Virus record (IMG/VR): IMGVR_UViG_3300032268_001605
Coordinates: 1 to 64,000 of that record
Source of the DNA: a virus
Reading direction: 5' to 3' (one strand)
Length of the DNA stretch: 64,000 bases
In this document: in pieces, positions 1-64,000 of the stretch
How positions within the stretch are numbered: the stretch's first letter is position 1
How the letters are laid out: each line of letters opens with the position of its first letter
The notes under the pieces: model-generated
The model's database searches: none
The model's input: the letters and a program-made list of their open reading frames with translations, nothing else
Told to the model about the DNA's origin: nothing
Program-made: the position numbers and the translations under genes

Positions 1-792
1 CAATGAATTATCAGCAGCAAGTCTAATAGAAGCCTCAGCAGAATCACCAGCAACCATCTTAGAATTTTCAGCCAAGATTTCAGTAGAAACTAAAGTAGCC
101 AATGAATTATCAGCAGCAAGTCTTGTAGAAGCTTCAGTTGAAATTTCATTCGAAACCACAGTAGCCAATGAAGCATCAGCAGATGCTCTGTTAGATTCTT
201 CTGCAGTAAGTCTTGTGTTTTGAGAAACTTCGATTGACATCAAAGTTTCGTCGTTCAATACATCAATGCTGTTGATGAAAGTAACAACTTCAACAAATTG
301 ATCTAAATTAACGTCGCTACCCAAAAGGATTGCGTCGATACGACTTTGTTCAACTGAAACAGATGTAGCTATAGAAGCGTCAGTTTGTTGGAGTTTAACT
401 ACTTCTTCTGTTATAAAAGTACCCAATGAAACATCAGCATCTATTCTCAAAGCAGCTTCTCCAGATACTGCATTTGAACGATCTACAACTTCAGTAGAAA
501 CTAAAGTAGCCAATGAAGCATCCGCAGTAGAAACTAAAGTAGCTAAAGACTCATCACCAACTACTCTCAAAGAAGCTTCATTAGAAACTGCGTCTGTGCG
601 ATTTACAACTTCTGTTGAAATTAAAAGACTTAAAGAACCATCAACTGATTCTAAAGCTGTTAATACTGAAGGTAAACCTGAAATGTCAGCTTGAACGAGA
701 CCTACTGGACTAGAGATGTAAGGTGTAGAAAGTGTAGCACCTGTTAGCATTAAATCCGACTGTCTGTTTAAAACTATTCTTGTATTTGCCAT
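1..792 (-). CDS. Partial (runs off window start) repetitive coiled-coil protein, putative virion fibre/structural protein
   Basis: Not in ORF track. ATG at 792-790, open frame to base 1: MANTRIVLNRQSDLMLTGATL...; recurring E-x-x-x-R-x-x-(A/G)D-x-SL-x-T-x-(V/I)S units, also visible as DNA repeats (gtagaaactaaagtagccaatgaa near 83 and 494). Confidence 0.7.
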   Translation of the reverse strand, partial: MANTRIVLNRQSDLMLTGATLSTPYISSPVGLVQADISGLPSVLTALESVDGSLSLLISTEVVNRTDAVSNEASLRVVGDESLATLVSTADASLATLVSTEVVDRSNAVSGEAALRIDADVSLGTFITEEVVKLQQTDASIATSVSVEQSRIDAILLGSDVNLDQFVEVVTFINSIDVLNDETLMSIEVSQNTRLTAEESNRASADASLATVVSNEISTEASTRLAADNSLATLVSTEILAENSKMVAGDSAEASIRLAADNSL

Positions 793-812
793 TTTTTATT
801 TTTTGTTTTTTT

Positions 813-1061
813 TTATCTGTTGTTGTACAACAGATTCTTGATATTCTTGATAGCATTGGTGAAAGCCAATGGTTCACAAGAACCTTTTTCTGTCAAATAC
901 TCATCTACATAAGATAATAGTTCTGGGCTTAATTGAAATATAAAGTTAGATTTACTTTTCAGTTTTTCTACTTGATATTTGTACCCCTTGGTCTTGAGAA
1001 ATGCAGCTAAATACAAATCTGAGGTTACATAATTTTCGATTGGAGATTCTGGAGATTGCAT
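813..1061 (-). CDS. Small protein, DUF5659-like
   Basis: YVTSDLYLAAFLKTKGY motif; AATATATA element upstream. Confidence 0.5.
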   Translation of the reverse strand: MQSPESPIENYVTSDLYLAAFLKTKGYKYQVEKLKSKSNFIFQLSPELLSYVDEYLTEKGSCEPLAFTNAIKNIKNLLYNNR

Positions 1062-1081
1062 ATTATTTATATATATTTTTT

Positions 1082-1411
1082 TTAAACTTGAAATCTGTAA
1101 GTTATTACTAATCTATCACCTGGTTCTGGAGGAAGACAAAACTTAACACAATTTTTACTTACTGTATAGTCCCTATCCTGCCCATATTCCTGTAACAAAC
1201 CATTTAAATAAACATGCTCAGAAGCATTCACCGGTGGATGACTTAACATAAAATCACGGTTTCTACCATTAATTTCACCCTCGGGCTTCTCTCTAGTCAT
1301 ATAAGCAACCGTCATCGGGCTATTTAAGAGAGTGCTTTTGAGTTCGTTAGTTGATTTTATTAGTTTTAAGTTTTCATCCCTTTGTGATTTTTCTACAAAC
1401 ATATTTAACAA
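1082..1411 (-). CDS. Hypothetical protein with phage structural beta-module
   Basis: PEGEINGRNRDF-L...P...SEHVYLNGLLQ..G..DY......F..PP..GD....Y module shared with the next ORF. Confidence 0.55.
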   Translation of the reverse strand: MLNMFVEKSQRDENLKLIKSTNELKSTLLNSPMTVAYMTREKPEGEINGRNRDFMLSHPPVNASEHVYLNGLLQEYGQDRDYTVSKNCVKFCLPPEPGDRLVITYRFQV

Positions 1412-1426
1412 TTCCTTAACAATTTT

Positions 1427-1918
1427 TTAAAGCGATATTAAATAAGAAACTTGAATCGAATCTCCTGAATTCGGTGGATCCAAAAATTCTATCATCGGTC
1501 CACTCATAATATAATCCAGTCCTTCGTCTTGAAGTAAACCATTTAAAATTATATGTTCAGAATCCGGCACTGGAAATTGTGGTAATGTAAAGAATTTATT
1601 TGTACCATCAATATCACCAGAAGGGGTTATATTTGCTATTGATACAAATTGACCTACTAAACCACTCTTTTTCGCCTTGATTCTACCTTGATTAGATCCT
1701 TTATATGGATTTAAGGGCCTATTCAAGTCTTTATCCCAAAGTAACCTTACATAGTTTTTCTTCAAAAATTCTTTCTTTTCAAAATATTCTTCTTCTTTTT
1801 GTTTAAGTTCATCTTTCTTTTCTTGCCTAGAGTTTTCTAATTTAGATAGTATTTCTTGTATCGTCTTACCCATTTCTACTATTCTTAATTTTGAACTCAC
1901 AATATATATTCCTTCCAA
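1427..1918 (-). CDS. Hypothetical protein: charged N-terminus plus the same beta-module
   Basis: PSGDIDGTNKFFTL...SEHIILNGLLQDEGLDY...PPNSGDSIQVSY; paralogous to 1082..1411; true start probably the internal ATG (MGKTIQ). Confidence 0.55.
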   Translation of the reverse strand: MEGIYIVSSKLRIVEMGKTIQEILSKLENSRQEKKDELKQKEEEYFEKKEFLKKNYVRLLWDKDLNRPLNPYKGSNQGRIKAKKSGLVGQFVSIANITPSGDIDGTNKFFTLPQFPVPDSEHIILNGLLQDEGLDYIMSGPMIEFLDPPNSGDSIQVSYLISL

Positions 1919-2075
1919 AAAGAATAAAATAATATGAATCTTTGTTTTTTTCTAAATTTTTATTCATAAAAAAAAAATATTTTTATATATAAAAAAAAAT
2001 ACTGAAGAAATTAAACTGCAGAATCTTAATTTATATATAAAATTTACATAAACAATCTTTAATACTCAATTCTAT

Positions 2076-3161
2076 TTATTCAAATTGTTCAACTACCTTA
2101 AATCCACCTTCTTTTAAGTAGCTCTCCCTTTTGAATAATTCTAAATCAGATTCAACCATTTCCCTACACAATTCTTCAACACTACAGGTTGGTTCCCAAC
2201 CCAATTCACTTTTAGCCTTAGAATAATCACCAATTAACAAGTCAACTTCTGCTGGTCTAAAATATTTAGGATCTATCTCAACTAAAACTCTTCCGGTTTC
2301 AATATCGTACCCCCTTTCATTTACACCCTCTCCAACCCATTTAAGTTTAATTCCAATGTGACTAAAAGACATTTCAACAAACTTTCTAACACTAATCTTT
2401 TTATTGGTAGCTAATACATAGTCATCTGGTTTATCCTGTTGTAACATTAACCACATTCCACGAATATAATCCTTCGCATGTCCCCAGTCACGTTCAGCAT
2501 CCAAATTACCTAATAGAATCTTGTCTTGTAATCCGTGATAGATTTTTGCAACACCACGAGTAATTTTTCTTGTTACAAAAGTCTCACCTCTAACTGGACT
2601 TTCATGATTGAATAAAATTCCAGAACAAGCAAACATCTCATAAGATTCACGATAGTTCTTAGTTATCCAGTGTGCATATAATTTAGCTACACCATAAGGA
2701 CTTCTTGGATAAAAAGGTGTGGTTTCCTTCTGAGGAATTTCTTGTACTAGGCCAAACATTTCAGAAGTCGATGCTTGATAAAATTTAGTTTTCTTTTCTA
2801 ATCCTAAAATTCTGATTGCTTCTAAAATTCTAAGTGTTCCAATTGCGTCCGCATTCGCTGTATATTCAGGTGTCTCAAAGGAAACTTTAACGTGTGATTG
2901 AGCGGCTAAGTTATAAATTTCATCAGGTTGAACTTGTTGAATAATTCTGATTAGGTTAGTAGAATCTGTTAAATCACCATAATGTAGAAAAAAGTTTTCT
3001 GATTTTTCTTTATAAAGGTGGTCGATTCTATCCGTATTAAATAGTGAACTTCTTCTTTTGATGCCGTGTACAATATACCCCTTTGATAGGAGTAATTCTG
3101 ATAAGTATAATCCGTCTTGTCCGGTTATTCCTGTGCAAAGTGCTACTTTCTTATTCTGCAT
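2076..3161 (-). CDS. gmd: GDP-mannose 4,6-dehydratase
   Basis: [55 protein letters not shown] motifs. Confidence 0.97.
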
Positions 3162-3163
3162 TT

Positions 3164-3796
3164 TTATAAATTTTTATTTCTGAATAAAACATTACCCATA
3201 TCTTGATGTGGTAAATCCTCAAAAACCACCTCAAAGTTATTAATTTCTAGAAATTCTTTGTATTGTGGATAAAGTAAAACATTTTCATATGTCTCAATCA
3301 GGGAAACTTCTGTGTAGAGATATCTTGTTTTAGAGAGTGTTGTGATAGAATTTTTCAAAACGCTTGGTTCGGCCCCCTGCATATCCAACCACATTAAATC
3401 AATTTTTTCTATTTTCTCTTGTTCACAGAAGTCATCTAAAGTTATAGATTCTATTATTCTTTCCACATTAAAAGTTATTTGTGGATGAACCTGTAAGTGG
3501 TCTTTGGGTTTTAAGAGTGACGATGAAGCAAAAATTTGTCCAAATCTATCACTTATAAAAATGTTCTGCTGACCAGTTTCTGATGAGAGTGCTTTTTTGA
3601 AAAGATTCAAATTTTTGTATTGATAAAGTTTCTGAGAACAGAAATTAAATAGTTCATCAACTGGTTCGAAAGCATATACTTTACCGTAAGTAAATCTATC
3701 ACAGAAGAACTGTGTATCACTACCATCGAAAGCGCCAGCTTCAACTATTATTGAGTCTAAACTTAAATTATTAATTATCCAATCTTGTATTTTCAT
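3164..3796 (-). CDS. FkbM-family methyltransferase
   Basis: [31 protein letters not shown]. Confidence 0.9.
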
Positions 3797-3811
3797 TTTA
3801 ATTTATTATTT

Positions 3812-4660
3812 TTAATCTTCTGATACTGCTCTGCCTATTTGTTTTTCCCAATCTTTATTGGTTCTCACTTCTTTATTTTTCTCGATTGTTGCGGTCAACA
3901 TCGTTGTTTTAATATTTTTAGAGTCTGCTAAGAATTTTAGACTTGAAATATCTTTTGGAAAGCAATGTCCACCAAACCCCATATCACCATCGTGTCCAGG
4001 AACTGACCAATGAGAGTTTCCTAATCTATTATCATATTTTGTGTATTCTATTACTTTATCAAAATCTATATCAACTGCTTGACATATTTGATATATCTCA
4101 TTAGCGAATGAAAGTTTTGTTGCCAAGAATGTATTAGTAACATACTTCACCATTTCGGCAATAGTCGAAGAAGTTTTTATTATTGTAACATTCGGGAAAG
4201 CCTTTTCAAAAATTGATTTAACAGTAGATGTATGAGGTCTTTCGCCACCAACAATAATTCTATTCTGATTCTTGAAGTCTTCGTTTGCGTTAGCTTCTGT
4301 TAAAAACTCTGGGTTAAAAACTATATTTATGTTTTTGAATTGTGAGTTCAAGCTTTTAGTTGTTCCAGGAGGTATAGTAGATTTTATTACAACAATAAAA
4401 TCTTTTTTATTTAGCGAATCTACTATTAGTCCTACTTGTGATAAACAATTTTCCACAATGTATAAATCACACTCACCGGATTTTTTCATAGGTGTTGGTA
4501 GACATAAAAAAGTAACATCTACTTTTTCTATAAGTTCAAAAAGGGAGTTTTCTGTACAATTTCCTTTCAAATCAAAAGTCTTGATGTCAAAGAAATTACT
4601 TAGTCCTTCTTTTACAGCAGTTCCAACAAACCCCTGTCCTATTATTCCAATTTTTTTCAT
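3812..4660 (-). CDS. UDP-glucose/GDP-mannose dehydrogenase family, short form lacking the C-terminal domain
   Basis: GQGFVG, CLPTP, KSTIPPGT, NPEFL, KYVTNTFLA, GFGGHCFPKD; only 282 aa. Confidence 0.88.
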   Translation of the reverse strand: MKKIGIIGQGFVGTAVKEGLSNFFDIKTFDLKGNCTENSLFELIEKVDVTFLCLPTPMKKSGECDLYIVENCLSQVGLIVDSLNKKDFIVVIKSTIPPGTTKSLNSQFKNINIVFNPEFLTEANANEDFKNQNRIIVGGERPHTSTVKSIFEKAFPNVTIIKTSSTIAEMVKYVTNTFLATKLSFANEIYQICQAVDIDFDKVIEYTKYDNRLGNSHWSVPGHDGDMGFGGHCFPKDISSLKFLADSKNIKTTMLTATIEKNKEVRTNKDWEKQIGRAVSED

Positions 4661-4663
4661 ATT

Positions 4664-5296
4664 CTATAAAAATTTTTTCTTTACATAGATTGCATCTCCC
4701 CAATATTGTCCCATCCAATTTTCATCGACCTTAACAAAATCGAAACCTGATAGAAATTCGTCGATTTCGTTGACCAGTGCACAATTTTCATACATATACA
4801 CTTTATTTACTTCCGAATTAATTATATCTATGTTAGGTAGTATATTAGTAGCGCCTTTTAAAACCTCGAGTTCATAACCCTGAACATCAATGTTGAGTAC
4901 GTTATATTCGACCTCGGAATCTTTTAGGAATTCATTTAAAGTTGTTATCTGAACAATTTCTCTAAACGGGAACTGTATTCCCGGATATTGTGTCAAGTGA
5001 AATGCTGGTTTAAGTATAGAAGAAGACTGACCTTCGTTTGCCACTTCAACAAACATTTCTATGTCACCAGTTTTATTACCTAAAGCTTTATTCACAAATA
5101 ATAAATTACAACTTTCTGATTTATTTTTTTCTCTAACATTTTTTTCAAGTCTTTCAAATGTCTTGGACAAAGGTTCGAAAAAAACTACATTTTTGAAATT
5201 TAACTCATTATATGTAACGATTTCATAACCAAAGTGTGCTCCAACATGAAGTACACCCCTTGGTTCTATTTTGTATTTTAAAATAAATTCTTTCAT
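4664..5296 (-). CDS. FkbM-family methyltransferase
   Basis: HVGAH, FFEP, NIDVQGYELEVLKG, WGDAIY. Confidence 0.9.
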   Translation of the reverse strand: MKEFILKYKIEPRGVLHVGAHFGYEIVTYNELNFKNVVFFEPLSKTFERLEKNVREKNKSESCNLLFVNKALGNKTGDIEMFVEVANEGQSSSILKPAFHLTQYPGIQFPFREIVQITTLNEFLKDSEVEYNVLNIDVQGYELEVLKGATNILPNIDIINSEVNKVYMYENCALVNEIDEFLSGFDFVKVDENWMGQYWGDAIYVKKKFL

Positions 5297-5309
5297 TTTG
5301 ATTTTTTTT

Positions 5310-6038
5310 TTATTTTATTGAAACACCTTTCCAATCTTCATAGACAAATATATCTCCGTACCAAGGCTTGTCTCCGACTGGGTATAGTATACTTTTTGAT
5401 TTACTGAGTAAGCCTATCCACCAGCTAAAGGTTCCTTTACTAAGGATTAGTTTACCAAAATCTTTAGCAAAATTTATCGTATCTATTGGATTATTTTCAT
5501 ATAGTATTATATTATAATTTTCCATTAATGTTTGTATTAAAGTGTGATTTGGTGAGTCAGTTGAGAGGTAAATTTTGTCGAAATTCATCGAATCAATAGA
5601 TTTTGAGTAATATTCATATCCAGGACTATAGTTTGACACATCACCTAATCTAACATGAATAAAAACGTCTTCTAAGTGGGTTTCTTTATATTTTAAGTCA
5701 AAGTGTGATAATATTTCGTGTCGGTAGTCTTTTACAAACTCCTTCACTTGAAAATTTCCGTCGTATAAAATACCAGAATCAATGTCATCTTGTCTTCTCA
5801 TTAAATCAATTAGTGTACCGTAAGGTCCTGTTGTTACGTGGCTTAATTCAATATCATAGCAATTCACGATATTTTCAAAAATTTTTTCACCTTGGAATAA
5901 AGACAACCCAAGTATTTTAAAATCCTCGACACTCTGATAGTGAGATACCTTCAAGTTAAACTTTTTTGCTATAATACTAATACCAACATTTTCTAGTAGA
6001 ATATTACCGGTCCTTCCTGAGTATTTTGGATAAATCAT
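5310..6038 (-). CDS. GT11-like alpha-1,2-fucosyltransferase
   Basis: GRTGN, IHVRLGD, STD, SKGTFSWW motifs. Confidence 0.8.
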   Translation of the reverse strand: MIYPKYSGRTGNILLENVGISIIAKKFNLKVSHYQSVEDFKILGLSLFQGEKIFENIVNCYDIELSHVTTGPYGTLIDLMRRQDDIDSGILYDGNFQVKEFVKDYRHEILSHFDLKYKETHLEDVFIHVRLGDVSNYSPGYEYYSKSIDSMNFDKIYLSTDSPNHTLIQTLMENYNIILYENNPIDTINFAKDFGKLILSKGTFSWWIGLLSKSKSILYPVGDKPWYGDIFVYEDWKGVSIK

Positions 6039-6041
6039 ATT

Positions 6042-6482
6042 TTATTTCATATATTTTATTATGTAATCTGAACATAAACCCAAACATTCATTAACATCAT
6101 CATTAAATAACTCAGGCATTACTGAGATACTATTTTTTATAGGTTGATTTCCAGGGAAAACCCACATATGACCTTTAGAAGTCAAAGTCATTAAATCATT
6201 TTCATGCCAGAAATAGTTTAAATCTATTTTATTGATATTGAAATATTCAATTGATTCTTTGTTTTTACAATGAACCCAAAGTTTATTCTTTCGATTTAAC
6301 AACCACTCCAAAACTATTGCACTTTCTGGTCTATCGTGTCCTAAAAAGAACGACTCTTGAATTAACCAAACATCAATTTCGACATCATATCCAAGTGAAA
6401 GAGCCTCATCTATAAAATCAGTTGTATTTTCTCTGTCTATAGTTCTACCATATAAATTTCCTCTATGAGATATTAAAATCAT
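6042..6482 (-). CDS. Small GDPD/PLC-like phosphodiesterase
   Basis: ISHRGN, EN, DVEIDVW, LGHD, HCKN, CSDY. Confidence 0.75.
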   Translation of the reverse strand: MILISHRGNLYGRTIDRENTTDFIDEALSLGYDVEIDVWLIQESFFLGHDRPESAIVLEWLLNRKNKLWVHCKNKESIEYFNINKIDLNYFWHENDLMTLTSKGHMWVFPGNQPIKNSISVMPELFNDDVNECLGLCSDYIIKYMK

Positions 6483-6484
6483 GA

Positions 6485-7717
6485 CTAAAAAATCCTATAG
6501 GCTAAATCAGGTGAAAAATTCTTCTCTCCCCATTTTTTTATGGCTTCTATATACTCAATTTGTGAGTAATCACCGTTTATAGATTGTTTCATTGCTTTTG
6601 CTCCTGATAGCGTTCCCATAGGGTGACCATGTAGTGCACCACCTACATTAGCCATCCAGTCAGTCGAATTCAAGAACTGATTTATATATGATACTAAACC
6701 GGGATGCATTCCACAACTTAGCGCTGGTACAATATTATATTTCCACAAAACTTTCAAAGCATCAATGAGTTCCTCATCATCTTGATTCATATATCCACCA
6801 ATCATACCAGCGTGAATAGAGTCAGCTCCAGACCATCCAGCTATTTTACAAATTACAGGCCAATAGATGTGAAAAGGTGATATTCTGTCTGTAAAAAATT
6901 TATCACCGCTTTTCTGAAAGTGTATCCAAAGATTTGGATTTTCTTTTCTAATTGCTCTATAAACACCTAACCCACTCCAAACATTTATGTGTATTCCTGT
7001 ACCGCCTTCTTCTGATACAAATTTTGCCCTTTGAAGAGCGTATGGACTATCACCATTAATACAGAATGTATAAATTACATCTGGCGCATTTTTTTGTAAC
7101 CAATTCGATATAAGCGGTACTCTCTTTTGTAAGGTGCAATGTGATGGGTTACCAAGCAACTCATCTTCTTTTATAAAGTTAACACCACCATCAACCATTT
7201 CTTTTACTGCTTCTAATAGAATGTCCGGACTCATTCCCAATTTTGGTTTGATTATACCACCTAAAAAAGGCTTCATTTCTACTCCGTTGAATTTTCGGAA
7301 TCCATCTATACCGTATGCAGGTTTTAATCTGAAAGTTCTTTCTAATTCCTCTGGTAAAGTGATGTCTAAAATTACACACTTTTCTATTTCAAGTATATCA
7401 ACTTGACCACCGGCTATGTGACAGATAATTTGTGAAATACCATCTTCCTCAAAGTCGATGTTCGATATAGGGAAAGCAATTTCAATGATACCCTCTTCAA
7501 CAGACTTCAAATATGACTCGTCGCCTAATACTACACAGCTATGATTCTCAAACATCTCCTGAGTTTCCCAAATGCTTCTATTGTTTGGATTACCTATACT
7601 TTGACCTATTGCTAAATTCCAGGCTGCATCTTTTAGTGACGTTCTGCCTTTTAGGAAATACTTCACTATGAAGTATTTGTTTCTATCAATCTCTTGACTG
7701 AAAATATTAAAAGTCAT
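6485..7717 (-). CDS. RuBisCO-like protein (form IV-like)
   Basis: GGIIKPKLG, FIKEDE, DSIHAG, LSCGMHPG, GGALHGHPMG motifs of the RuBisCO large-subunit fold; H294 and K334 equivalents appear substituted. Confidence 0.9.
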   Translation of the reverse strand: MTFNIFSQEIDRNKYFIVKYFLKGRTSLKDAAWNLAIGQSIGNPNNRSIWETQEMFENHSCVVLGDESYLKSVEEGIIEIAFPISNIDFEEDGISQIICHIAGGQVDILEIEKCVILDITLPEELERTFRLKPAYGIDGFRKFNGVEMKPFLGGIIKPKLGMSPDILLEAVKEMVDGGVNFIKEDELLGNPSHCTLQKRVPLISNWLQKNAPDVIYTFCINGDSPYALQRAKFVSEEGGTGIHINVWSGLGVYRAIRKENPNLWIHFQKSGDKFFTDRISPFHIYWPVICKIAGWSGADSIHAGMIGGYMNQDDEELIDALKVLWKYNIVPALSCGMHPGLVSYINQFLNSTDWMANVGGALHGHPMGTLSGAKAMKQSINGDYSQIEYIEAIKKWGEKNFSPDLAYRIF

Positions 7718-7786
7718 GTTTTATATTTTTTTTTTGTTAATCTTTCTTAATATATGCTGAAGGATAGATATAGTTTAAATTTTTTA

Positions 7787-8107
7787 TTATACATTATATT
7801 TATCACCAGGTAAAGATGGTGTTTTGATTACTACAAGTTTGCAATCTGTGTGGAAAACTGGGTCTGCTACTTCGAAAGGATATATCACAAATACATCTCC
7901 CGTTCTTAATTCTTTATCTCCTATTCTCATTTCACCATCAATTAAGAAATTGATTTCTGTTGCAATTTTATGTATATGTGCAGACCAAATCTCTCCTTTT
8001 TTGTGATTGAGTATTCCCACTTCAAATTGTTCTGTTTTGAAACAAGCTGGTTCAAAATTTCCAACAAACCAACCTCTAAAATAATCTTCAATTCTACTTA
8101 TTTTCAT
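7787..8107 (-). CDS. Cupin-domain protein
   Basis: GWFVGNF, HIHK..TE, G.M...L..GD; 106 aa. Confidence 0.8.
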   Translation of the reverse strand: MKISRIEDYFRGWFVGNFEPACFKTEQFEVGILNHKKGEIWSAHIHKIATEINFLIDGEMRIGDKELRTGDVFVIYPFEVADPVFHTDCKLVVIKTPSLPGDKYNV

Positions 8108-8777
8108 ACTCTAAATATTTTTTCAAATCTTCTGGTGTACCAATTGGATAATGTTGATTAAACATATATATTCCCACTTTATAGTTTTTTTGTATAAGAT
8201 AGCTGTATGATGGAGCAATATAGAATTCATCATTTGTTCTATCATTCTTCTCAAACATTTCATCACAAGATTCAAAAAAATATTTCGCTTTCCTCCAGTA
8301 ATGTAGGCCGTTTGTCGCAATGTTTGAAATCACTACCTTTTCTCTAACCTCTGTGACTAAATTACTTTCGTCCACTTTGACAAATGAGTTTTTTGGTGAA
8401 TTAGAAATGAAGCATCCTAAAACTCCGTCAAATTTTCTTGCAAAAGTCAAAAAAAGTTCTTGATTCCAATCTTTAATAATTTGATCACAATTAGTAATTA
8501 TGAGCTCATCCTCTAAATTGATTATTGATTTTGATAGATAAGCACTACATGCTGGACCTTCAGTTGTGTAGTCTATTTCAATTTTGTCAACGTTTTCTAA
8601 GGTTAGATTGTGTTCATTTCTGGTAATTATTATTAGTTTACAGTCACCCCTAAAGTTTTCAATGACGTGTTCTATCATGTTTCTACCATTCCAACTAATA
8701 AGCGGTTTGGGTTCCTGATATTCTGAATTTATGAATCTGCTTCCTCTTCCTGCAGCAGGTATTAAAATTTGTAACAT
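8094..8777 (-). CDS. Sugar-phosphate nucleotidyltransferase (NTP_transferase family)
   Basis: IPAAGRGSRF, PKPLI, NCDQ, EK, EFYIAP, GTPEDL. Confidence 0.88.
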   Translation of the reverse strand: MLQILIPAAGRGSRFINSEYQEPKPLISWNGRNMIEHVIENFRGDCKLIIITRNEHNLTLENVDKIEIDYTTEGPACSAYLSKSIINLEDELIITNCDQIIKDWNQELFLTFARKFDGVLGCFISNSPKNSFVKVDESNLVTEVREKVVISNIATNGLHYWRKAKYFFESCDEMFEKNDRTNDEFYIAPSYSYLIQKNYKVGIYMFNQHYPIGTPEDLKKYLEYENK

Positions 8778-8788
8778 TAATTTTTTAT

Positions 8789-9553
8789 TTATTTTGAAAT
8801 AAAACCCAAACAGTAATCTATAGAGGATTGAACACTATCACGACCTAATTCATCAACGTCATTTTTGGACCAATTTCTATAATTTCTAACTATGTAATAA
8901 TTTTTAACTTTTTGACTTGGTATGAATGAATATTTGCTTTCATTTATCACATTTTGAAACAGTGTTTCTGGATCTCTTGAAGTTTTTATCAATTCGTTAA
9001 TTTTAGTAAGATCTAAGTTTTGAAAAGATTTTAAAAATGAATTTTTGTTACAAATAAAAAAATGGTCATTATGTCTTTGTGTCCTACCATAGTCATACCA
9101 GAAGCAAACTGGGAAATGAAAATCACTAGTTTCAAAGTTGAATTTATCAAACATGATTTTGAGATCTGTTCTACAAAAGACATAATAATCAAAATCTGTA
9201 TATGTTTTGGCAATTTGAATCATTTTTGTATAGAAATGAAATACTCCATACAGATTCGATATCCACCAGGGCTTTGACATATCAGCTATATCAAACGTCT
9301 TTATTTGAGACAACAACATATCAATATCGGGTTGAGAAGAAATCAGGTTTAAATTGAAATTTTCCTCTATAACAGATTTGTTAACTTCGTATTCCCTATT
9401 ATCTTGGTCAAGTTCTTTATTGTTGAACCAAGTAGAAAGTAAAGTTGTTTTCTCACATTCATCGAAATTACTCAATAACAAGTTTTTGTTATTGATAACG
9501 CTCTCCAAATCCGGTCTAAGTAAACCATGCACTATAAAAAGAATACGTTTCAT
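8789..9553 (-). CDS. Hypothetical glycan-biosynthesis protein (putative glycosyltransferase-like)
   Basis: HGLLR, STW, R.DL, NDHFF, PE pattern; cluster context. Confidence 0.45.
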   Translation of the reverse strand: MKRILFIVHGLLRPDLESVINNKNLLLSNFDECEKTTLLSTWFNNKELDQDNREYEVNKSVIEENFNLNLISSQPDIDMLLSQIKTFDIADMSKPWWISNLYGVFHFYTKMIQIAKTYTDFDYYVFCRTDLKIMFDKFNFETSDFHFPVCFWYDYGRTQRHNDHFFICNKNSFLKSFQNLDLTKINELIKTSRDPETLFQNVINESKYSFIPSQKVKNYYIVRNYRNWSKNDVDELGRDSVQSSIDYCLGFISK

Positions 9554-9575
9554 ATTATTTATTTATTTTTATATA

Positions 9576-10361
9576 TTAAGACCAAGAGTTTCCATTCAGA
9601 TGTGTGACTAAAGATTCGTCATTCCATTTACCGTAGACAAAACAACCAAATCTTTCTAGTGCTAAATCTAAACCCATCTTAGAAATATAGAATTCCATCA
9701 ACTCATTTAATGGACCTTCAACAAACCCACCTTCATTTGATGTGTTGTACACAAATGTTTTCCACCAATCTTGAAAGACTGTTGTTTTACAAATATAAGG
9801 ATTATTGGACCATCTGAATGTCGATATGAGTGCAATACTTTTAGAGACATTTGAACTCCCTTCTATCAAATTGTTATATCTTATATTATTATTGTCAAAC
9901 TGATTAAATCTAATATAGTTTATGTTTGAATTATTAGATATCTCGTCAATTACTTCTTTCAAATCTATCTTTCTCTTAAAAATCCAATCATGTTCCCAAA
10001 AGATGTATAATTCTGTTTTAACTGAGTCTATTAAGTTGATGAAGTTTTTTGGTGCTGTAACGATTGGATCGTCTATCTCTGACTCATTCGTAAATATTTT
10101 CAAATTCTTGATATTACTCTCCAAATTCAGCAAATTTCTATGGTAGATATTATCAATTTCTCTACCTACTCTCTTATCGAATCCTATGTGTATGAAAACA
10201 TCTTCAGGATTTAAATTTGTTTTGAAAAAGAAGTCTTTCAACACAGACTCAATTAATTTTGTAGATGGGGTACTTGGAACTACGTTCTTGACACCCGCCC
10301 AAGTTCCCTGGCTTTCTGTTTTAATACAATGAGTTGTAATACAAAGTGTTATTTTAGACAT
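9576..10361 (-). CDS. GT-A fold (GT2-like) glycosyltransferase
   Basis: WEHDW (DxD-like), WSNNP, terminal HL.G.S. Confidence 0.6.
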   Translation of the reverse strand: MSKITLCITTHCIKTESQGTWAGVKNVVPSTPSTKLIESVLKDFFFKTNLNPEDVFIHIGFDKRVGREIDNIYHRNLLNLESNIKNLKIFTNESEIDDPIVTAPKNFINLIDSVKTELYIFWEHDWIFKRKIDLKEVIDEISNNSNINYIRFNQFDNNNIRYNNLIEGSSNVSKSIALISTFRWSNNPYICKTTVFQDWWKTFVYNTSNEGGFVEGPLNELMEFYISKMGLDLALERFGCFVYGKWNDESLVTHLNGNSWS

Positions 10362-11188
10362 TTTTTATTTATTTTTTTTAGAAGCATGTGAGCAATACTA
10401 CCCTCGAAAAATAGTTCTATTATCTCGAAACTAGTTAATATGTGGAAAATCTTTATAAACTCCGAATGTGAACCAAGACAAGTACTATAAAATAGATAAT
10501 TTGTTGTTTCTAAGACTTCAGAAGATTCAAAATATTTTTCTATTGGTAGTTCACTCAAACTATGATTAGCAATTACTAAATCAAATTTTTGTTTTTTAAC
10601 TTCGTTTAAGCTATCTGAATATAAAATTCGTTCTAATTGAGTTTCATCAAGATTCTTTTTCAGGAAAAATTCTTGTAGTCTAGACATACCCGGTATGTCA
10701 ATAATTGTGTAATTGTTAATATTTATGACTAACTTGAACAGTAACCTACAAACATTGCCATATCCTCCGCCAAACTCCAATATTCTCAAATCTTCAATTT
10801 CGTTGAATCTGAAATGTTTTATTAAAAATGTTAGATATATCAAATGGTTCGCTGTAACATAAGAAGTAATTCTGGGACTTCTCTCACTGATAACTTTTTT
10901 CTGATCGTCTGTGTATCCGACCAAAGAGTCTCCTATTGAAGCTAGTTGTTGGAATATTTCTGGTGAAATTAAATTACAATGATTCATAGCATGGTTAAGT
11001 ATCTCATTGTAGTTGTCTATTCTAGCAATACAAAAATGAAAATTTTGATCTGATTGAAATTTTTCCAATTCCTCTTCCGTAAAGTCAGGAAATTTTATGT
11101 CTTCAACCCAATAGTCGTAGTCGACTTTTTGTAATTTTTTTTTGTTTTTTTTATAGATTTCTCTCAGTAAATTGTTTTTTTCAATCAT
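10349..11188 (-). CDS. Putative sugar O-methyltransferase (class I SAM)
   Basis: ILEFGGGYG, IIDIP, FDLVIANHSLSE. Confidence 0.8.
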   Translation of the reverse strand: MIEKNNLLREIYKKNKKKLQKVDYDYWVEDIKFPDFTEEELEKFQSDQNFHFCIARIDNYNEILNHAMNHCNLISPEIFQQLASIGDSLVGYTDDQKKVISERSPRITSYVTANHLIYLTFLIKHFRFNEIEDLRILEFGGGYGNVCRLLFKLVININNYTIIDIPGMSRLQEFFLKKNLDETQLERILYSDSLNEVKKQKFDLVIANHSLSELPIEKYFESSEVLETTNYLFYSTCLGSHSEFIKIFHILTSFEIIELFFEGSIAHMLLKKINKKCLK

Positions 11189-12039
11189 TTTAAATTATTT
11201 TTTTTTGTAATAAAATTTTGCAATTTTTTTCTAAGTTCCGATTTAAAGTTTACAAACCATTCATTAACTTTTTGATTTAATAATCTTTTATCAACATTGC
11301 TACATTGATTTTTCACATCATTCCAATCTTTTGCGACTATGAAAGGGTGATCGCCATAAATTTTCTCAAAATAGTCAGTGCCGTCTTTCTCGAAGATCGA
11401 AACAGGTATTGAACCACACTCAAGTGCCTCATTTATTCTAAAACTATCTAATGATATCCACCCTCTGGGACAAAGTGTGAACCAACTTCTACTCAAAACT
11501 TCTGAATATTGAGTTAGATTCAAAGAATCAGGATCATTCCACATTCTTGTCAGATAAAAATAAGAGTTGGGTAAAACTTTGAAAGTATTCAACATTTCAT
11601 ATCTATCCGACTTTAACTGTCCCACAAAATTAACTTCAATAGTTTTATCTGTTTGATTTTTTTTAACACCACTTTGATACCCTAATGGTATTGTCATCAA
11701 ATTGAATTTTTTTGTATATTCTTCATTATAATAGTTTCTAATTATTTTTCTCGAAACGTCATAAAAGTCTATGTTTTGTTCAAAAGCCTCATCAGATAAA
11801 TGTAGAATAGAATAGTTTAAATTTAATTTATTATACTCTTGTATATAAGAAATTAAACTATTATTAGAGTCTTTCCCAACCGATACAATTATGACAGAAT
11901 TATTTTCGAAAGTTTGAAATCTATTTTCAAAATCATCGATATGAGTTATTTCAAATTTTGAAAAAATTTCTTCAATCCAATTTAATGAAAAATTCTTTTC
12001 ATATTGAGATTTAACACACCAAATCATATTTATTTTCAT
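11185..12039 (-). CDS. Exostosin-like (GT47) glycosyltransferase
   Basis: FVGQ, S.FTLCPRG, SFRINEALECGSIPV. Confidence 0.82.
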   Translation of the reverse strand: MKINMIWCVKSQYEKNFSLNWIEEIFSKFEITHIDDFENRFQTFENNSVIIVSVGKDSNNSLISYIQEYNKLNLNYSILHLSDEAFEQNIDFYDVSRKIIRNYYNEEYTKKFNLMTIPLGYQSGVKKNQTDKTIEVNFVGQLKSDRYEMLNTFKVLPNSYFYLTRMWNDPDSLNLTQYSEVLSRSWFTLCPRGWISLDSFRINEALECGSIPVSIFEKDGTDYFEKIYGDHPFIVAKDWNDVKNQCSNVDKRLLNQKVNEWFVNFKSELRKKLQNFITKKNNLK

Positions 12040-12980
12040 CTTATATAAAAATTTTTGAATTTTTCCATTACTATTTCAGGTTTACAATCATGATAACAAG
12101 TCCAATCAAAATCTCTTTTTGGTTCAAATTTTTTAAAAATACTTAATAATTCTTGATAATCATCATAATAAAAACCCTTTCCACCAAGATATTCAATATG
12201 GTTTCTCTCCATAGAACCATACCAAGTTATTACTGGTTTATTTTTCATTGAGAATTCAGCACAAGTCAATCCGAAGGATTCTCCAATATGACGAGCATGA
12301 ATAAGAGCATCGGTAGTATTTATGAATTTAACTTTTGTATATAAGTCTGGCGAAGCAGGTAAATGTATTATTCGTTCATGTTCATAGAATTCGTCGGTAC
12401 CTTGAAATAAAAAATATACATCTTTTCTTATATTTAAAATATCAACTACAGCCTGTTTTGCGAATGGTAAATCAAAGGTATCATGTCCACCGTTTCTTCC
12501 AAAAACAACAGAGTCTATGGGAATACCCAATTCTTCTCTGAAGTTCGAATCGTGTTCTGGTAAATTTACCATGTAAGAAACATAATCTATCTGATTATTT
12601 GTAATTTTACTCAACCATTTGGAGCCCATCGCAAATCTGTCTCCGTGAATATCATTGGAATTACAAATTGTAATTGCGTTAATCCAATTCGAACAATATT
12701 TTGATATTACTCCATCTGGTTTTCCGCCTTTAATCATAAAAAAAGCATCACATTTCTCAGAAGAAAGTATTTCATCTATTTGATTCAAACTCTCATAGTT
12801 AAAAGTTTTAAATCTATTTTTAAATCTTTCTATAGCAATATTTTGATTATGTATAGACTTATTATTATAGAGAATAATTGGATCGATTCCCAAAAACTCT
12901 TCACTTTTTTCAGCAAAGTCCCAAAGTGCATTAGTCGTGCCTCTTACGCTCAATCCATTATCGTGAAAACATATTTTCAT
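12036..12980 (-). CDS. GT-B fold (GT4-like) glycosyltransferase
   Basis: RGT, HARHIGESFGLTCAEF, KPVIT. Confidence 0.75.
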   Translation of the reverse strand: MKICFHDNGLSVRGTTNALWDFAEKSEEFLGIDPIILYNNKSIHNQNIAIERFKNRFKTFNYESLNQIDEILSSEKCDAFFMIKGGKPDGVISKYCSNWINAITICNSNDIHGDRFAMGSKWLSKITNNQIDYVSYMVNLPEHDSNFREELGIPIDSVVFGRNGGHDTFDLPFAKQAVVDILNIRKDVYFLFQGTDEFYEHERIIHLPASPDLYTKVKFINTTDALIHARHIGESFGLTCAEFSMKNKPVITWYGSMERNHIEYLGGKGFYYDDYQELLSIFKKFEPKRDFDWTCYHDCKPEIVMEKFKNFYIR

Positions 12981-12983
12981 ATT

Positions 12984-13625
12984 TTAAACTTCAATTTGTT
13001 TTAAACCAGGTTCCAACCAAGCAACTTTCAATTGATTTAATTGGATAACTTCGTTCATTTTAATATCTATTGGATTGTTTATATTTCCAAATCCAATAAT
13101 GAGTTTATCTACACATTTTATATCAACCAGATAAGCATGAGTACATCGTGTTTTCTGTAGTGGATGATAATGAATTGAATTACCCTCAATTACATTCGGT
13201 GATACAAAATCTGAAAAACCACCCAACATAACTATATCATAATTTCCTGTCCGCATCTCACTTGAAACTTTTTCTAAAATTGATATAAAGTTGTTTGGAA
13301 TTTCGCAATCATCTTCCAAAATTAAAATTTTTTCAAAATGATTATCTCTTTGTTTCTCCCAACAATTAATATGTTTCAAAACCAGACTCAAGCTCCCAGG
13401 ACTAATTTTTTTAGGATAATTATAATATGAATAATACTTGATTTGTTGTATGATTATAGGGTAATATTGATTTGAATTCTTAACAATTTCCTCATAATCC
13501 AATTCCTCCGGAGAAAAATTTTCGATAATTTCGTAGCTTATACCTTCATAATTGAGCCTTTCGGTAATGTGTTTTCTTCGCTTATCAAAAGCCGGATGAC
13601 TTAATAGATACACTTTATCAATCAT
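12984..13625 (-). CDS. GT25-like glycosyltransferase
   Basis: RRKHI, SLVLKH, LILEDD, THAYLV, PID. Confidence 0.8.
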   Translation of the reverse strand: MIDKVYLLSHPAFDKRRKHITERLNYEGISYEIIENFSPEELDYEEIVKNSNQYYPIIIQQIKYYSYYNYPKKISPGSLSLVLKHINCWEKQRDNHFEKILILEDDCEIPNNFISILEKVSSEMRTGNYDIVMLGGFSDFVSPNVIEGNSIHYHPLQKTRCTHAYLVDIKCVDKLIIGFGNINNPIDIKMNEVIQLNQLKVAWLEPGLKQIEV

Positions 13626-13626
13626 T

Positions 13627-14502
13627 TTAATCTAATATTTTTTTAAAAAAATTTAATACATTTTCAGGTTGAACAAAATCAGGTATTTTATTATCTACAA
13701 ACCAAGGTTGATTTATCATATCGTTATATAGATTTTCGTCCGAATCAATTTTTATGATTTGCTCTATAAATTCTTCGTCAGATTTATAGTCATGATAGTT
13801 CAAAAAAGAGTTCCTGTTAAAATCATTAGAAACAAATGGATCACCCCAGTAAATCGGTATACACCCAGCGAACATCGAGTTTATTATCTTTTCAGTACAA
13901 TAACCCGAGTGGCTAGAATTCTCGAAAGATACGTTGAACTTATATTCTTTTAGGAAGTTTATTTTATAAATTTGGTCACCTCTACCAGGAACTAAAGGAA
14001 TATTGTTAAAGAGTCTGCCACCACAATCTATATGCTTATATCTATAGAGTTTTGGAACAAAATCTAATCGTTTTCCCATCGGTTTAGACGCTATAAAACT
14101 ACAAAATTTTGTTTTTTGAGGTATTTTCTTATTGAGGAAATCGTCTATACTGTGTAAATAAGCTTGATCTCTTTCGTCTCTATAAGGTCGGTCAAACCAG
14201 TTTAATATCAGTGCCCAAAGTGGTAAGCGATAATTCCTCGGGTCCGAAGAATAATCAAACGAGATTGAATAGTGACAATTTGTATAATCAGGTCGAAAGT
14301 TTTCACCGGTATACAAAATTTTAATAACCTTCTTCATATCATATTTCAAATGGTTATTTGAGTATACTGTATAAAAAAGTACATCAGGGTTGATATTATC
14401 GATTTCTATCTCATACCGCAGAGAGAGTAGGTTATAGAAGTAATTATCAGTTGGTATCAGTTCACCCCAAAAATCAGAAAAACCAATTTTTATTTTTCTC
14501 AT
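13627..14502 (-). CDS. GT10 alpha-1,3-fucosyltransferase
   Basis: YTGEN, FCSFIAS, YKFNVSFENS, GYCTEKI, IPIYWG. Confidence 0.92.
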   Translation of the reverse strand: MRKIKIGFSDFWGELIPTDNYFYNLLSLRYEIEIDNINPDVLFYTVYSNNHLKYDMKKVIKILYTGENFRPDYTNCHYSISFDYSSDPRNYRLPLWALILNWFDRPYRDERDQAYLHSIDDFLNKKIPQKTKFCSFIASKPMGKRLDFVPKLYRYKHIDCGGRLFNNIPLVPGRGDQIYKINFLKEYKFNVSFENSSHSGYCTEKIINSMFAGCIPIYWGDPFVSNDFNRNSFLNYHDYKSDEEFIEQIIKIDSDENLYNDMINQPWFVDNKIPDFVQPENVLNFFKKILD

Positions 14503-15986
14503 AATCTTTTAATTATTATTTTTGATAGCGATTCCAAACTAAAAAAATCATCATACACTTTTATTGCATTCTCTGACATTTGTTTAATTCTATCTTGACT
14601 AATTTGGGTCAATATTGAGTCTAATTGATTTAATTGAGAATAATGTACTGATACAGAAAAATCATCCCAATTGACATCACTTTTAAATGCTCTCCAATCT
14701 TCATCAAAAATATAAACAGGTATACTACCTAATTGCATAGCCTCATACATTCTAAATGAATTTCTACCATAGCCCCTCGGGCACAAGGTAAATACGCTTC
14801 TTGATGTGATATCCATGAATTCTTCTAATTGGTTATTACTCACTTTATCAGTCCATTGTTTATATTTCAAAAGATATTTCTGATTTGAATTCAACACATT
14901 TATCATTTCTTGTCTGATTTGGTGTGTAACAGAACCAACAAAGGAACAGAATATATCTTTTTCTCTCCTAATTTTATATTTGTCTGGAATTGGTGAACAA
15001 ACCAACGGAATTGGTATACCAATTGAATTCCCACCAGCACAAAATTTTAATGTACCCGAAGGTAACCATTCCCTTATAGCATCATCATGTTGACTGACAG
15101 TAAAGTATTTCTTTGTTTTATCTAAACTCAAAATCTTTTCTTGAAGTAAGGGTAGATTTACATTTTGTATATAACAAGTTGTCCAGTCTACTGGAATCAA
15201 GTGAACACTCTTTTTAATTACGTTATTCTTAAAAAATTCAATAAAATAAGAATCTAAATATTTACCTTCATGATAAGGAGGATAAATAGGATATGTAGGT
15301 TCTGGTCGAAACTCTTTAAAATATTCAAATAAAAAGCTTTGATAATCAGATTTATTACATTTTACTTGTTTTTTTAACTCTTGTTTATATTTAACCAACT
15401 CTAATAATTTTATCTTATTATCGATACCTTCTGTCCAATTTGAGTGGTGCATCAATATATCATCAGGTATATCAAAATTTTGTCCTTTCCACTGCTGTTG
15501 ATATGCGCCGAAAGTCCAAAATTTATTTGACAATACTTTCACCTTACAAAAGTTTAGATTCATATTCAAAGCATGTTGGTCTTCTCTATAAAGATTGTGA
15601 TTATCCTTCATAGATTGAAACATTTTGAGTGTTCTTTCATTACCTCTGCAGATAAAAAAACCAGAACATAACCCACCTGCGTAATCATTTTGGATAGCAA
15701 TATCAGCATCACCAAGTTCTCCAACGAGAGTCTCTTTTATAGAACCAAAAAATTGAATATCAACATCTGAAAAGATGAATACTCCATCCATATTTTCCTT
15801 TACTCCTTTCAAGAAGACATCAACCTTCTTCATAGTAGTTGTTTTCCAACCATCTTGATAGTATGATCCAGACTTACAATCTTGTTCTCCAATTGTAGCA
15901 TCAATTTCCAAATCCACTAATGATTTCTTAAAATAGTTTTCAAAAAGATTAGCGTGACTTTCTGTATAATATGTATATACTTTCAT
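14499..15986 (-). CDS. Bifunctional glycosyltransferase: GT77-like nucleotide-diphospho-sugar transferase plus exostosin (GT47)
   Basis: N-half FSDVDIQF, CSGFF, EDQHALN, HHSNW; C-half FVGS, FTLCPRGYG, SFRMYEAMQLGSIPV. Confidence 0.82.
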   Translation of the reverse strand: MKVYTYYTESHANLFENYFKKSLVDLEIDATIGEQDCKSGSYYQDGWKTTTMKKVDVFLKGVKENMDGVFIFSDVDIQFFGSIKETLVGELGDADIAIQNDYAGGLCSGFFICRGNERTLKMFQSMKDNHNLYREDQHALNMNLNFCKVKVLSNKFWTFGAYQQQWKGQNFDIPDDILMHHSNWTEGIDNKIKLLELVKYKQELKKQVKCNKSDYQSFLFEYFKEFRPEPTYPIYPPYHEGKYLDSYFIEFFKNNVIKKSVHLIPVDWTTCYIQNVNLPLLQEKILSLDKTKKYFTVSQHDDAIREWLPSGTLKFCAGGNSIGIPIPLVCSPIPDKYKIRREKDIFCSFVGSVTHQIRQEMINVLNSNQKYLLKYKQWTDKVSNNQLEEFMDITSRSVFTLCPRGYGRNSFRMYEAMQLGSIPVYIFDEDWRAFKSDVNWDDFSVSVHYSQLNQLDSILTQISQDRIKQMSENAIKVYDDFFSLESLSKIIIKRL

Positions 15987-16004
15987 TTTTATTTTTATTT
16001 TTAT

Positions 16005-16853
16005 TTACCAATAGCATCCACCTTCAACATATATACCTAATTCAGGCATCTCCTCTTGTGAAGGTCTTGTCCAATTTTCATTATAAAACTTATTTACATC
16101 AGGACTCGAATCCCATCTTTTTCCTTTAATCCCAAAATATAGTTGAAGTCCACCACCAATATAAACTGATGACTTACCTAAATTCTTTTTGATAAAATTA
16201 CCCAAAGGCAATCCATAAGAGCCACAACCGAGTAAAGCTATATCAAAATCAATATTGGAAATATCATCACACATAATTTGAAAAGATTCATACCAGTCTT
16301 TGTGTGGTCCTCTTCCACCAATTGATTGAATTGATTTATAGACTATCCATTCAGCATCTGGTAAAACATCAGAGTTTTCCCATATTGTTGTTCTCTTTTT
16401 TAATTGATTTTCGACAGTATCTTTAAATGGAGTTACAATAAGTATCTTTTTACCTTTTAGAGCTGATGTCCATGGATTTTCGAATCTAAAAGATTCTAAT
16501 GCACCAGGCTCTATCAATATCTTATCGTTAGGTACTAAAAAATCTTCCATTTCAACAAATCCTGGAAAATTCCAATAAGCATGTAAATCTGAATTATTAC
16601 AAGCCTCTTTATACATCTTAGCATAGTCTATTAAATTGTTAGTGCCATAAAATCCAGCATTGACAAAGAACCAAGACAAAACTTGTTGGTTCGGAATTTG
16701 ATTGTTTAAGACGAGAGAAGAAACCGCAGTTTCACCACCTAAACCTACCCTTGTAATAAAGAAATTATTATTAGTTTGTATCAAATATTTAATTTTTTCG
16801 TTACTTTTACTTTCTGATAATCTAGTTTCAACTCTATTTAACATATTTTTCAT
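16005..16853 (-). CDS. Hypothetical glycan-cluster protein (possible GT-D-like)
   Basis: R.G..E, KILIVTPF, FDIALLGCGSYG, GGGLQLYFGIKGKRW. Confidence 0.55.
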   Translation of the reverse strand: MKNMLNRVETRLSESKSNEKIKYLIQTNNNFFITRVGLGGETAVSSLVLNNQIPNQQVLSWFFVNAGFYGTNNLIDYAKMYKEACNNSDLHAYWNFPGFVEMEDFLVPNDKILIEPGALESFRFENPWTSALKGKKILIVTPFKDTVENQLKKRTTIWENSDVLPDAEWIVYKSIQSIGGRGPHKDWYESFQIMCDDISNIDFDIALLGCGSYGLPLGNFIKKNLGKSSVYIGGGLQLYFGIKGKRWDSSPDVNKFYNENWTRPSQEEMPELGIYVEGGCYW

Positions 16854-17439
16854 TATAAATTTTTAAGTCATTTGACTTTATACTATCAAATTCTTTCATA
16901 TCAGATGTTGTACACATTTTAGTATTTATTGGCAATCCGATAATTTTTCTTCTATTTTCAAATCTGTCAAAAATAAAATCATCACCACACCAAATTTTCA
17001 TTTCATCCGGAATGTTAATCCAACTTTCTTTTTTGAAAATCAATAAACATCCCCATCCCCAATCTCTTTTTTCGGCATTTTGTAGGTTGAAAGTCTTATT
17101 TTCAGACTTATAACAACTGAAATCAGTCCCGATGATTGTGTTATGTTCAAGTTTGAGATTAGTCAAAAAATCAAAAGACAAAAGTATATCGTCGTTCAAT
17201 ATAAGTATATTCTCAAATTTACTTTTACTTACACCTAAATTCCAGGATGGATTTACAAAAATGTTCTTTTCTTGTGGATGATATTTTATTTTTTCATAAG
17301 TGATAATTTCTTTGTTGGTATTTAAAATATCATTATCTATAATTATAATTTCACCTATTAAGTCACTTTTTACTAAGTTATTTAGTAAATCTGATAAAGT
17401 ATTTGATTTCCACATTGTTGGAATTATTACTGAATACAT
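16834..17439 (-). CDS. GT2 glycosyltransferase
   Basis: SVIIPT, IIIDN, WNLG, ILNDD, GDD. Confidence 0.85.
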   Translation of the reverse strand: MYSVIIPTMWKSNTLSDLLNNLVKSDLIGEIIIIDNDILNTNKEIITYEKIKYHPQEKNIFVNPSWNLGVSKSKFENILILNDDILLSFDFLTNLKLEHNTIIGTDFSCYKSENKTFNLQNAEKRDWGWGCLLIFKKESWINIPDEMKIWCGDDFIFDRFENRRKIIGLPINTKMCTTSDMKEFDSIKSNDLKIYNEKYVK

Positions 17440-17446
17440 ATCTATT

Positions 17447-18100
17447 TTATTTTCTTTTTATAATTGATGTTGTTGACCCTCTTTTTATTTCAATTATTTC
17501 TATTGAAGATATTTGTTTTAAAATTTCTTCGAATTCAATTTTATTCAAATAATAGTCAGATCCTTGAGAAATGTCACCATTCTTCAAATCATTTAGAAGC
17601 CTAATTGTATTGTTAGTATCTGTTCTACCATAATTACATCCGTCGTAAAAATCCACGTTGGAAGTGTGAAGATCTTCTAATATATAAATTCCTCCATGTT
17701 TTAATTTATGAAATATAGTTTTTATCGTATTCTGTTGTTGAAACATAGTATGACCACCATCGTCAATAATTACATCAAATTCATCTGGCAAACTTAGTAA
17801 CTCAACAGATTTCTCTTGATTAACGACTAGTGTTGTAGTTTTTTTCGTATCGAAAAATATACCACGAGAGGAAAATTCACGTTTGCGCCACTCTTCAGTA
17901 TTTATGTCTACACCAAAGATTTTACCATTCGAAAAGTACTCTTCCCACATCTTCAATGATGCACCGGAGCTAATTCCTATTTCTAAAATCTTTATTTCTT
18001 TGTTTCGTAATTCACCTAAGACTTCCTCATACAAACCTAAATAATTATGATGAGTCGCTTTGTCTGTTTTGTACTTCATTCCGATTTCATGTAATGTCAT
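17447..18100 (-). CDS. Class I SAM-dependent (sugar) O-methyltransferase
   Basis: TDK...H.Y, LEIGI..GAS, GVDI, IIDDGGH, GGIYILEDLHTS. Confidence 0.88.
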   Translation of the reverse strand: MTLHEIGMKYKTDKATHHNYLGLYEEVLGELRNKEIKILEIGISSGASLKMWEEYFSNGKIFGVDINTEEWRKREFSSRGIFFDTKKTTTLVVNQEKSVELLSLPDEFDVIIDDGGHTMFQQQNTIKTIFHKLKHGGIYILEDLHTSNVDFYDGCNYGRTDTNNTIRLLNDLKNGDISQGSDYYLNKIEFEEILKQISSIEIIEIKRGSTTSIIKRK

Positions 18101-18118
18101 ATTTTATATAATTTTTTT

Positions 18119-18817
18119 TTAAAAATGTTTTATTATTTGTTTCCAACTTTCTTTTTCTAAATCGTCAGTTGGTTCTACTAACAGATAGGGACCGAAAACT
18201 ATATCAGTATGATTATAAGTTCTATAGTTCGAAGTATGTAAGTGTTTAGTAATTATCTTTCTACTTGGATTCTTTACATTATATCCAAGTTCGTGATAAA
18301 TAGCCACAATCCTATTGTCACATCCTGGTTTACCCATCAAGAAATTGCTTCTATCGTCAATTTTTATAGGAGTTTTGAATATCCAAGAATCCTGTGATAA
18401 CATACCCATAGTCCAGTTATTATCTCTATAAGGCCCATTAAAAAATCTCATGTACCATTGTTTATTCTCAGTGAATAAATCCCATCTCGTTAATGCTAAA
18501 AATTGATTTTCTAAGTTATAATTAACCAAGTTTCCTAGACTTTTATCGAAAATAATATCAGTATTACCAATAATACAAATCTCTTCTGGATAATTATTAT
18601 TACAATATTCAAATAAATACTTAAAAGTGGGTCTTTCTTTAAGATAAACAATCTCAATTTTTTCAGATTCGAAATCTAATTTTGAAATTTCGTCTGAAAT
18701 AAAAATTACTATTTTATCTATAGTTTCGCAATTTACGTTCTCTTTAATACAAGCTTTGTATTCAAAGTCTCTATTAGTATTACTTGATGTAAAATATTCA
18801 ATTAAAAGTATCATCAA
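18119..18817 (-). CDS. Hypothetical GT-A-like protein
   Basis: NTDIIF, ALTRW, SQDSWIF, GKPGCDN, HLH. Confidence 0.5.
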   Translation of the reverse strand: MMILLIEYFTSSNTNRDFEYKACIKENVNCETIDKIVIFISDEISKLDFESEKIEIVYLKERPTFKYLFEYCNNNYPEEICIIGNTDIIFDKSLGNLVNYNLENQFLALTRWDLFTENKQWYMRFFNGPYRDNNWTMGMLSQDSWIFKTPIKIDDRSNFLMGKPGCDNRIVAIYHELGYNVKNPSRKIITKHLHTSNYRTYNHTDIVFGPYLLVEPTDDLEKESWKQIIKHF

Positions 18818-18835
18818 TTTTAAGTCTCTTTATTC

Positions 18836-19795
18836 CTACTTATAAACAAATTTTTTTAATTGTTCATAAATATCTTCTTTTTGTTGCAAATAGTTAAATC
18901 TTATCAACTCAAAACCATTCACTTCACACCATTTATTTTTTATCTCATCTCTAACCTTCAATTTTTCGAACTCTTCCATACCACCAAACATCTCAACTGG
19001 CTTAAAATGTTGCATACCATCAAATTCAATACAGACATTAAAATCCGGTAAATAAAAATCAAATCTCAATTTAGATGATGAAATACAATCTTTTAAAGAT
19101 TTATTGTAAATATATTTTATTTCATTTCTATCAAAAAAATCAGCAATCAGTACCTCACCATACGACATCTGAGTTCTTTTATCAATTCCTAAAAAGTCGT
19201 TCCAATCTATCCATCCTTTGCCCACGTACAATTTTTCAGGTTTCTTTGTCATGCCTTTTGGTAAATCACGAAACTTTATTTTATACCATTGTTTTTGAAA
19301 TTTCAAATTTAAACTTCGTGAATATTCTCTAGCAATCTCAAAATCGACTAAGTTTTCTATTTGGTCAACTGAGTTATCTGTATCCAAAAAATGAACCCAA
19401 CCTTCCCATTCCTCCTTATAAACACTTCTCGGGTCGTATGGTATTTTTATGTCCAATTTAATAATGTCTTTGATTCTTCTAAAATAGTCAGATTTACTTA
19501 AGAAATTATATTGTCTAACTGCTTCTTTACATTCTTTATAAGAATAATATGTTCCATTATATTTTTTTTTATAGACTTCATCTCTCAAAAAGATAGACCA
19601 TCCTTCCCATATTTCTTTTGAGTAGAAGGCTGATGGATTATATGGTATATTTATACCATCTATGATGAAATTATTTGAAACATGAGAAAGATATTCATCC
19701 TTTTTACGGATATTATTTTCCCTCACATACCTCTTCAAGTCTTCATATTTTATGAATTTATCTCTATCTTTCACTACTTTTCTTTTGACCGACAT
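18836..19795 (-). CDS. Free-standing homing-endonuclease-like protein (W-x-G-W repeats plus Vsr/DUF559-like nuclease)
   Basis: Three P..P...Y...W.GW..FL repeats, then SYGE, RFDFYLP, IEFDGMQH, D..KN.W. Confidence 0.8.
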   Translation of the reverse strand: MSVKRKVVKDRDKFIKYEDLKRYVRENNIRKKDEYLSHVSNNFIIDGINIPYNPSAFYSKEIWEGWSIFLRDEVYKKKYNGTYYSYKECKEAVRQYNFLSKSDYFRRIKDIIKLDIKIPYDPRSVYKEEWEGWVHFLDTDNSVDQIENLVDFEIAREYSRSLNLKFQKQWYKIKFRDLPKGMTKKPEKLYVGKGWIDWNDFLGIDKRTQMSYGEVLIADFFDRNEIKYIYNKSLKDCISSSKLRFDFYLPDFNVCIEFDGMQHFKPVEMFGGMEEFEKLKVRDEIKNKWCEVNGFELIRFNYLQQKEDIYEQLKKFVYK

Positions 19796-19844
19796 ATCCC
19801 TACTTTTTATTTCTATATATTAAAAAGTATATAGTCTATATAAT

Positions 19845-19870
19845 AAAAAAGAGGATTAAAAATCCTCTTT
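19845..19870. terminator. Hairpin terminator after clp fragment 3
   Basis: aaagaggatt-aaa-aatcctcttt with A-run (T-run on minus strand). Confidence 0.7.
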
Positions 19871-19878
19871 ATCATAAC

Positions 19879-21063
19879 TTAATCTTCTTTTTTCTTTTTA
19901 GAAGTTACTTTTTTCTTTTTATCACTTTCTATTTTAGTTACATCATTTTCAGAATCATATGATATTTTAAATACTGTTCCAGTCGATGGACTTTCCAATA
20001 GTACATCAATTAAATTGTCGTCTATCCATTTTCTAATAGCTCTTTTCATTGGTCTTGCTCCATATTGTGGATCATATCCAACCTCTATTAGTTTTTCAAT
20101 CATTGTCTCATCGATTTCAGCGTTGAACCCCAATTCTTTTAGTCTATTGATTGATTTTTCCAATTCTAAAAATAAAATTTTACGAATATCATCTTTACTT
20201 AAATCATTAAAATAAATTATCTCTTCAATTCTATTTATGAACTCTGGTGCAAATTTCTTCTTCAATTCTTTTTCCAGAATCCCTTTTATTTGGTCTGTTC
20301 TGTCTTCAGTTTTATTTTTAGTAGCAAACCCTACACCAGTACCAAAATCCTTAACAACTCTTGTTCCGACATTTGAAGTCATTAGTATAATGCAATTCTT
20401 GAAAGATACTTTTCTACCATGAGTATCCGTCATGTGGCCATCATCAAATGCTTGTAAGAAAATATTATAAACATCCGAGTGAGCCTTTTCAACTTCATCC
20501 ATCAATAGTACACAATATGGTTTTCTTCTTATTACGTCAAGTAGATTACTATCATCATATCCAATATAACCGCTGGGCGAACCCAAAATCCTGTTTATCG
20601 AAATTTTTTCTGAATACTCAGACATATCAATTCTAATCATCGAATCCTCCGAATCGAAAAGATATTTTGCTAATTGTTTAGCTAATTCTGTATTATGTGA
20701 TAATATACCATTTGTGAAATATCTTTTTTTAGAGTTATCTACCAGTTGAAAGTCATACATATTTTCAACTCTATCCGTTTTGGTCACATCAATCACTATT
20801 GCGTAACCATCGTCTGTCTTGACCCTATCCCCAATTTCAAGATCCTTAACAAAAACCTCACTCATATCGTCATAGAATACAATATGATCGTCAGCACATT
20901 CTATTTCATATCCATTAGATAACTTTAAAGTCCAAACATCGTATGGAATAGTTTCATGTAAATATTTCAAATCCACAAAACCATCATCTGTTAAAATTTC
21001 ATATTCACTCAAATCATAAGTTTTGGTGAATTTTTTTTCTTCCTTTTTACTATAAACTTCCAT
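19879..21063 (-). CDS. clpC: ClpC-type ATPase fragment 3: C-intein (124 aa) plus remainder of AAA domain 2 (270 aa)
   Basis: Likely start MEVYSKK at 21063; intein blocks IECADDH, MYDF, NGILSHN then TELAK, RIDMSEY, LLMDEVEKAH, IILMTSN, PEFINRI, YGARP. Confidence 0.92.
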   Translation of the reverse strand: MEVYSKKEEKKFTKTYDLSEYEILTDDGFVDLKYLHETIPYDVWTLKLSNGYEIECADDHIVFYDDMSEVFVKDLEIGDRVKTDDGYAIVIDVTKTDRVENMYDFQLVDNSKKRYFTNGILSHNTELAKQLAKYLFDSEDSMIRIDMSEYSEKISINRILGSPSGYIGYDDSNLLDVIRRKPYCVLLMDEVEKAHSDVYNIFLQAFDDGHMTDTHGRKVSFKNCIILMTSNVGTRVVKDFGTGVGFATKNKTEDRTDQIKGILEKELKKKFAPEFINRIEEIIYFNDLSKDDIRKILFLELEKSINRLKELGFNAEIDETMIEKLIEVGYDPQYGARPMKRAIRKWIDDNLIDVLLESPSTGTVFKISYDSENDVTKIESDKKKKVTSKKKKED

Positions 21064-21086
21064 GTTATTTATATTTTTTGATTTTA

Positions 21087-22607
21087 TTATTCCTGCAATA
21101 GAAAGTTTATACATCTTTCTATTATTTTTTCTTTATTTTCAAATCCTTTATACCTGTACTCAGAATCCCATATTATCAAAACTTTATATCCTAATTCTTC
21201 AGCTAATTTTATCTTAATTTGATCTTTTAGCCAAATTTCTTTAGAAGTTATATTTTTTCTAAAAGGATGTGGATTATCATCTTCTTTGAATTTATCTGGA
21301 TTTGCATGGTACATATCACCGTTATATTCTATAATAAGTTTTTTATTTTCATCTACAAAATCATAAAAATAAAATCCTCCACTAGATTTAGGAATCTTGA
21401 ACTCACCACCATTCGTAGCATATTTAAAATCCCCTTTCAATCTATTTGAAATCTCGGTGAACATTTCTTGACTTATCTTTGAATAACCTATAAATATGTT
21501 ATCTTGATCTTTAAGTGAGTTTAACCACTTATCCGTTCGGTTATTAAACACCTCAATTCCTTTTTCATACCCAAATTTCTCTATACATTTTTCTTTACTG
21601 AATGTTGTCTGAGACTCTTTGACTTTTTTCTTAGAATCCTCTTCATTGTATCCTCTTTTTATCCAATAATCTAAATTAGAAGGCAGTAATCTACTTTTAG
21701 TATCTATGAATTTAGCAGCATGGCTTTGTCCTTTTGATATAATTGATTTTGCTTCTTCTTCTGTATGACCTTTAAGTGTCCAAAATTTAATATTTGATGG
21801 TGATAGACTAACTCTCTCTATTTGTTCTTCAGTATATCCTTTTTTTCTTAAAATTTCTTTATTTTTACCAGTTCTCTTACCTTTAAACTTTTTGGAATTT
21901 TCAGATTGTATTTCAAAGACTTTTTTGATCGAATCTTCTTCAGAATATCCTTTTCTCATCCAAAACTCTTTTGAAAATGCTCTTTTTACAGATTTCAGTT
22001 TGTTTTTGACTTTATTATATTCTTCTTCCGGTAAGAACGCAAACCATCTGTCATTTTTATTTCTAGTATTGTTCGAGTTACATTCATCATTAGAGCACTT
22101 TTTTATCAAATAAATAGGAGTATCTTGAATTTCAGATTTTTTTAAGATCAAATCTGATTCACAGAGTCTACAGTTTGGTTTCTCAATAGATTCAAATTTT
22201 ATTGTATTGAATAAGTATAAATTTGAATAGTCTTTATCATATTCATAGCTTTCAATTTTTGACTTCTCGTTATAGTTCAACAACTTTTCTTTAGAATTTT
22301 CGAAAATTTTTTCTGAATAATTTTTATATTCTATTTCAGAAAATCCCCTTTCGATCCAAAAGCTTAGTGAAAGTTTACTTGAAGAAGTAAAACCAAACTT
22401 AGATGGTAACCATCTTGTTAATCTTAAAAATGGAACATTAGAATCATCATTTATGAGCATCGAATAAATAGATATAATAGATGATTTTATTTTTTCATTA
22501 TCGAAATTTATGTTACTATAATCTTTTTTTAAAAAAACTATAAAATCATCTATTGTTGGAAATATATCTTTAGCAGGTATATTTTTTCTATTTATTGTTA
22601 AAGTCAT
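21087..22607 (-). CDS. Free-standing homing-endonuclease-like protein between clp fragments 2 and 3
   Basis: (F/Y)W..(K/R)GY.EE.. repeats, CxxC, C-terminal SKIS..F, YDF, IIEYNGD..H, IWLKD..K, IIWDSE (Vsr/DUF559-like). Confidence 0.8.
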   Translation of the reverse strand: MTLTINRKNIPAKDIFPTIDDFIVFLKKDYSNINFDNEKIKSSIISIYSMLINDDSNVPFLRLTRWLPSKFGFTSSSKLSLSFWIERGFSEIEYKNYSEKIFENSKEKLLNYNEKSKIESYEYDKDYSNLYLFNTIKFESIEKPNCRLCESDLILKKSEIQDTPIYLIKKCSNDECNSNNTRNKNDRWFAFLPEEEYNKVKNKLKSVKRAFSKEFWMRKGYSEEDSIKKVFEIQSENSKKFKGKRTGKNKEILRKKGYTEEQIERVSLSPSNIKFWTLKGHTEEEAKSIISKGQSHAAKFIDTKSRLLPSNLDYWIKRGYNEEDSKKKVKESQTTFSKEKCIEKFGYEKGIEVFNNRTDKWLNSLKDQDNIFIGYSKISQEMFTEISNRLKGDFKYATNGGEFKIPKSSGGFYFYDFVDENKKLIIEYNGDMYHANPDKFKEDDNPHPFRKNITSKEIWLKDQIKIKLAEELGYKVLIIWDSEYRYKGFENKEKIIERCINFLLQE

Positions 22608-22622
22608 ATCTAATCATACATT

Positions 22623-24218
22623 TTATTCGGCACCACCGGTGTCCGATAATGTATATATTAAATCTGAAATATTTACTTTTTCTACTTTTCCATTACTCTT
22701 ATTGCGAAGCGTTACAAATGAAGATTTACTTATACATTTTCCTGTTCCTGAATTTCCAATAAGCATCGCAACTAAACCAGGTTTATTCGGATCTTTCATA
22801 CCTACTCTTCCTCGCTGTATAGCCTTTACTACTTTCCTTACGGCTTCATCTTGCCCGATAACCTTTCCAGATAAGTTCTCAAACATCCTACTAAGTTTTT
22901 GATTTTCACCCTCACTAACCTTCTTTAAAGGTATACCACTCATCATAGATACAACTTCAGCTACTACTTCCTCAGAAACTACTTTCTTGTTGCCCTTTTG
23001 TTCTTCTTCCCATTTAAATCTAGCTTCATCTAAATTAGCAAGCAATTGTTTTTCAACATCTCTTAATTTTGCTGCTTCTTCATACTTTTGATTCCTTACA
23101 ACTTGAGTCTTTTTATCTTTAATTTCAAGTATTTTTTCCTCAATATCAAGAATCTCTTTCGGTACATTTACTTCAGAAATTTGTACTCTGGAACCAGATT
23201 CATCAAGAGCATCAATTGCTTTATCAGGTAAAAATCTATCTGGCAAATATCTACTTGTTAGTTTCACACATGCTTCAATTGCCTCTGGCGTATATTCTAC
23301 GTTGTGGTGAGACTCATATCTGTCTTTAATGTTAGTTAATATTTGTAAAGTATCTTCTTCGGTCGAGGGTTCAACAACTACCTTTTGGAATCTTCTCTCT
23401 AAGGCTCCATCTTTCTCAATATGTTTACGGTATTCGTCAAGTGTGGTAGCACCAATCATTTGAATTTCTCCTCTAGCCAATGCTGGTTTGATAATATTAG
23501 CAGCATCAAGAGAACCTGAAGCACCACCGGCTCCAATTATGGTATGAATCTCGTCAATGAATACAATTACATCAGGATTCTTCTCTAGTTCAGACATCAC
23601 TGCTTTGATTCTTTCTTCGAATTGACCACGATATTTAGTCCCAGCTACCATTGATGCCAAATCCAAAGAACAGATTCTTTTATTTAACAAATTTCTGGAA
23701 ACTTTTCTCTGTGTAATTTTTATAGCAAGAGATTCAGCAATACTTGATTTACCAGTATTGTGTGAGATGATATCATTTGAAATATAGGAATGTTCATCGG
23801 TTAAGACTTCTAAATCATATGTATCATCGATGTCGATAAATGATATAAATTCTACTTTAGATGACCCATCTGTTGTTTTAACCCAATCAGAATTCTTGAT
23901 ATTTTTAAGTCTTACCCACATATCACCATCTAACAACTCAATATTTTCGTTGATTTCATCGTCAGAATTCTTAGTGGTATCTATGAGAACTAAATGATCT
24001 TCTGATCCATTCAGAATTTTACCGTCGGATAATTCTAATTTGAATATTTTTTTGTTTAATTTTTTATAAACATCACCAATTTTTTGAAATCCACTAGGTG
24101 TAAGTATCTCGAATGTTCCCCCTTTCTCCTTAACATAGTTGAAAAAATCAACTATTCTTACTTTAGAAGGCTCTTGTAAATTGAACTCCAGATCTATATC
24201 AATTTTTTCTTCAATCAT
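22623..24218 (-). CDS. clpC: ClpC-type ATPase fragment 2: C-intein (154 aa), AAA1/middle domain (340 aa), N-intein (37 aa)
   Basis: GSEDH, TYDLEV, NDIISHN then TGKS, AGTKYRGQFEER, FIDEIH, GATT, ALERRFQ, PDKAID, UVR-like YEEAAKLRD, GQDEA, GNSGTGK then CISKSSFV. Confidence 0.93.
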   Translation of the reverse strand: MIEEKIDIDLEFNLQEPSKVRIVDFFNYVKEKGGTFEILTPSGFQKIGDVYKKLNKKIFKLELSDGKILNGSEDHLVLIDTTKNSDDEINENIELLDGDMWVRLKNIKNSDWVKTTDGSSKVEFISFIDIDDTYDLEVLTDEHSYISNDIISHNTGKSSIAESLAIKITQRKVSRNLLNKRICSLDLASMVAGTKYRGQFEERIKAVMSELEKNPDVIVFIDEIHTIIGAGGASGSLDAANIIKPALARGEIQMIGATTLDEYRKHIEKDGALERRFQKVVVEPSTEEDTLQILTNIKDRYESHHNVEYTPEAIEACVKLTSRYLPDRFLPDKAIDALDESGSRVQISEVNVPKEILDIEEKILEIKDKKTQVVRNQKYEEAAKLRDVEKQLLANLDEARFKWEEEQKGNKKVVSEEVVAEVVSMMSGIPLKKVSEGENQKLSRMFENLSGKVIGQDEAVRKVVKAIQRGRVGMKDPNKPGLVAMLIGNSGTGKCISKSSFVTLRNKSNGKVEKVNISDLIYTLSDTGGAE

Positions 24219-24325
24219 ATATCTATTTTTTAATGTTTTTAATTATATACTTTTCCACAATAAAGTTGGAAAAAAAGAACTATATTTGGTTCCAGAAATA
24301 TAATATATATAAATAAAAGTATTAC

Positions 24326-26179
24326 ATGCCATCAAAGTTAACAAATGGGGAATTTATAGAAAAAGTTAAATTAAAACACGGTGATAAATGGGATTACTCA
24401 AAAGTAGACTATACTGGATCTAAAAATAAAGTTATAATTATTTGTAAAGAACATGGTGAGTTTACACAAACAGCATCAGATCATCTAGCTGGTTGTGGTT
24501 GTCCAAATTGCGATCCAACTAAAAGACTGACTGCAGACGAATTCATAAAAAAATCAGTAGTCATGCACGGTGATAGGTGGGACTATTCAAGAGTTAAATA
24601 TGGTAAAAATAACTACGATTTAGTAGAAATTCTTTGTAAAGAACACGGAATATTTCAGCAAAGGCCTTGGGCACATTTAAGGGGTCAAGGTTGTCCAAAA
24701 TGTGTTAATAATACAATAATGACAACACGTGAATTTATTGAAAGGTGTATAGAAAAACATGGCGATAGGTGGGATTATTCAATAACAGAATATATTGGTA
24801 GAAGAAGGGAGGTATCTATTATATGTAAAAATCACGGTATATTCAAACAAGAAGCTCGAGTTCATTTGGAGGGATTTGGTTGTAAAATGTGTAATAATTC
24901 GAGAATGGAACACTATCTATCGGTCAAATTGAGGGATATGAATGAGCCGTTCGAAACAAATAAAAAATTCAAAGATTGTAAAAATAAAAATCCATTACCA
25001 TTCGATTTTTATTTACCTCTTAGAAATATGTTAATTGAGTGTGACGGTATACAACACCGAGAGTCAATAGAATATTTCGGTGGGCAGGAGAGATTAGAAT
25101 ATCAAAAAAATAATGATAAAATCAAAAACAAATGGTCAGAAGAAAGGGGAATACAATTAATAAGACTTGATAACAATTTAGAAATAGATAATTTTATCAA
25201 ATCTTTACAAACAAAAAAATTAGTATTTGATAAATCTGTTTTGAAGGATTTGAAAGAAAATAGAACAAACCCAAAAAAGAAAGCAGATGGATATTTGAGA
25301 GAAACTGACTTTAACTGGTTGAATAGTGGAGCGATTCATAAAGAAATCGACATGTATATTAGTGGACTTAGAGTAAATTTTTCTACCAACTTTACTTTCA
25401 AATCAGAAAATATCAATTGGATAGTAAACAATAATTATATAATTCTAATTGACAATTTTAAAGATTCTGAGATAAATAGAAACAAAAATTGGTTAGTTAT
25501 TTTAAAGAATGAATTGGAAAGTTTAAATAAAAATTTAATTGTAATTTATCCCGAAGATTGGATTTTAAATAAAGAAATAACCAAAAGTAGACTGAGAAAT
25601 ATACTTAATTTGAACCAAATTAAAATTGGAGCAAGAGAATGTCAAATAATAATACCCCAGAATAAATCAGTTTCTAAATTTTTAATTGATAATCATATTC
25701 AAGGGCACGTTAATGGAAGTATAAAAATTGCATTGACATATAATGATGAAATAGTTAGCCTAATGACGTTCGGTAAACTTAGAAGAAATTTAGGAAATAC
25801 ATCTAAATTAGATTCCTATGAACTACTAAGATTTTGCAATAAGAAAAACTACTCTGTTATTGGGTCAGCAAGTAAATTAATGAGTTTCTTTAAGAAACAA
25901 TATTCCCCAAAATACATACTTTCGTATGCTGATAGATGTTGGACAAGTATTAATAAAAATATTTATAAAGAATTAGGTATGGATTTGGTTAGTAAAACAC
26001 CTCCATCTTATTCTTATCTAGTCGGAGAAAAAAAATATGATAGATTCAGATACAGAAAAGATAAATTGATAGAATTTGGATATGACAAAGATAAATGGAC
26101 AGAAAGAAGTATATGTTCTTCTAATTTAGTATTTAAAATATTCGATGCTGGTTGCTTAAAATATGAAATGAATTTGTAA
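24326..26179 (+). CDS. Free-standing homing-endonuclease-like protein (Zn-finger repeats, two nuclease-like domains, GNAT-like tail), antisense to clp
   Basis: Three C..HG.F.Q....HL.G.GC..C repeats, LPFDFYLP, IECDG.QH, NHIQG, MTFG, YELLRFC, SYAD. Confidence 0.8.
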   Translation: MPSKLTNGEFIEKVKLKHGDKWDYSKVDYTGSKNKVIIICKEHGEFTQTASDHLAGCGCPNCDPTKRLTADEFIKKSVVMHGDRWDYSRVKYGKNNYDLVEILCKEHGIFQQRPWAHLRGQGCPKCVNNTIMTTREFIERCIEKHGDRWDYSITEYIGRRREVSIICKNHGIFKQEARVHLEGFGCKMCNNSRMEHYLSVKLRDMNEPFETNKKFKDCKNKNPLPFDFYLPLRNMLIECDGIQHRESIEYFGGQERLEYQKNNDKIKNKWSEERGIQLIRLDNNLEIDNFIKSLQTKKLVFDKSVLKDLKENRTNPKKKADGYLRETDFNWLNSGAIHKEIDMYISGLRVNFSTNFTFKSENINWIVNNNYIILIDNFKDSEINRNKNWLVILKNELESLNKNLIVIYPEDWILNKEITKSRLRNILNLNQIKIGARECQIIIPQNKSVSKFLIDNHIQGHVNGSIKIALTYNDEIVSLMTFGKLRRNLGNTSKLDSYELLRFCNKKNYSVIGSASKLMSFFKKQYSPKYILSYADRCWTSINKNIYKELGMDLVSKTPPSYSYLVGEKKYDRFRYRKDKLIEFGYDKDKWTERSICSSNLVFKIFDAGCLKYEMNL

Positions 26180-26217
26180 AAAAAAAGAGGTGTAGATTAA
26201 TCTACATCTCTTTTTTT
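26180..26217. terminator. Bidirectional terminator between convergent endonuclease genes
   Basis: A-run agaggtgtaga-ttaa-tctacatctct T-run. Confidence 0.75.
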
Positions 26218-28038
26218 ATACATAAATTTAATCGATCCACAATCATATATTCTACATATACCCAACTTATTACATATTTCATATTCACTTAGACTTTTAT
26301 CAAATCCCATTTTTAAAAAAACATCTTTCCTATATAAAAATCTATTTTTTCTATATGCACCAATGATATGATAATAGGATGGTTTTGAATCATCAAAATA
26401 ATTCATCCCAATTTTACTATACATACTATCTTGATTCGACCACATTTTATCAGCATATGATATAACTCTATTTGGATTATAAATATCTAAAAAATATTTA
26501 AAAAGCCTAGATGCTGCACCAACAACAACATAATTCAACTTGTTACAGAACCTTAATAATTCATAAGAATTCTTTTCAGATTTTTGACCTAAATTTTTTC
26601 TAAGTTTTCCGAATGTCATTAGACTAATAAGTTCATTATTATAATATAGACCTAATTTTATGGAAGATCCCAAATTTCCTTGTATGTGATTTTTTATTAA
26701 AAATTGACTGACTATCTTAGTATCTCTTATTTCTCTAATTTCACATTTTCTAGCATAAACTTTTTTAGACAAATACAACATTGATAATATCCTCGACTCA
26801 ACTATTTCTCTTTTATATATCCATTGATCCTCAAATACTTGAATTAATTTAAATCCATTTAATTTAAATTTATTATTCATATTTAAATGATGGTTTTTAT
26901 CAACATTTATATTTGATCCACTAAAAATACCTATGAAATTTATTCCCAATTTAATATCTGGTAAAAATATATCATATCTATATTCCTCAATCTCAAAATC
27001 GATTATTATATTATTTTTATAAATATTTTTTATAAAAATAATAAAGTTATCTTTTGCATCTAAATATGACTTTATATTAAACTCACTCTTTTGAATATTA
27101 TTTATAGTCTGATCGTATTTAACTTTTTCCAAAAAAGTATAAAATTTTTTTATACTTTTTTCATAATCATCAAATTTTATTCTAAACAAATTTACTCCAT
27201 TTTTTTCACACCAAGTATTTTTGATAAAATCATTTCTCACTACTTTATCAAAATATTCATCACCCCCGAATTTATCAACTATTTCATAATGATGCCTACC
27301 ATCATATTCTAAACATATATTATATTTAGGTAAATAAAAATCAAATGGTAGTTTTCTACCACCATCACCAACACAATTTTCAAATTTATACTCTCTTATA
27401 AATTTTATATTTAATGAAGTTAAACATTTAGCTATCATCATTTCACCCTTGCTAAAATTACATAAATTACATCCATGTCCATTTAAATGATCTTTAGGGG
27501 ATTGAAAAAAAGACCCATGTTTACTACAAATTATTTCTACTTTAGTTCGATTATTTTTATAATCAACATTTGAATAACCATACATATTATTATGTATTTT
27601 ATTCGATTCATTAATGAATTCAATATTATTTTTTCTTTTTACTCCAGCACAAGATGAGCAAGATTGTCCTAATAAATGATTCGATGGCAAGATATTAAAT
27701 GGTCCATGATATTTACATATCACCTCAATTTTTTTTGATGAATTAATATAATTAACTTTACTATAATCAAACTTATTACCATGCTTTTCTATAGCAAGAT
27801 TAATGAAAATCTCATTATTATATTTTACACCACCATTACAAGAAGGACATCCAACTTTTCTAACATGTGCATCAGGTCTAACAAAAAAAGAACCGTGTTC
27901 TTTACAAATTATTTTAACTTTTTCAATTGAATTTATATATTCAACTTCCGAATAATCATATTTATATCCATGTCTTTTTAAAGCCTTGTATATAAATTTT
28001 TCTCTTAAAGAATCTTTATTTTTAACCGGATTTCTCAT
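26197..28038 (-). CDS. Free-standing homing-endonuclease-like protein, same architecture as 24326..26179
   Basis: Three C..HG.F Zn repeats, LPFDFYLP, LEYDG.HH, FEDQW, ARKC, NHIQG, YELLRFC, ISYAD, YDCG. Confidence 0.8.
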   Translation of the reverse strand: MRNPVKNKDSLREKFIYKALKRHGYKYDYSEVEYINSIEKVKIICKEHGSFFVRPDAHVRKVGCPSCNGGVKYNNEIFINLAIEKHGNKFDYSKVNYINSSKKIEVICKYHGPFNILPSNHLLGQSCSSCAGVKRKNNIEFINESNKIHNNMYGYSNVDYKNNRTKVEIICSKHGSFFQSPKDHLNGHGCNLCNFSKGEMMIAKCLTSLNIKFIREYKFENCVGDGGRKLPFDFYLPKYNICLEYDGRHHYEIVDKFGGDEYFDKVVRNDFIKNTWCEKNGVNLFRIKFDDYEKSIKKFYTFLEKVKYDQTINNIQKSEFNIKSYLDAKDNFIIFIKNIYKNNIIIDFEIEEYRYDIFLPDIKLGINFIGIFSGSNINVDKNHHLNMNNKFKLNGFKLIQVFEDQWIYKREIVESRILSMLYLSKKVYARKCEIREIRDTKIVSQFLIKNHIQGNLGSSIKLGLYYNNELISLMTFGKLRKNLGQKSEKNSYELLRFCNKLNYVVVGAASRLFKYFLDIYNPNRVISYADKMWSNQDSMYSKIGMNYFDDSKPSYYHIIGAYRKNRFLYRKDVFLKMGFDKSLSEYEICNKLGICRIYDCGSIKFMYKKRDVD

Positions 28039-28052
28039 ATAATCTATATATT

Positions 28053-28093
28053 AAAAAAAATAACCCTATTTTTAATATAGGGTTATTTTTTTT
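28053..28093 (-). terminator. Intrinsic terminator directly after clp fragment 1
   Basis: aaaaaaaataaccctat / atagggttatttttttt inverted repeat. Confidence 0.8.
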
Positions 28094-28446
28094 CAAGTTG
28101 TTATTATTTTATGTGATTCTAAATTTGATGTTTTCCTAACCTCTATAAGAGTTTCAGGGGTTACACAACCTGGTTCGCCAATCAGAATCGGATTATTCTT
28201 CTTTTTTCTAGCTAGAATTTGTGAAACTCTAAGTATTTCTTTGTCTCTACCAACTACTGGATCCAGTTTGCCTTCTTCAGCAAGTTTAGTTAAATCTCGA
28301 CTAAAGGAGTCTAATACAGGCGTTTTTGATTTCGGATCGGGGTTCTTCCTACTACCTTTATATTTCTCAGAGTCTTGGTCATCATCCTCGAAAGCCATCT
28401 TTACATCGATAAGTTCTTTACCTAATAATTCTTTTGATGTATCCAT
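28093..28446 (-). CDS. clpC: ClpC-type ATPase fragment 1: N-extein (93 aa, no Clp-N domain) plus N-intein (24 aa)
   Basis: [33 protein letters not shown] then [11 protein letters not shown] and stop. Confidence 0.92.
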
Positions 28447-28536
28447 TTTAAATATTTTTGTGTTTTAGATTATATAAATTTTTGGGGAGATTGTTTTCAA
28501 AAAAAGAGAGTTGATGTGAATCAACTCCCATTTCAA

Positions 28537-28812
28537 TTAGTTGTTTACCTTTTGATTCAAAGTTGCCCCAGGCTTGAATTTTGCAACTGTTTTTGAAGGA
28601 ACTCTAACTTCATCCCCAGTCTTAGGGTTTCTTGCGATTCTTTCTGCTCTTTTTGATGTTTCCCAACTACCAAAACCAACCAAGCTCACTTTTTCACCCT
28701 TAGCCAGAGTTGACTCAATTACCGAAATAATCGCATCAATTGTTTCGGTTGATTTCGTTTTAGTAAGACCAGTGATAGTAGCTACTTCACTGACTAAATC
28801 TGATTTATTCAT
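28537..28812 (-). CDS. hup: HU family DNA-binding protein
   Basis: MNKSDL, L.GFG, R..RNPKTG, FKPG. Confidence 0.95.
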   Translation of the reverse strand: MNKSDLVSEVATITGLTKTKSTETIDAIISVIESTLAKGEKVSLVGFGSWETSKRAERIARNPKTGDEVRVPSKTVAKFKPGATLNQKVNN

Positions 28813-28967
28813 TTTTTAAATTTAAATTTTTATTTTTGAAAATTTTACACTTTCATATTAAGTATTATATTCTTTATAATATAAAGAGTTTATGAAAGTT
28901 TAGTAAAATTTAAAATTTTTTATTTTAAAATCTCTTACTTCACAGTTTTCGCACCGAAGAAAAATAT

Positions 28968-29297
28968 CTATTCATCAGAATCTATTAATAATTTTCCAAG
29001 TAAAATATCTCTGTAATGTGATTTATCAGCTTTTGTAATAGTAGAATCTAAAAATTTAACTTCAAAAAAATTTTCAAACCTAGCAACATTTTTATATATC
29101 TTGAATCCTTTGTAATTAACAAGGTCTAGACACTCTTTGTCAACTACATAAAATTCTAGTTCCTTGTTCATCTTGGTGAAAACGATATGTTGAAGACGTT
29201 CAAAAAAACTTAGATGCCCTTTTTCGAACAAGAAGGAAGTTCCATGTTTAGAAAAATATTCTATTTGTTTATCATTTATGTAAATATGTTTATTCAT
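28968..29297 (-). CDS. Hypothetical protein with C-terminal RDxxLxxLL tag
   Basis: 109-aa ORF ending HYRDILLGKLL. Confidence 0.6.
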   Translation of the reverse strand: MNKHIYINDKQIEYFSKHGTSFLFEKGHLSFFERLQHIVFTKMNKELEFYVVDKECLDLVNYKGFKIYKNVARFENFFEVKFLDSTITKADKSHYRDILLGKLLIDSDE

Positions 29298-29420
29298 TTT
29301 TCTTTTCTTCGTTTAAAAAATAAAAAATAATACAAAGTAAAAACCAAAACCAGTAAAGATTATCGAACTGATAAAATAAGTCTACTAAAAAAAGTATTAA
29401 AAAATAAAATGATATAGCTT

Positions 29421-29888
29421 TCACAAGTTCTGATAAGTAATGTATTTGTATTCAAATTCACCATTTGAATTGATTTCCACATTTGATTCAATCCAATCAC
29501 TTCCCAACTCAGGAAAAAAAGTATCTCCCTCAAAATCTTTATCGATTAGTGTTAATTCAATCTTTTTAGCATGTGGCAAAAACATATTATACATCTCACC
29601 ACCACCAATTACAAACAAATTACTTTGTTGATATATTTCTAACATATCATATATGTTATTATAAATTAAACAATTATCTGCCTTAAAATCTCTGTTCTTG
29701 GTTAATATAATATTCAATCTTCCTGGAAGTGCCTTACCTATTGATTCATAAGTCTTTCTACCCATTACTATTGGATTTCCAGTAGTCAACGATTTAAACC
29801 TTTTCAAGTCTTCTGGTAAGTACCACAATAATTTCCCATCACCACCGATGACTCTATTTTTACTACAAGCTGCTATTAGTGTTATCAT
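29421..29888 (-). CDS. folA: Dihydrofolate reductase
   Basis: LIAA, VIG, W.LPEDL..FK, MGRKTYESI, LPGR.N, IGGG, GDTFFP. Confidence 0.96.
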   Translation of the reverse strand: MITLIAACSKNRVIGGDGKLLWYLPEDLKRFKSLTTGNPIVMGRKTYESIGKALPGRLNIILTKNRDFKADNCLIYNNIYDMLEIYQQSNLFVIGGGEMYNMFLPHAKKIELTLIDKDFEGDTFFPELGSDWIESNVEINSNGEFEYKYITYQNL

Positions 29889-30582
29889 TATCTAAAATTT
29901 CATCTATTATATTGTCTCTTTTTACATGTGAGAACATCTCTGCCGGATCATAACCCCATAAAATACAAGCCTCTACTTCATCAATTTCCCAATCATATAT
30001 CACCTGTCCACCCTTTAAGTGGTATTCACCACAGTTATCACCAATGCACTCATCAGCGAACCTAACCTTCAAAGTCAAATCTGGGAATATTTCTGACAAT
30101 CTTTTGATTACTGGAAGGGGTGTAGACCAAGCAGTTTGGAAGAAAATCTCACCATCTTCTATGTAAGATCCTGAAGCACCCCATTTTGTACCCCAATTAT
30201 CAATTGCCCAATTGTACCAGTTTTTATAACCATAGTTTATTTTATTCTGATAACATATCATACCAACTTCTAAAATTTTATCATAATCTTCTTTTTTAGA
30301 AAAGTAATCGATTAAACCTTCAATGGTATGAATACCTAAGTTTACAGGCCAGTTTCTTGAAAGTATTTCATCAAGATATTTACTATCACCAGTTTCTTGG
30401 TATAAAACAATAGCAAATCCTATATCAGAATCTGTAGAGGCATCTATTCTGAGAGAAGGTGGCATAGGTACTATCTTTTCAAAATCTATGACTTTTCCAC
30501 CATCTGAAATATGTGAGTATAATTTCTCTACTTCTTGAGTATTGCCTTCAATACTTAATTTATTTATAACCCAATTTGGCAT
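29863..30582 (-). CDS. YubB/DUF1281-like ferredoxin-fold protein
   Basis: MPNW..N, DFEKIVPMP, WYNW...NWGTKW, FQTAW..P. Confidence 0.8.
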   Translation of the reverse strand: MPNWVINKLSIEGNTQEVEKLYSHISDGGKVIDFEKIVPMPPSLRIDASTDSDIGFAIVLYQETGDSKYLDEILSRNWPVNLGIHTIEGLIDYFSKKEDYDKILEVGMICYQNKINYGYKNWYNWAIDNWGTKWGASGSYIEDGEIFFQTAWSTPLPVIKRLSEIFPDLTLKVRFADECIGDNCGEYHLKGGQVIYDWEIDEVEACILWGYDPAEMFSHVKRDNIIDEILDNDNTNSSL

Positions 30583-30585
30583 ATT

Positions 30586-31143
30586 TTAATATTTATAATT
30601 TATTACCCCATCAAAATTTTCAGAATCATCTATTGCCTCGTATCCATTAATCATTTCCTCAATTACAGAGCCAGGTATAGATTTACCCTCATCAACAAAC
30701 CTAACACTATTTCTACTTTGGTATTCTTCTAAAGACAGTATAGGGAAAATGATTGCCATTTTTTTAAATTCATTCGAAAAATATGAACTAAACAAATTTC
30801 TACCCTTTCTTCGTAGATTAGTCAAATTTATAATAACACTATTACCAGAATTTGCCAAATCAATCAATTTATCTTTCAACATTCGATTAACCAACTTTTG
30901 ATTAACAGATTTGAATGCGTCATTATAATTCATACCTGGACATAACTCTAAAACAATATCATCACGAGAAACAACTACTACATTTGATAATTGTAAATTT
31001 CTTATCAAGGTATCTTTACCAGAAAGAGGTGGTCCAACCAAGAAAATCACAAAAGGTTGATTAAGTGAGTAAATATAAGTTTTTAAATTCTGTAAATTCA
31101 TATTATGAAATTTTATAAAATAAAGATAAATAAAATTTACCAA
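30586..31143 (-). CDS. P-loop kinase (AAA_33/polynucleotide kinase-like)
   Basis: LVGPPLSGKDT, SRD, TNL...R, RN..R; start probably the ATG at 31102. Confidence 0.8.
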   Translation of the reverse strand: MVNFIYLYFIKFHNMNLQNLKTYIYSLNQPFVIFLVGPPLSGKDTLIRNLQLSNVVVVSRDDIVLELCPGMNYNDAFKSVNQKLVNRMLKDKLIDLANSGNSVIINLTNLRRKGRNLFSSYFSNEFKKMAIIFPILSLEEYQSRNSVRFVDEGKSIPGSVIEEMINGYEAIDDSENFDGVINYKY

Positions 31144-31152
31144 ATTTCAAAA

Positions 31153-31857
31153 TTATTTGGCAACAATTACCATAACTTTCTCAGATTGTGATTCAGTCAA
31201 TCTATGATATCCATCTATCACAAAATAATTATCATCTACTTCTAGAACCAGACCTTTTGGGATAAGCGGGTAATGATAGTAAGACAAATCCTCCGATTGA
31301 ACCTTTTTCAGATGTGATTTTTGACTAAAGATAATTTTAGATTTTTTTACATATTCTATAGTATAATTCTTATCTAATAGTTTATCTAATATAGTACCAT
31401 ATTCTAATTTTAGGAGGTAAAAAACTATATCCCTCAAGTCATCAAGCTCCTCAATTTTGTCTAAATCACTAACGATTTTATTGAAAATTTCTGGGTTGAT
31501 AAAAATACTATTAATTTCCTCACCGTAAAATCCATTATCAATTGTATAAAACCAATTACCTAAATCCCAAATTCTATAATGAGATAAAATTCTATCGACA
31601 CAATATTCAAAAACAACATTAGCATCATAACCAAATAATAACCCAGTTATGGTATTATTTCTATCCTTGTTTTTTCCTGAACCGAAATATCTCCTGACTA
31701 TCTTAGCTCTGACCGATGGTAAATCCACACCAGTCAATGTCACTGATACTATTGTAGCACACCTACAAACCCCTTCTTCGTGGCAGCCGTGTTCCTTACA
31801 GTTGTTTTTTTCAACTGTCTCGTATTTAACGGAGTCTATAAAATCATTTGTTATCAT
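31153..31857 (-). CDS. Hypothetical protein, Cys cluster plus ParB/Srx-like C-terminus
   Basis: C...GC...GVCRC; VIDGYHRL. Confidence 0.55.
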   Translation of the reverse strand: MITNDFIDSVKYETVEKNNCKEHGCHEEGVCRCATIVSVTLTGVDLPSVRAKIVRRYFGSGKNKDRNNTITGLLFGYDANVVFEYCVDRILSHYRIWDLGNWFYTIDNGFYGEEINSIFINPEIFNKIVSDLDKIEELDDLRDIVFYLLKLEYGTILDKLLDKNYTIEYVKKSKIIFSQKSHLKKVQSEDLSYYHYPLIPKGLVLEVDDNYFVIDGYHRLTESQSEKVMVIVAK

Positions 31858-32294
31858 TACTTGATATTTGGTAAAATAAGTCTTCCATCAACCATTCCAA
31901 TATGGTAGTCAGTCCAACTATCTCTATCAATTTTTCCCTCAACTTTATCAAGGTAGTTCTTGTAAAGACCGATGATATTTCCCTTACCAATCGGATTCAT
32001 GGAGTGCACAATGAAATCCGGAAGTTCCATTTCACCGTCTATACATATATCTAACAGGTAATCAGCAGCATCTTTGCCGTTCCACTCCCTGCCACTCCCA
32101 TCAAAACTATCTATATCGTGATCGAAAGAAACTAAGTCTATATTTTGAATGTTTTGGTCGACATATTTTGTGAAGTCGAAATAATTTCTTATTACAACCC
32201 AATCGTACCCGTCAAAGTTTGGTACCAAGTTGTTGACAAACTGAGGTGCCCTTTCGTCATCTAGGAATATGGCTAGTTTTTTATCTTTTTGCAT
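31857..32294 (-). CDS. Cyclic-phosphate-processing receiver-like domain protein
   Basis: IFLDDER, SFDHD, G.D, HSMNPIG. Confidence 0.78.
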   Translation of the reverse strand: MQKDKKLAIFLDDERAPQFVNNLVPNFDGYDWVVIRNYFDFTKYVDQNIQNIDLVSFDHDIDSFDGSGREWNGKDAADYLLDICIDGEMELPDFIVHSMNPIGKGNIIGLYKNYLDKVEGKIDRDSWTDYHIGMVDGRLILPNIK

Positions 32295-32742
32295 AATTTT
32301 CTAAAAATTTTTTTTCAGCTCTTCTTAAATTTTCAATACCCTTCTCATTAATTAAATCTAATACCGTATCTAAGTCTGTGTTTACTTCTACCCACCCATC
32401 CACTTTGTCTATGAATAAATCAAATATTCTGTGCAGTGAGGGTCTAATGTGTTCCTTCACCTTCAAAAAATCGTATTGGTTCTTTAGTACCGATTGGCTT
32501 ATGTCCCTTGTATGTTGGAAAATTAGATTGTTCACTAAAATTCCCCTATACTTGTCCATTTCCTTGGGTTGGCAAATGACTATCATATTGTAAAAATCCC
32601 ACTTATCTTCCCAGTCCAAACTAGCATCAAAATTTACTTGTGCAAGGTTAGTCCTATCTACCTCACTAAGGTTAGTATATTCCCAAATCACGGTATCCAC
32701 CTGTCTGGAGTAGTTTATGTGGTAAATTCTGTGTTTCTTCAT
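32281..32742 (-). CDS. Hypothetical protein with DUF6576-like C-terminus
   Basis: DLDTVLDLINEKGIENLRRAEKKFLE. Confidence 0.55.
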   Translation of the reverse strand: MKKHRIYHINYSRQVDTVIWEYTNLSEVDRTNLAQVNFDASLDWEDKWDFYNMIVICQPKEMDKYRGILVNNLIFQHTRDISQSVLKNQYDFLKVKEHIRPSLHRIFDLFIDKVDGWVEVNTDLDTVLDLINEKGIENLRRAEKKFLENYAKR

Positions 32743-32760
32743 GTAAGATCATGATATATA

Positions 32761-33936
32761 TTAAACACTTACTTCATTTTTTTGTCTAGACTTCCAAAAA
32801 TTTAAAATTTCAAGGTATCCACCTAATTCACTTCTGTTAATTTTTGTACAGTGTTCTCCACTCTTCTCTGTGTGTTCGACTTCGAGTGTCATTCCGTTCC
32901 AGCTCATACTCCTGAATTCGATTTCAGTTTCCCTTAGGAACTCACTTATTTCTTTCTTTTCCCTTTCTATTCTCCCTCGGCTCATGTCCACCTCTGATAC
33001 TTCACCACTGCTGTCTACTTCGAAATATGATACGTGATTGTCGAACTCTTCGTCTATGAACCAATTTTTCTTCTTTTCCTTCTTAAACGATCGGTAATTA
33101 TATTCCCAAATATCATCCCCTAAATCGTTATAGTAGGAATATCTGCTACGGCTCTCACATATTTTCTGATCACGTTCAACAGGCAAACCTTCCCAATCTA
33201 CCAAAGATGCAACCCTACATAATTTCTCTAAGTGTAGAATGTCTTGCGTCTCTCTCCCAGTATGCTCATTTTGATAACCTACTGAAATATTCGTACATTC
33301 TGGATATATTGACATAAACTGATATGAATCAGTGTAAACACCAGTTGGATCTGCACTATAGTTGAAGTCACATAGTATAGTATCTTCCACTTTAGATTTT
33401 CTATTCAATTCCATAGAAAGTGCCTCAGCAAAAGTTTCTGAGCAACATCTACTACTAGATTGAAAAGTAATTACTGAACCAGTACCACGTCTATCAAATG
33501 AAATTACCTTTTTTATATTTGGAAGTGGATTCTCTCTGTGTAGTTTTGATACAGCTTTTGAACCGATACAGCCCCTTTCCTCTCCTAAAAAGAAATAATA
33601 TAATCCAGGGATACCTTTCTCTATTAGATAGATCATAATTGTTACACCTGCTTTATCATCAGCACCTAATATGGAAGTTCCATCTGTTTTAATCAAATTC
33701 CCTTCAAATATGTGATTTACTGCCCTTTTATCACTGGAGGCAGTATCTAAGTGTGAAGTAAACATTGTATTGGGACTTTCACCTAATTGGATGTATAGAT
33801 TACCGAATTCGTCTGAATGAAGTCCACTTGGTAATAAGTGAAACAAGCCTGACTCAGTGCCGTGTGGATAAGTTTCTGATGTTAATTTTAAAAATGTTTC
33901 CTTAATATTCATTGTAAGTAATTTTTGATAATACAA
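32761..33936 (-). CDS. M28/M20-family zinc peptidase-like protein
   Basis: SHLDT, LGADDKAG, GEERG, FDRRG, NISVGY..EH. Confidence 0.85.
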   Translation of the reverse strand: MYYQKLLTMNIKETFLKLTSETYPHGTESGLFHLLPSGLHSDEFGNLYIQLGESPNTMFTSHLDTASSDKRAVNHIFEGNLIKTDGTSILGADDKAGVTIMIYLIEKGIPGLYYFFLGEERGCIGSKAVSKLHRENPLPNIKKVISFDRRGTGSVITFQSSSRCCSETFAEALSMELNRKSKVEDTILCDFNYSADPTGVYTDSYQFMSIYPECTNISVGYQNEHTGRETQDILHLEKLCRVASLVDWEGLPVERDQKICESRSRYSYYNDLGDDIWEYNYRSFKKEKKKNWFIDEEFDNHVSYFEVDSSGEVSEVDMSRGRIEREKKEISEFLRETEIEFRSMSWNGMTLEVEHTEKSGEHCTKINRSELGGYLEILNFWKSRQKNEVSV

Positions 33937-34002
33937 ATATAAATAAAAAAATTAACATTTAAAAATTTTTCAACACAATTTTTTTATATATATACTTTCA
34001 TT

Positions 34003-36294
34003 ATGGCGAATATATCAACTAATACTACCACAGGCGAATTAATATTAAGTGACTCTTGGTCTATATCAGCAACCGGACCCAGTGGACCACCTCAGTTTTC
34101 TCAAGCTGGTGATGAATTTATCTACAGTTATATAAATTTAGAACACGTTGAGACTCTTAAAAATTTCAACTTTGATTACACTGGGCAAACCGAATTGAGA
34201 TATTTAGAAGTTTACTACCGAATTAGTAGAGATCAAATTGCATGGACAGATTGGTTATCAATCACAGATAATAAACTTACACTTAGAAATGATTCTATAA
34301 GCTTTTATGAAAATACTACACGTATCACTAACTTTCCACCATTTAGTTCAAGAGACACTATGTTTCTTGACCTTAAGTTTACAAGAGAGGGACTTTCGAA
34401 TATTGGAAACATAAAATTACTAGAATATCAACTTCAAGGAACACTTGAGAGGAATATAGTAGACGGACTTAGTCAAGTTGCGTTAACAACCACTACCGAC
34501 CCGGTTATAATAAAACCACCGTTTATTTATAAAGTTTTCAAAATTGAAGATATTGAAATCATTTCAAATAGCACAATAGATGTAGACTTTACAGTCAAAT
34601 ATAGATTTTCACAAGATTATGGTAAATCTGTTACAGACTGGGAATTCTTAACAAAAGAAAATATAAGTTCAGCTAGAATTACACCAATTAGATTTTTCCA
34701 AATTGAATACCTCCTGCAAGTTAACAACACATCAGTAATTATCTATGACATCAACCTAATTGGGGATTTTCAAAACGTGAGCCTAGACTACTTCAAAACT
34801 AATTTATATGGAATTCGAGAAGATTGCAATTGTTTGAAATTGGGTATCGTAAATGATCCATCGACTTTTCCCGAAATTCATCCCGGTGTAGAGATTAAAA
34901 CACTACCTACTGGCGTGGAAGCTCTTTCACCTCTACCCCAATTATCAAATGAACAACAGGCAAACCTGTTTAAACCTTACCAATTACAACAAGCTACTGA
35001 CTTGCTGAATAAAATGAGTAATGATGCTAATTCAATTTTCGGACACGAGGTTGTTTATTTTCTAACTGACCCAGATAAAAAAGGAATTGATTACTCTTTC
35101 CATGAATATCAACTCTATAACTTTGTATCTGAATGTCTTATTAAAGTTTCTGTAGAAAATAATCAATTTCCTGAGAATACCGGAGCTATAAACCAATTCG
35201 ACCTCTCACTTTTTGACTCTTTTGAAATTCATATTCCTAAAAAAGTTTTTAAAGAATCATTTGGTGCAGATAAAAGACCATCTAAAGAAGACTTCTTGTG
35301 GTTTTGCGATATAAATAAAATGTTTCTTGTAGAACACTCACAAGCTTTTAGAAGTTTCAATAATAATTCTATCTATTATAAACTCATGTTGAAAAAATAC
35401 AATCAAAAAGCAAATGTTATTGGTAATAATAAAACAATTTCAGATAAACTCAATGCACTCACAAGAAATTCAACTATTGATGAGTTATTTGGATTAGAAA
35501 ATCAACAAGATAAAGACTCTGTTGCTAACCAAAATCAATTTAGAACACTCACTCAAGACCCAGTCAGATCTATTATCAGTGCACAAATTGTTAAAGAATT
35601 TGTCTTCAATGCAGAGAATATAATAAGCAATTACCATTACGACCTATCCACTGTAAACTTTACAGCAACACAGTCTAACCCAGCAGTAATCTATCAAAAC
35701 TTCAAAAGATATTTCAATGAAGGTAGTAACCTCTCTTTTATGTGTTGGTTTAATATTAATAACTTTGCTATAAACGATAATTATCATCTTTTTAACTACT
35801 ATGATAACACCAATCTTTTTGGTTTTGATGTTAACATAACAAATAATATTTCTACCGTGAAGTGGAACTCCAATAGTTACTCTATGACACTCAATAACTC
35901 ACTTGAAGAAGAAACTTGGTATGGTTATTTAGTAAATGTGAACCAAAGACAAAGAAAAATAACCCAATACATCTATAAAAGAAATGTAGATGATGAAGAA
36001 GATGCAGAACAATTGACATCAACCCACTTGAGACAAGTTTATAAAATGGAAGAGGACTTGACACCAGTAATATTCACCTTAGATGGTATTGAAGCTAAGT
36101 TATTAAGTTCTGACATGAAAATTACCAATATTAGACTATTCACTGAAACAGTACCTGAAACAGAAATTAATAAACTTATGAACCAGAATATACTGAGAGA
36201 TGATACTAAATATTTACTATTAGGTGATAACGCTAATAAAAAATTAGTCCTACCTAATTTTTCAATTGGTCAAATTGGTGAAGGTGAGGTTTAA
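34003..36294 (+). CDS. Large putative virion structural protein (central region resembles T4 gp14-like neck protein)
   Basis: G..V.YF, FEIHIPK..F, P...D..W, YYKL.L.KY; beta-rich termini; TATATA late-type element upstream. Confidence 0.55.
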   Translation: MANISTNTTTGELILSDSWSISATGPSGPPQFSQAGDEFIYSYINLEHVETLKNFNFDYTGQTELRYLEVYYRISRDQIAWTDWLSITDNKLTLRNDSISFYENTTRITNFPPFSSRDTMFLDLKFTREGLSNIGNIKLLEYQLQGTLERNIVDGLSQVALTTTTDPVIIKPPFIYKVFKIEDIEIISNSTIDVDFTVKYRFSQDYGKSVTDWEFLTKENISSARITPIRFFQIEYLLQVNNTSVIIYDINLIGDFQNVSLDYFKTNLYGIREDCNCLKLGIVNDPSTFPEIHPGVEIKTLPTGVEALSPLPQLSNEQQANLFKPYQLQQATDLLNKMSNDANSIFGHEVVYFLTDPDKKGIDYSFHEYQLYNFVSECLIKVSVENNQFPENTGAINQFDLSLFDSFEIHIPKKVFKESFGADKRPSKEDFLWFCDINKMFLVEHSQAFRSFNNNSIYYKLMLKKYNQKANVIGNNKTISDKLNALTRNSTIDELFGLENQQDKDSVANQNQFRTLTQDPVRSIISAQIVKEFVFNAENIISNYHYDLSTVNFTATQSNPAVIYQNFKRYFNEGSNLSFMCWFNINNFAINDNYHLFNYYDNTNLFGFDVNITNNISTVKWNSNSYSMTLNNSLEEETWYGYLVNVNQRQRKITQYIYKRNVDDEEDAEQLTSTHLRQVYKMEEDLTPVIFTLDGIEAKLLSSDMKITNIRLFTETVPETEINKLMNQNILRDDTKYLLLGDNANKKLVLPNFSIGQIGEGEV

Positions 36295-36307
36295 AAATAA
36301 AAATACT

Positions 36308-36711
36308 ATGGATTTAAATAAGAATTGGACAAGGGAAGATAATGATAAAATGAGAGAATTTATAAAAGAAAATAAATCTCCTGAATTTATAAGAAACTAT
36401 TTTAAAAATGATAAGCTTTTTTATCACCCAAAAAAAAAATACTATCAAAGTAAAAAACCTCAGTTATACCAACATTCAAAAAGAAAATAGAAAATTTTGA
36501 GGGGTACATTACTGAAATAAAATATGAAGAATTAAAAACAGATTTTTCTTTTGATTTTGAAAAATCATCTTTTTTTGAAGACGAATTCAACTACATATAT
36601 AAATTTCAAACCATTTCTGGTAATAGATACGTTGTTGACTTTATTTACTTAAAAGATACAATCGGTGAGTGCAAAAATGAGAATATATACAATATATCAT
36701 TTACACGATAG
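36308..36711 (+). pseudogene. Frameshifted hypothetical gene
   Basis: MDLNKNW... frame stops at 36490; the -1 frame opens within the A6 run 36452-36457 and continues (TSVIPTFKKK...SFTR) to TAG 36711. Confidence 0.5.
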
Positions 36712-36832
36712 GAAATATTAATTTTAATTTTTTAATTTTTTAACATATATTATATATAAAAGCTCTGTATGTACCTTTAAACTTAATTCTATATAATTAT
36801 ATAAAAACAAATAGATTTTAATTCTAATATTT

Positions 36833-38317
36833 ATGAACAATCAGGAAAAATTGAATAAATTAGACTACCTGAGGAAAAAAGCTTCTGAATTGAAAATGGA
36901 CGTTGATTACTATAACAGTCTCCAATTATCGCTGAAGTTGATCCTTAACGGTAGTTATTTTTAGCCCCCACTAGCAATAGTGGGGGTGATTTAAGGAGCA
37001 TTCGCCACGCCATATTTTATACTTTTCAATCCAAATGTAGCAGGCACAATAACAGCAGAAGGTCGTAATCTAACCAAAACCATGTCTGATGACAATGAAA
37101 GATATTGGTATACTATGTGGCATACTGAATCTTGGGTTCATGAAAAACTTAAGATTAAAAATGTTACACAAATACCTGATAATCAACATGTTAGTGTCTA
37201 TGGGGATACTGACAGCGTCTTTGTAGGATTTGAACCAGCAATCAATTCTTGTGAGTGGAAGAATCAATTATTTAATTCTGAATACTTGAATTCAGTTGAT
37301 AAACCTTTTACTATACTTACTAAGTCTAAATTTAAGGCTAAGTTTTCTAATTCTAACCTACAGTCAGCCATACTAATTGATAAGTTAGATGATGTAACTG
37401 AAAACAAAATAAAGATTGCTTTACAAAAATCCAAGGTAGTTCTGGTTGATGGTGAGTTTGTCAAAGATTGGAATTTAGATAAAATCTTAAATGATTACCC
37501 CTTAGAGGTTTATTATAATTGGCAAAGAGAACTAGACTTCATTCACGGGATTGACAAAGTAAGGTTCGCAGATTATTTTAAACAGTGTTTAGATGATTTG
37601 GCAGCTTCCTACGGTGTTGACAACAAACAAGATTTTGAGTTAGAGAGGGTTTCTGAATCAATTATTAATATTGCTAAGAAGAAGTATATTCAACATATTG
37701 TATATGAAGATGGTATACCTTACGATAGATTGACTTACATATTCCCTAAAGGTGTTGAACTCGTTAGATCTTCTACACCTCTATTTGCCAGAGATAAGAT
37801 TATTGGTATCGTTAAATATCTTTTTGAACATCCTGATACCTTCAATATTAAGGAGTTATTGAAACTGGTTAAGAATTTAAGAAAGGAATTTGACTTATGT
37901 GTACCTGATAGAATTGATGAAATATCAATGCAGTCTTCTTGTTCAAAGTATGAAGAAAAGGTTTTGAATGACAAGGATAAATTAGAATTTGCTACGGGTG
38001 CACACTTTGCTGTTAAAGCTAGTGCCCATTTTAACTATCTACTTCATAGAAATAAGAATTTACAATATAAGTATGAGTTTATTAAATCTGGAACAAAGAT
38101 AAAATATTATTATTGCAAAGACAAATCTCTCAATGATATATTTGCTTACATCAGAGGTTCTTTTCCAGTTGAAATGAATCCACCAGAAATAGATCTTGAT
38201 ACACAGTTCGAGAAATGTATCCTATCTCCGATAAATTCGATTATCGAACCCTTGGGATTACCACTAATAAATAAAAGATTATCAGTTGTAATGGATATTT
38301 TTAGTTCTGGGTTTTAA
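36833..38317 (+). CDS. polB: Family B DNA polymerase, C-terminal subunit (fingers/palm/thumb), interrupted by a 36-nt insertion
   Basis: ATG 36833 ...QLSLKLILNGSY | GAFA...AGTITAEGR...YGDTDS...AKKKY...KGVELVRSSTP, all one frame; no exonuclease domain or motif A. Confidence 0.88.
36959..36994 (+). other. 36-nt in-frame insertion with TAG and TAA stops and a perfect GC-rich GCAA-tetraloop hairpin inside polB motif B
   Basis: TTT TAG CCCCCACTA-GCAA-TAGTGGGGG TG ATT TAA between the TAT (Tyr) and GGA (Gly) codons. Confidence 0.85.
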
Positions 38318-38351
38318 AAAAAAAGAGTCACCAAATGGTGACTCTTTTTTT
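38318..38351. terminator. Bidirectional terminator
   Basis: aaaaaagagtcacca-aa-tggtgactctttttt. Confidence 0.8.
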
Positions 38352-39435
38352 ATATATTCAAGTTTTTTTCTAATAAGAGTTGTTTAGTTGAAAATCTAAT
38401 TACTTTGTCCGCATCTCTAGTTTCGAAGTTAGGTAATTTAATTTCATCTAAAGTTTCATCATCTGATTTTTCTGTCTGTAGATACAATGGGTCTATTTCG
38501 TTGAGAGGTACCTTGATTATGAAATAAGATTTGTCATTAGCTACAATTAATATGTCAGTTGTTATTTTTCTTACATCTCCTGCTGAGACTAGCTCAATAT
38601 AATCAGATGTTCTTGACTTAATTCTCGCTAAAGGTTTTACTTGTATGGTAACTTTTCTCCTATTGTTTATAATTGCAAAAGCATCTATACCCTTTTTATC
38701 TTCCTCGGTAGTTGGCTTTTTAAATTCTATCTGAGTGCCTTTGCCAAGTTCTATCGTATAATCACCAAAAACTTTGAGTGCTCTATCTTCTGTATCTTTA
38801 CCTTTTAGAGTTGTTATCTCCATTATTCTGTAATATTTATCAAAATATTTTCCTTTAATATTAAAAATATCAAACTTATTTTCTTCTAAAAAATCCAATA
38901 ATTCTCTATAATCATTTGATAAATTGAAATCTCTAATAATTGCCATTCTAAAAGTTCTGTTGTTTACCCACTTTGATAAATATTCCGTGTTTAAAATTAC
39001 ACCCTTTTCATCAACTATTCTATTTGATTTAAATGGATCTATATGTGAATAATATTCTTTAATTATATCTGCAATAGTATTCATGACTATTTTATTTTCA
39101 TCATCTGTATATGTGGCACCTATTTCATCGTAAAATATTTTTCTACTATAATCAATTGTACCAGCCTCATTTTTAGCCACAACCTTTAAAATATTTTCAC
39201 CTGGTTCAAGTTTAATTTTTTCGGCGAATAACTTTCCATTTTTCACCTTATAATTCAATTTACTAACAAATTCACCATTTAATTTTAACCATATTTGCCC
39301 ATCATCTGCCCATTTTACTATTGCTTCAACACTAATAAATGAGTCATATGTTTTTCTATCTTCTGATGGAGAAATAAAATTTATAGTAGGTCTATACTTT
39401 GGAATAAATTTATTATATTCAAGTAAAAATTTCAT
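38350..39435 (-). CDS. Hypothetical protein: Ig-like N-terminus plus PD-(D/E)xK-like C-terminus
   Basis: L.PGEN...V.A.N..G; E......F...ED..GID......IQVK. Confidence 0.55.
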   Translation of the reverse strand: MKFLLEYNKFIPKYRPTINFISPSEDRKTYDSFISVEAIVKWADDGQIWLKLNGEFVSKLNYKVKNGKLFAEKIKLEPGENILKVVAKNEAGTIDYSRKIFYDEIGATYTDDENKIVMNTIADIIKEYYSHIDPFKSNRIVDEKGVILNTEYLSKWVNNRTFRMAIIRDFNLSNDYRELLDFLEENKFDIFNIKGKYFDKYYRIMEITTLKGKDTEDRALKVFGDYTIELGKGTQIEFKKPTTEEDKKGIDAFAIINNRRKVTIQVKPLARIKSRTSDYIELVSAGDVRKITTDILIVANDKSYFIIKVPLNEIDPLYLQTEKSDDETLDEIKLPNFETRDADKVIRFSTKQLLLEKNLNI

Positions 39436-39480
39436 TCGATAATTAATTTTAGTTATATATTAAAAATTATATATAGTAAT

Positions 39481-40116
39481 ATGAAGTACCTAAAAATATT
39501 TGAAAACTTTGATATACAGCTCTCTGAAGAGATTGAGGATATCTTGAATAGTCTTACTGATAGAAAATTCATTATTAAAAAGAAGGAACCAATTGTTGAT
39601 GATTTAGGTAAAATTGAATTAGTATTCGATATTGATAAAAAATTCCAAGTTATACAAGATTTAAATATTTTGATAGAATTCAACCAATCAATATCTGATC
39701 TAACTACAGCTCTCAATAGATTTAATCATTTTTATCAAGGTAAGATTAAATTAACCGTTGATTTTTCGAAACCGGAAATCAAATTGGATTTACCAATACC
39801 CGAAAATTTACAAAAATTATTTTCAGATCTTAGAAATATTTCCTTCAGAAATGATAATTGGGTATTTCTATATGCTCCTCACTATTCAAAGTTACCTAAG
39901 TGGTTGATGGTAGAATTTATTGTTAATGTGAATACTTATGAAGTTACCGCTGAAATTTATTTCGGAAAAGATCGACCAAAAGATTGGTATGATCAGAATA
40001 AACAAATTATAGATGATATTTCAAAAGAAATAATAGAACATTTTACTACAATGTACGACTTGGAGTTTCAGAGGCAAAACGAATTAACATTTGGATTTCA
40101 TTATTATTTCAAGTAA
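39481..40116 (+). CDS. Hypothetical protein with MKYLKIFENF leader
   Basis: 211 aa; resembles the IS-split gene at 57644. Confidence 0.65.
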   Translation: MKYLKIFENFDIQLSEEIEDILNSLTDRKFIIKKKEPIVDDLGKIELVFDIDKKFQVIQDLNILIEFNQSISDLTTALNRFNHFYQGKIKLTVDFSKPEIKLDLPIPENLQKLFSDLRNISFRNDNWVFLYAPHYSKLPKWLMVEFIVNVNTYEVTAEIYFGKDRPKDWYDQNKQIIDDISKEIIEHFTTMYDLEFQRQNELTFGFHYYFK

Positions 40117-40158
40117 AATAAATTCTTAGAGAAAGTCAATTTTGATATATAGTCAAAA

Positions 40159-40560
40159 TTGACTTTTTTTATGCTAATAAAATCTCACGACCTATATCCT
40201 TATTACCTACACTATTTAGAAACCAAAAAAATGAATAGTGGGGCAAAGAAACTAGCTGAAATTTCAGAGTCACTATTCTTTGATTTCCAAAAAAAATGGC
40301 AACTTCAACCAGGATTTAAGGAAAAATGGGAAAACCTACTGATATCACAAAGGAGAGATGAAAATATTGAAGTAGTTCTTGAACAAGATGTCTATGACAC
40401 TTTTTTTGAAACCTTAGATGAAAATGTATTCATTCAAGATGATAGAAATAAGAACATCGAAGAGTTATTAAAAGATGATGAATTTGAAATTTTCTTAGAT
40501 AATTTAGATATAAAAACCTCAAAACAGAATGATTTGGAAGATGACATTTTTGATTTTTAA
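40159..40560 (+). CDS. Hypothetical acidic protein
   Basis: Two R(D/N)xxIxxxL motifs, acidic tail. Confidence 0.6.
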   Translation: MTFFMLIKSHDLYPYYLHYLETKKMNSGAKKLAEISESLFFDFQKKWQLQPGFKEKWENLLISQRRDENIEVVLEQDVYDTFFETLDENVFIQDDRNKNIEELLKDDEFEIFLDNLDIKTSKQNDLEDDIFDF

Positions 40561-40952
40561 TAATCTACCCTTCTAGCTAAACCTTCAGTAATTAAATGTT
40601 CATTTACATTGAGTGAATCAAGAAGGATTATACCTAAATATCTACCCCACTTCTCACTTGAATCCTTTACTGTCTTAAGAGTTACCTCCTTACCTAAAAG
40701 GAGATTTCTGAGGTAATCTCTTGAGATTATACCCTTTTCCCTTTCTGTACCCTTCATTTCTGGGGCATCCAACCCGAATAGTCTAATTTGAACTCCCCTA
40801 CCATCAGAGCCCCTCCATTTTAATCCAAATCCTAAATCAATTTCAACCCTTATAGTGTCAGCATCATATATTTCTAAAACTGATGCTTTGTAATGGTATA
40901 AATAATCAAACATAGTAATTAATTTTTTTTTTATCACTTGATATTTTTTCAA
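40557..40952 (-). CDS. Thermonuclease (SNase-like)
   Basis: YDADTI, IDLGF, IRLFGLDAPE, KWGRYL, NEHLITEGLA. Confidence 0.9.
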   Translation of the reverse strand: MKKYQVIKKKLITMFDYLYHYKASVLEIYDADTIRVEIDLGFGLKWRGSDGRGVQIRLFGLDAPEMKGTEREKGIISRDYLRNLLLGKEVTLKTVKDSSEKWGRYLGIILLDSLNVNEHLITEGLARRVDY

Positions 40953-41025
40953 ATTTACAAGAGTGGGCTTACTTATATATTATTTTTTTTTAATATATAT
41001 TGAAAATTAAAGTTTTTTTCAGAGT

Positions 41026-41493
41026 ATGAGAAATTACAAGATATCTGATAGAGAGGCGAGATTGAATCAGATTTTGGATAGAATATTATCATTTGGTCTT
41101 AAATCACTTACTAAAAATGAAATAGAATTTTTAGAGGCTTGGGGTAATTCAGATGAAATTACTCTTGAAAGACTATTAAAAGAGGGTGATCTTAAAGAAT
41201 TTAAATCTAGTGATGGTAAATTTCTATTTACCTTTTCACATACAGTAAATCTAAAGGGTACTATAAACTATTTTGGTAGGATTACTGTACCAAATTTGAC
41301 CTTTGAAGATGGTAGTAGAATATTAGGTAGTATGAATGGATATATTTCTGTACAAAAGAACGGAGATAAAATTCCCTTCTTCCAAAGTGAAGGTCATGAT
41401 ATTATAGATTTTTGTAATGGGCTAGAATATGAATTAGATAACTTTATAGATTATGTCATTGAAACTTTAAATGATGAAAAAAATAGCCGATAA
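41026..41493 (+). CDS. Hypothetical protein with DUF6576-like N-terminus
   Basis: REARLNQILDRILSFGLKSLTKNEIEFLE. Confidence 0.6.
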   Translation: MRNYKISDREARLNQILDRILSFGLKSLTKNEIEFLEAWGNSDEITLERLLKEGDLKEFKSSDGKFLFTFSHTVNLKGTINYFGRITVPNLTFEDGSRILGSMNGYISVQKNGDKIPFFQSEGHDIIDFCNGLEYELDNFIDYVIETLNDEKNSR

Positions 41494-41528
41494 ATTTTTA
41501 ATATATAATAAAAAAATTACCTAAAGAA

Positions 41529-42167
41529 ATGAAACTACAGAAATTCAGCAACTTTGCTAAAAATAGAAAACTCAATGAAAACCAAACAGATTTGATGCCT
41601 GAACCAGAAGAGATGTCTGATGAATTAATGATGTCAGGAACTACGAAACCAACAATAGCACCACCAATAGTTCCAACAAAACCTAAAGAACCACAGACAG
41701 CCCCTCCAGTTATCAAACAACCAGTCGAAACACCACAAAGAAAAATGACTGAAGAAGAAGAATCAGATAATCAAATCGATACTGATTTGAATGAATTAGC
41801 AACAGAACTCGGTGCTGAAAAAGTTGGTAATGTTATCAACTATAATGGTATGGAAATTGAATTTTATTCAGAACCAATGTCTTTTGCAATCAATGGACAA
41901 GTTAAATTAAATGTAGGTGGAAAGAAAATGGAACTTAAAACTATTCAAGATGTAATTGAATATGTTACAACAATGGAACCAGGAAGTCCAGCACAAGCAC
42001 AAAGAAGTGGTAATCAAAGAGCACAAGCTCAAGGTGGACAAACACAGACTCAGACACAAGTGCCCGGTAGAGCACCACAAACTGGTGGACCTGGACAACA
42101 AAGACCCGTCACTAAAATGGGTGGACAGGCACCTACAGTTGAGTCAAAAAAATACCGTAGATATTAA
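41529..42167 (+). CDS. Low-complexity Pro/Gln-rich protein, possible internal head protein
   Basis: MKLQKFSNF leader, P/T-rich and Q/G-rich segments, TAATATATA upstream. Confidence 0.6.
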   Translation: MKLQKFSNFAKNRKLNENQTDLMPEPEEMSDELMMSGTTKPTIAPPIVPTKPKEPQTAPPVIKQPVETPQRKMTEEEESDNQIDTDLNELATELGAEKVGNVINYNGMEIEFYSEPMSFAINGQVKLNVGGKKMELKTIQDVIEYVTTMEPGSPAQAQRSGNQRAQAQGGQTQTQTQVPGRAPQTGGPGQQRPVTKMGGQAPTVESKKYRRY

Positions 42168-42190
42168 AACTTAAAATAAATAAAATCTAT

Positions 42191-42229
42191 AAGAGGCACT
42201 TTGAATATCTAAGGGCCTCTTTTTTTTTT
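42191..42229 (+). terminator. Intrinsic terminator
   Basis: aagaggc...gcctctt then T-run. Confidence 0.7.
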
Positions 42230-42247
42230 AAATATTTTCAGAAAAGC

Positions 42248-42278
42248 TTTGATATTTCAAATTTAATTACTAATTTTG
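42248..42278 (+). promoter_or_regulatory. Bacteroidota sigmaA-type promoter
   Basis: TTTG-N19-TAATTTTG upstream of the vWA gene. Confidence 0.7.
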
Positions 42279-42298
42279 TTTAAAATAAAACTAAAGAT

Positions 42299-43678
42299 AT
42301 GATTAAGAACATTCACGAAAAACTAATGGAATCTGTTCAACAAATGTTGATTGACACTAAGGTTTCACTACCTTACTACGGAAGCTTCAATCTGTTCGTC
42401 AATTTTGCTGAAAGAAAAGACATCGATACCTGTGCTGTAAATATGACTGCTAAAGGCATGAATTTCTATTTCAATTCAGAATTCCTCGATAGACTTACTC
42501 AAAAAGAAGTCAACTTCATTACACTTCACGAAGATTTTCACCTTCTTTGGAACCACCCTAAAAGAACAATTACCGGTCAATACGACCACCGACTTTCTAA
42601 CATTGCCCAAGATATGATTATCAACCATATCATTTGGGAAGATATACCTAACTCCTATGTCGAAATACCAAAAGATAAAGATGGTAAGAACATGGCTCTT
42701 TTTATTCCGAAAGAATACACAGGTAAACTAATCTTTGAAGAAGTTTATGAATGGCTAAGAGACGAAAAAGAAAAAAGAGATAAACAGAAACAGTCTCAAC
42801 AATCACAAGATGGTGATGAACAAGGTGATTCTAAAAGTAAAGGCAAAGGCAGTAAAAGTGATAAAAACGGCAATGGTGACCAGAGTAGTGGTGATGGAAA
42901 TGAGAAAGGTGATGATAAGTACGGTCCATATGGTAAGAATCCTAAGAACGAAAAAGAAACTATTGACACCTGGTCATTAGATCAGATTCTTGACAACTTA
43001 GATTCAAATGGAGGTCAATACTTAGATACTCACTTAGGTGATGAAATCCCAGAAGAAATGAGAGAATCTATGGTGAAAGATGCTATGGATAGACTACAAG
43101 CACGTGGACTTTCTGCAGGTAACATCGAGACTACCCTAAACAAACTGAGAAAACAAAGAAAAGATTACTTGAAAGAAATCAAGAGAACTGTTTCTAATTT
43201 GATTTTTGGTACAAAGAAAGAAAAGACTATTAAGAAACCAAATAGAAAAGGTATTCAAGGAGTAAAGGGCAATCGTAAAGTTAAGACTAAGATTAATGTG
43301 GGGCTTGACACCAGTGGCAGCATGGGTGGCCATGGAACGTTCGAAAGAGTTCTTTCTTATGTCTATCAAAACGATATCGAGATTAACTTTATGGAATCTG
43401 ACACACAAGTGAACTGGGTTGAAAAATTAAAGTCTAAAAAACAATTAGAGTCAATACCTATAAAAGGTTTGGGTGGAACTTGCTTGAGCCCGATGATAGA
43501 TTATATCGTTGAACATCACAATGACTGTTCAACAGTTTTACTAACGGACGGATACACTGATTCTTTAGATTTCTCTAAAGTAAAAGGAAATGTTTTGATA
43601 ATTTCTGTTGGTGTCCCTTGTCCAATTCTAAAATCTAATGGTAAGGTTAAACAGATTTGTATTGAAAACACTCATTAA
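42299..43678 (+). CDS. DUF2201-type metallopeptidase-like plus vWA domain protein
   Basis: LHEDFH, NIAQD..IN, disordered linker, DTSGSM, GGT, LTDG. Confidence 0.88.
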   Translation: MIKNIHEKLMESVQQMLIDTKVSLPYYGSFNLFVNFAERKDIDTCAVNMTAKGMNFYFNSEFLDRLTQKEVNFITLHEDFHLLWNHPKRTITGQYDHRLSNIAQDMIINHIIWEDIPNSYVEIPKDKDGKNMALFIPKEYTGKLIFEEVYEWLRDEKEKRDKQKQSQQSQDGDEQGDSKSKGKGSKSDKNGNGDQSSGDGNEKGDDKYGPYGKNPKNEKETIDTWSLDQILDNLDSNGGQYLDTHLGDEIPEEMRESMVKDAMDRLQARGLSAGNIETTLNKLRKQRKDYLKEIKRTVSNLIFGTKKEKTIKKPNRKGIQGVKGNRKVKTKINVGLDTSGSMGGHGTFERVLSYVYQNDIEINFMESDTQVNWVEKLKSKKQLESIPIKGLGGTCLSPMIDYIVEHHNDCSTVLLTDGYTDSLDFSKVKGNVLIISVGVPCPILKSNGKVKQICIENTH

Positions 43679-43708
43679 AAAAAGTCTCACTTAAGTGAGA
43701 CTTTTTTT
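43677..43708. terminator. Bidirectional terminator
   Basis: aaaaaaagtctcac-ttaa-gtgagacttttttt. Confidence 0.8.
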
Positions 43709-45475
43709 AATTTCATATTTGATTTTCCCACAATCCCATACTTTATTTAGATCCAGTTTTGATTCAGACACACCAGTTATAGACTTCTTGAACCCAGACT
43801 TATGTTTTCTAACTCCGTTTAGTACATATTTGTAGTCTGGTTTTGTTTCATATAATTTTATGAATCCGATTTTTTCATATAAATTACCCTGACTCCAATC
43901 TTTATCTGCGTATGAAATTATTCTATTTGGATTATATTCTTTAATAAAATGATTCAATAATTTTGATGCACCACCAACTACATAATGATTTGATATATTG
44001 CAGAATCTAGATAAATTCCATTCATTATTAGCCATTTTTTTTCTACCTTCAAATTTATCGAAAGTCATTACCCCAACTAGTTCATCTTGATAATAGAGCC
44101 CGAAAGATTTATTTATATTTGGATAATCTCCTTGGATATGATTTATTTTAAGAAATTGCCTACAAATGTTATAATCAATTATTTCCTTCACATCACATTT
44201 TCTTGCATGTATTTTAGTAGATAATCCTAAAACGTTCATTATTTGAGATTCTATTATGGATCTTTTGAAATCCCAATCATCTTCCCAAATATTTATAATT
44301 CTAATACCCTTATCTCTAAAACGATTTAATTTATCAATATGGTAATCTTTGCTTCTAAATTTATCGGAATGAAAGTATAATCCATTAAATTCAAAACCAA
44401 TTTTCAAATTCGGAAGATAGATATCAATTTCTAAACCATCACGATACGATTGTATTATTTCACCTCTGAAATTATTTTTTATAAAATTATAAATATCCTT
44501 CTCCTTTATTGATTTATGTTCACCAATTGGATTGCATATTGTACAAATTGACACACCACTTTTTGTCCTTCTAAAAAAGTTATCAGTGTTTATTTCGAAA
44601 TTATTATTACATAAATCACATTTGAATAAACTTATAGAATTACCAACATAGTTTATATAATTTGGATGATTGGCGATATTGAAGTTGTTTCGTCTAAATT
44701 CTTCATTTTGAGATGAATTCTTCACACCGTATTTTAGAATATAATTAAACTCTCTTCTATTCTTTATTTCTTCAGACTGAATTGGATGATAGAATCCATA
44801 CCTTTCCAAATTTGTATTTTTAGTTTTTTCCCTCAATTCAATAGATTTCTGAGGATTAGTGACTCCCCATTTCACCAACAACGTATTGATTGACTTTGAA
44901 AACACATCATTATTTTGTAACGGTGACATATATCCATATCTTTCAAGGTTTGTGTTCTTAATTTTATTTTTAACCTCTTCAGATTTTGATGGTGATGTGA
45001 ATCCATATTTCTCTAAATTAGTTTTTTCTGATTTTTTTTGTTTATCTTCTGATTGTAAGTACCACTCAACACCATATTTTTCCAAATTAGTTTTCTTAAC
45101 CTTTTCTGTATATTCTTCTGATTTTGTATAAATTTCAAATCCATATCTCTCTAAACAAGTTTTTTTTCTTTTATCCACGGAATCTGTAGATGACATATAT
45201 GTCTCCGATCCGTATTTTTCCAAATTTGTTTTTTTTATTTTTTCTTTTACAATTGGAACTTGCGATATATTTGTCACACCATATTTTTCTGTTAGAATTT
45301 CTTTTGACCTTATTGCAGCACATTTTTTAGAGCAACAAAAATTTAAAGCAAAATCTTTAGTACTTCTAGTGTATTTTATCATTTGTACAGAGACAATTGA
45401 ATCACAATAGATACATTTGGCTTCTATCAATTTTCTCGATCCCCTCGAAATATTTGTAACATCACTGATTATCAT
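43691..45475 (-). CDS. Free-standing homing-endonuclease-like protein with TNLE(K/R)YG repeats
   Basis: About 9 K.TNLEKYG-type repeats, CxxC pairs, EIDIY, FEFNGLYFH, WEDDW, NHIQG, LSRFC, ISYAD. Confidence 0.82.
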   Translation of the reverse strand: MIISDVTNISRGSRKLIEAKCIYCDSIVSVQMIKYTRSTKDFALNFCCSKKCAAIRSKEILTEKYGVTNISQVPIVKEKIKKTNLEKYGSETYMSSTDSVDKRKKTCLERYGFEIYTKSEEYTEKVKKTNLEKYGVEWYLQSEDKQKKSEKTNLEKYGFTSPSKSEEVKNKIKNTNLERYGYMSPLQNNDVFSKSINTLLVKWGVTNPQKSIELREKTKNTNLERYGFYHPIQSEEIKNRREFNYILKYGVKNSSQNEEFRRNNFNIANHPNYINYVGNSISLFKCDLCNNNFEINTDNFFRRTKSGVSICTICNPIGEHKSIKEKDIYNFIKNNFRGEIIQSYRDGLEIDIYLPNLKIGFEFNGLYFHSDKFRSKDYHIDKLNRFRDKGIRIINIWEDDWDFKRSIIESQIMNVLGLSTKIHARKCDVKEIIDYNICRQFLKINHIQGDYPNINKSFGLYYQDELVGVMTFDKFEGRKKMANNEWNLSRFCNISNHYVVGGASKLLNHFIKEYNPNRIISYADKDWSQGNLYEKIGFIKLYETKPDYKYVLNGVRKHKSGFKKSITGVSESKLDLNKVWDCGKIKYEIKKSLT

Positions 45476-45602
45476 CTTTCTTAATTTTATTTTTCGTTCT
45501 TTGTTTGTATTTTAGTTCGTTTCTTTTACATTGAACTTTACAAAATTTTTTATTGGGTCTTCCAGCTATTTCGTTCTTACAGTTTCTATATTGACATTTC
45601 AT
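45462..45602 (-). CDS. Small Zn-ribbon protein coupled to the endonuclease gene
   Basis: MKCQYRNC...KKFCKVQC; ATG at 45602 just after TTTTTTAATATATA. Confidence 0.6.
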   Translation of the reverse strand: MKCQYRNCKNEIAGRPNKKFCKVQCKRNELKYKQRTKNKIKKDDNQ

Positions 45603-45687
45603 ATTATATATATTAAAAAACTTGTCCTTCCTTTTTATAAAACTAACCAAAAAAATTACCCAATCATATAATCACAAATAAAAAAAT

Positions 45688-46218
45688 ATGAATAATTATA
45701 AAAGTATTTTAAGAGATTTGAAATTAATAATTTTAGATGGAGAAGAGATTTTCAAAATTGATAAGAGGAGAATTCAAGAAAACAAGAAACAATTAAAATT
45801 TATTACAAAGTATTTAAAAGAAGATGATGTAATAAGCGGTTCCCTTTGTCTTAGTTTATATGGTTTAATAAATAGATCAGTTAAAGGTAGTGACATTGAC
45901 TTTTTAATAAAAGATAGTGATAGATATGATGATTACGAAAGTTTTCTTAATTACGGTGATAATGAACTTGAAAATAGATTAGGATTAAAAGAATTCAAAT
46001 ATAAAACTTTTTTTGGTTTGAAATCAACTAAAATTGAGGTAGATTTTTTTACCAACGAAGGTGCTTCCTACGAGGAAATAGAATTTAGAGGTAAAAAGAT
46101 AAAACTATAAAGTCCACTTGAAATAATTTCAAAAAAGATAGATATGTGGGTAAATATCAAACACTATTCTGATTTAGATAATATTTTTTCCAAATTAGAA
46201 CTTAATTCATTCTCTTAA
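45688..46218 (+). pseudogene. Pol-beta-type nucleotidyltransferase with an in-frame TAA at 46108-46110
   Basis: SGSL.L..YG...R...SDIDF, VDFF; frame continues past the stop as SPLEIISKK...KHYSDL to TAA 46218. Confidence 0.65.
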
Positions 46219-47464
46219 AATCCTTAAACCTCATTAGACTTTCGAATTTACCTAATTTAAGTTTGTCTTGTTCGACACTTTGTTTGTCTGTTAAGCCGAT
46301 AAAATTATCTAAAACTTTATAACTATATTCAATGTCTTCCGGGTGAAAAAGTACACCATATCTTTTTAGTTTATCATTTGCAATACCAGCAATTTTCCCA
46401 TCAACTGTACATAGTACACTAAAACCATCTGGGCAGTTTTCTGGGTAGTCGTTAAATGAAAAACTAAAACTCTTTTCATCTTCGAACAAATCATTGAAAA
46501 GTGGATGTTCCCTTCTATCTATATTTTTGTTTTGGTGAGTGAAGTCTACCCTACCAATTTTCGAACCGTAATATTTAGCTAAACTTTGAAATCCAAAACA
46601 AATACCTAAATAAGGCACTTTAGTCCTATCTAAAACTCCGTAAGTCATCTTAGTAGCTCTATCATCACTTACCATATTTTCTGAACCAGTTGATATTACA
46701 CAAGAAAATTTATATTTAGAAAGTGCTTTTCCCAATTCATCAATATTTGATACTACTACATTATTAATACCTCTTAGTTGGAGATACTTCAAAAGATTAG
46801 CAAGGTATCTATGTTTGGGTGGCTTCGAGTTATTGATTACAAGAACTTTTTTTCCGTGAGAAAGAGCAGTTTCATCGGGTCTTTCGCTATTTGTTGGAAG
46901 TTCTAATTCACTATCTAACTTATTATAAGTCTTTTTAGTGTCAGGTACAAATTTCAAAGTTGTTGGATCGAAAGTATCTGGGTATTTATCTAAGAAGACT
47001 AAATCTTCCTTAGTAATATCATAATCTGTTGAGAAATTGTTGAACAATTTGACTAAATCTAAAATGGTTTCATCTTCGAATCCGAATTGAGTGTCACTAT
47101 CTAAAAGTGAATCAATGCCATTATAATGTGTGATTGTTATTTTATTTGAAGCTTCTATAGAAAATGCATACTTTGTTGAATCACCGTATGTTATATCTAC
47201 AATAGTTTTTAATCCGGATTCGTTATTCACAAAATAGAAATCGAAAATTAAAAAATCTGGTTCACCGTCTCTAAGGGGATTAGATTCTTTATATGTGTTG
47301 TGATAGTAGTCTGCCTTTATTACATTTCCTTCCCTTGTAAAATCAGCAAGAGTTAGGGTAAAATTACCGGTTGTGCTGTAAATCTTTACAAGTTTTGGGA
47401 AAATTTCTTTTATTGATTCATCCATGAATCTATGTGCATTTTCGAACTTTTTTAACCACTTCAT
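46202..47464 (-). CDS. Unknown N-domain plus class I glutamine amidotransferase domain
   Basis: LGICFGFQ and LFHPE catalytic triad motifs; MKWLKKFEN leader. Confidence 0.8.
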   Translation of the reverse strand: MKWLKKFENAHRFMDESIKEIFPKLVKIYSTTGNFTLTLADFTREGNVIKADYYHNTYKESNPLRDGEPDFLIFDFYFVNNESGLKTIVDITYGDSTKYAFSIEASNKITITHYNGIDSLLDSDTQFGFEDETILDLVKLFNNFSTDYDITKEDLVFLDKYPDTFDPTTLKFVPDTKKTYNKLDSELELPTNSERPDETALSHGKKVLVINNSKPPKHRYLANLLKYLQLRGINNVVVSNIDELGKALSKYKFSCVISTGSENMVSDDRATKMTYGVLDRTKVPYLGICFGFQSLAKYYGSKIGRVDFTHQNKNIDRREHPLFNDLFEDEKSFSFSFNDYPENCPDGFSVLCTVDGKIAGIANDKLKRYGVLFHPEDIEYSYKVLDNFIGLTDKQSVEQDKLKLGKFESLMRFKDFKRMN

Positions 47465-47467
47465 TAT

Positions 47468-47713
47468 TTAGTAAGTTATTTTTTTCACATTTTTTAAATC
47501 AACCTCATACAGACTACCATCTATTTCAACTGTGATTTCTCCATTATCATCAACACTAACTGGCCTAATCGGTGTATCTGGGTTATCTGGTAAATCTTTT
47601 ACTATATCTGTCTCTAAAAATCCATCACTATTGATGCATTTTATAATATCTTCAATAGTGATATTATTTTGTTTGAAGTCTTCGAAAATTTTTAGATACT
47701 TTAATTTAGGCAC
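47468..47713 (-). CDS. Hypothetical protein with LKYLKIFEDF leader
   Basis: 81-aa ORF, GTG start. Confidence 0.6.
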   Translation of the reverse strand: MPKLKYLKIFEDFKQNNITIEDIIKCINSDGFLETDIVKDLPDNPDTPIRPVSVDDNGEITVEIDGSLYEVDLKNVKKITY

Positions 47714-47771
47714 AATTTTGTAATATTTTTTTATATATAGAATATATATAAAATTCTACAATACAATAATT

Positions 47772-48512
47772 ATGTCAACTTATATACAATATCTTAAAGA
47801 CACACTCGGTAGTAATTTTCTCGGTTTAAAAATATTTCAACATGGGGTAGAACCTTACTTAGAGAGATTGGAGAAAGTTTTAGGTGATAATTTTGAAACT
47901 TATATCAACAATCAAAAATTAAGAGATGTGGATGGATATCACCTTAGTGTCATAAACGTTTTAGAATATGATACATTATCCAGAGATTTGGGTATGGACA
48001 ATTTCATAAATTCTTTGGATGTAGTTTTCAAATATGAAATTGACGATTTGAAGATGTTAGGTTTAGGTAAGGCATCAGATGGTGTCAACACGGCTTATTT
48101 CATAGTTTGTGATTCGGATAAATTGAATCAAATTAGGGAGAAATATGATTTACCTAAAATAGATTTACATATAATTTTGGGTTTTAAGTGGAAAGATGTT
48201 TATGGTGTGAGAAAAAATCAAATTATTAAAGAAAAATCAGACTTTATTCAACTTTTGTCCGATAATTTTTATAATCATCACGAAACTTTTGAATTTTTAA
48301 AAAACATTTCTAATTTCAGTGCGGACTCCGAGTTAGAAATAGATCCGATAAAAATTGGAGAAACTTCGGCAACATTTAGAATCGGTAAAAATTTATACTT
48401 CACTGTTTCATTAGTCGAGAATGAATTCAGGATAGTTGCGGAATGGTTTGGTAAAGCAGATATACCGATTCTATCAAATACAATTGTAAAAAGAAAATTT
48501 AAAGAACTATAA
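47772..48512 (+). CDS. 2H phosphoesterase-like protein
   Basis: RD..YHLSV and LHIILG (second HxT/S degenerate). Confidence 0.65.
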   Translation: MSTYIQYLKDTLGSNFLGLKIFQHGVEPYLERLEKVLGDNFETYINNQKLRDVDGYHLSVINVLEYDTLSRDLGMDNFINSLDVVFKYEIDDLKMLGLGKASDGVNTAYFIVCDSDKLNQIREKYDLPKIDLHIILGFKWKDVYGVRKNQIIKEKSDFIQLLSDNFYNHHETFEFLKNISNFSADSELEIDPIKIGETSATFRIGKNLYFTVSLVENEFRIVAEWFGKADIPILSNTIVKRKFKEL

Positions 48513-48527
48513 AAAAAATTTTAAACT

Positions 48528-48806
48528 ATGTTAGCAAAATACTACAGCCTGGATGAATGTTTTGAACAAGACACAATTTATGACAAATTAGATGAACTTT
48601 CAGATAATTCTAAAATTGATTATGAAATAGTAGAAGATGATGTAATCAGAATTAAAGATTTATCTCTCACCGTCAAAGAAAAAAAGGAACTCGTGAAACT
48701 TTTTGAAGAAAATGATGTTATTGAATATAACGAATGGGAAGAAGAGGAAGAAGAAGAGGATGAAGATTTCGATGATGAGGATGAATATGAAGATGACGAT
48801 TTTTAA
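48528..48806 (+). CDS. Highly acidic small protein
   Basis: C-terminal poly-D/E tract. Confidence 0.65.
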   Translation: MLAKYYSLDECFEQDTIYDKLDELSDNSKIDYEIVEDDVIRIKDLSLTVKEKKELVKLFEENDVIEYNEWEEEEEEEDEDFDDEDEYEDDDF

Positions 48807-48921
48807 TTAAAAAAAAATCACAAAGTGTTCCATTTTTAAAAATTTGTCCTTATCTTTGTAACAGTGAAGAGGGAAAGAGAAAAAAAAGAAGAAAAAAAGT
48901 TTTAAAATAAACAGTCTAAAA

Positions 48922-48953
48922 TTTGAAATTCTAAAATTCTCGCCTTATCTTTG
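48922..48953 (+). promoter_or_regulatory. Bacteroidota sigmaA-type promoter (second TATCTTTG copy at 48851-48858)
   Basis: TTTG-N20-TATCTTTG. Confidence 0.75.
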
Positions 48954-48993
48954 TAACATCAAATTAAATAACACACTTAAAAAATATAACACT

Positions 48994-49611
48994 ATGTCAC
49001 TTTTTAGTAAGGCAAAAGCAACTGCAAAAACAACTACTCCTAAAGCTAAAGATTCTAAAGCTTCTTGTATTGTCAACGACCCTGACTTTTTCAACAAAGT
49101 CAAAATGCTTGAAATTCTTCAAGAGAATATGAAGCGTGATAAGGCTAAAGCCGATATGTTAGCTGATGAAATCAAAGAAGTATCTAAAGATGAGTGGACA
49201 TCTCTATACACTAAAACTGGTGTAAATCCTGGTTCTATCTTGATTGAATCTGAAATGGGTGACGAGACTGCTTCTGTAATGTTTGTACCTTCTGACAAAT
49301 ACATCACAATCGGTGGTGACAGAGCAGAAGAATTGGTTGAAAAATATGGTGAAGGTATTGTTGAAGAAAAAACTACTTTCTCTTTCGACAACTTTATGAT
49401 TGAGAAATATGGTGATGTTCTTTCTCGCCTAATCGAAGAGTGTTCTGAAATCGATGTAAGAGACAAAGATAAAATCATCAAAGCCGCAACTACTTTCTCT
49501 GTAGCTAAAGGTACTATCGACAAAATGAGACAGTATGGAGATGTTAAAGAGGTTATGGAAGAAGTTAAACCAGTAGTAGCTCTTAAAAACGTTGAAATTA
49601 TCAAGGGTTAG
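48994..49611 (+). CDS. Hypothetical early protein
   Basis: 205 aa, downstream of tandem host-type promoters. Confidence 0.75.
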   Translation: MSLFSKAKATAKTTTPKAKDSKASCIVNDPDFFNKVKMLEILQENMKRDKAKADMLADEIKEVSKDEWTSLYTKTGVNPGSILIESEMGDETASVMFVPSDKYITIGGDRAEELVEKYGEGIVEEKTTFSFDNFMIEKYGDVLSRLIEECSEIDVRDKDKIIKAATTFSVAKGTIDKMRQYGDVKEVMEEVKPVVALKNVEIIKG

Positions 49612-49620
49612 TCACTAATT

Positions 49621-49878
49621 ATGGGAAGCAAAGGAAAAGTTTGAAAAATTCTCTCGAGAAAAAGTGAAAGATACAGATACCGAAAAACAAAAGATGGTGA
49701 AATAATTAAACAAGGTATGGGATTGGAAGGTGTGATAAAAGCGATAAAAAGACATAAATTTACCAAAGAACTGATTGCGGAATTTGATACAACTTCAACG
49801 TATTGCCACTGTGAATTGAAATGGATGACAATAGATGAAACATTAAAAGATGTGGTGATTCCGCTAAATGTTGCCTAA
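49621..49878 (+). CDS. 85-codon ORF with in-frame TGA at codon 8 (pseudogene or recoded)
   Basis: MGSKGKV*KILSRKSERYRY...YCHCELKW...PLNVA. Confidence 0.45.
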
Positions 49879-49983
49879 CTAATATATATATATATACGTA
49901 AGTCTTTCTAACTTCTTGGTTCTTAACAAGATTGAACACTCAACTTTAAATAATCGTAAATAAAAACTTAAAACTGAATCATA

Positions 49984-51576
49984 CTAACGATTCAGTTTTT
50001 TTATGTATTTTTTGCTAACACAATCATATATCCTTAAATATTCATCTAAATTTATATTATCCATTTTACCCTTTCTGAATGTAAATCTGTGTTGTTTTTT
50101 CAATTGTTTATCATAATACCAAAAATTCGGTTCTGTATTGTGAATAAATTCAAACCCATTTTTTTCATAAACATTATTATCTATACTCCAATCTCTATTT
50201 GCATAAGTCACGATTTCCTCGGGATTTATCTCTCTTTCAAAATGTTTCAGTATTTTTGAAAATGCACCAATAACATTGTATTCCAGTTTAGACGCAAATC
50301 TGTATAATTCATAAGTTCCTGACTTTGATTTGTTCCCGGTAGATATTCTAAGTTTACCAAATGTCATAACACTAACTAACTCATTCTCAAAATATAATCC
50401 ATATCTTATTGAAGAATTGATATTACCTTGTAAATGATTATTTTCCAAAAATTCAGAAGAATCTTTATGATTAATTTCCATTATTTGGCACTTTCTAGCC
50501 ATTATCTTAATTTTACCTAAACCTAATAAATTATATAATCTAGATAACACAATTTCCTTTTTGTATACCCAATCATCTTCCCAAATGTGTATAAGGTTAA
50601 CACCCTTATTTTCACAAGTTTCTTTTTTATTTATGTGATATCTTTTATCTTTGAATAAGTCAGAGTGCCAATATATACCATTAAATTCTATAGCTATTTT
50701 TTTCTCTGGGATAAATATATCTAATTCTTTACCACCAAGAATCTTACGATCTCCGAATTCAACACTAAAATATTTTGATAACTCATCAAATATATCTCTC
50801 TGGGTGGTAAATTTATATGAACTAATCGGATTGCAGTTAAGACAAGGTTCTACCTTATATCTGAAGTATCTTAATCTCAACAGAGAATTTCTGATTAAAT
50901 ATTCCCTACCACATTTAGTACATAGAATTTCTAACTCGCCCTCTTTTGGTATATTTTTAATATTTAAATCCTGATACAAAGAATAGATATTCTTTTTATA
51001 TAGATTAAATCTGGTTTGTAAACTTTTCTTCAATAATAAACAATTTTGTCCAGAATATTCAACATTATATTTATTTAACATTGTATTTATCTGTTTCTCC
51101 TTTACATCAGAATTGAGTGTAGGTGAAACAAATCCATACTTTTGTATATTTGTATTCTTTTGTTTTTCCTTTACTGACTCTAACTTTGACGTGTGCTCAA
51201 CTCCCCACTTTTCTAAAGTATTTGACTTTCTTTTTTCTAAAGCTTGAGGCAATGAATACTTAACAGCACAATTTTTCGAACAAAAGTCGTTATATCCTTC
51301 TTTAAATCCAATAAATCTTTTATCTTTGTCAAAACAGACACAACATTTCGGAGTTAATTCATGATTATTCAAATAGTTATAAATTACTTGAGAAAACTTT
51401 AAACCATTCTGATTATTTAAATTTTGAAAATTTTTTAAATCTAAATAAAAATTTTTTAAATTTTTTTGAACCCATTGCTCCCTTAATTTGTTTTTGTTTA
51501 AACAACCGTTGTCGAAGAAAATATTTGTATCCATAGTGCTTATATAGTATATATTCAACATAGGTTCTTTCCTCAT
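49984..51576 (-). CDS. Free-standing homing-endonuclease-like protein
   Basis: P.C..C, T..K(W/Y)G repeats, ELDIFIP, IEFNGIYWH, WEDDW, NHLQG, YELYRF, TYAN. Confidence 0.82.
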   Translation of the reverse strand: MRKEPMLNIYYISTMDTNIFFDNGCLNKNKLREQWVQKNLKNFYLDLKNFQNLNNQNGLKFSQVIYNYLNNHELTPKCCVCFDKDKRFIGFKEGYNDFCSKNCAVKYSLPQALEKRKSNTLEKWGVEHTSKLESVKEKQKNTNIQKYGFVSPTLNSDVKEKQINTMLNKYNVEYSGQNCLLLKKSLQTRFNLYKKNIYSLYQDLNIKNIPKEGELEILCTKCGREYLIRNSLLRLRYFRYKVEPCLNCNPISSYKFTTQRDIFDELSKYFSVEFGDRKILGGKELDIFIPEKKIAIEFNGIYWHSDLFKDKRYHINKKETCENKGVNLIHIWEDDWVYKKEIVLSRLYNLLGLGKIKIMARKCQIMEINHKDSSEFLENNHLQGNINSSIRYGLYFENELVSVMTFGKLRISTGNKSKSGTYELYRFASKLEYNVIGAFSKILKHFEREINPEEIVTYANRDWSIDNNVYEKNGFEFIHNTEPNFWYYDKQLKKQHRFTFRKGKMDNINLDEYLRIYDCVSKKYIKKLNR

Positions 51577-51675
51577 CTAAAATCATATCAAAAAAATAAA
51601 AAAAAGATAAAAAAAAATTGATATTTCAAATAAACTCCTTATCTTTACATTATCAAAAATACAAAATTAAAAATT

Positions 51676-52833
51676 ATGACGAATTTTCTCGATTTATCCA
51701 AAGTAACAGATTTTTCAACAATGCCACAAGAAATCCGCGAAAGAATGAATACCCTAACTCCCCGTGAGCGTAAGTATTTTATGACGATGTGGCCCAAATC
51801 TGGTGTACTTTACATCACTTCAAAACCCGGTGTCGCCAAATCTGCAATCGCACGTTCAATCGCAGATAAAATGGGTTTCAAATACCTTGATGTTCGACTT
51901 GCAATGTCCGACGAAACCGACTTCAAATTTCCCTTCTTGAAAGACGCCGAGTACAAAGGCAATATCTTCAAAGTATCTGGATATGCTGTACCTGAATGGG
52001 CATTTGAATCAAATAACCAACCAACAATCATTCACTTTGAAGAGTTGAACAGAGCACCACAGTTTGTTAGAAATGCCGCTCTTCAAATTCTACTTGAGAG
52101 ACAGATTGGTGAATTCAAATTCAATAACACTGTCTTAATGATGGCGAGTGGGAATCTTGGTGACGAAGATGGTACCGATGTTGAAGAATTCGATAACGCT
52201 CTTAACAACCGCCTAATTCACTTCTCACATACACTTGGTGCTGATGAATGGGTTGATAACTTTGGTAAAACAAACTGTCACCCTACAATAGTATCTTATA
52301 TCAGAGCGTATCCAGAGAAACTGTATCAGAATCCTACTGAGAACACAAAGGCTTACGCTACACCACGTTCTTGGTTATTCTTGAGTGACTTTATCACTAA
52401 AAACTTTGGTATGGAATGTTCTCCAAGAGAGTTTCTACCTTACCTACAAGAAGTAGCTCACGGTTACATTGGTAATGGTGCTCAAAGATTCTTACAATAC
52501 TGTCAAGAAATGGTGAATATCACAATCCAAGATATCATCGACAGATATGATAAAGTTGAGAAAGAACTTGATAAGTACAACCGTGATAAAAACTCCGAGT
52601 TGATTCAATCACTGAAAGAGTTCGACATCAAGAAGTTTACAGAGAAACAACTTGAAAATGTGACTAAGTTCTTGAAGAGAGTTAGTGACGATGAGTTGAC
52701 AGCATATCTTCTTCACATTTTGGACAATGTTGCTGATGTAGCAGATCCGAAGATTAAGAAATTCATGCAGAACTTCAGAGACGTTCTGGTTAATATCAAA
52801 CGAATCAACAAGCCTACGAAGGATTCTAAATAG
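51676..52833 (+). CDS. MoxR-like AAA+ ATPase (probable partner of the DUF2201/vWA protein)
   Basis: SKPGVAKS Walker A variant, IHFEELNRA Walker B, ASGN, ALNNR, ATPRSW. Confidence 0.85.
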   Translation: MTNFLDLSKVTDFSTMPQEIRERMNTLTPRERKYFMTMWPKSGVLYITSKPGVAKSAIARSIADKMGFKYLDVRLAMSDETDFKFPFLKDAEYKGNIFKVSGYAVPEWAFESNNQPTIIHFEELNRAPQFVRNAALQILLERQIGEFKFNNTVLMMASGNLGDEDGTDVEEFDNALNNRLIHFSHTLGADEWVDNFGKTNCHPTIVSYIRAYPEKLYQNPTENTKAYATPRSWLFLSDFITKNFGMECSPREFLPYLQEVAHGYIGNGAQRFLQYCQEMVNITIQDIIDRYDKVEKELDKYNRDKNSELIQSLKEFDIKKFTEKQLENVTKFLKRVSDDELTAYLLHILDNVADVADPKIKKFMQNFRDVLVNIKRINKPTKDSK

Positions 52834-52842
52834 TTTTAAGTT

Positions 52843-52879
52843 ACTCTCTCTGAAATTGAAACAGAGAGAGTTTTTTTTT
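52843..52879 (+). terminator. Intrinsic terminator
   Basis: actctctctg...cagagagagt then T-run. Confidence 0.75.
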
Positions 52880-52900
52880 GTATAAACAAAAATGTAAAAA

Positions 52901-53113
52901 ATGAAATTTAAAATTGTTATCAAATTAAAAAACGAACTCGGTGAATTCATATCTGAAGAGATGAGTGTCACAGAGGAACAATATAGGGGACTAATGGAAG
53001 TATCTAAAGATTTTTATCTTAATGGATATGAAATGTATCTACCAAATGGTTTTATGGTAGTAGGACCAGAAATTTTGAAAAAATCAATACTAATTATACA
53101 AGTAGTCGAATAA
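52901..53113 (+). CDS. Hypothetical protein
   Basis: 70-aa ORF abutting the next gene. Confidence 0.6.
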   Translation: MKFKIVIKLKNELGEFISEEMSVTEEQYRGLMEVSKDFYLNGYEMYLPNGFMVVGPEILKKSILIIQVVE

Positions 53114-53770
53114 ATGGAAATAAGAAAAAAATTCAAACGATTTGGTGGTGAATTCATACCGGATATTATTGAATATCTAAATGAGTTTTTGAAAAATCAA
53201 CCTGGTGTAACAATTAGTGTTGGTTGTGATTCTATACAAAAGAAGAGAAAAACTCTTTTTGCAATTACTATCATGTTATATAACCAAGATATTAAGAATG
53301 GGGCACATGTTGTTTTCTTCAGGGAGAACTTACCAAAAATACGTGATAACTTTGAGAGATTGACTCGTGAGGTTACATTTGCACATGAGTTGGCTGAATA
53401 TTTAGAGAATGAATTGTCACCAATCTATCAAAGAGAGGATTTATCCGAATTAGAGTTGAAAAAGTATAAATTTCATCTTGCAAAATGTAACGGAGAATTC
53501 TCTAACCTATCTAACTACGAAGAATATACAGTAACTAAAAATTTGACTCTTACAGAAATAGAAAAGAATTTTAAATACAAACTTGTAGATATTCACTTAG
53601 ATTTCAATCCTAAAGAAGGTCAAAATGACAGTAGAGGTTATGCTAAAAATCGTTCAAACGTTGCTTACAGGAGTTTTGTACCTTGGTTAAGAGGTACTGG
53701 TTTCAGAGTTTGGGCTAAACCATCCGCACACGCTAGTAGCTCTGCGGCTGATTTACTTGTTCAAGATTAA
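53114..53770 (+). CDS. RNase H-like YkuK (DUF458) family protein
   Basis: VGCDS, GAHV, RL..EV, IHLDFN, KP.A.A...AAD. Confidence 0.8.
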   Translation: MEIRKKFKRFGGEFIPDIIEYLNEFLKNQPGVTISVGCDSIQKKRKTLFAITIMLYNQDIKNGAHVVFFRENLPKIRDNFERLTREVTFAHELAEYLENELSPIYQREDLSELELKKYKFHLAKCNGEFSNLSNYEEYTVTKNLTLTEIEKNFKYKLVDIHLDFNPKEGQNDSRGYAKNRSNVAYRSFVPWLRGTGFRVWAKPSAHASSSAADLLVQD

Positions 53771-53800
53771 ACTTTAATTAAATTTATAATTATAAAAAAT

Positions 53801-54388
53801 ATGAAAAAAGAAGAATTAAAAATTTACGGACTATCCTATGCACACTCGAATTCCGGGTCTTATATATTAGTCTTGGGTCAGATGACTGGTAATTTAAAAT
53901 TGCCCGTTATTATAAAAGCACATGAGGCTCAGATCATTGCGCTAAAGTTAGAAAATATAGAATCACCGAAGCCACTATTACAAGAGGTTGTGTATAATCT
54001 AACAGAAAATTTAGGAGTGGATTTACAACAGGTTCTAATTTCACATATATTGGAGGGTGTATTTTATTGTAAATTAATCTTTACTACACCTACTGAAGAA
54101 TTCGAAATTAACTGTTCAATTGGTGATGCCATATCACTGTCACTTTATTATAGTTGCCCAATTATGTGCTCAAAAGAGGTGATGTCAATTTCTGGTATTC
54201 ATATGAGTGAAGATGGAGAAGTTTCAGAATCTCAAGAGACACAAAATAAACAAGATAGAGATTATAAATCAGTATTATCTGTGGATAATCTACAATCGAT
54301 GTTAGATAAGGCTATTGAAAATGAAGAATATGAAATCGCATCTCAATTAAGAGATAGAATAAACGAACTAAAAAAAATGAGTAAATAA
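53801..54388 (+). CDS. Bifunctional nuclease (DUF151) plus UVR domain
   Basis: Y.LVL, LPVII...EAQ.IA, EGVFY, DAI.L.L, C-terminal AIENEEYEIASQLRD. Confidence 0.88.
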   Translation: MKKEELKIYGLSYAHSNSGSYILVLGQMTGNLKLPVIIKAHEAQIIALKLENIESPKPLLQEVVYNLTENLGVDLQQVLISHILEGVFYCKLIFTTPTEEFEINCSIGDAISLSLYYSCPIMCSKEVMSISGIHMSEDGEVSESQETQNKQDRDYKSVLSVDNLQSMLDKAIENEEYEIASQLRDRINELKKMSK

Positions 54389-54413
54389 CTTTAAAAAAAA
54401 ATATATTTAAACT

Positions 54414-55223
54414 ATGATTTCATGGATAGGGGGAAAATCCTCCATAAGCAAATGGATAATACCATACATACCCGAAAATATTAAAACATATTGTGAACCC
54501 TTCAGTGGAGCCTATTGGGTATATCTGAAGATGGATCTTTCTAAATATAAAGATTTGGAGGAAATTGTTTATAACGATTACAATGATTACTTGGTAAACT
54601 TTTTTATGTGCTGTAAAGAACATGAAACCTTCCATAAGTTTGTATCGAAATATAAATCTCAGGACAAAGAATTATTTTATAAGTTTCAAAAAGAGCTTTA
54701 TAAGGACAGATTATCATATCAGATGCCGGATCATGCTACAGCTGTTAAGTTTGCTTATTTATGTACTCAAGTTTGGAGTGGTTTAAATAGTGAGACAAAT
54801 AAGTTTATAGATTTAAAGGATAAATATAAATCGAAATTTGATACTTTCAAAGATAAACTAATCAATAGAAAGTTTACAGACAACTTAGATAGAATTACAA
54901 ACTTTGAAAATCTAGATTTCCAGAAAGTGATAGAAAAATACGACAATGAAAACGCATTTTTCTACGTTGATGCACCATATTACACAACAGAACATTATTA
55001 TAGTAATAATGTTTTCTCAAAAGAAGACCACGAAAGACTAGCAAACGTTTTGAAATCAATTAAAGGTAGATTTGCAATGAGTTATTACTACTTTGAAGAT
55101 TTGGAAAAATGGTTTCCTAAGAATCAATATAATTGGCAGGAAAAAGAATTTAATAAGGCGGCTATGGCAAAAGCTGGTAAAGCACAGACTAAAGCAACTG
55201 AATTATTAGTAATGAATTATTAA
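54414..55223 (+). CDS. Dam-like (D12 class) DNA adenine methyltransferase
   Basis: WIGGK, EPFSG, YND, FYVDAPY (DPPY variant), ELLVMNY. Confidence 0.88.
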   Translation: MISWIGGKSSISKWIIPYIPENIKTYCEPFSGAYWVYLKMDLSKYKDLEEIVYNDYNDYLVNFFMCCKEHETFHKFVSKYKSQDKELFYKFQKELYKDRLSYQMPDHATAVKFAYLCTQVWSGLNSETNKFIDLKDKYKSKFDTFKDKLINRKFTDNLDRITNFENLDFQKVIEKYDNENAFFYVDAPYYTTEHYYSNNVFSKEDHERLANVLKSIKGRFAMSYYYFEDLEKWFPKNQYNWQEKEFNKAAMAKAGKAQTKATELLVMNY

Positions 55224-55224
55224 T

Positions 55225-55551
55225 ATGAAAAGAAGTAAAATCTGGATTAGGGATGCTATCAAAAATGGTTTAGTAAAATATTATACTGATCAGAAGGTCG
55301 TTGTATTTAGAAGAAAGGTTAATGGATATCCTCGTTCAATGAAAGACGGTGTTGTTTATAGGGTCAAATACACTCTACTTGATGATTTAGTTTTGATTGA
55401 AGATATAGACCACGAAGCACATAAATTTCTAAAAATACGGGAGTATAAAGTGAATAAGAGTTACGTCATACCGATAGATTTTTTAAGAGATGAATTAATT
55501 AGTGAAATTTTGGACTTTGATGAAGAGAGAGACGTCCAAATTAATAAATAA
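55225..55551 (+). CDS. Hypothetical protein with C-terminal RDELISEIL tag
   Basis: 108-aa ORF. Confidence 0.6.
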   Translation: MKRSKIWIRDAIKNGLVKYYTDQKVVVFRRKVNGYPRSMKDGVVYRVKYTLLDDLVLIEDIDHEAHKFLKIREYKVNKSYVIPIDFLRDELISEILDFDEERDVQINK

Positions 55552-55571
55552 TAAAAAATTAAAATTTTTTT

Positions 55572-55787
55572 ATGTTTTTTAAACCAGGTGATAGAGTTAT
55601 AAAAAATACTGGTGGTAACAAAATGACAATAGTTTCCTGCACTGATGAAACCGCTAATTGTGTTTGGATTACAGAAAATTTTCACGAATCAACATTTAAT
55701 GTCAAAGAACTTTTACCACTCAATCAATACGATAAAATTAGAAGAGGAGAAAAAAGAGAAGATTTAATCAATCAATTACTTAAATGA
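55572..55787 (+). CDS. YodC/DUF2158-like small protein with C-terminal REDLINQLL tag
   Basis: FKPGDRV..GG..MTI......CVW......F....L. Confidence 0.7.
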   Translation: MFFKPGDRVIKNTGGNKMTIVSCTDETANCVWITENFHESTFNVKELLPLNQYDKIRRGEKREDLINQLLK

Positions 55788-56089
55788 GGTTGTACAAATT
55801 AGTTACACAAAAAGCTACATTATGTTCCAGCCCAGATTTAGAGACTCTAGTTTCTATCGAAGATTTAAGTTCGGGAAGACCATCACTCTGTTGTTTGAGA
55901 AGAATAACCTCGGTATTTTATGAATCATCGAGAGTACTCAACATTAACGATATATTCCAATTATCTACTTTTGGTAAAACTTTAGTTTATAGACACACTT
56001 CTGGAAACATTGATTGGATTATAGACATTGAAAGAAATGAGTATAAAACCTTAAAAAGAATTTTGAAAATTAACCTAATTTTAGAATAA
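55784..56089 (+). CDS. Hypothetical protein
   Basis: 101-aa ORF ending KRILKINLILE. Confidence 0.55.
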   Translation: MRLYKLVTQKATLCSSPDLETLVSIEDLSSGRPSLCCLRRITSVFYESSRVLNINDIFQLSTFGKTLVYRHTSGNIDWIIDIERNEYKTLKRILKINLILE

Positions 56090-56120
56090 ACTACATATCG
56101 AAAATAAATATAAATTGTGT

Positions 56121-56255
56121 AATCTTGGTGGTGTAAAAAGCTCTTGGTGGCTGCCTAAAAGCACACACTGTACCTGCTCTGGCTTATAGATTGTACATCA
56201 TGCTTGTACAAATAGTGAGGTTGAGGTAGTTGGTTAATCCTCAGACAAGATTCTA
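56121..56255 (+). ncRNA. Candidate structured, loosely tRNA-like RNA
   Basis: Intergenic, GC-enriched; closing stem AATCTTG/CAAGATT plus CTA tail; inner stems TTGTACA/TGTACAA and TGAGG/CCTCA; terminator follows. Confidence 0.45.
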
Positions 56256-56256
56256 A

Positions 56257-56294
56257 GAATCCCTATTAAAAGTAGGGATTCATTTTTCATTTTT
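56257..56294 (+). terminator. Terminator after the candidate ncRNA
   Basis: gaatcccta...tagggattc then T-rich tail. Confidence 0.7.
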
Positions 56295-56365
56295 AATATA
56301 TAGAATTATGAGAATCTCAAAAATGGAATAAAGGATTCAATAAGAATGGATTCTCAAAAATATAC

Positions 56366-57484
56366 TTGTGTAAAATAATGGAGAGAATAGTAAAATTTAA
56401 AGATTTTGTAACTGAAGCACTTGGTGTTCCAACTGGAATTATACCACTAGCTAAACAGTTATTCGACCACCTTGTGGATAACATTGAAAAACAAGATAGT
56501 CTTGAGGATTTAATAAAGATTCCTATTTTGATGGAAGGTAATTTTTCCATAAATGATATGAAAATCAAAAAGATAATACTTGGATTAAATTTCAACGTAT
56601 ACATTAGTGGTAAAGGAAAAATTGATTTCTTAGGTATGGGTTCACACTTTCAGAGTCATAGTGGTGTGAGTAAAAAATTTAGAGTACCTTATGTGAAGAC
56701 AAATGATACAGATGAGATTTTAATTAGTATTGACTTAGCAGTCTCCCAAGAAATTATTGGACAAAGTATTATCGATTACTTGATATCACTTAAAAATTAT
56801 TTTATACCTATCTTTGCACACGAATTAAAACATTTTTATGATAAATTCAAAAAACCAAGACAACCGTTAGCCGTCTGGACGGAATACTCCACTATATCCA
56901 AAAACAATTTTGGTGGAGTAAAGCCACTTAATGACTATCTTTTCTTGTCATACTATTTGCATGAATTTGAAAATTTAGTTAGACCTACTGAATTTGCAGC
57001 AATGTTAGATATTCATAAGATAACACCAGATAAGTTTAAAGAATATTTTGTTAATACTGAAATCTATCAATTTTTGAAACAGGGTCAGAATTTCTCTCTT
57101 TCGAACCTCAAAAATGATTTGAAAAATTACCTAATACAAATGGTATCGATATTGTGTGACTTGGGATATAACCCAATACAAATTATTAAACTTGGTTCAG
57201 ATTCGATTGTTGAATTAATATTGAAAGAGTTCTATGAAAATATTCTAACTTGGAAAGGAGACACATTAGAAAAATTTTTATTCCCATTAGGAAAACATCC
57301 TATGAGATTCATTGGAAAAAAAGATGAATATTTTGATGATTATTTAAATAAAATCCTTAAATTTGGATCCGATTATAAGAAGTTCTATGAAAACGAAGAA
57401 AAGTTCTTGAAATCTGAATCAACTAAAATGATCAAAAAACTTTCTGGATTATACGCACTTACAGACATTTATAAAAAGAAATAA
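56366..57484 (+). CDS. Hypothetical protein with HExxH motif
   Basis: AHELKH...E; IVKFKDFVTEA leader. Confidence 0.65.
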   Translation: MCKIMERIVKFKDFVTEALGVPTGIIPLAKQLFDHLVDNIEKQDSLEDLIKIPILMEGNFSINDMKIKKIILGLNFNVYISGKGKIDFLGMGSHFQSHSGVSKKFRVPYVKTNDTDEILISIDLAVSQEIIGQSIIDYLISLKNYFIPIFAHELKHFYDKFKKPRQPLAVWTEYSTISKNNFGGVKPLNDYLFLSYYLHEFENLVRPTEFAAMLDIHKITPDKFKEYFVNTEIYQFLKQGQNFSLSNLKNDLKNYLIQMVSILCDLGYNPIQIIKLGSDSIVELILKEFYENILTWKGDTLEKFLFPLGKHPMRFIGKKDEYFDDYLNKILKFGSDYKKFYENEEKFLKSESTKMIKKLSGLYALTDIYKKK

Positions 57485-57486
57485 CT

Positions 57487-57666
57487 ATGAAACTACAATC
57501 AATTTGGAACTGGGAACTTTGGCACAAACTAAAAGGTGAATCAAATTTAGTAAAAGAAAAACCACAATTCGTCAAAGAAATTTTTGAGAAAGACAAAAGT
57601 GAAAAATCAGAAGATAATACTCTAGAAAAAAATTCTAATGACGATGGAAAAAATCAAACTATTTGA
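57487..57666 (+). CDS. Small hypothetical protein (59 aa)
   Basis: MKLQSIWNWELWHKLKGE...; fills the gap, below the ORF-track cutoff. Confidence 0.4.
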   Translation: MKLQSIWNWELWHKLKGESNLVKEKPQFVKEIFEKDKSEKSEDNTLEKNSNDDGKNQTI

Positions 57667-57994
57667 AAATTTTAATTACTCTTCTTTTGAAGAGGTAGAT
57701 GATTTACTCTTATCATTACAAGATCAAGGAATACTAAAGTTGAAAAATAAACCCTCCTTCCTAATCGAAACAGAAGAAGAAGAGGGAATCGGAGCACCTC
57801 AAATCGTCACTAGATACTCTATCACTAAAGATTTGGGTAAAATAGATTCAATCCAAAAACTTGAGACACTCGAAAACTTGTTGAGAGATTTTAGACAAGC
57901 AATGTCTAGAATTGGTACATTCGGTGATTACCTCATAGATTTAGGCGCAAAAGAATGGGAAGTCAAATTACCAGTACCAGATAAGATATAAATT

Positions 57995-59290
57995 TTAACA
58001 ACTTTGATTACACAAATAACTTATGTAACTTTTATCAGTTTTAAACTTACTAAAAACAACAATATTTGTTGAAACTCTATATCTCAATTTAGAATTTTTT
58101 ACTAATCCAAATAATTTATTCCAACTTTCTGGTAATTCACTGAAATATTCCTTCCATTGGTCTTTCAGTGAATTTTTAATCCATAATTCTGGGTAAAATT
58201 TCTTTGTCTTTTTTATTATTACTTCAAATCCCCTCCTTCCAATTTCTAAACTGGCATTGATTGGGTCAACATATTCATAAATACAATTACCTATAAATGA
58301 AGTATATACAGGATTTATTTTATAAATTTTTTGTCCATTTAAGACACATCTCTTTTCTAAATTATCTATGAAAATATTTCTTTTCCATAAATTTTTAGTT
58401 AATCTATTAAATGATTTATGATTTTTTTCATTCTTAAATTTTAAATCTTCTATGAAAATAAATTTACATTTATTTTTTAATGATATTTCAGATATTTTTT
58501 TTGATATTTCAAGTATTTCATGATTTAATTTATTATTTAAGTACTTCATTTCTGAGGAATTATTAGATTTATTTAATTTCTTAAATTTCTCAATTATTTT
58601 ACTTAGATTAAAACATTCAGTATGTAAAATATCATCGCCTTTTTTGATAGATAATCCAATAAATTCTGGGTTTAAATCAATTCCCATATAAATATCATCA
58701 TCTAAAACTTTATCAATTTTAATTTCTTCAAAAGAAAAATAGATATATTTGTCTGTTAATTTAATTTGATATGTTAACCCAACATTTTCATTAAGTAATT
58801 GAAGATTAGATAGTTTTTTCTTAAAATTATTTCTTAAATTTGGAAGTTCGAGTATAAAATGTTCTTTTTTATTTAATTTATAAATAATTTGATTATTATT
58901 TAAGATGTCTAGTTTAAATTTTCTATTTCCTTTTTGTGATTTTTCCCCAAAAATTGTTAAAGGGAGTAATCTTTTATACTTTAAAAAATCACCAGAAATC
59001 TTGTTTTTAGTTCTGTTTAAGAAGTTATGTTTTCCTCCAAAAATTACTTTATCATCACCATTTTTGTTTAAAATACTTTTACCTTCAATTATACCACATT
59101 GTTTAGTCCAGACATCTAAGTAGTTGATATTGTTCAATTTATAAAATGAATCTCTAATTTCCTTTTCTGTTAAACCATCTTTTAATCTATTATAAGAATA
59201 CCTAACAACTGAAGAATATTGTTTTCTTAGAGAAAACAATTTATCTTGAAATTCTAAAGTTGATTTATAAGGTAATTTAATAGTTATCAA
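57995..59290 (-). CDS. tnpB: TnpB-like RNA-guided nuclease lacking the Zn ribbon
   Basis: RYSYNR, GIDLNP (RuvC-I), FIEDL (RuvC-II), INPVYTS, D..NASLEI (RuvC-III). Confidence 0.85.
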   Translation of the reverse strand: MITIKLPYKSTLEFQDKLFSLRKQYSSVVRYSYNRLKDGLTEKEIRDSFYKLNNINYLDVWTKQCGIIEGKSILNKNGDDKVIFGGKHNFLNRTKNKISGDFLKYKRLLPLTIFGEKSQKGNRKFKLDILNNNQIIYKLNKKEHFILELPNLRNNFKKKLSNLQLLNENVGLTYQIKLTDKYIYFSFEEIKIDKVLDDDIYMGIDLNPEFIGLSIKKGDDILHTECFNLSKIIEKFKKLNKSNNSSEMKYLNNKLNHEILEISKKISEISLKNKCKFIFIEDLKFKNEKNHKSFNRLTKNLWKRNIFIDNLEKRCVLNGQKIYKINPVYTSFIGNCIYEYVDPINASLEIGRRGFEVIIKKTKKFYPELWIKNSLKDQWKEYFSELPESWNKLFGLVKNSKLRYRVSTNIVVFSKFKTDKSYISYLCNQSC

Positions 59291-59328
59291 AGTTATTAAT
59301 TATAATTTTATATAGTATATATTAACTT

Positions 59329-59925
59329 TCAAAACTCATTTTTTGAATTTTCTAAACTTTTTTTAATATTTTTTAATAAATTTCTTCTTTTAGAATAGTA
59401 TTTCATACTAAAATGATTTATTATTGTTAATAAATCATCAGTTAACTCATTTTCATAAGTTTTAGTATCAGAATTATCAAGTATAACTATATTACAGTTA
59501 TACTTATTAAATATATTTTTTAAATAATCATACCCAAATCTTGATAACCTATCTTTTGTTGAAATAAAAATATTTGATACTTTATTTTCCAAAACCATAT
59601 TAATTAGTTTATTAAAATCCAGCCTATCTTCATTCATACCAGAAGCGATATCTTTAAATACTTGGTCCACAATATATCCATTATATATCATATAATTTTT
59701 TATAAGATCAATTTGTCTATTTAGGTCTTCTTTTTGACTAGTATTTGAAACTCTACTATAGACAACATTTAATTTTTTATCTTCTTCAATATTTTGGTCT
59801 AAGTATAGGAATTTTCTTGATGATACTTTATTACATTTAATTTTTCCATCATCCACCCACCTTTTAAGTGTAGTATTTGATATTTTATACTTTGAACAAT
59901 ATTCTTTAGATTTTAACCATAACAT
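59329..59925 (-). CDS. tnpA: IS607-family serine recombinase transposase
   Basis: N-terminal HTH (TLKRW), YSRVS...QK.DL.RQ, DIASG, KDRLSRFG, EL..DL..I...FS...Y. Confidence 0.93.
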   Translation of the reverse strand: MLWLKSKEYCSKYKISNTTLKRWVDDGKIKCNKVSSRKFLYLDQNIEEDKKLNVVYSRVSNTSQKEDLNRQIDLIKNYMIYNGYIVDQVFKDIASGMNEDRLDFNKLINMVLENKVSNIFISTKDRLSRFGYDYLKNIFNKYNCNIVILDNSDTKTYENELTDDLLTIINHFSMKYYSKRRNLLKNIKKSLENSKNEF

Positions 59926-60403
59926 AAATTATTAAAATTATTTTAGTTATATATATTATTTATATCATCTCCTGTTTATAACATCAAAAAACTTACAAAT
60001 CTTTTAGGATATCCAAGCGACTTGGATTTAAGTGGGGGTTATTTTCCCTACGATAATGATATAGATGGATATCCGCGCGATGTTAAACTTAAATTTACTG
60101 TTGATGAAGATTTGAATGTTATAGTTGAAATCAAACCAGATTCTAAATTTTACTATATTAGAAAGGGAAATACACGATCCTATCACAAAATAGATAACAT
60201 GTCAACTTTAGTGACTGATGAGAAAGAGACCGCATTAAAGAAACATTTTTTAGACAATTATGGATTAAAGTTCATCGGTGATGAAGTAAGAGGAAAACTC
60301 AAATTCTATAAATTCATAAATAATTAATTTTTTTCTTCATAAGTATTGTTTTATTGGAAATATTTACCTATCTTTGTCTAAACAAATTTAAAAACGATAA
60401 ATT

Positions 60404-61291
60404 ATGAGCAAATATCTTTCACAGTACGGTTTCAGAACTTGGAACAAAGAAGAACTTTTTAACCAAATTGATAAAATTAACATCTTCAGACTTGAAGATC
60501 AAGTTATCACTAAAATCGGAGATGTAGTAACCAATGTAACAAATGTTTCTAAAAGATACGAAGTATTTGATATTCGATCTTTTATGAAATCCAAAATCGA
60601 ACAAATAGAAGCTAATTTTCCAATCAACTTCTATAAGTTCAGACTCAAAGCCGGTGTACAAGAACTTACACTAATCTCAGACGAAGTAGAAATCAATAAA
60701 ACCCTCTTCTACAAATCATTCTATATCCTGAACTCTTCTGACAAATCCAGAAGACTCAATATGAATATGGGTTTGTATAGAGCAGATAACAACTCTTATG
60801 TAGTAGGTTCAATCAGAAATCTAACACTTTCAACAAAACACCTAACTGGAGTTACCAAGAAGGCAGAAGAAATATCTCAAACAATAGACATCGAAACTTT
60901 TGATGAGCAAATCGAAGCAATCAAATCCCTAGTAGGACAAAGAGTACTTCTTTCTAAGGTTAGAGAAATCATTGTGGATAAAGATTTACAAATTAACCAT
61001 AGAAAATTTGATGCACTTAAAAACTCCCTGAGATACTCACCATCAGATAAGATGGATACCTTGACAAAAGACCAGTTGAATACACTTTGTACCACTTCAG
61101 AGACTCTGGTGATAGATCATAAAAATGATTTTTCAATAGATGCCTACAAAATATTTAATTGTTACATACAGGTTTTCTCAAGACAAGACTCTTATATAGT
61201 GAAGAAAGAAACCGAAAAGATACTAAAAATCACACAATGTTTCCTCAGAGATGAAAAAATTAGTTCTCTCCTAGATTTACTTCTTGATTAA
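60404..61291 (+). CDS. Hypothetical early protein with C-terminal RDEKISSLL tag
   Basis: 295 aa; TATCTTTG at 60369-60376 upstream. Confidence 0.7.
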   Translation: MSKYLSQYGFRTWNKEELFNQIDKINIFRLEDQVITKIGDVVTNVTNVSKRYEVFDIRSFMKSKIEQIEANFPINFYKFRLKAGVQELTLISDEVEINKTLFYKSFYILNSSDKSRRLNMNMGLYRADNNSYVVGSIRNLTLSTKHLTGVTKKAEEISQTIDIETFDEQIEAIKSLVGQRVLLSKVREIIVDKDLQINHRKFDALKNSLRYSPSDKMDTLTKDQLNTLCTTSETLVIDHKNDFSIDAYKIFNCYIQVFSRQDSYIVKKETEKILKITQCFLRDEKISSLLDLLLD

Positions 61292-61324
61292 TTTTAAAAA
61301 TATATTTACCTTAAAATAAAAATT

Positions 61325-62515
61325 ATGTCTTATACAAGAAAAACAACTGATATTTTCATCTCTGATGAATTAACATCAATCTTAGAAAAAATCCAAAATG
61401 GATCTGTGGTGGCTAAACTTCTTCTAAAGAAACGTCACCCCTTAGAAGATTTAGTCGAGGATTATGTCAACTACATCTCTGTATCTAAAGATGATAGTAC
61501 CAAACTTTCCTACATATCACAAGAGCGACAAAAACAAACTACCGATTTCTGGGACTCAAATAGACGCTTTATGATAAAGCCAGGTGCCTTTGTTAAAAAA
61601 GTATTCAAAAACATCTCAGAAAAAGATATTGAAATTTTTTCAAGTCTTTTCAGAAGTGAACAAACAGTCAACAACTTACAATTCAAAGTTGTCAGTGGAA
61701 GAAATATCTCACAATACTATAATGAAGAAAGTTATGCTTCTGTGAGATCTTCTTTAGGAGCTTCTTGTATGAGATATGATGAATGTCAAAATTGGTTCAA
61801 TATCTATACAGACAACCCTGACCAAATCACCATGTTGATACTCGTAAACAAGACAGGGGACTTGGTCGGTAGAAGTTTACTTTGGCAAACTACACCGAAA
61901 GTTATGGATAGAATTTACACAGTAAATGATGATTTATTTGCACCACAGTTTAAAAAATGGGCACAAGAAAATGGATATCTCTATAAGACTGAACAAAAGT
62001 GGAATAATACATTTGCTTTCACCTCAAATGGTGTGAGTACAAATCATCATCTTTCAATAGAACTCGATAATGTAGATTTCAAACACTATCCTTATTTGGA
62101 TACTTTCAAATTTTTATCACCTTCAAAAAAGACAATCTATAACTATATACCTACAGATGTAGATGATATAATAACTCTTACCACTGCTGATGGTAGAAGT
62201 AACAGTGTTGAATATTTGGCACTAGATATTAAAACCAATCTTTACTATCAAAGGTGTGATACTGTTTTTCTTGGTTATCTAAATGGTAGAGTATTCGGTG
62301 ATAGTGTTTATTACTCTCAGACTAATGACTGTTATATACACGAATGGGACGCTGTCTATTGTCGTTTTTTAGATGACTATATTTTCATAGATAATAGTCT
62401 GAATAGTAGTTCTGGAAAAATTGAAAGATTAAAATGTATTACCGGTAAATCAGAGTTAGATATAGAAACTTTAAAAAAATACAATCTCGCTGACATACCC
62501 GAACTTTTCGTTTAG
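61325..62515 (+). CDS. Hypothetical phage protein
   Basis: SCMRY, GRSLLW, MDRIY, YPYLDTF motifs. Confidence 0.7.
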   Translation: MSYTRKTTDIFISDELTSILEKIQNGSVVAKLLLKKRHPLEDLVEDYVNYISVSKDDSTKLSYISQERQKQTTDFWDSNRRFMIKPGAFVKKVFKNISEKDIEIFSSLFRSEQTVNNLQFKVVSGRNISQYYNEESYASVRSSLGASCMRYDECQNWFNIYTDNPDQITMLILVNKTGDLVGRSLLWQTTPKVMDRIYTVNDDLFAPQFKKWAQENGYLYKTEQKWNNTFAFTSNGVSTNHHLSIELDNVDFKHYPYLDTFKFLSPSKKTIYNYIPTDVDDIITLTTADGRSNSVEYLALDIKTNLYYQRCDTVFLGYLNGRVFGDSVYYSQTNDCYIHEWDAVYCRFLDDYIFIDNSLNSSSGKIERLKCITGKSELDIETLKKYNLADIPELFV

Positions 62516-62516
62516 C

Positions 62517-62547
62517 AAAAAGACTCACTTTAAAGTGAGTCTTTTTT
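62517..62547 (+). terminator. Intrinsic terminator
   Basis: aaaaagactcactt-t-aaagtgagtctttttt palindrome. Confidence 0.8.
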
Positions 62548-62627
62548 ATTATCGAAGTATTGTTGAATAATCCGTATTCGTTTTCAGAAATAGTTAAACT
62601 CATAATAACTTCTTCCATATAATTTAT

Positions 62628-63383
62628 ATGGAAGAAGTGCTAAAAAAACTTAAGATATTTGACGATTCCAATTTCAAGTTCGACCCAATACAACATAAGT
62701 ATTATTTAGACGGTGAGCATTTTATTTCAGTTACACAATTTATATCAAAATTTCATCAAAAATTTGATACTGAATTTTGGTCAAAGAAAAAGGCTGATGA
62801 TGCCGGTGTATCACAAGACCAAATTTTACTTGAATGGAAACAACTGAATGATAGAGCCAATGAGATTGGTACCGCTACACATAATTGGATAGAAAATTAC
62901 TATAATGGTATATATCAACAATTACCCACTGATTTAGATGTAATTGATAGAATTAATAAATTTAATATAGCTTATGCCAAGTGGTTATATAAATTAACGC
63001 CTATCAAATTCGAACAGCGTATTTTCTCAAGAAAATGGAAAATTGCTGGAATGATGGATGCAATATTTGGTTTTAACGATAGTGTTTTTATATTTGATTA
63101 TAAAACAAATAAACAATTTACTCATGACGAACATGATAAAGGCAAATTTGAAAAATTACTATATCCATTCGAAGATTATTATAAAAATCATCTTAATGAG
63201 TATTCAATACAAGTTAGTTTATATAAATTAATTCTAAGAGAAGTTGGTATTGATATAAAAGCATCATACCTACTTTATATCGGCCCAAATGAGGAAGCTA
63301 AAATATACAAAACACATGATTTTTCTGATATTTTAGAAAAATACTTGATACAGGAACAAATAAATAATTTATATATAAAATAA
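62628..63383 (+). CDS. PD-(D/E)xK exonuclease (Cas4/RecB-like)
   Basis: H.Y, SVT, GTATH..IE, E, AG..D, DYKTN, Y.IQ.SLY. Confidence 0.88.
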   Translation: MEEVLKKLKIFDDSNFKFDPIQHKYYLDGEHFISVTQFISKFHQKFDTEFWSKKKADDAGVSQDQILLEWKQLNDRANEIGTATHNWIENYYNGIYQQLPTDLDVIDRINKFNIAYAKWLYKLTPIKFEQRIFSRKWKIAGMMDAIFGFNDSVFIFDYKTNKQFTHDEHDKGKFEKLLYPFEDYYKNHLNEYSIQVSLYKLILREVGIDIKASYLLYIGPNEEAKIYKTHDFSDILEKYLIQEQINNLYIK

Positions 63384-63393
63384 AAATATTTGC

Positions 63394-64000
63394 ATGATTT
63401 GGTCTAAAGATGAAATTGACATATTAATAGAAAATTTTCCAAAAAATGGATCCAAATATTGTAGTCAATTGTTGAATAAAAGTAAAAGTTCTATTCAACA
63501 AAAAGCTAATAAATTAGGATTATTTGTTGATAGAGATATTGTTAGGAAAAATATGTCCAAAAATACTATAAATATAGATGACTATAGAAATGTTTCTGAT
63601 AAAAAAATAGCATATATTTTGGGATTGATATGGACTGATGGTACAGTCACTTTTGCTAATAATAAAAGTAAAACACCTGTTATTAAACATACTTGTGTTA
63701 AATATGATTCGGAAATTATAACAAAAATATTCAATGAATTAAATTGGAGACACTTTTATTCCGAAAATAAAAAATCTATTGGCAAAAATACAATGTCTGC
63801 ACATTGGTTGTCTAGTAGAGAATTAGGCAACTTATTGATTGAGAATAACTTTAGAGATAAAAGCAAAGGAACTTTTATCTATGAATTATTTGAAGATGAA
63901 AAATTAATTTCGCACTTTATTAGAGGTATTTTTGATGGTGACGGTTCTTTCTGTATATCAGAAATAAAAAATACAAAATATAAACAGTTTAATATAGCTT
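63394..64000 (+). CDS. LAGLIDADG homing endonuclease (partial, runs off window)
   Basis: Not in ORF track. MIWSKDEID...; AYILGLIWTDG and FIRGIFDGDGS motifs. Confidence 0.88.
   Translation, partial: MIWSKDEIDILIENFPKNGSKYCSQLLNKSKSSIQQKANKLGLFVDRDIVRKNMSKNTINIDDYRNVSDKKIAYILGLIWTDGTVTFANNKSKTPVIKHTCVKYDSEIITKIFNELNWRHFYSENKKSIGKNTMSAHWLSSRELGNLLIENNFRDKSKGTFIYELFEDEKLISHFIRGIFDGDGSFCISEIKNTKYKQFNIA

What the first reader, a model, noticed from the sequence alone, without database searches (positions are those of the whole stretch)
6042..8777. Phage RuBisCO-like protein in a sugar-nucleotide module
Seen: NTP-transferase, cupin, RLP and phosphodiesterase are contiguous inside a glycosyltransferase cluster. 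The RLP keeps KPK and K-E-D-E (carbamylated Lys site) but has HFQKSG and GMIGGY where carboxylases have His294 and Lys334. It has its own AAACT-N16-ATATATT element (7776-7749). Known: form IV RLPs act as enolases, isomerases or decarboxylases on sugar phosphates and acids, including in branched-sugar catabolism. Inference: not CO2 fixation, but a biosynthetic role making an unusual activated sugar or polyol-phosphate for the glycan. I know of no characterised biosynthetic role of this kind.
Basis: partly seen in the sequence, partly recalled or inferred. Interest (0 to 1): 0.75.

Follow-up and report, generated by a model that had tools for sequence, protein, structure and literature searches.

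The report
Phage RuBisCO-like sugar-activation gene cassette
A large freshwater phage carries an intact relative of the CO2-fixing enzyme RuBisCO that cannot fix CO2 and that, in viruses, bacteria and archaea alike, travels with (and is sometimes fused to) a sugar-activating enzyme, so it probably helps build an unusual activated sugar for a surface glycan, a job never tested for this enzyme family.

Summary
Window 6042-8777 (minus strand) encodes, back to back, a sugar-nucleotidyltransferase (NT), a 106-aa cupin, a 410-aa RuBisCO-like protein (RLP) and a 146-aa stripped-down GDPD-type phosphodiesterase, inside a glycosyltransferase/methyltransferase island. The RLP keeps the Mg/carbamate site (KPK, KEDE) but has Gln and Tyr where carboxylases need His294 and Lys334. 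All 126 relatives examined share this. It fails the curated cut-offs for form III RuBisCO, MtnW and OiaX.

The cassette is conserved. An NT lies within four genes of the RLP in 75 of 81 viral and 41 of 45 cellular loci (SAR11, Legionella, Azospirillum, CPR, DPANN). RLP+NT, NT+cupin, NT+GDPD and HAD+NT fusions exist. A fifth gene (8789-9553, DUF7796-like) probably belongs to it.

The biosynthetic reading is therefore well supported by context, but no substrate or product is known.

The "own promoter" motif is present but no commoner than chance.

The phage RLP clade is in print (Jaffe et al. 2019, function unclear). I found no paper on its link to sugar activation. This scan has reported the same cassette on other DNA several times. 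I rate it a new variant of a known kind, interest about 0.65.

The parts
8789..9553 (-).
   Evidence: hhalign against the ~260-aa neighbour family A5 gives 93.2%, E 2.9e-7, 191 columns. The control ORF 9576-10361 gives 2.5%. That family is near the RLP in 44 of 126 loci and sits 2 genes after it 33 times. A direct HMM search of the own genome missed this gene. No Pfam or PHROG hit. Atlas leads point to DUF7796 and GT-A-like glycosyltransferase models, TM 0.63-0.71.
8094..8777 (-). Nucleotidyltransferase (NT), 227 aa, RmlA/GDP-mannose-pyrophosphorylase superfamily, uncharacterised 4evw-like subfamily
   Evidence: PF12804 2.1e-9, over cut-off. N-half of phrog_3980, 2.6e-51. The family profile hits 4evw 'nucleoside-diphosphate-sugar pyrophosphorylase' at 8.5e-36 over its full length, sugar-1-P NTs at 1e-12 to 1e-8, and IspD/LicC/IPCT at 1e-5 to 1e-4 over the N-terminus only.
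7787..8107 (-). 106-aa single-domain cupin with motif G-x5-H-x-H-x4-E-x6-G; His44, His46 and Glu51 invariant
   Evidence: Alignment A2. PDB profile hits 1e-6 to 1e-4. AF2 pLDDT 90.3. Foldseek: Thermococcus phosphomannose isomerases 7zvm/7zvy at 8.5e-5, QdtA 3,4-ketoisomerase at 4.7e-4. phrog_24762, 2.2e-34.
7749..7776 (-). AAACT-N16-ATATATT promoter-like motif in the 69-nt cupin-RLP gap
   Evidence: Sequence read. There are 4 matches in the window against 1.24 expected, and 7 of 100 shuffles reach 4. The sigma-70-type scan of 1-19000 found 108 sites against 103 expected. Present, but not distinguishable from chance.
6485..7717 (-). RuBisCO-like protein (RLP), 410 aa, 'form IV-like' phage clade. 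The Mg/carbamate site is kept and the CO2-addition residues are replaced.
   Evidence: PF00016 2.3e-32 and PF02788 7.4e-5. Best PDB hit is 2cwx, 1.9e-34. All NCBIfam RuBisCO/RLP models fall far below cut-off. The clade signature is invariant in 126 of 126. It forms a separate clade of 22 of 100 representatives.
6042..6482 (-). 146-aa minimal GDPD-fold phosphodiesterase-like protein; His6, Arg7, Glu18, Asn19, Glu35, Asp37, His49 and Asp50 invariant
   Evidence: Alignment A1. The family has 2431 members, the 120 listed being 143-158 aa, with no Pfam domain on record. PDB profile hit 7e0v, 0.0022. AF2 pLDDT 96.2. Foldseek GDPDs at 4e-3. VIA Z 10.6. hhalign to full-length GDPDs 96.4%.

Best explanation
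The genes form a biosynthetic cassette that makes a nucleotide-activated, unusual sugar for the glycosyl- and methyltransferases around it. The glycan would sit on the host envelope or on the virion.

Proposed steps:
1. The RLP uses its carbamylated Lys-Mg2+ site to enolise a 2-keto sugar phosphate (a ketose 1-phosphate or ketose bisphosphate). It then reprotonates the enediolate to give an epimer or isomer. It adds no CO2 and cleaves nothing, because the His294 and Lys334 positions are Gln and Tyr.
2. The metal-binding cupin does an aldose-ketose or keto-isomerisation.
3. The NT joins the resulting sugar phosphate to an NMP from an NTP.
4. The mini-GDPD makes or breaks a phosphodiester at one end of the route. 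It could free the precursor, trim a second phosphate ester, or pass on the phospho-sugar.
5. The DUF7796-like protein is the candidate transferase.

Shown: gene identities, the residue signature, conserved linkage, the fusions and the glycan-locus context. Inferred: every chemical step, the order of steps and the target.
For: (1) Linkage. An NT lies within 4 genes of the RLP in 75 of 81 viral loci, the cupin in 68 and the GDPD-like gene in 59. All three are present in 44 and none in 1. In cellular loci the figures are NT 41 of 45, GDPD-like 19, cupin 12 and none 4. After dereplication at 90% RLP identity: NT 85 of 94, cupin 59, GDPD-like 57.

(2) Fusions:
- RLP+NT: P0245, 667 aa, 52% identical to the window RLP.
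- NT+cupin in 5 loci.
- NT+GDPD in L051.
- HAD_2+NT, 453 aa, followed by a GDPD-like paralogue.

(3) Co-divergence. Mantel r of the RLP against the NT is 0.62, against the cupin 0.43 and against the GDPD-like protein 0.36. None of 999 permutations reaches these values.

(4) Context. The window island holds GT10, GT25, GT47-like genes, FkbM methyltransferases and Gmd. Recurrent neighbours elsewhere are an SDR epimerase/dehydratase (29 loci), methyltransferases (28 and 18 loci), GT2 (16 loci), and DegT aminotransferase, UDP-GlcNAc 2-epimerase, WavE and a carbamoyltransferase. LicD lies divergently adjacent in 4 of 4 Legionellaceae loci. A CMP-sugar-type cytidylyltransferase and GT2 lie next to it in Pelagibacter and Turneriella.

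(5) Active site. K175, K177, K201, D203 and E204 are kept, as are the phosphate-site S379, G381 and G403. Position 294 is Gln and 334 is Tyr, in 126 of 126.

(6) The NT is closest to sugar-1-phosphate NTs over about 170 residues.

(7) The cupin is nearest in structure to a small phosphomannose isomerase and to a sugar 3,4-ketoisomerase.
Against: - No substrate, product or activity is known for any of the five proteins.
- No kinase, aldolase or mutase that would feed the route recurs among the 109 neighbour-family representatives scanned. The tool listed only the top 25 of 76 Pfam families.
- The cupin and GDPD-like genes are absent from many cellular loci, so only RLP+NT is a constant core.
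- The Mantel correlations are inflated by shared ancestry.
- Many loci are near-duplicates or are cut at contig ends.
- The role given to the GDPD-like protein is the weakest step: phosphodiesterases are not normal members of nucleotide-sugar routes.
- The source of a ketose bisphosphate in heterotrophic hosts is unclear.
Confidence: 0.55

Rival explanations
1. Same cassette, different chemistry. The NT makes a CDP-type activated phospho-alcohol or ketose phosphate, in the manner of CDP-ribitol, CDP-arabinitol or CDP-glucitol (recalled). The unit is then transferred as a phosphodiester by a LicD-type or GDPD-type enzyme, so the glycan carries a phospho-sugar or phospho-polyol decoration.
For: - LicD (PF04991, 1e-42), a family of phospho-alcohol transferases, is the divergent neighbour of RLP-NT in 4 of 4 Legionellaceae loci, which lack the cupin and the GDPD-like gene.
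- A GDPD or mini-GDPD is paired with, or fused to, an NT in DPANN and other loci.
- Pfam places the NT in NTP_transf_3, with a weak IspD hit.
- RXYLT1-like domains are present in the island.
Against: - The NT profile matches sugar-1-P NTs far better and over more of its length than IspD, LicC or IPCT.
- No reductase is a constant member.
- LicD was found in none of the other loci held (L002-L066, L071, L072).
Confidence: 0.2
2. The activated product is not for a surface glycan. It serves phage DNA hypermodification, as sugars on modified bases do in T4-like phages (recalled), or it is a small molecule.
For: In one group of relatives (L014-L025) the cassette lies next to a gp32-like gene and not in a large GT island. 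The target was never identified here.
Against: - The same cassette occurs in cellular genomes beside GT2, LicD, WavE and methyltransferases.
- The window copy sits inside a 17-kb GT/MT island.
Confidence: 0.1
3. An auxiliary metabolic or salvage gene. The RLP works in pentose, nucleoside or methylthio-sugar salvage or in sugar-acid catabolism, like the characterised RLPs, and its neighbours are coincidental.
For: Every RLP characterised so far is catabolic or salvage (recalled). The NCBIfam names MtnW and OiaX appear as weak hits.
Against: - Scores are 3.9- to 6.6-fold under the MtnW and OiaX cut-offs.
- No mtn, transporter or dehydrogenase operon surrounds it.
- The fusion to an NT and the near-universal NT linkage are hard to explain by chance.
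Confidence: 0.08
4. The RLP is a non-catalytic scaffold or regulator that has merely kept the fold.
For: No activity is known. Complex prediction gave no usable answer either way (see Tried and rejected).
Against: The metal/carbamate and phosphate-site residues are invariant in 126 of 126. The RLP is also the most conserved member of the cassette, with mean distance 0.49 against 0.62 for the NT.
Confidence: 0.05
5. It is a real CO2-fixing RuBisCO.
For: Its best single PDB and NCBIfam hits are form III enzymes.
Against: - The His294 and Lys334 positions are Gln and Tyr, and N123 is Gly.
- rubisco_III scores 150.5 bits against a cut-off of 497.45.
- No phosphoribulokinase or AMP-pathway gene turned up in the Pfam, PHROG and NCBIfam scans of the ORFs submitted. 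No such family was searched for directly.
Confidence: 0.02

Closest known systems
'Form IV-like' RuBisCO-related proteins of phages and Beckwithbacteria (Jaffe, Castelle, Dupont, Banfield 2019, Mol Biol Evol; PMC6389311, passages read)
   Same: Phage-encoded, highly divergent from other RLPs, partly conserved catalytic residues, found on >200-kb myovirus-like contigs, and grouping with a Beckwithbacteria sequence. Here a Beckwithbacteria MAG locus (L037) carries a 48%-identical RLP with the same cassette. This is very probably the same clade.
   Different: The paper's main text leaves the function unclear. It has no occurrence of nucleotidyl, glycosyl, pyrophosphorylase, cupin or polysaccharide. 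Its supplementary figures could not be read. The linkage, the fusions and the wide cellular distribution are added here.
Characterised form IV RLPs: MtnW/YkrW DK-MTP-1-P enolase, Rhodospirillum 5-methylthioribulose-1-P isomerase, OiaX/OiaT of D-apiose catabolism (functions recalled; names)
   Same: The RuBisCO large-chain fold, the KPK and K-x-D-E Mg/carbamate site, and the expected enediolate chemistry on a keto-sugar phosphate.
   Different: Scores lie far below every curated cut-off. The clade has its own invariant Gln294/Tyr334/Gly123 signature. The context is biosynthetic, not salvage or catabolic.
Archaeal form III RuBisCO (best hit 2cwx, Pyrococcus horikoshii)
   Same: Best pairwise match, 1.9e-34 over residues 8-394.
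   Different: Lacks the residues for CO2 addition and for hydration and cleavage. There are no AMP-pathway partners, whereas IF-2B fusions occur in another clade (P0277, P0286).
Nucleotide-sugar routes that start from a ketose phosphate, such as GDP-/ADP-heptose (isomerase, kinase, HAD phosphatase, NT) and CDP-alditol routes (recalled)
   Same: An isomerase plus an NT (plus a HAD domain in some loci) sitting in glycan loci. The NT belongs to the same superfamily.
   Different: No known route of this kind uses a RuBisCO-fold enzyme or a GDPD-fold enzyme.
PDB 4evw, 'nucleoside-diphosphate-sugar pyrophosphorylase' (structural-genomics entry, function not assigned as far as the entry name tells)
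   Same: Full-length relative of the cassette NT, 8.5e-36.
   Different: Whether it is paired with an RLP in its genome was not tested.

Membership tests
RuBisCO large-chain superfamily (PF00016/PF02788) | Match to the catalytic and N-terminal domain models above the curated cut-offs | tested here: met
   PF00016 scores 112.9 bits against 30.1, and PF02788 23.4 against 20.7.
Bona fide RuBisCO (forms I-III) | Full catalytic set, including the His294 and Lys334 equivalents; the equivalog model score | tested here: not met
   Gln and Tyr at those positions. TIGR03326 scores 150.5 against 497.45, and PRK04208 135.3 against 438.
Bona fide RuBisCO (forms I-III) | Mg/carbamate site: K175, K177, K201, D203, E204 | tested here: met
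   KPK and KEDE align to 2cwx and are invariant in 126 of 126.
MtnW/YkrW 2,3-diketo-5-methylthiopentyl-1-phosphate enolase | Equivalog model score | tested here: not met
   NF007095 scores 103.8 against 409, and TIGR03332 77.5 against 513.6.
MtnW/YkrW 2,3-diketo-5-methylthiopentyl-1-phosphate enolase | Methionine-salvage gene neighbours | tested here: not met
   None among the 20 window ORFs scanned against Pfam, nor among the 25 commonest families of 109 neighbour representatives (51 further families were not listed).
OiaX 3-oxo-isoapionate-4-phosphate decarboxylase | Equivalog model score | tested here: not met
   NF042437 scores 115.3 against 700.
Phage/Beckwithbacteria 'form IV-like' RLP clade (Jaffe et al. 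2019) | Phage-borne, separate from other RLP clades, grouping with Beckwithbacteria | tested here: inconclusive
   It forms a separate clade of 22 of 100 representatives in a FastTree. 399 viral stretches encode relatives. Beckwithbacteria locus L037 is 48% identical.
Cupin superfamily | Motif 1, G-x5-H-x-H-x3,4-E-x6-G (motif recalled), and a double-stranded beta-helix fold | tested here: met
   The motif is readable in P0122 residues 38-58, with H44, H46 and E51 invariant. PDB profile hits reach 1e-6. Foldseek's 31 matches at E <= 0.001 include many cupins. The motif 2 histidine is not conserved.
Glycerophosphodiester phosphodiesterase family (PF03009) | Pfam model match | tested here: not met
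   No Pfam family at E <= 0.01, and none on record for the 120 listed relatives.
Glycerophosphodiester phosphodiesterase family (PF03009) | GDPD barrel fold and the N-terminal H-R...E-N...E-x-D...H-D catalytic motif (motif recalled) | tested here: met
   VIA Z 10.6, 139 of 146 residues, rmsd 3.3. The motif residues are invariant. hhalign to bona fide GDPDs from related loci gives 96.4%. The protein is about 100 residues shorter than solved GDPDs.
Sugar-1-phosphate nucleotidyltransferases (RmlA/GMPP/GlmU N-domain type) | Model match, and alignment over the nucleotide- and sugar-binding halves | tested here: met
   PF12804 scores 38.2 against 27. The profile aligns to residues 1-190 of GMPP and RmlA chains at 1e-12 to 1e-8. 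Which nucleotide and which sugar it takes is not testable with these tools.

The most novel reading that the evidence does not exclude
This clade is the first biosynthetic branch of the RuBisCO superfamily. It would be an enolising epimerase or isomerase that reshapes a ketose (bis)phosphate into the precursor of a so far undescribed nucleotide-activated sugar. That sugar might be a pentofuranose, a branched-chain sugar or a phospho-sugar. The route would be shared by jumbo and T4-like phages, SAR11, Legionella, CPR bacteria and DPANN archaea, and phages would use it to repaint the host surface or their own virions.
Probability: 0.45. Interest if true: 0.8.

Novelty: new variant of a known kind. 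Interest (0 to 1): 0.65.

Why it matters
All characterised RuBisCO-like proteins work in salvage or catabolism. A branch wired into nucleotide-sugar synthesis would widen what the most studied enzyme fold is known to do, and it would point to an unknown sugar in microbial and viral glycans.

The clade is large: 2608 relatives at E <= 1e-5 in the protein collection and 399 viral stretches. It also occurs in cultured bacteria (three Legionella species and Azospirillum oleiclasticum). The question can therefore be tested at the bench by knock-outs, glycan analysis and in vitro reconstitution.

For phage biology, it adds a conserved, unexplained module to the host-recognition and glycosylation islands of large aquatic phages.

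Tried and rejected
1. Cultured-phage records. tblastn of the RLP against 50,697 phage records found nothing.

2. Virus type. Gp23, the NCLDV capsid, the T4 portal and gp32 models found nothing in the 139-kb record. Nothing rang in the controls either, so this says nothing. The phage call rests on PHROG hits, on a gp32-like neighbour in relatives and on Jaffe et al.

The contexts of the fused and distant representatives (P0245, P0258) could not be read.

4. Complex prediction, RLP with NT: no verdict, score 0.00 against a mark of 0.32. This is no evidence either way.

5. Expression. One RNA-library contig of 251 nt, identical, lies at 8834-9084 in the DUF7796-like gene. None lies on the four genes. 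The run is kept as contigs and DNA may be present in it, so transcription is not shown.

6. Labelling the sister group of the clade. P0323 and P0315 have no close solved relative; their best hits are form III enzymes at 1e-54 and 1e-47.

7. LicD as a general partner: found only in the four Legionellaceae loci.

8. The DUF7796-like family against the PDB: no hit at E <= 10.

9. Neighbour census for feeder enzymes such as a kinase, aldolase or mutase. None appears among the 25 families listed of 76.

10. Literature. Searches found no paper linking an RLP to a nucleotidyltransferase or to glycan synthesis. Subscription journals are largely outside the library. The supplements of PMC6389311, which show the phage and Beckwithbacteria scaffolds, were closed and may show these neighbours.

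11. Counts are lower bounds for GC-rich loci. The ORF filter dropped the Azospirillum cupin, NT and GDPD-like genes that one search shows.


Full report
WHAT IS THERE

The window is the first 64 kb of a 139-kb IMG/VR virus record, about 30% G+C. It has PHROG hits to phage DNA polymerase, an ATPase and many homing endonucleases.

On the minus strand, 6042-8777 holds four tightly packed ORFs:
- 8094-8777, 227 aa. PF12804 NTP_transf_3, 2.1e-9, above cut-off.
- 7787-8107, 106 aa. It overlaps the end of the previous gene by 14 nt.
- 6485-7717, 410 aa. PF00016 RuBisCO_large, 2.3e-32.
- 6042-6482, 146 aa. It starts 2 nt after the RLP stop.

Around them lie a GDP-mannose 4,6-dehydratase, a UDP-glucose-dehydrogenase-like gene, FkbM methyltransferases, and GT10, GT25 and two GT47/RXYLT1-like genes.

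THE TWO SMALL PROTEINS

The 106-aa protein carries the cupin motif G-x5-H-x-H-x4-E-x6-G, with His44, His46 and Glu51 invariant in 12 relatives. Its profile hits cupins in the PDB at 1e-6 to 1e-4. The AF2 model (pLDDT 90) is closest to the small Thermococcus phosphomannose isomerases (Foldseek 8.5e-5). A sugar 3,4-ketoisomerase, QdtA, follows at 4.7e-4.

The 146-aa protein belongs to a family of 2431 proteins; the 120 listed are 143-158 aa and have no Pfam domain on record. His6, Arg7, Glu18, Asn19, Glu35, Asp37, His49 and Asp50 are invariant. Three lines of evidence place it in the GDPD family:
- Its profile hits a GDPD at E 0.0022 over the first 50 residues.
- The AF2 model (pLDDT 96) aligns 139 of 146 residues to T. 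maritima GDPD at Z 10.6, rmsd 3.3. Of the first 34 rows, all are GDPD-type phosphodiesterases or lysophospholipases D except two, which are a glucanase that carries such a domain.
- It matches the full-length Pfam-positive GDPDs of related archaeal loci by hhalign at 96.4%.

It is a stripped-down GDPD barrel, about 100 residues shorter than the solved ones.

THE RLP

Aligned to Pyrococcus form III RuBisCO (2cwx, 1.9e-34):
- KPK and K-E-D-E are kept.
- IHFQKSG aligns to IHAHRAM.
- HAGMIGGYM aligns to HTGTAVGKM.
- SCGMHPG and GGALHGHP keep the phosphate-site Ser and Gly residues.

In the recalled spinach numbering this means H294Q, R295K, K334Y and N123G. The N-terminal ESSTGTW loop reads GQSIGNP.

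All NCBIfam RuBisCO/RLP models score far below their cut-offs:

| model | bits | cut-off |
|---|---|---|
| form III | 150.5 | 497 |
| OiaX | 115 | 700 |
| MtnW (NF007095) | 104 | 409 |
| MtnW (TIGR03332) | 77.5 | 514 |

An exhaustive HMMER search found 901 representatives. In a FastTree of the 100 near-full-length ones among the best 150, 22 form one clade that carries this signature.

In 126 of 126 RLPs taken from the fetched loci, G123, K175, K177, K201, D203, E204, Q294, Y334, S379, G381 and G403 are invariant. Position 295 is Lys in 121.

The enolisation machinery and at least one phosphate site are therefore under strong selection. The residues for CO2 addition and C-C cleavage have been replaced by a different, equally fixed pair.

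IS THE LINKAGE REAL?

I fetched 82 viral loci (399 stretches matched and the best 80 were kept) and 47 genome loci. I scored their ORFs with HMMs built from the four families.

| partner within four genes of the RLP | viral loci (n = 81) | cellular loci (n = 45) |
|---|---|---|
| NT | 75 | 41 |
| cupin | 68 | 12 |
| GDPD-like | 59 | 19 |
| all three | 44 | 8 |
| none | 1 | 4 |

Three of the 129 loci had no full RLP ORF and were dropped. The counts are lower bounds, because many loci end at contig ends. The ORF filter also lost the Azospirillum genes that one search shows.

After dereplication at 90% RLP identity, an NT is present in 85 of 94 loci, the cupin in 59 and the GDPD-like gene in 57.

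The cellular carriers include:
- a complete Pelagibacter genome and a Verrucomicrobiae chromosome;
- Legionella maceachernii, L. nautarum and L. drozanskii;
- Azospirillum oleiclasticum and Turneriella;
- Bacteroidota;
- Beckwithbacteria, Saccharibacteria and several DPANN MAGs.

The distribution is patchy. The clade is in 5 of 24 genomes of the Legionella nautarum genus and in 2 of 151 sampled genomes of the Pelagibacter family.

Fusions tie the genes together:
- RLP+NT: P0245, 667 aa, 52% identical.
- NT+cupin in five loci.
- NT+GDPD in L051.
- HAD_2+NT followed by a GDPD-like paralogue.

In eight loci (seven DPANN-archaeal, one Verrucomicrobiia; one further Planctomycetales relative is shorter) a full-length GDPD follows a second NT.

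Pairwise distances of the RLP correlate with those of its partners: Mantel r is 0.62 for the NT, 0.43 for the cupin and 0.36 for the GDPD-like protein. None of 999 permutations reaches these values. Shared ancestry inflates such values.

RLP+NT is thus the constant core. The cupin and the GDPD-like gene are frequent accessories.

A FIFTH MEMBER

A family of about 260 aa lies near the RLP in 44 loci and sits two genes downstream of it 33 times. It has a weak DUF7796 hit. The atlas names a related cluster as a capsular polysaccharide biosynthesis protein family.

A direct HMM search missed it in the window's own genome. But hhalign matches the ORF just upstream of the NT, 8789-9553, at 93.2%, E 2.9e-7, over 191 columns. 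The next ORF serves as a control and gives 2.5%.

The atlas model of this ORF resembles GT-A-type glycosyltransferases at TM 0.63-0.71. This is a lead only. It is the best candidate for the enzyme that uses the product.

CONTEXT ELSEWHERE

Recurrent neighbours are:
- an SDR epimerase/dehydratase (29 loci);
- two kinds of methyltransferase (28 and 18 loci);
- GT2 (16 loci);
- a DegT aminotransferase and a UDP-GlcNAc 2-epimerase.

A census of 109 neighbour-family representatives is led by methyltransferases and GT2. It also shows WavE, a carbamoyltransferase and radical SAM enzymes.

In all four Legionellaceae loci a LicD-family gene (1e-42) is the divergent neighbour. In Pelagibacter and Turneriella a CMP-sugar-type cytidylyltransferase and a GT2 adjoin the pair.

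None of this looks catabolic.

MECHANISM

I take the cassette to make a nucleotide-activated unusual sugar.
- The NT family has a full-length solved relative of unassigned function (4evw, 8.5e-36). It otherwise resembles sugar-1-phosphate NTs over about 170 residues, and resembles IspD, LicC and IPCT only at the N-terminus.
- The RLP most likely enolises a ketose 1-phosphate or a ketose bisphosphate and returns the proton elsewhere, giving an epimer or isomer.
- The cupin would isomerise between ketose and aldose forms.
- The NT would activate the product.
- The mini-GDPD handles a phosphodiester.

Every chemical step is inference.

The main rival keeps the cassette but makes a CDP-type phospho-sugar or phospho-polyol, which LicD- or GDPD-type enzymes transfer as a phosphodiester. 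The Legionella LicD and the NT-GDPD pairs speak for it. The NT's similarity profile speaks against it.

DNA hypermodification, salvage, a non-catalytic role and true carboxylation rank lower, for the reasons given under the rivals.

THE PROMOTER CLAIM

The element is at 7776-7749, in a 69-nt gap. The motif occurs 4 times in the window against 1.24 expected, and 7 of 100 shuffles do as well. The general sigma-70 scan is at chance level. In most relatives the cupin and RLP genes abut or overlap. There is no evidence for a dedicated promoter.

WHERE IT OCCURS AND WHETHER IT IS EXPRESSED

Contig pieces with 0-3 differences over 150-290 nt lie on the stretch in a freshwater run of a study other than the probable source (X2). 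Pieces of the two other freshwater or lake runs laid (X6, X9) carry 0-12 differences.

One RNA-library contig covers 8834-9084 only. This does not show transcription.

WHAT IS KNOWN

Jaffe et al. 2019 (PMC6389311; abstract and passages read) reported about 80 phage 'form IV-like' RLPs and two Beckwithbacteria relatives. They called the function unclear.

The GOS paper (PMC1821046, passages read) had already noted novel RuBisCO-homolog groups. The pelagimyophage paper (PMC7029224, passages read) describes glycosyltransferase-rich host-recognition islands, but no RuBisCO.

Five searches found no paper linking an RLP to a nucleotidyltransferase or to glycan synthesis.

This scan has already reported the same cassette on other genomes, with the same reading. 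My tests agree with those reports. They add the DUF7796-like fifth gene in this window, the 126-of-126 signature count and the Mantel figures.

VERDICT

It is a new variant of a known kind. Interest is 0.65.

Noticed in passing
P0334 (protein; not in the window): A 583-aa protein fuses a TIR_2 domain (3.3e-13) to a complete RuBisCO-like large chain of another clade, 28% identical to the window RLP. This TIR-RLP pairing could be a defence or signalling enzyme.
   Followed up: no
P0366, P0277, P0286 (proteins): Other RuBisCO-family fusions exist: RuBisCO large chain plus an APH-type phosphotransferase domain (1265 aa), and IF-2B (ribose-1,5-bisphosphate isomerase family) plus a form-III-type RuBisCO (726 and 742 aa).
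   Followed up: no
window 8789-9553 (minus strand): The ORF just upstream of the NT is a distant member of a ~260-aa DUF7796-like family that recurs beside the cassette. A 251-nt contig from an RNA library matches 8834-9084 exactly.
   Followed up: partly
L006 3671-5032; L031 749-2119; L075, L076, L120: HAD_2 (phosphatase/mutase-type) domains are fused to a paralogous NT, about 453-457 aa. In some loci this fusion takes the NT's place directly before cupin-RLP.
   Followed up: partly
L067-L070 (Legionella and Tatlockia loci): RLP-NT forms a two-gene unit. Its divergent neighbours are a LicD-family gene, an unknown 323-328-aa gene (missing in L069) and a CMD-family gene. Neither the cupin nor the mini-GDPD is present.
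   Followed up: partly
L114, L129, L130: Three of the viral contigs that carry the cassette, with an NT+cupin fusion, are filed as giant-virus MAG bins (GVMAG names). Whether they are giant viruses or mis-binned phages was not examined.
   Followed up: no
window 19879-28446 and 37082-38317: Pfam shows a Clp-type ATPase in separate ORFs, with a weak intein hit, and a truncated family B DNA polymerase ORF. Other notes of this scan already treat these.
   Followed up: no
G000 record: The record is flagged as a provirus, with a CheckV completeness of 20% at 139 kb. The same RLP sequence is on a contig of 346 kb. This suggests a jumbo phage and not an integrated element.
   Followed up: no

Follow-up and report, generated by a model that had tools for sequence, protein, structure and literature searches.

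The locus described here raises the question of how one ATPase could be obtained from a gene that is broken at both of its Walker A loops. The window, by which we mean the whole 64,000-nucleotide stretch that was analyzed, belongs to a large uncultured phage, in which a ClpC-type unfoldase was confirmed to be encoded by three minus-strand ORFs of 117, 531, and 411 aa. The reading that we favor, at a probability of about 0.85, is a 'fractured' ClpC-type AAA+ gene that carries two different atypically split class-1 inteins, one per Walker A loop, with free-standing Vsr-like homing endonuclease genes between the halves.

A ClpC-type ATPase gene in three pieces

The three pieces, and the exteins within them, are:

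28093-28446, minus strand: piece 1, 117 aa, ending ...NPILIGEPG plus a 24-aa N-part
22623-24218, minus strand: piece 2, 531 aa, opening with 154 aa that run to ...DIISHN, then TGKSS, and ending ...GNSGTGK plus C and 36 residues
19879-21114, minus strand: piece 3, 411 aa, with the junction ...NGILSHN then TELAK
28168..28446, minus strand: extein 1, 93 aa, ending GEPG, the first half of the AAA1 Walker A loop
22737..23756, minus strand: extein 2, 340 aa, with TGKS (the remaining AAA1 P-loop), the AAA1 body, an AAA lid, a UVR-type middle motif, and AAA2 from its beginning to GNSGTGK
19879..20691, minus strand: extein 3, 270 aa plus stop, beginning TELAK..., with the AAA2 body and a D2-small domain

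A preliminary description of this DNA had proposed a ClpC-type chaperone spread over three genes; the ORFs are present as it said, and are colinear with a ClpC-type protein of 701 aa that a related uncultured phage encodes without interruption. In that phage's gene (L001), exteins 1, 2, and 3 map consecutively at 7767-8000, 8004-9020, and 9021-9776, and in the 764 positions of PHROG 4871 ('ATP-dependent protease') they correspond to 154-223, 225-510, and 510-759. The breaks are the two Walker A loops, intein 1 sitting at GEPG/x in AAA1 and intein 2 at GxGK/T in AAA2; the L001 gene reads GEPGVGKS and GPTGVGKTQLAKELAKYLF at these sites. The 24-aa tail of piece 1 and the 154-aa head and 37-aa tail of piece 2 were likewise borne out by the ORFs, and the expected product of ~703 aa with both Walker A loops rebuilt is what the exteins give (93 + 340 + 270 = 703 aa). 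Extein 2 is 73% identical to its L001 counterpart, and identity of the 703 extein residues to intact homologues is 58-73%, with no frameshift or internal stop anywhere among them.

Pfam finds AAA, AAA_lid_9, and UVR in extein 2, and AAA_2 (4e-48) and ClpB_D2-small (1e-17) in extein 3, which supplies the two AAA+ modules, middle motif, and D2-small domain by which a ClpC-type Hsp100 is recognized. The protein is thus like the class I ClpC/Hsp100 proteins in its two AAA+ modules, AAA lid, UVR-type motif, and D2-small domain, but differs in having no Clp_N domain, an extein 1 of just 93 aa, and a gene in three pieces. Piece 1 matched no Pfam family at E <= 0.1, and the N-terminus of the intact 701-aa homologue is just as short. 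A ClpP gene is encoded in the same virus record, and relatives carry the JGI name ClpC.

Two different split inteins

The intein parts that adjoin these exteins are:

28096..28167, minus strand: IntN1, 24 aa, with Cys1 and block A only; TGA stop at 28093-28095
23757..24218, minus strand: IntC1, 154 aa, with block B (GSEDH) and blocks F and G, ending SHN before Thr+1
22626..22736, minus strand: IntN2, 37 aa, with Cys1; TAA stop at 22623-22625
20692..21114, minus strand: IntC2, 141 aa (start at ATG 21114) or 124 aa (start at ATG 21063), with block B (CADDH), ending GILSHN before Thr+1

The class-1 residues Cys1, block B His, terminal His-Asn, and Thr+1 are present in both inteins. In each, the split follows block A (24 + 154 aa, and 37 + 124 or 141 aa), with block B in the C-part, and the halves occupy separate ORFs, with a stop after each N-part and an ATG of its own for each C-part. 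The two share 27% identity and look unrelated to each other. Pfam Intein_splicing (PF14890) scored below its cut-off of 35.8 on both C-parts, the genome scan giving 17.2 and 14.7 bits and hmmscan 19.4 bits. Across the three closest pairs dN/dS ranged over 0.04-0.12 in the C-part and 0.09-0.17 in the N-part; by this measure, both intein halves are under purifying selection while split. The earlier claim of two atypically split inteins agrees with everything that could be expected at the sequence level, namely catalytic residues, profile homology, a contiguous relative, folding of pair 1, and purifying selection, and the three pieces are candidates for protein splicing.

For intein 1, the IntC1 sequence matched gp41-1 (1e-4) and VidaL (2.7e-4) in the PDB, and all seven PDB matches of the family profile (A2) were inteins, the best being VidaL (1.2e-10), with gp41-1 at 5.6e-10. 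Residues S72, H75, S152, H153, and N154 are invariant in the IntC1 alignment; in the block B TxxH motif the His (H75 in A2) is thus invariant, and the Thr position is Ser (GSEDH). IntN1 alone had no match among PDB sequences, and in its family alignment (A5) C1, I8, K12, S14, and H19 are invariant in 11/11 sequences. Structure prediction of the two halves together, which had been proposed as a check, predicted association: ipSAE was 0.89 for IntN1 + IntC1 versus 0.56 for the best control; in this test, 58 of 80 solved complexes attain the mark, as do 2 of 110 mismatched pairs. At least 84% of contacts were shared between runs, partner pLDDT was at least 78, and the predicted interface includes block B (residues 69-76) and SHN/T (152-155). 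The model supports binding of IntN1 to IntC1, although resemblance to split inteins of known structure may account for the pass. Upstream of the IntC1 ATG, at a distance of 24 nt, is a TATATAAT box, a motif that is not enriched.

For intein 2, the folding test covering pair 1, a contiguous relative stands in for pairing. In the related contig L081, intein 2 is one contiguous open insert of 173 aa; the N-parts (IntN2 and 11 others) align with its N-terminus and the C-parts with the remainder. The L081 model (pLDDT 77.5) had 25 PDB matches at E <= 0.001, all of them inteins, with TM-scores to solved inteins of 0.3-0.5 and pLDDT < 50 at residues 168-180. The IntC2 sequence matched VidaL (5e-5) and CatC (5.6e-3), and the seven PDB matches of its family profile (A3) were all intein or Hint chains, the best being the consensus atypical intein CatC at 2.3e-7. 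Invariant in A3 are H77, S139, H140, N141, and T142; H77 is the block B His, and the Thr position is Ala (CADDH), where the aligned VidaL reads CAFNH. Cys1 is invariant in 13/13 IntN2 sequences. Among PDB sequences IntN2 alone matched only actinohivin, by chance. As to the start of piece 3, the SHN/TELAK junction stood as first described, but the C-part has 141 aa from the first ATG, and the 124 aa originally given only from the internal ATG 21063. The first ATG (21114) overlaps the preceding gene by 28 nt; the shorter start is favored because the C-part of the nearest relative, L008, has 127 aa.

AceL-TerL and GOS-TerL are atypically split inteins. Both inteins of the window are like VidaL (6vgv), Cat (6dsl), and, in the parts of PMC10189870 drawn on here, PolB16 OarG (N-fragment of 15 aa) in having a short block-A N-fragment and a long C-fragment with blocks B, F, and G. 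They differ from these in host gene and insertion sites, in their Cys1/Thr+1 pairing, and in being two inteins in one protein. Orthogonality of the two pairs is indicated only indirectly, by their stable co-occurrence, seen at L023, at L045, and in 13 clusters of middle pieces.

Endonuclease genes, hairpins, and mobility

The two gaps between the pieces, and the flank of piece 3, hold:

26197..28038, minus strand: endonuclease gene 1a, 613 aa, with three treble-clef zinc-finger repeats, a Vsr/DUF559-like nuclease core, and a C-terminal PHROG 3339 domain
24326..26179, plus strand: endonuclease gene 1b, 617 aa, convergent with 1a and of the same architecture
21087..22607, minus strand: endonuclease gene 2, 506 aa, beginning 15 nt past the piece 2 stop, with a C-terminal Vsr-like fold
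28053..28093, minus strand: terminator-like hairpin plus U-run directly after the piece 1 stop (fold -18 kcal/mol, z -5.5, 0/200 shuffles as good)
26180..26217, both strands: bidirectional terminator-like hairpin between the convergent genes 1a and 1b (z -6.3 for the minus and -7.6 for the plus strand)
19848..19870, minus strand: terminator-like hairpin 3' of piece 3, from the consensus scan (fold z -4.2)

Gene 1a matched PHROG 559 (E 4e-127), PHROGs 3339 and 9084 ('homing endonuclease'), and, weakly, Pfam DUF4379; paralogous copies of its modules occur elsewhere in the same record. Gene 1b shares 37% identity with 1a over 611 aa (E 5e-127) and matched PHROG 559 at E 6e-107, and the gap-1 ORFs carry an FDFYLP...E.DG..H core. 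Gene 2 gave weak matches to Pfam DUF559 and MTES_1575 and belongs with PHROG 22677 (function unknown). When its last 170 aa were modeled (pLDDT 85), the best PDB fold match was Vsr (1cw0_A, E 7e-4), with I-Bth0305I at rank 11 (TM 0.64 on the target). According to the parts of PMC3239194 drawn on here, I-Bth0305I (PDB 3r3p) is a Vsr-like (EDxHD) homing endonuclease; the gap-2 ORF is alike in its C-terminal domain, which matches the I-Bth0305I catalytic domain in fold, and differs in its N-terminal DNA-binding modules. Profile-profile and PDB sequence tests of the endonuclease ORFs were weak or empty. The gap ORFs are probably free-standing Vsr-like homing endonuclease genes, whose products would be active. 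The hairpin at 28053..28093 is not in the list from the consensus terminator scan, and spurious Rfam hairpin matches coincide with the one at 26180..26217.

Orthologues of gene 2 occupy the same gap in L008, L023, L037, L044, L045, and L052, and the site-1b gap in L042. At intein site 2, polymorphism was seen directly: a contig of run X2 joins 20691 to 22737, that is, extein 3 directly to extein 2, without the 2045 nt that hold IntN2, the endonuclease gene, and IntC2. Since this joint removes the whole intein exactly, it represents an intein-less allele and not an intron-less intein. Site 2 is uninterrupted in 71 of the 79 loci that hold exteins 2 and 3 (L060 counted, with a 1-nt offset there). 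IntN2 is identical to the tail of P0013 in 37/37 residues, while the same comparison gives 81% for extein 2 and 68% for IntC1. In L037, L042, and L059, members of the intein-2 family with an endonuclease lie at the equivalent GK/T position of the other AAA module, which suggests ectopic spread of intein 2 between paralogous P-loops.

Fractured genes have been reported before. The passages of Dassa et al. 2009 (PMC2677866) drawn on here describe genes broken 'in two' at 26 fractured loci and at gp41-7, which lacks an endonuclease gene; half of the endonucleases are Vsr-like, and a single 'Terminase' intein has its split after motif N1 and a C-part of 122 aa. The present locus is like those in the free-standing homing endonuclease between split halves, and in both sets some loci have none (gp41-7 there, several relatives here). 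As far as those passages go, however, the genes there are in two parts, whereas three parts and two split inteins occur here; the split after block A is the exception there and is found in both inteins here; the hosts there serve DNA metabolism, whereas the host here is a Clp/Hsp100 unfoldase; and all coding regions there lie on one strand, whereas gap 1 here has two endonuclease genes, one of them on the opposite strand. In strand and in number of parts the difference is one of layout and not of mechanism.

Recurrence, rival explanations, and consequences

Comparison with related phages, also foreseen in the preliminary description, found the identical three-ORF, two-split-intein layout in 3 of 82 loci (L023, L037, and L045). 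All 54 IntC1-bearing proteins begin with the C-part and have Thr+1, none is contiguous, and 13 (the window's own included) are two-ended middle pieces. First pieces form 385 clusters; among the 120 listed, 117 end in GEPG/C plus a short tail, and 95 have exactly 24 residues after the extein, counted from Cys1, which is present in 95/95. At site 1a, the stop follows after exactly 24 aa and the +1 residue is Cys or Thr in 11/11 loci. At six site-1a loci the gaps are just 480-834 nt long and have no room for an endonuclease ORF of 382-390 aa, such as L019 and L045 carry in their longer gaps at this site. The N-terminal extension formed by the C-part is 133 aa in 9 of 10 distinct site-1a loci (L020 merged with L019); among the 54 database proteins, 49 have one of 152-161 aa. 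The arrangement is thus widespread in metagenomic phage sequence, the window's locus is not singular, and the split state is, by these sequence comparisons, old and selected. No description of a natural three-piece split-intein case was found in the literature searched; what is new here is one gene in three pieces with two different split inteins, the parts being of kinds already known.

Four other explanations deserve consideration. It is distinctly unlikely that the intein halves have lost splicing and act only in docking, keeping three polypeptides together through non-covalent contacts. Such docking has a precedent, in the parts of PMC3045599 drawn on here, in a fragmented ribonucleotide reductase held by interaction domains of mobile-element origin; moreover, the folding test shows docking and not chemistry, and the Thr position of block B is Ser or Ala. 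Docking alone, however, has no need of the residues that are invariant across diverged families (Cys1, the His of block B, His-Asn, and a +1 Thr or Cys), and it would leave a Hint domain of ~180 aa in each Walker A loop, presumably incompatible with a P-loop. We regard it as very unlikely that endonuclease insertions destroyed the gene and left three ORFs as decaying remnants without function. Although four selfish endonuclease genes lie within 9.6 kb, with further copies in the record, decay does not fit with open extein frames that remain 58-73% identical to intact homologues, with the low dN/dS of the intein halves, with the same split in 385 first-piece clusters and 54 second-piece proteins, or with a start for each piece and terminators for pieces 1 and 3.

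Removal of the interruptions at the nucleic-acid level (by DNA excision, or by a group I/II intron that surrounds the endonuclease gene), after which the intein or the whole gene would be translated as one piece, is extremely unlikely. Vsr-like endonucleases also occur in group I introns, according to the same passages of PMC2677866, and in L026 and L032 (gaps of 498 and 480 nt) the N-part and C-part share a frame; in L018 and L033, on the other hand, their frames differ (503 and 481 nt). No group I/II intron family was matched in Rfam at E <= 1 within 18000-30000, a strong terminator hairpin follows piece 1, gap 1 has an opposite-strand gene, the C-parts have their own ATG and N-terminal extensions of conserved length, and the sole joint seen in DNA contigs is an exact excision of the whole intein. 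The stretch was present in none of the RNA runs searched. Mis-assembly, a risk raised at the outset, would mean that pieces and endonuclease genes from different genomes had been wrongly joined; the metagenomic source and the repeated endonuclease modules in the region speak for it, but its probability is negligible. A 43.6-kb Logan contig of run X1, from another assembler, matches 19800-28500 with zero differences (X1 is probably the source sample, so that this contig offers no independent evidence). In run X5, which belongs to another study, contigs span 20887-21445 and 22606-22784, and those of the sister sample X2 span 27452-28330, 25638-26213, and 23750-24123; together they cross the junctions of piece 2 with the endonuclease, of the endonuclease with piece 3, and of piece 1 with the endonuclease, and the gene order is shared by L023, L037, and L045.

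For the fractured, intein-bearing gene that we favor, a mechanism can be proposed from the observed anatomy, homology, conservation, and population polymorphism of the locus. The three polypeptides would be made separately; the 24-aa IntN1 would dock on IntC1 and the 37-aa IntN2 on IntC2, completing two Hint domains, the pairs presumably not cross-reacting. Each Hint domain would then carry out an N-S acyl shift at Cys1, trans-esterification to Thr+1, Asn cyclization, and an O-N shift, and the two ligations would join 93 + 340 + 270 residues into a 703-aa ATPase with both P-loops restored. ATPase activity should therefore need both ligations. The endonucleases would be the engine of mobility, cutting intein-less alleles and so spreading the cassette of intein plus endonuclease.

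We rate at slightly better than even odds the further proposal of a natural, widespread three-piece ligation, in which two atypically split inteins of the Cys1/Thr+1 type, orthogonal to each other and with N-parts of 24 aa and of 28-37 aa, would assemble phage ClpC by tandem trans-splicing, each ligation completing a Walker A loop. If so, splicing would be an obligatory post-translational switch for the ClpC ATPase and, because piece 1 would be a separate transcription unit, the switch could be timed during infection.

A ClpC-type gene divided among three ORFs

Region 19879-28446 contains three minus-strand ORFs of 117, 531 and 411 aa; re-reading the sequence showed that the coordinates and lengths given for them in the preliminary description were right. 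Their ends are as follows.

28093-28446 (-), piece 1: ends ...NPILIGEPG, then a 24-residue tail and a TGA stop
22623-24218 (-), piece 2, start: 154 residues ending ...DIISHN, then TGKSSIAESL...
22623-24218 (-), piece 2, end: ...GNSGTGK, then a 37-residue tail with Cys first and a TAA stop
19879-21114 (-), piece 3, start: 141 residues (124 from an internal ATG) ending ...NGILSHN, then TELAKQLAKYLF...

The length of 124 aa proposed for the leading segment of piece 3 (IntC2) holds if translation starts at ATG 21063; from the first ATG (21114), which lies 28 nt inside the preceding gene, it would be 141 aa. Sequence comparison favors the shorter start because the corresponding part in the nearest relative is 127 aa.

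The ClpC-type parts of the three pieces (exteins 1-3) total 703 aa. The nearest relatives among phage records come from uncultured phages and measure 635 and 642 kb; one of the two (locus L001) encodes an uninterrupted 701-aa protein. Exteins 1-3 match its gene consecutively at 7767-8000, 8004-9020 and 9021-9776, and the breaks fall within GEPG/VGKS and GPTGVGK/TQLAK (a slash marks the junction). The exteins are likewise colinear with PHROG 4871 'ATP-dependent protease' at 154-223, 225-510 and 510-759. This colinearity bears out the proposal that the three genes together encode the sequence of one Clp ATPase of ~703 aa. Pfam assigned AAA, AAA_lid_9 and UVR to piece 2 and AAA_2 with ClpB_D2-small to piece 3; it assigned no family to piece 1, and hence no Clp_N. 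A megablast search of 19000-29000 against phage records returned no match.

The virus record itself is 139 kb long and ~20% complete by CheckV. It carries a ClpP protease gene outside the window (G000:C1:108735-109262 (-); Pfam CLP_protease, E 1e-70). Piece 2 of the window also occurs on a recorded contig of 346 kb. Two genes upstream of piece 1, at 28537-28812 (-) and 29421-29888 (-), resemble by eye a HU/IHF-type DNA-binding protein and dihydrofolate reductase.

Two atypically split inteins

Searched singly against the PDB, the C-part at site 1 (IntC1, in the AAA1 P-loop) matched the gp41-1 intein (E 1e-4) and VidaL (2.7e-4), and that at site 2 (IntC2, AAA2) matched VidaL (5e-5) and the consensus atypical intein CatC (5.6e-3). 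Profiles from family alignments of related loci (n=11 sequences each) yielded seven PDB matches apiece, all inteins or Hint-type proteins, the best across the two being VidaL (1.2e-10), gp41-1 (5.6e-10) and CatC (2.3e-7). The suggested check of Hint homology thus came out positive for both C-parts, with the Pfam intein model scoring below its cut-off on them. The block B His and the terminal Ser-His-Asn are among the residues invariant in both families, and inteins 1 and 2 are only 27% identical. In the family alignments block B lies inside the C-parts, as GSEDH in intein 1 and CADDH in intein 2; the N-parts therefore hold block A only, the 'atypical' split. Together with the profile matches to solved inteins, this agrees with the earlier reading of two atypically split inteins. 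The N-parts are too short for sequence search: IntN1 had no PDB match, and the only one for IntN2, actinohivin, was taken as chance.

Querying a protein database with the IntC1 region retrieved 54 proteins, every one of which has an N-terminal C-part of 139-174 aa ending SHN/TGK. We saw no contiguous intein 1 in this set, because none of the 54 has extein 1 in front. Thirteen, including the window's own, end GK/C plus 28-37 residues and are two-ended middle pieces; 38 continue through an intact second P-loop, the two-piece form, and three are truncated. Piece 1 retrieved 385 clusters at E <= 0.001, and among the 120 matches listed 117 have GEPG/C with a short tail. That tail is exactly 24 residues in 95 of the 117, and Cys1, Thr6, Ile8 and His19 are present in 95/95 of these. 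'ClpC' is the JGI name for many of the first-piece and IntC1 fragments. Selection was assessed by Nei-Gojobori dN/dS across nine IMG/VR loci with ungapped halves; in the three closest pairs the ratio was 0.042-0.124 (C-part) and 0.088-0.174 (24-aa N-part), most other pairs being synonymously saturated. Such low ratios imply that both halves are maintained by selection while split.

In a folding test combining the IntC1 family alignment with that of IntN1 plus six extein residues, the pair scored 0.89, 0.87 and 0.89 against 0.56 for the best control, and so passed. The mark had been calibrated on 80 solved complexes, of which 58 reached it, and 110 mismatched pairs, of which two did. At least 84% of contacts were common to the runs, the partner had a pLDDT of 78 or more, and the predicted interface placed IntC1 69-76 (block B) and 152-155 (SHN/T) beside the partner Cys. 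The model supports binding of IntN1 to IntC1, although the pass may partly reflect likeness to split-intein complexes already solved.

Endonuclease genes, related loci and signs of mobility

In the 3.9-kb gap between pieces 1 and 2, two ORFs of 613 and 617 aa converge; they are 37% identical, and each combines three zinc-finger repeats with a nuclease core (FDFYLP...E.DG..H) and a common C-terminal domain. They match PHROG 559 (E 4e-127 and 6e-107), plus 3339 and 9084 'homing endonuclease'. Related modules (nuclease core, zinc-finger repeats, C-terminal domain) occur at five other places in the record; the genome is rich in this family.

window 18836-19795 (-): 319-aa ORF just downstream of piece 3, sharing gap-1 endonuclease modules
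record ~43.7 kb: ORF sharing these modules
record ~50.0 kb: ORF sharing these modules
record ~71.3-72.2 kb: ORF sharing these modules
record ~73.7 kb: ORF sharing these modules

Gap 2, between pieces 2 and 3, contains a 506-aa ORF that starts 15 nt past the stop of piece 2 and has orthologues in the same gap in six relatives and in the site-1b gap of locus L042. By sequence its matches to nucleases were weak: its family profile had no meaningful PDB match, and hhalign against a nuclease-core profile gave a probability of 8.9% (E 0.0037). The core profile itself met only chance matches in the PDB. The last 170 residues of the gap-2 ORF were modeled at pLDDT 85, and the best PDB match of that model was Vsr endonuclease (1cw0_A, E 7e-4), with I-Bth0305I at rank 11; at the level of a predicted fold, this search settled the nuclease question.

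An IMG/VR scan gave 80 loci with ClpC homologues which, with two phage records, made 82. Comparison with related phages, as had been advised, showed the same splits recurring, and the window's layout of three genes with both sites split is shared by L023, L037 and L045. Site 1 is uninterrupted in 66 of the 82 loci and interrupted in 16. The same intein as intein 1 occurs at GEPG/x in 11 loci (L019 and L020 look duplicate); in all 11 the frame ends after exactly 24 residues and a second ORF has 133-146 aa ahead of [C/T]GK. The intervening gap is 1682-1711 nt in five of the 11, and the longer gaps of L019 and L045 contain endonuclease ORFs of 382-390 aa; in the other six it is 480-834 nt, too short for an endonuclease gene of that kind. 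Intein-free site 1 reads GEPG/CGKT in many alleles (e.g., L047, L049, L053-L055, L058) and GEPG/VGK in others. The Cys of GEPG/CGKT is the +1 position of intein-bearing alleles, and may be a trace left by a lost intein or mark a site pre-adapted to homing.

In three loci a member of the intein-2 family lies three residues downstream of GEPG/x, at GVGK/T, the AAA1 equivalent of site 2 in AAA2. A third, unrelated contiguous intein occurs in two others.

L037:8082-8648 and 9621-11819: intein-2 family in both P-loops, AAA1 included
L042:6295-8375: intein-2 family at AAA1
L059:7779-8345: intein-2 family at AAA1
L052:4129-10253: region with third intein, contiguous, ~360 aa, at GVGK/A...THN/T, Ala first
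L056, site 1: the same third intein

The gap of the AAA1-site intein in L042 contains an endonuclease of the gap-2 family. In L037 both P-loops have split inteins of the intein-2 family, a situation in which cross-reaction becomes an issue. Within its extein 3, L052 has an additional insert of ~390 aa; combining contiguous intein, split intein 2 and this insert, its ClpC gene is interrupted three times.

Site 2 is uninterrupted in 71 of the 79 loci with both exteins 2 and 3 (L060 included, with a 1-nt offset only), and seven have the split intein there with N-parts of 31-36 aa. In L081 (L081:8997-9551) intein 2 is one open mini-intein of 173 aa at the same GK/T site, without an endonuclease. 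The split N-parts align with its N-terminus and the C-parts with its remainder, which by sequence makes it the unsplit counterpart of the window's IntN2 and IntC2. Its predicted model (pLDDT 77.5, weak toward the C-terminal end) had 25 PDB matches at E <= 0.001, every one an intein, with modest TM-scores of 0.3-0.5. In L009 extein 2 terminates in an IntN2 piece (L009:9000-9110), and no piece 3 homologue was found in its whole 40-kb record; the third piece may be distant or lost, the absence proving nothing because that record is only 6% complete.

One contig of run X2, a sister sample, joins 20691, where the Thr+1 codon of extein 3 begins, to 22737, where the Lys codon of extein 2 ends; its shorter side matches over 81 letters. 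Barring intervening letters, this contig lacks exactly the 2045 nt comprising IntN2, endonuclease and IntC2, and is read as an intein-less allele alongside the occupied one. No such joint at site 1 was among the matches listed; the remaining joints listed, whose sides measured 20-32 nt, were regarded as cross-matches between AAA modules or repeats. A related database protein, P0013, is identical to the window at 37/37 residues of IntN2, compared with 81% for extein 2 and 68% for IntC1, a mosaic that suggests recent exchange of the intein-2 cassette.

Hairpins mark out the likely transcription units. One that carries a U-run (z -5.5) comes after the piece 1 stop codon and would make piece 1 its own unit; the two endonuclease genes that converge in gap 1 are separated by a bidirectional hairpin (z -6.3 and -7.6), and a further one lies past the end of piece 3 (z -4.2). 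The close packing of piece 2, endonuclease 2 and piece 3 suggests co-transcription. A candidate AAACT-N14-17-ATATA promoter was rejected, none of its nine window matches preceding a clp piece. TATATAAT precedes pieces 1 and 2, without enrichment in the window (16 matches versus 13.6 expected), and a sigma-70 scan gave 63 sites versus 60.6 expected. No RNA run containing the stretch was among the matches listed.

Repair of the interruptions at the nucleic-acid level is unlikely: an Rfam scan of 18000-30000 at E <= 1 returned only hairpin-type chance matches and no intron, gap 1 holds a terminator and an antisense gene, and in some relatives the intein halves are in different frames. Conservation speaks against the view that the three ORFs are a decaying gene, which we likewise consider improbable. 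The pieces might instead assemble non-covalently without splicing, but all catalytic residues are invariant and an unexcised Hint domain would occupy each P-loop, so that this too seems unlikely. As for mis-assembly, run X1 has one identical 43.6-kb contig, which is not independent since X1 is probably the source; contigs from another study bridge two junctions, and an assembly artefact is unlikely. The three-piece arrangement is real and common in nature; splicing of the pieces and orthogonality of the two pairs are predicted.

Relation to known split inteins

Traceless protein ligation relies mainly on split inteins. Linking three segments requires two pairs free of cross-reaction, and N-fragments short enough for peptide synthesis are especially prized (PMC10189870; PMC12707363). 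A phage unfoldase appears to be a natural solution of this three-segment task, with N-fragments of 24 and 37 aa, Thr+1 at both junctions and dozens of diverged natural alleles per half to compare. As in Dassa 2009, split inteins occur here with free-standing endonucleases, and as in VidaL, Cat and PolB16 (PMC10189870) the split is atypical, after block A; P-loops are described as preferred by inteins in PMC4760082. Four features set this case apart from the known systems: two different inteins, both atypically split, break a single gene at two points; their host is a Clp/Hsp100 unfoldase; Cys1 is combined with Thr+1 in the junction chemistry; and one gap has two convergent endonuclease genes. 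In the openly available main texts covered, we found no natural protein built from three genes by two split inteins, and such a case is apparently unreported. Nor did we find there a split intein in a Clp ATPase; Dassa 2009 and Novikova 2016 may include relevant loci in their supplementary tables.

The 'fractured gene' idea is thereby widened to a protein-quality-control enzyme, to a gene broken twice and to large phages, whose contigs reach 629 kb. One pair of sites shows every proposed stage in the life cycle of such elements: empty site, contiguous mini-intein, split intein without endonuclease, and split intein with one or two endonucleases.

Follow-up and report, generated by a model that had tools for sequence, protein, structure and literature searches.

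The window, i.e., the 64,000-nucleotide stretch of viral DNA analyzed here, contains the gene for the C-terminal subunit of a split family B DNA polymerase, and this gene is interrupted between the tyrosine and the glycine of polymerase motif B by a coding gap of 36 nucleotides. Related huge phages carry gaps of 36-48 nt at six codon junctions around motif B, and 64 distinct gaps were collected. Judging from the comparison of these sequences, the gap is probably a translational bypass cassette, a segment of 36 bases that the ribosome would skip, analogous to but not homologous with the gene 60/mobA element of phage T4. With a little less confidence, we also favor a wider reading: the polB gaps would represent a second, independently evolved family of natural long-range programmed bypassing, residing in a homing-endonuclease cassette in polB of huge freshwater phages, which would function without Shine-Dalgarno pairing, would have as its main driver a tetraloop hairpin with a C5:G5 clamp placed 6 nt downstream of the take-off codon and would allow peptidyl-tRNA(Tyr) to land on UAA.

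Table 1 Features of the interrupted polB C-terminal subunit gene in the window.
Feature	Position	Strand	Remarks
5' coding piece, polB C-terminal subunit gene	36833..36958	+	42 codons, ATG at 36833, ends with KLILNGSY
Proposed take-off codon TAT (Tyr)	36956..36958	+	Last codon 5' of the gap
Coding gap, 36 nt	36959..36994	+	Missing in the uninterrupted genes of L001 and L002; one of 64 distinct gaps
6-nt spacer: sense TTT (36959-61), in-frame stop TAG (36962-64)	36959..36964	+	TAG abuts the hairpin
Hairpin CCCCCACTA / GCAA / TAGTGGGGG	36965..36986	+	9 bp; 10 pairs counting the flanking G-U
A/U-rich spacer TGATT, 5 nt, between hairpin and landing triplet	36987..36991	+
Proposed landing triplet TAA	36992..36994	+	Shares first two bases with TAT; first TA after the G5 run, which ends 5 nt upstream
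3' coding piece, polB C-terminal subunit	36995..38317	+	GAFATPY...YGDTDS..., 440 codons plus stop

The piece upstream of the gap encodes the first half of motif B. Downstream, reading resumes with GGA GCA TTC GCC in the original frame, which is open to position 38317, and the PF00136 match of the polB gene extends across the interruption. Removal of exactly these 36 nucleotides restores KLILNGSYGAFA (KLILNGSY-GAFA) and yields a product of 42 + 440 = 482 amino acids. In these respects the reading frames confirmed the initial annotation, which had described a 36-nt stop-containing hairpin insert in motif B with the borders given in Table 1 and a 482-residue product upon its excision. It had also stated that moving a 36-nt excision by one base creates a stop codon, and this proved to be TAA upon a shift to the left and TGA upon a shift to the right. 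The GC-rich 9-bp stem with a GNRA loop directly after the UAG was likewise found as described, the loop being GCAA. The fold energy of the hairpin is about -19 kcal/mol. Its exact 22-mer occurs once in the window (0 copies expected from 100 shuffles) and, in a search for further copies that the annotation had proposed, once in the whole 139,250-base contig, with 0 matches in IMG/VR. Among 138 listings of perfect hairpins of at least 8 bp in the contig, where the same hairpin may recur with different stem and loop lengths, it is the only one with a C5/G5 stem.

The probability that the gap arose by an assembly or sequencing artefact is practically negligible. It is true that the gap is covered by run X1 but not by the contigs of runs X2, X3 and X7, and X1 is probably the source sample, so that the second assembly, a Logan contig of depth 16.6, is not independent. 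Nevertheless, two assemblers gave identical bases at this depth, with 0 differences and no joint, and 63 other natural versions of the gap exist in other samples. An altered genetic code was also dismissed, as the 112 long open reading frames of the contig end with TAA (82), TAG (17) and TGA (13), and the gap contains two different stops. No tRNA genes were found in the 64-kb window.

An alignment with related polB genes, suggested in the initial annotation, revealed uninterrupted sites as well as covarying hairpins, and a full intron at none of the sites. In the relatives L001 and L002 (634 and 642 kb) the same gene reads ...LNGSYGAFAT... without interruption, and uninterrupted alleles occur beside gap-bearing ones among the relatives; none of the relatives compared exceeds about 80% DNA identity to the window. 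Exact removal of the gap restores the conserved motif not only in the window but also in 31 of 31 other gap-bearing alleles from IMG/VR. The six junctions all lie within ten codons, and on the tree of the polymerases 22 or more changes of junction are counted. A further comparison is that of L017 with L018/L020, whose sequences share 92-95% identity beginning 4 nt ahead of the resume codon. They carry different gaps at different junctions, with a nuclease gene present in L018/L020 only. All three phases are represented among the 64 distinct gaps (22/23/19). Given these phases and the lengths of 36-48 nt, neither in-frame read-through nor a single frameshift can be the general answer. Note that the family counts given here and below do not represent independent events, since many of the elements share ancestry. 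Note also that the 43 gaps at the Tyr|Gly junction were partly collected with a pattern requiring C5, G5 and a 6-nt spacer; within this subset, the three features are a consequence of the search.

One regularity concerns the codon before the gap and the last triplet within it. The last triplet of the gap begins with the first two bases of the codon preceding it in 50 of the 64 gaps, as compared with 0-4 of 64 when the comparison is slid over nine positions, and the two triplets are synonymous in 37. In 47 gaps the landing dinucleotide is the first of its kind after the G run (3.1 expected), and at all six junctions the repeat begins at codon position 1. TAT or TAC is the take-off codon in every one of the 43 Tyr|Gly gaps. 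The comparative data favor the hop from Tyr UAU to a near-cognate UAA that the initial annotation had considered: UAU/UAC is followed by UAA in 13 of the 43 distinct Tyr|Gly gaps, and UAU by UAC or UAU in 16 more. Two observations speak against a hop. In the remaining 14 Tyr|Gly gaps the landing triplet (AAC, AAA, GAC, AGC, CAA or TCA) lacks the initial UA, and in the window UAU and UAA match in two of three bases and are not synonymous codons.

A stop codon near the start of the gap is a further family trait. Of the 64 gaps, 52 have an in-frame stop at one of the first two codons (+2 in 47, +1 in 5), as against 0-1 in the other two frames; the 12 gaps with a stop at neither position argue against a hop. 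In the window, the stop resides at +2, and the +1 codon is TTT, a common sense codon (37 per 1000 in the contig), so that the codon in the A site beside the take-off codon is neither a stop nor rare. The initial annotation had noted that a Phe codon before the UAG does not fit a textbook hop. The misfit is real, yet it is shared by the family, because a sense codon followed by a stop that abuts the hairpin is found in 47 of 64 gaps. Take-off from the +1 Phe codon itself was rejected: the landing triplets track the Tyr codon and not the variable +1 codon, and the window has a single TTT past the hairpin, from which reading would continue out of frame and meet a stop.

The codon repeat also bears on an alternative that we consider unlikely, i.e., that the gap is cut from the mRNA as a protein-assisted micro-intron, with an endonuclease of phage or host recognizing the hairpin and a ligase joining the ends. 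In its favor, the hairpin keeps its shape while its sequence is free, and it often bears a stable RNA tetraloop, as would suit a structure-specific enzyme. Splicing is no less compatible than hopping with gap lengths in all phases, and phage introns, too, usually have in-frame stops shortly after their 5' border. Excision would not, however, need a repeat of the last exon codon, and that repeat is in codon phase and mostly at the first site after the hairpin. We know of no bacterial system that removes inserts of 36-48 nt from mRNA. The intron remnant envisaged in the initial annotation found no support either, as none of the relatives has a full intron, or any longer one, at this position. 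Group I introns and inteins of phage polymerase genes are likewise selfish DNA that sits in the best-conserved polB motifs and is removed during expression, and relatives of the window carry inteins at YGDTD|S in polB. In contrast to group I and group II introns, whose ribozyme core takes hundreds of bases, 36 nt are far too short, and Rfam detected no known RNA family in the gap (best E-value 0.79; at E <= 1 only two chance snoRNA hits). The stops in the gap exclude an intein.

Hairpin energies range from -16 to -31.5 kcal/mol across the family. The loops are of the GNRA type in 27 and UUCG in 4 of 64 gaps, and at stem positions 6-10 the pairs are canonical in 93-98% across 40 different 5' arms, which demonstrates covariation. 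A stable stem-loop of 9-10 bp starts 5-6 nt after the take-off codon, and most gaps of the family leave 4-8 bases unpaired ahead of the landing triplet. On the other side of the hairpin, pairing comes as close as 0-1 nt to the take-off codon in 27 of 64 gaps, that of the window not being among them. The position of the hairpin speaks against a hop: counted from the first take-off base, it starts at +9/+10, whereas in E. coli ribosomes stem-loops obstruct the A site at 11-12 nt (PMC7282821), i.e., farther away than the hairpin here. A T4 gene 60-type bypass also involves a nascent-peptide signal, for which the 42-residue chain of the window would have the right length. Its sequence is that of the finger helix of the polymerase itself and is similar in alleles with and without a gap. 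The SD-like GGGGGUG mentioned in the initial annotation is doubtful as a signal, because GGAG precedes only one of the 112 long open reading frames of the contig and the leaders are A-rich. With no Shine-Dalgarno use seen among the genes of this genome, an equivalent of this T4 signal is probably missing here. The hairpin was also considered as an intrinsic terminator, and a simple scan does not call it one. The usual terminators of the contig are hairpins of another kind, consisting of A-run, stem and T-run.

Taken together, the following course of events appears plausible for bypassing in the window. A ribosome translating the 42-codon upstream piece would meet the very stable hairpin, whose C5:G5 clamp begins 6 nt past the Tyr codon UAU. 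With UAU in the P site, decoding would stall, peptidyl-tRNA(Tyr) would unpair and the mRNA would slide through until the tRNA re-pairs at the first UA-triplet past the hairpin, the UAA at 36992-36994, whereupon decoding would restart at GGA. The outcome would be the 482-residue subunit with motif B intact, and the predicted junction peptide is LILNGSYGAFATPYFILFNPNVAGTITAEGR. We infer both the hop and its efficiency from the sequence patterns, and the same holds for the contribution of the hairpin to stalling.

Two further alternatives to a hop were considered. Firstly, the gene in the window could be dead or dying, having lost its nuclease gene and changed its landing triplet from TAC to the stop TAA, with another copy, located in the 80% of the genome that is not sequenced, supplying the subunit. 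The genome represented by the window is only about 20% complete, so that a second intact copy is possible for this phage; furthermore, no nuclease gene lies upstream of the gene, and a single base separates TAA from TAC, the most frequent landing triplet, with close pairs like L085/L089 showing no other difference. We nevertheless hold decay of the gene to be very unlikely. Both pieces are open and conserved, in agreement with the undegraded flanks noted in the initial annotation, and the window's 3' piece, which is 81% identical to that of L004, does not form a long branch (end branch 0.11, median 0.13). In favor of the bypass reading, the upstream piece is under purifying selection in gap-bearing alleles, as pN/pS over the same 27 codons is 0.28 in 31 gap-bearing alleles versus 0.34 in 14 uninterrupted ones, with no stops. 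TAA landing triplets are found in the 13 Tyr|Gly gaps mentioned above, and at least eight of these adjoin full-length nuclease genes (L101, L109/L118, L097, L084, L114, L081, L100 and L098). Two gap-carrying relatives with 98% complete genomes each possess a single polB C-subunit gene, and no second PF00136 match occurs in the 139-kb contig.

Secondly, two polypeptides could assemble, a 43-residue peptide ending at the UAG and a 440-residue protein newly started at or near GGA. The enzyme is already split into N- and C-subunits, the genes of which are 96-133 kb apart in the relatives, and therefore tolerates being made in pieces; in addition, AAGGAG spans the end of the gap in the window. Still, little probability can be attached to this proposal, including the separate translation of the downstream part contemplated in the initial annotation. 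In 45 of 64 gaps, that of the window included, there is no ATG, GTG or TTG in the resume frame after the last stop, and in the window one has to go 29 codons downstream to reach an ATG, beyond conserved residues. Absence of Shine-Dalgarno use in the contig is a further counterargument, and a fixed protein-protein split would not predict that the gap shifts among six junctions within ten codons.

The initial annotation did not mention a homing endonuclease. A gene matching DUF7487/phrog_3339 ('homing endonuclease') is located just upstream of the polymerase gene on the opposite strand at 18 of 32 gap-bearing loci and beside none of 17 uninterrupted ones (Fisher p = 4e-5). It was never found without the gap, while the gap persists after loss of the nuclease gene. 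In the window, no nuclease homolog is present within 3 kb upstream of the gapped gene, a point against the bypass-cassette reading, and four weak homologs reside elsewhere in its contig. Under the bypass reading, the gap may be a remnant or the cargo of a homing-endonuclease cassette directed at the motif B coding DNA in this group of phages. Presumably, the nuclease target is disrupted by the insert, which would thereby protect against the nuclease, while the hop would keep the polymerase functional; in the genome of the window the nuclease gene would no longer adjoin the gap.

The layout closely resembles that of gene 60 in the T4 record, where 46 codons are followed by GGA, TAG, a UUCG hairpin and, after a gap of 50 nt, GGA. 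In both cases, an essential replication gene already split in two carries its gap in the downstream one of the two genes, some 40 codons from the start (after 42 codons here, after 46 in T4). A landing triplet repeats the take-off codon, in most gaps of the polB family at least in its first two bases, a stop stands at the start of the gap, and a stable tetraloop hairpin is followed by an A/U-rich 3' part. The association with a homing-endonuclease gene just upstream, which does not occur without the gap and is outlived by it, is shared as well, and the same asymmetry is described for MobA in the text of Manning and Atkins (bioRxiv 10.1101/2022.08.31.505936). The differences are equally clear. 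The gap interrupts polB motif B at six junctions here and a topoisomerase gene in T4, and it measures 36-48 rather than 50 nt. The stop usually follows one codon after the A-site codon, whereas it is in the A site in T4, and the take-off codon, which forms part of the hairpin in T4, usually precedes the hairpin by 5-6 nt here. Moreover, Shine-Dalgarno sites are not used in this genome, and the landing triplet of the window is a stop triplet. We thus rejected a homolog of the MobA/gene 60 mobile element, as the host gene is polB instead of the gene for the topoisomerase II large subunit, and the nuclease is of the DUF7487 type instead of HNH MobA. The 37-aa T4 fragment annotated as mobA matches HNH in Pfam and the nucleases described here do not. 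BLASTP against the T4 60.1 fragment gave no detectable similarity (E = 0.25), this being a weak test because the T4 record holds fragments only.

For decades, T4 gene 60 was the single bacterial example of long-range ribosomal bypassing. As far as the main text of the 2022 preprint is concerned, relatives of T4 gene 60 are found in the same topoisomerase gene only, and the cassette is still called unique (bioRxiv 10.1101/2022.08.31.505936). A literature search that covered the main text of Manning and Atkins, whose supplements may list further cases, returned no paper on a polymerase gap. If the bypass reading is true, gaps that are hopped over would be a repeatable solution for selfish DNA invading the most conserved part of an essential gene. 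The signals truly needed would then be the codon repeat and the hairpin, while bypassing would do without an A-site stop, a Shine-Dalgarno site and a constant gap length, and the 64 natural variants at six junctions would provide a ready-made mutational series for studying the mechanism. There is also a consequence for annotation: gene callers split or truncate such polymerase genes, and the genomes of huge phages then seem to lack a working polymerase subunit.

Another relevant comparison is that with the byp elements of Magnusiomyces capitatus mitochondria, which, as reportedly described by Lang et al. in 2014, are short hairpin gaps with matching take-off and landing triplets, are said not to require a stop as A-site codon and are dispersed through many genes of one genome. 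They resemble the polB gaps in their short and similar size, the hairpin and the matching triplets. To our knowledge, no link to a nuclease exists for byps. They are mentioned in the introduction of Manning and Atkins (bioRxiv 10.1101/2022.08.31.505936). Unlike byps, the hairpin gap described here is confined to one spot in one gene. The idea of a dispersed byp-like element was dropped since CCCCC-N6-26-GGGGG occurs only at polB in the genomes G001, G004 and G005. G003 has an uninterrupted allele and no match to this pattern, and the one extra C5..G5 site in G002 is an ordinary terminator-like hairpin between convergent genes.

The source virus contig, a 139,250-base fragment holding the window, is AT-rich (30% G+C), its completeness is estimated at about 20% in IMG/VR, and the named phages closest to it, both uncultured, measure 634 and 642 kb. 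The interrupted gene encodes the C-terminal subunit of a split family B DNA polymerase, and the match to the Pfam DNA_pol_B model spans the break between the two ORF pieces. In two 98%-complete relatives, the N-terminal subunit (about 500 aa, comprising the exonuclease and the initial portion of the polymerase domain) is encoded 96-133 kb from the single C-subunit gene. Neither an N-subunit gene nor a second C-subunit gene was found in the window's contig. Re-reading of the 36-nt gap at the Tyr|Gly junction of motif B bore out the initial annotation in its coordinates, the 482-aa product, the stops created by shifting the excision by one base and the 9-bp stem with its GCAA loop. The option of two separately translated polypeptides, also raised there, is highly improbable as a start codon for the second one is absent. 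The 763-aa and 74-aa ORFs upstream of the polymerase gene gave no Pfam or PHROG match; the former is syntenic in the related polymerase locus L063.

Coordinates of features in the window, its contig and related polymerase loci
Feature	Location	Strand	Remarks
763-aa ORF	window 34003-36294		upstream of polymerase gene
74-aa ORF	window 36266-36490		upstream of polymerase gene
polB C-subunit ORF, 5' piece	window, starts 36833	+	reads MNNQ...KLILNGSY
Gap	window 36959-36994	+	TTT TAG CCCCCACTA GCAA TAGTGGGGG TGATT TAA
polB C-subunit ORF, 3' piece	window, ends 38317	+	same frame, GAFATPY...YGDTDS...
Terminator-like hairpin	window 38318-38351	both	this type often between convergent genes
Terminator-like hairpin	window 43674-43711	both	as above
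Terminator-like hairpin	window 62517-62546	both	as above
Weak DUF7487 homolog	window 44891-45478	-	
Weak DUF7487 homolog	own contig 68830-69210		
Weak DUF7487 homolog	own contig 74777-75379		
Weak DUF7487 homolog	own contig 126431-126769		
Nuclease ORF	L018/L020, between the two identity borders	opposite	375 aa; DUF7487 E = 1e-19; phrog_3339 'homing endonuclease' E = 4e-13
IF-3-like protein	L017 2272-2790		just upstream of C-subunit gene
IF-3-like protein	L020 3-173		just upstream of C-subunit gene
Extra bases at YGDTD|S	L023 3222-3705		about 480 bases

When relatives were compared at the same site, as had been proposed, two loci (L001 and L002) proved to carry the gene without interruption, reading AGT TAT GGA GCA. 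The gap is also present, at a depth of 16.6 and without an alternative joint, in another assembly of what is probably the source run. This confirms the assembly of the gap but is not independent support, since the probable source run is the same. An artefact can be excluded for practical purposes; the insert is real but private to the window's allele. The search for further copies of its hairpin came back empty, with one copy in the contig and zero matches to the exact 22-mer in IMG/VR. It is the sole C5/G5 stem among the perfect hairpins of the contig and differs in kind from the usual terminator-like hairpins, in which a short GC core is flanked by an A-run and a T-run and which are readable on both strands.

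In most alleles from 60 related IMG/VR loci, a small insert peculiar to the allele sits near motif B; some of these inserts keep the frame but contain stops, and many shift it. With the gap defined for each allele as the deletion best restoring the consensus YYNALQLALKLVLNGSYGAFA, clean gaps of 36-48 nt emerged at six junctions (Ala|Leu, Leu|Lys, Val|Leu, Gly|Ser, Ser|Tyr and Tyr|Gly). Tyr|Gly initially seemed to be the junction without a codon repeat, and a metagenome scan was therefore aimed at the Tyr|Gly pattern; it yielded 51 stretches, 42 of them distinct, and brought the total to 64 distinct gaps (all of 36-48 nt, phases 22/23/19). Note that the scan pattern required the C5/G5 base and a 6-nt spacer, so that neither counts as evidence in that subset, while both do in the IMG/VR set, which was gathered by protein similarity. 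The gaps of L044 and L046/L047 are identical except for one G fewer or more in the G-run (42 versus 41 nt), a difference that reflects either a homopolymer sequencing error or tolerance of a single-base change in length, which would be compatible with a hop.

The landing triplet, i.e., the last triplet of the gap, shares its first two bases with the take-off codon preceding the gap in 50/64 cases, compared with 0-4/64 after displacing the triplet by 1-9 bases. No earlier copy of that dinucleotide follows the G-run in 47/64 gaps, against an expectation of 3.1 with shuffled tails. At the five other junctions, CTT/CTC is paired with CTA (12), GCT with GCT or GCA (4), GTT with GTA or GTT (2), GGT with GGT (2) and TCT with TCA (1). 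At Tyr|Gly, landing triplets read TAC (15), TAA (13, window included) or TAT (1), whereas 14/43 do not start with UA (AAC 7, AAA 2, GAC 2, AGC 1, CAA 1, TCA 1). Some of the latter are one base off a TAC-landing relative (L111 versus L096), and L027, L032, L038 and L111 have AAC or AGC at the landing position, with TAA or TAG shifted upstream by one base relative to the expected register (3' ends TTAAC GGA and TTAGC GGA). In pairs with unlike third bases, take-off codons end in U or C and landing triplets in A, or in C for Tyr, so that by standard wobble rules pairing would be weaker at take-off and stronger at landing. An in-frame stop occupies codon +1 in 5 and +2 in 47 of the 64 gaps, compared with 0-1 in the other two frames. 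Hairpin energies range from -16 to -31.5 kcal/mol; loops are of 4 nt in 50/64 (GNRA in 27, UUCG in 4), and stem positions 6-10 are canonical in 62/64, 63/64, 63/64, 59/63 and 45/47 with 40 distinct arms. Removal of the gap from the mRNA by RNA excision would be compatible with hairpin conservation, but the in-phase codon repeat speaks against it; we regard such excision as unlikely.

Ribosomal bypassing is the best reading of the window's gap, adopted because the layout parallels that of T4 gene 60 (46 codons, then GGA and TAG, with a UUCG hairpin, a gap of 50 nt and another GGA in the T4 record). In the proposed hop, peptidyl-tRNA(Tyr) would detach from UAU (36956-58) and pair anew with UAA (36992-94), after which decoding would continue from GGA. 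This hop to a near-cognate UAA, suggested initially, is favoured by the T4-like layout and by the frequency of TAA landings at Tyr|Gly. The first hairpin pair lies at +9/+10 relative to the take-off codon's first base, closer than the 11-12 nt reported in PMC7282821 as the only spacing at which a stem-loop blocks the A site in E. coli ribosomes; for this reason, the ribosome at take-off may by then be pushing against the C:G clamp, or else the hairpin may re-form in the A site. Because the 112 long ORFs of the contig have A-rich leaders with essentially no Shine-Dalgarno motif (GGAG upstream of 1/112), the G5 arm is better explained as a clamp than as a site of rRNA pairing, and the Shine-Dalgarno-like role ascribed to GGGGGUG is doubtful. 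Such leaders are typical of Bacteroidota-type initiation, and their style hints at a host of that group.

Several lines of sequence evidence indicate that the gapped polymerase genes are in use. In the 27 codons upstream of all junctions, pN/pS is 0.28 for 31 gap-bearing alleles versus 0.34 for 14 uninterrupted ones, and no stop occurs there in any of them. The window's 3' piece shares 81% identity with its nearest relative and has an end branch of 0.11 versus a median of 0.13. The huge-phage genomes G001 and G002, both gapped and 98% complete, contain no other C-subunit gene. TAA appears to be a working landing variant and not a sign of decay because at least eight distinct loci have a TAA-landing gap next to a full-length nuclease gene. 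Decay of the gene in the window's genome only is very unlikely, since the flanks are intact and slowly evolving and TAA landings are frequent; nor was the intact second copy considered in the initial annotation present in the contig.

Loci L017 and L018 encode identical downstream proteins and have different gaps at different junctions. Their DNA identity of 92-95% starts 4 nt before the resume codon, and upstream, identity resumes no nearer than the end of the neighbouring infC-like gene. In L017 and L020, the polymerase C-subunit gene is directly preceded by the gene of a phage protein that, judged by eye from its sequence, looks like translation initiation factor IF-3. Homologs of the nuclease encoded between these borders occur at the same position in 18/32 distinct gap-bearing loci, with a remnant in one more, and in 0/17 uninterrupted rows (Fisher p = 4e-5, shared ancestry ignored). 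The nuclease gene starts 225-270 nt before the resume codon, further away when decayed. Mapped on the polymerase tree, junction labels require 22 changes, where 6 would be the lowest possible number; presence/absence requires 13, at least 8 of them forced by well-supported branches. Given these borders, co-occurrences and tree changes, the nuclease gene, the 5' end of the polymerase gene and the gap move between phages as a block. No nuclease homolog lies within 3 kb upstream of the window's gap, and 13 other gap-bearing loci likewise have no adjoining nuclease gene; four weak DUF7487 homologs (E = 4e-4 to 5e-11) reside elsewhere in the window's contig, away from the polymerase gene.

The same asymmetry, a gap without nuclease but not the reverse, characterizes T4 MobA, for which bypass without nuclease occurs and the reverse never does, according to a preprint (bioRxiv 10.1101/2022.08.31.505936). 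By analogy, the polB gap would work like the gene 60/mobA element of T4, but it is not a member of that element: host gene, nuclease family, gap length and stop placement are all unlike. Unlike in T4, the stop usually falls a codon later, leaving an ordinary sense codon in the A site (TTT in the window, 37 per 1000), the hairpin begins at the close spacing described, the contig's genes show no Shine-Dalgarno motif and a third or so of the Tyr|Gly landings do not begin with UA. No description of the polymerase gap was found in the literature searched, and the word 'polymerase' is absent from the same preprint on gene 60 homologs.

Motif C is a second target of selfish elements in the polymerase gene, since intein-like inserts occur at YGDTD|S (...HTFIANDMLVHN|S...) in L004, L048, L051 and L056-L058, placed about 100-240 nt before the start of the tblastn match, and L023 has extra bases at the same site.
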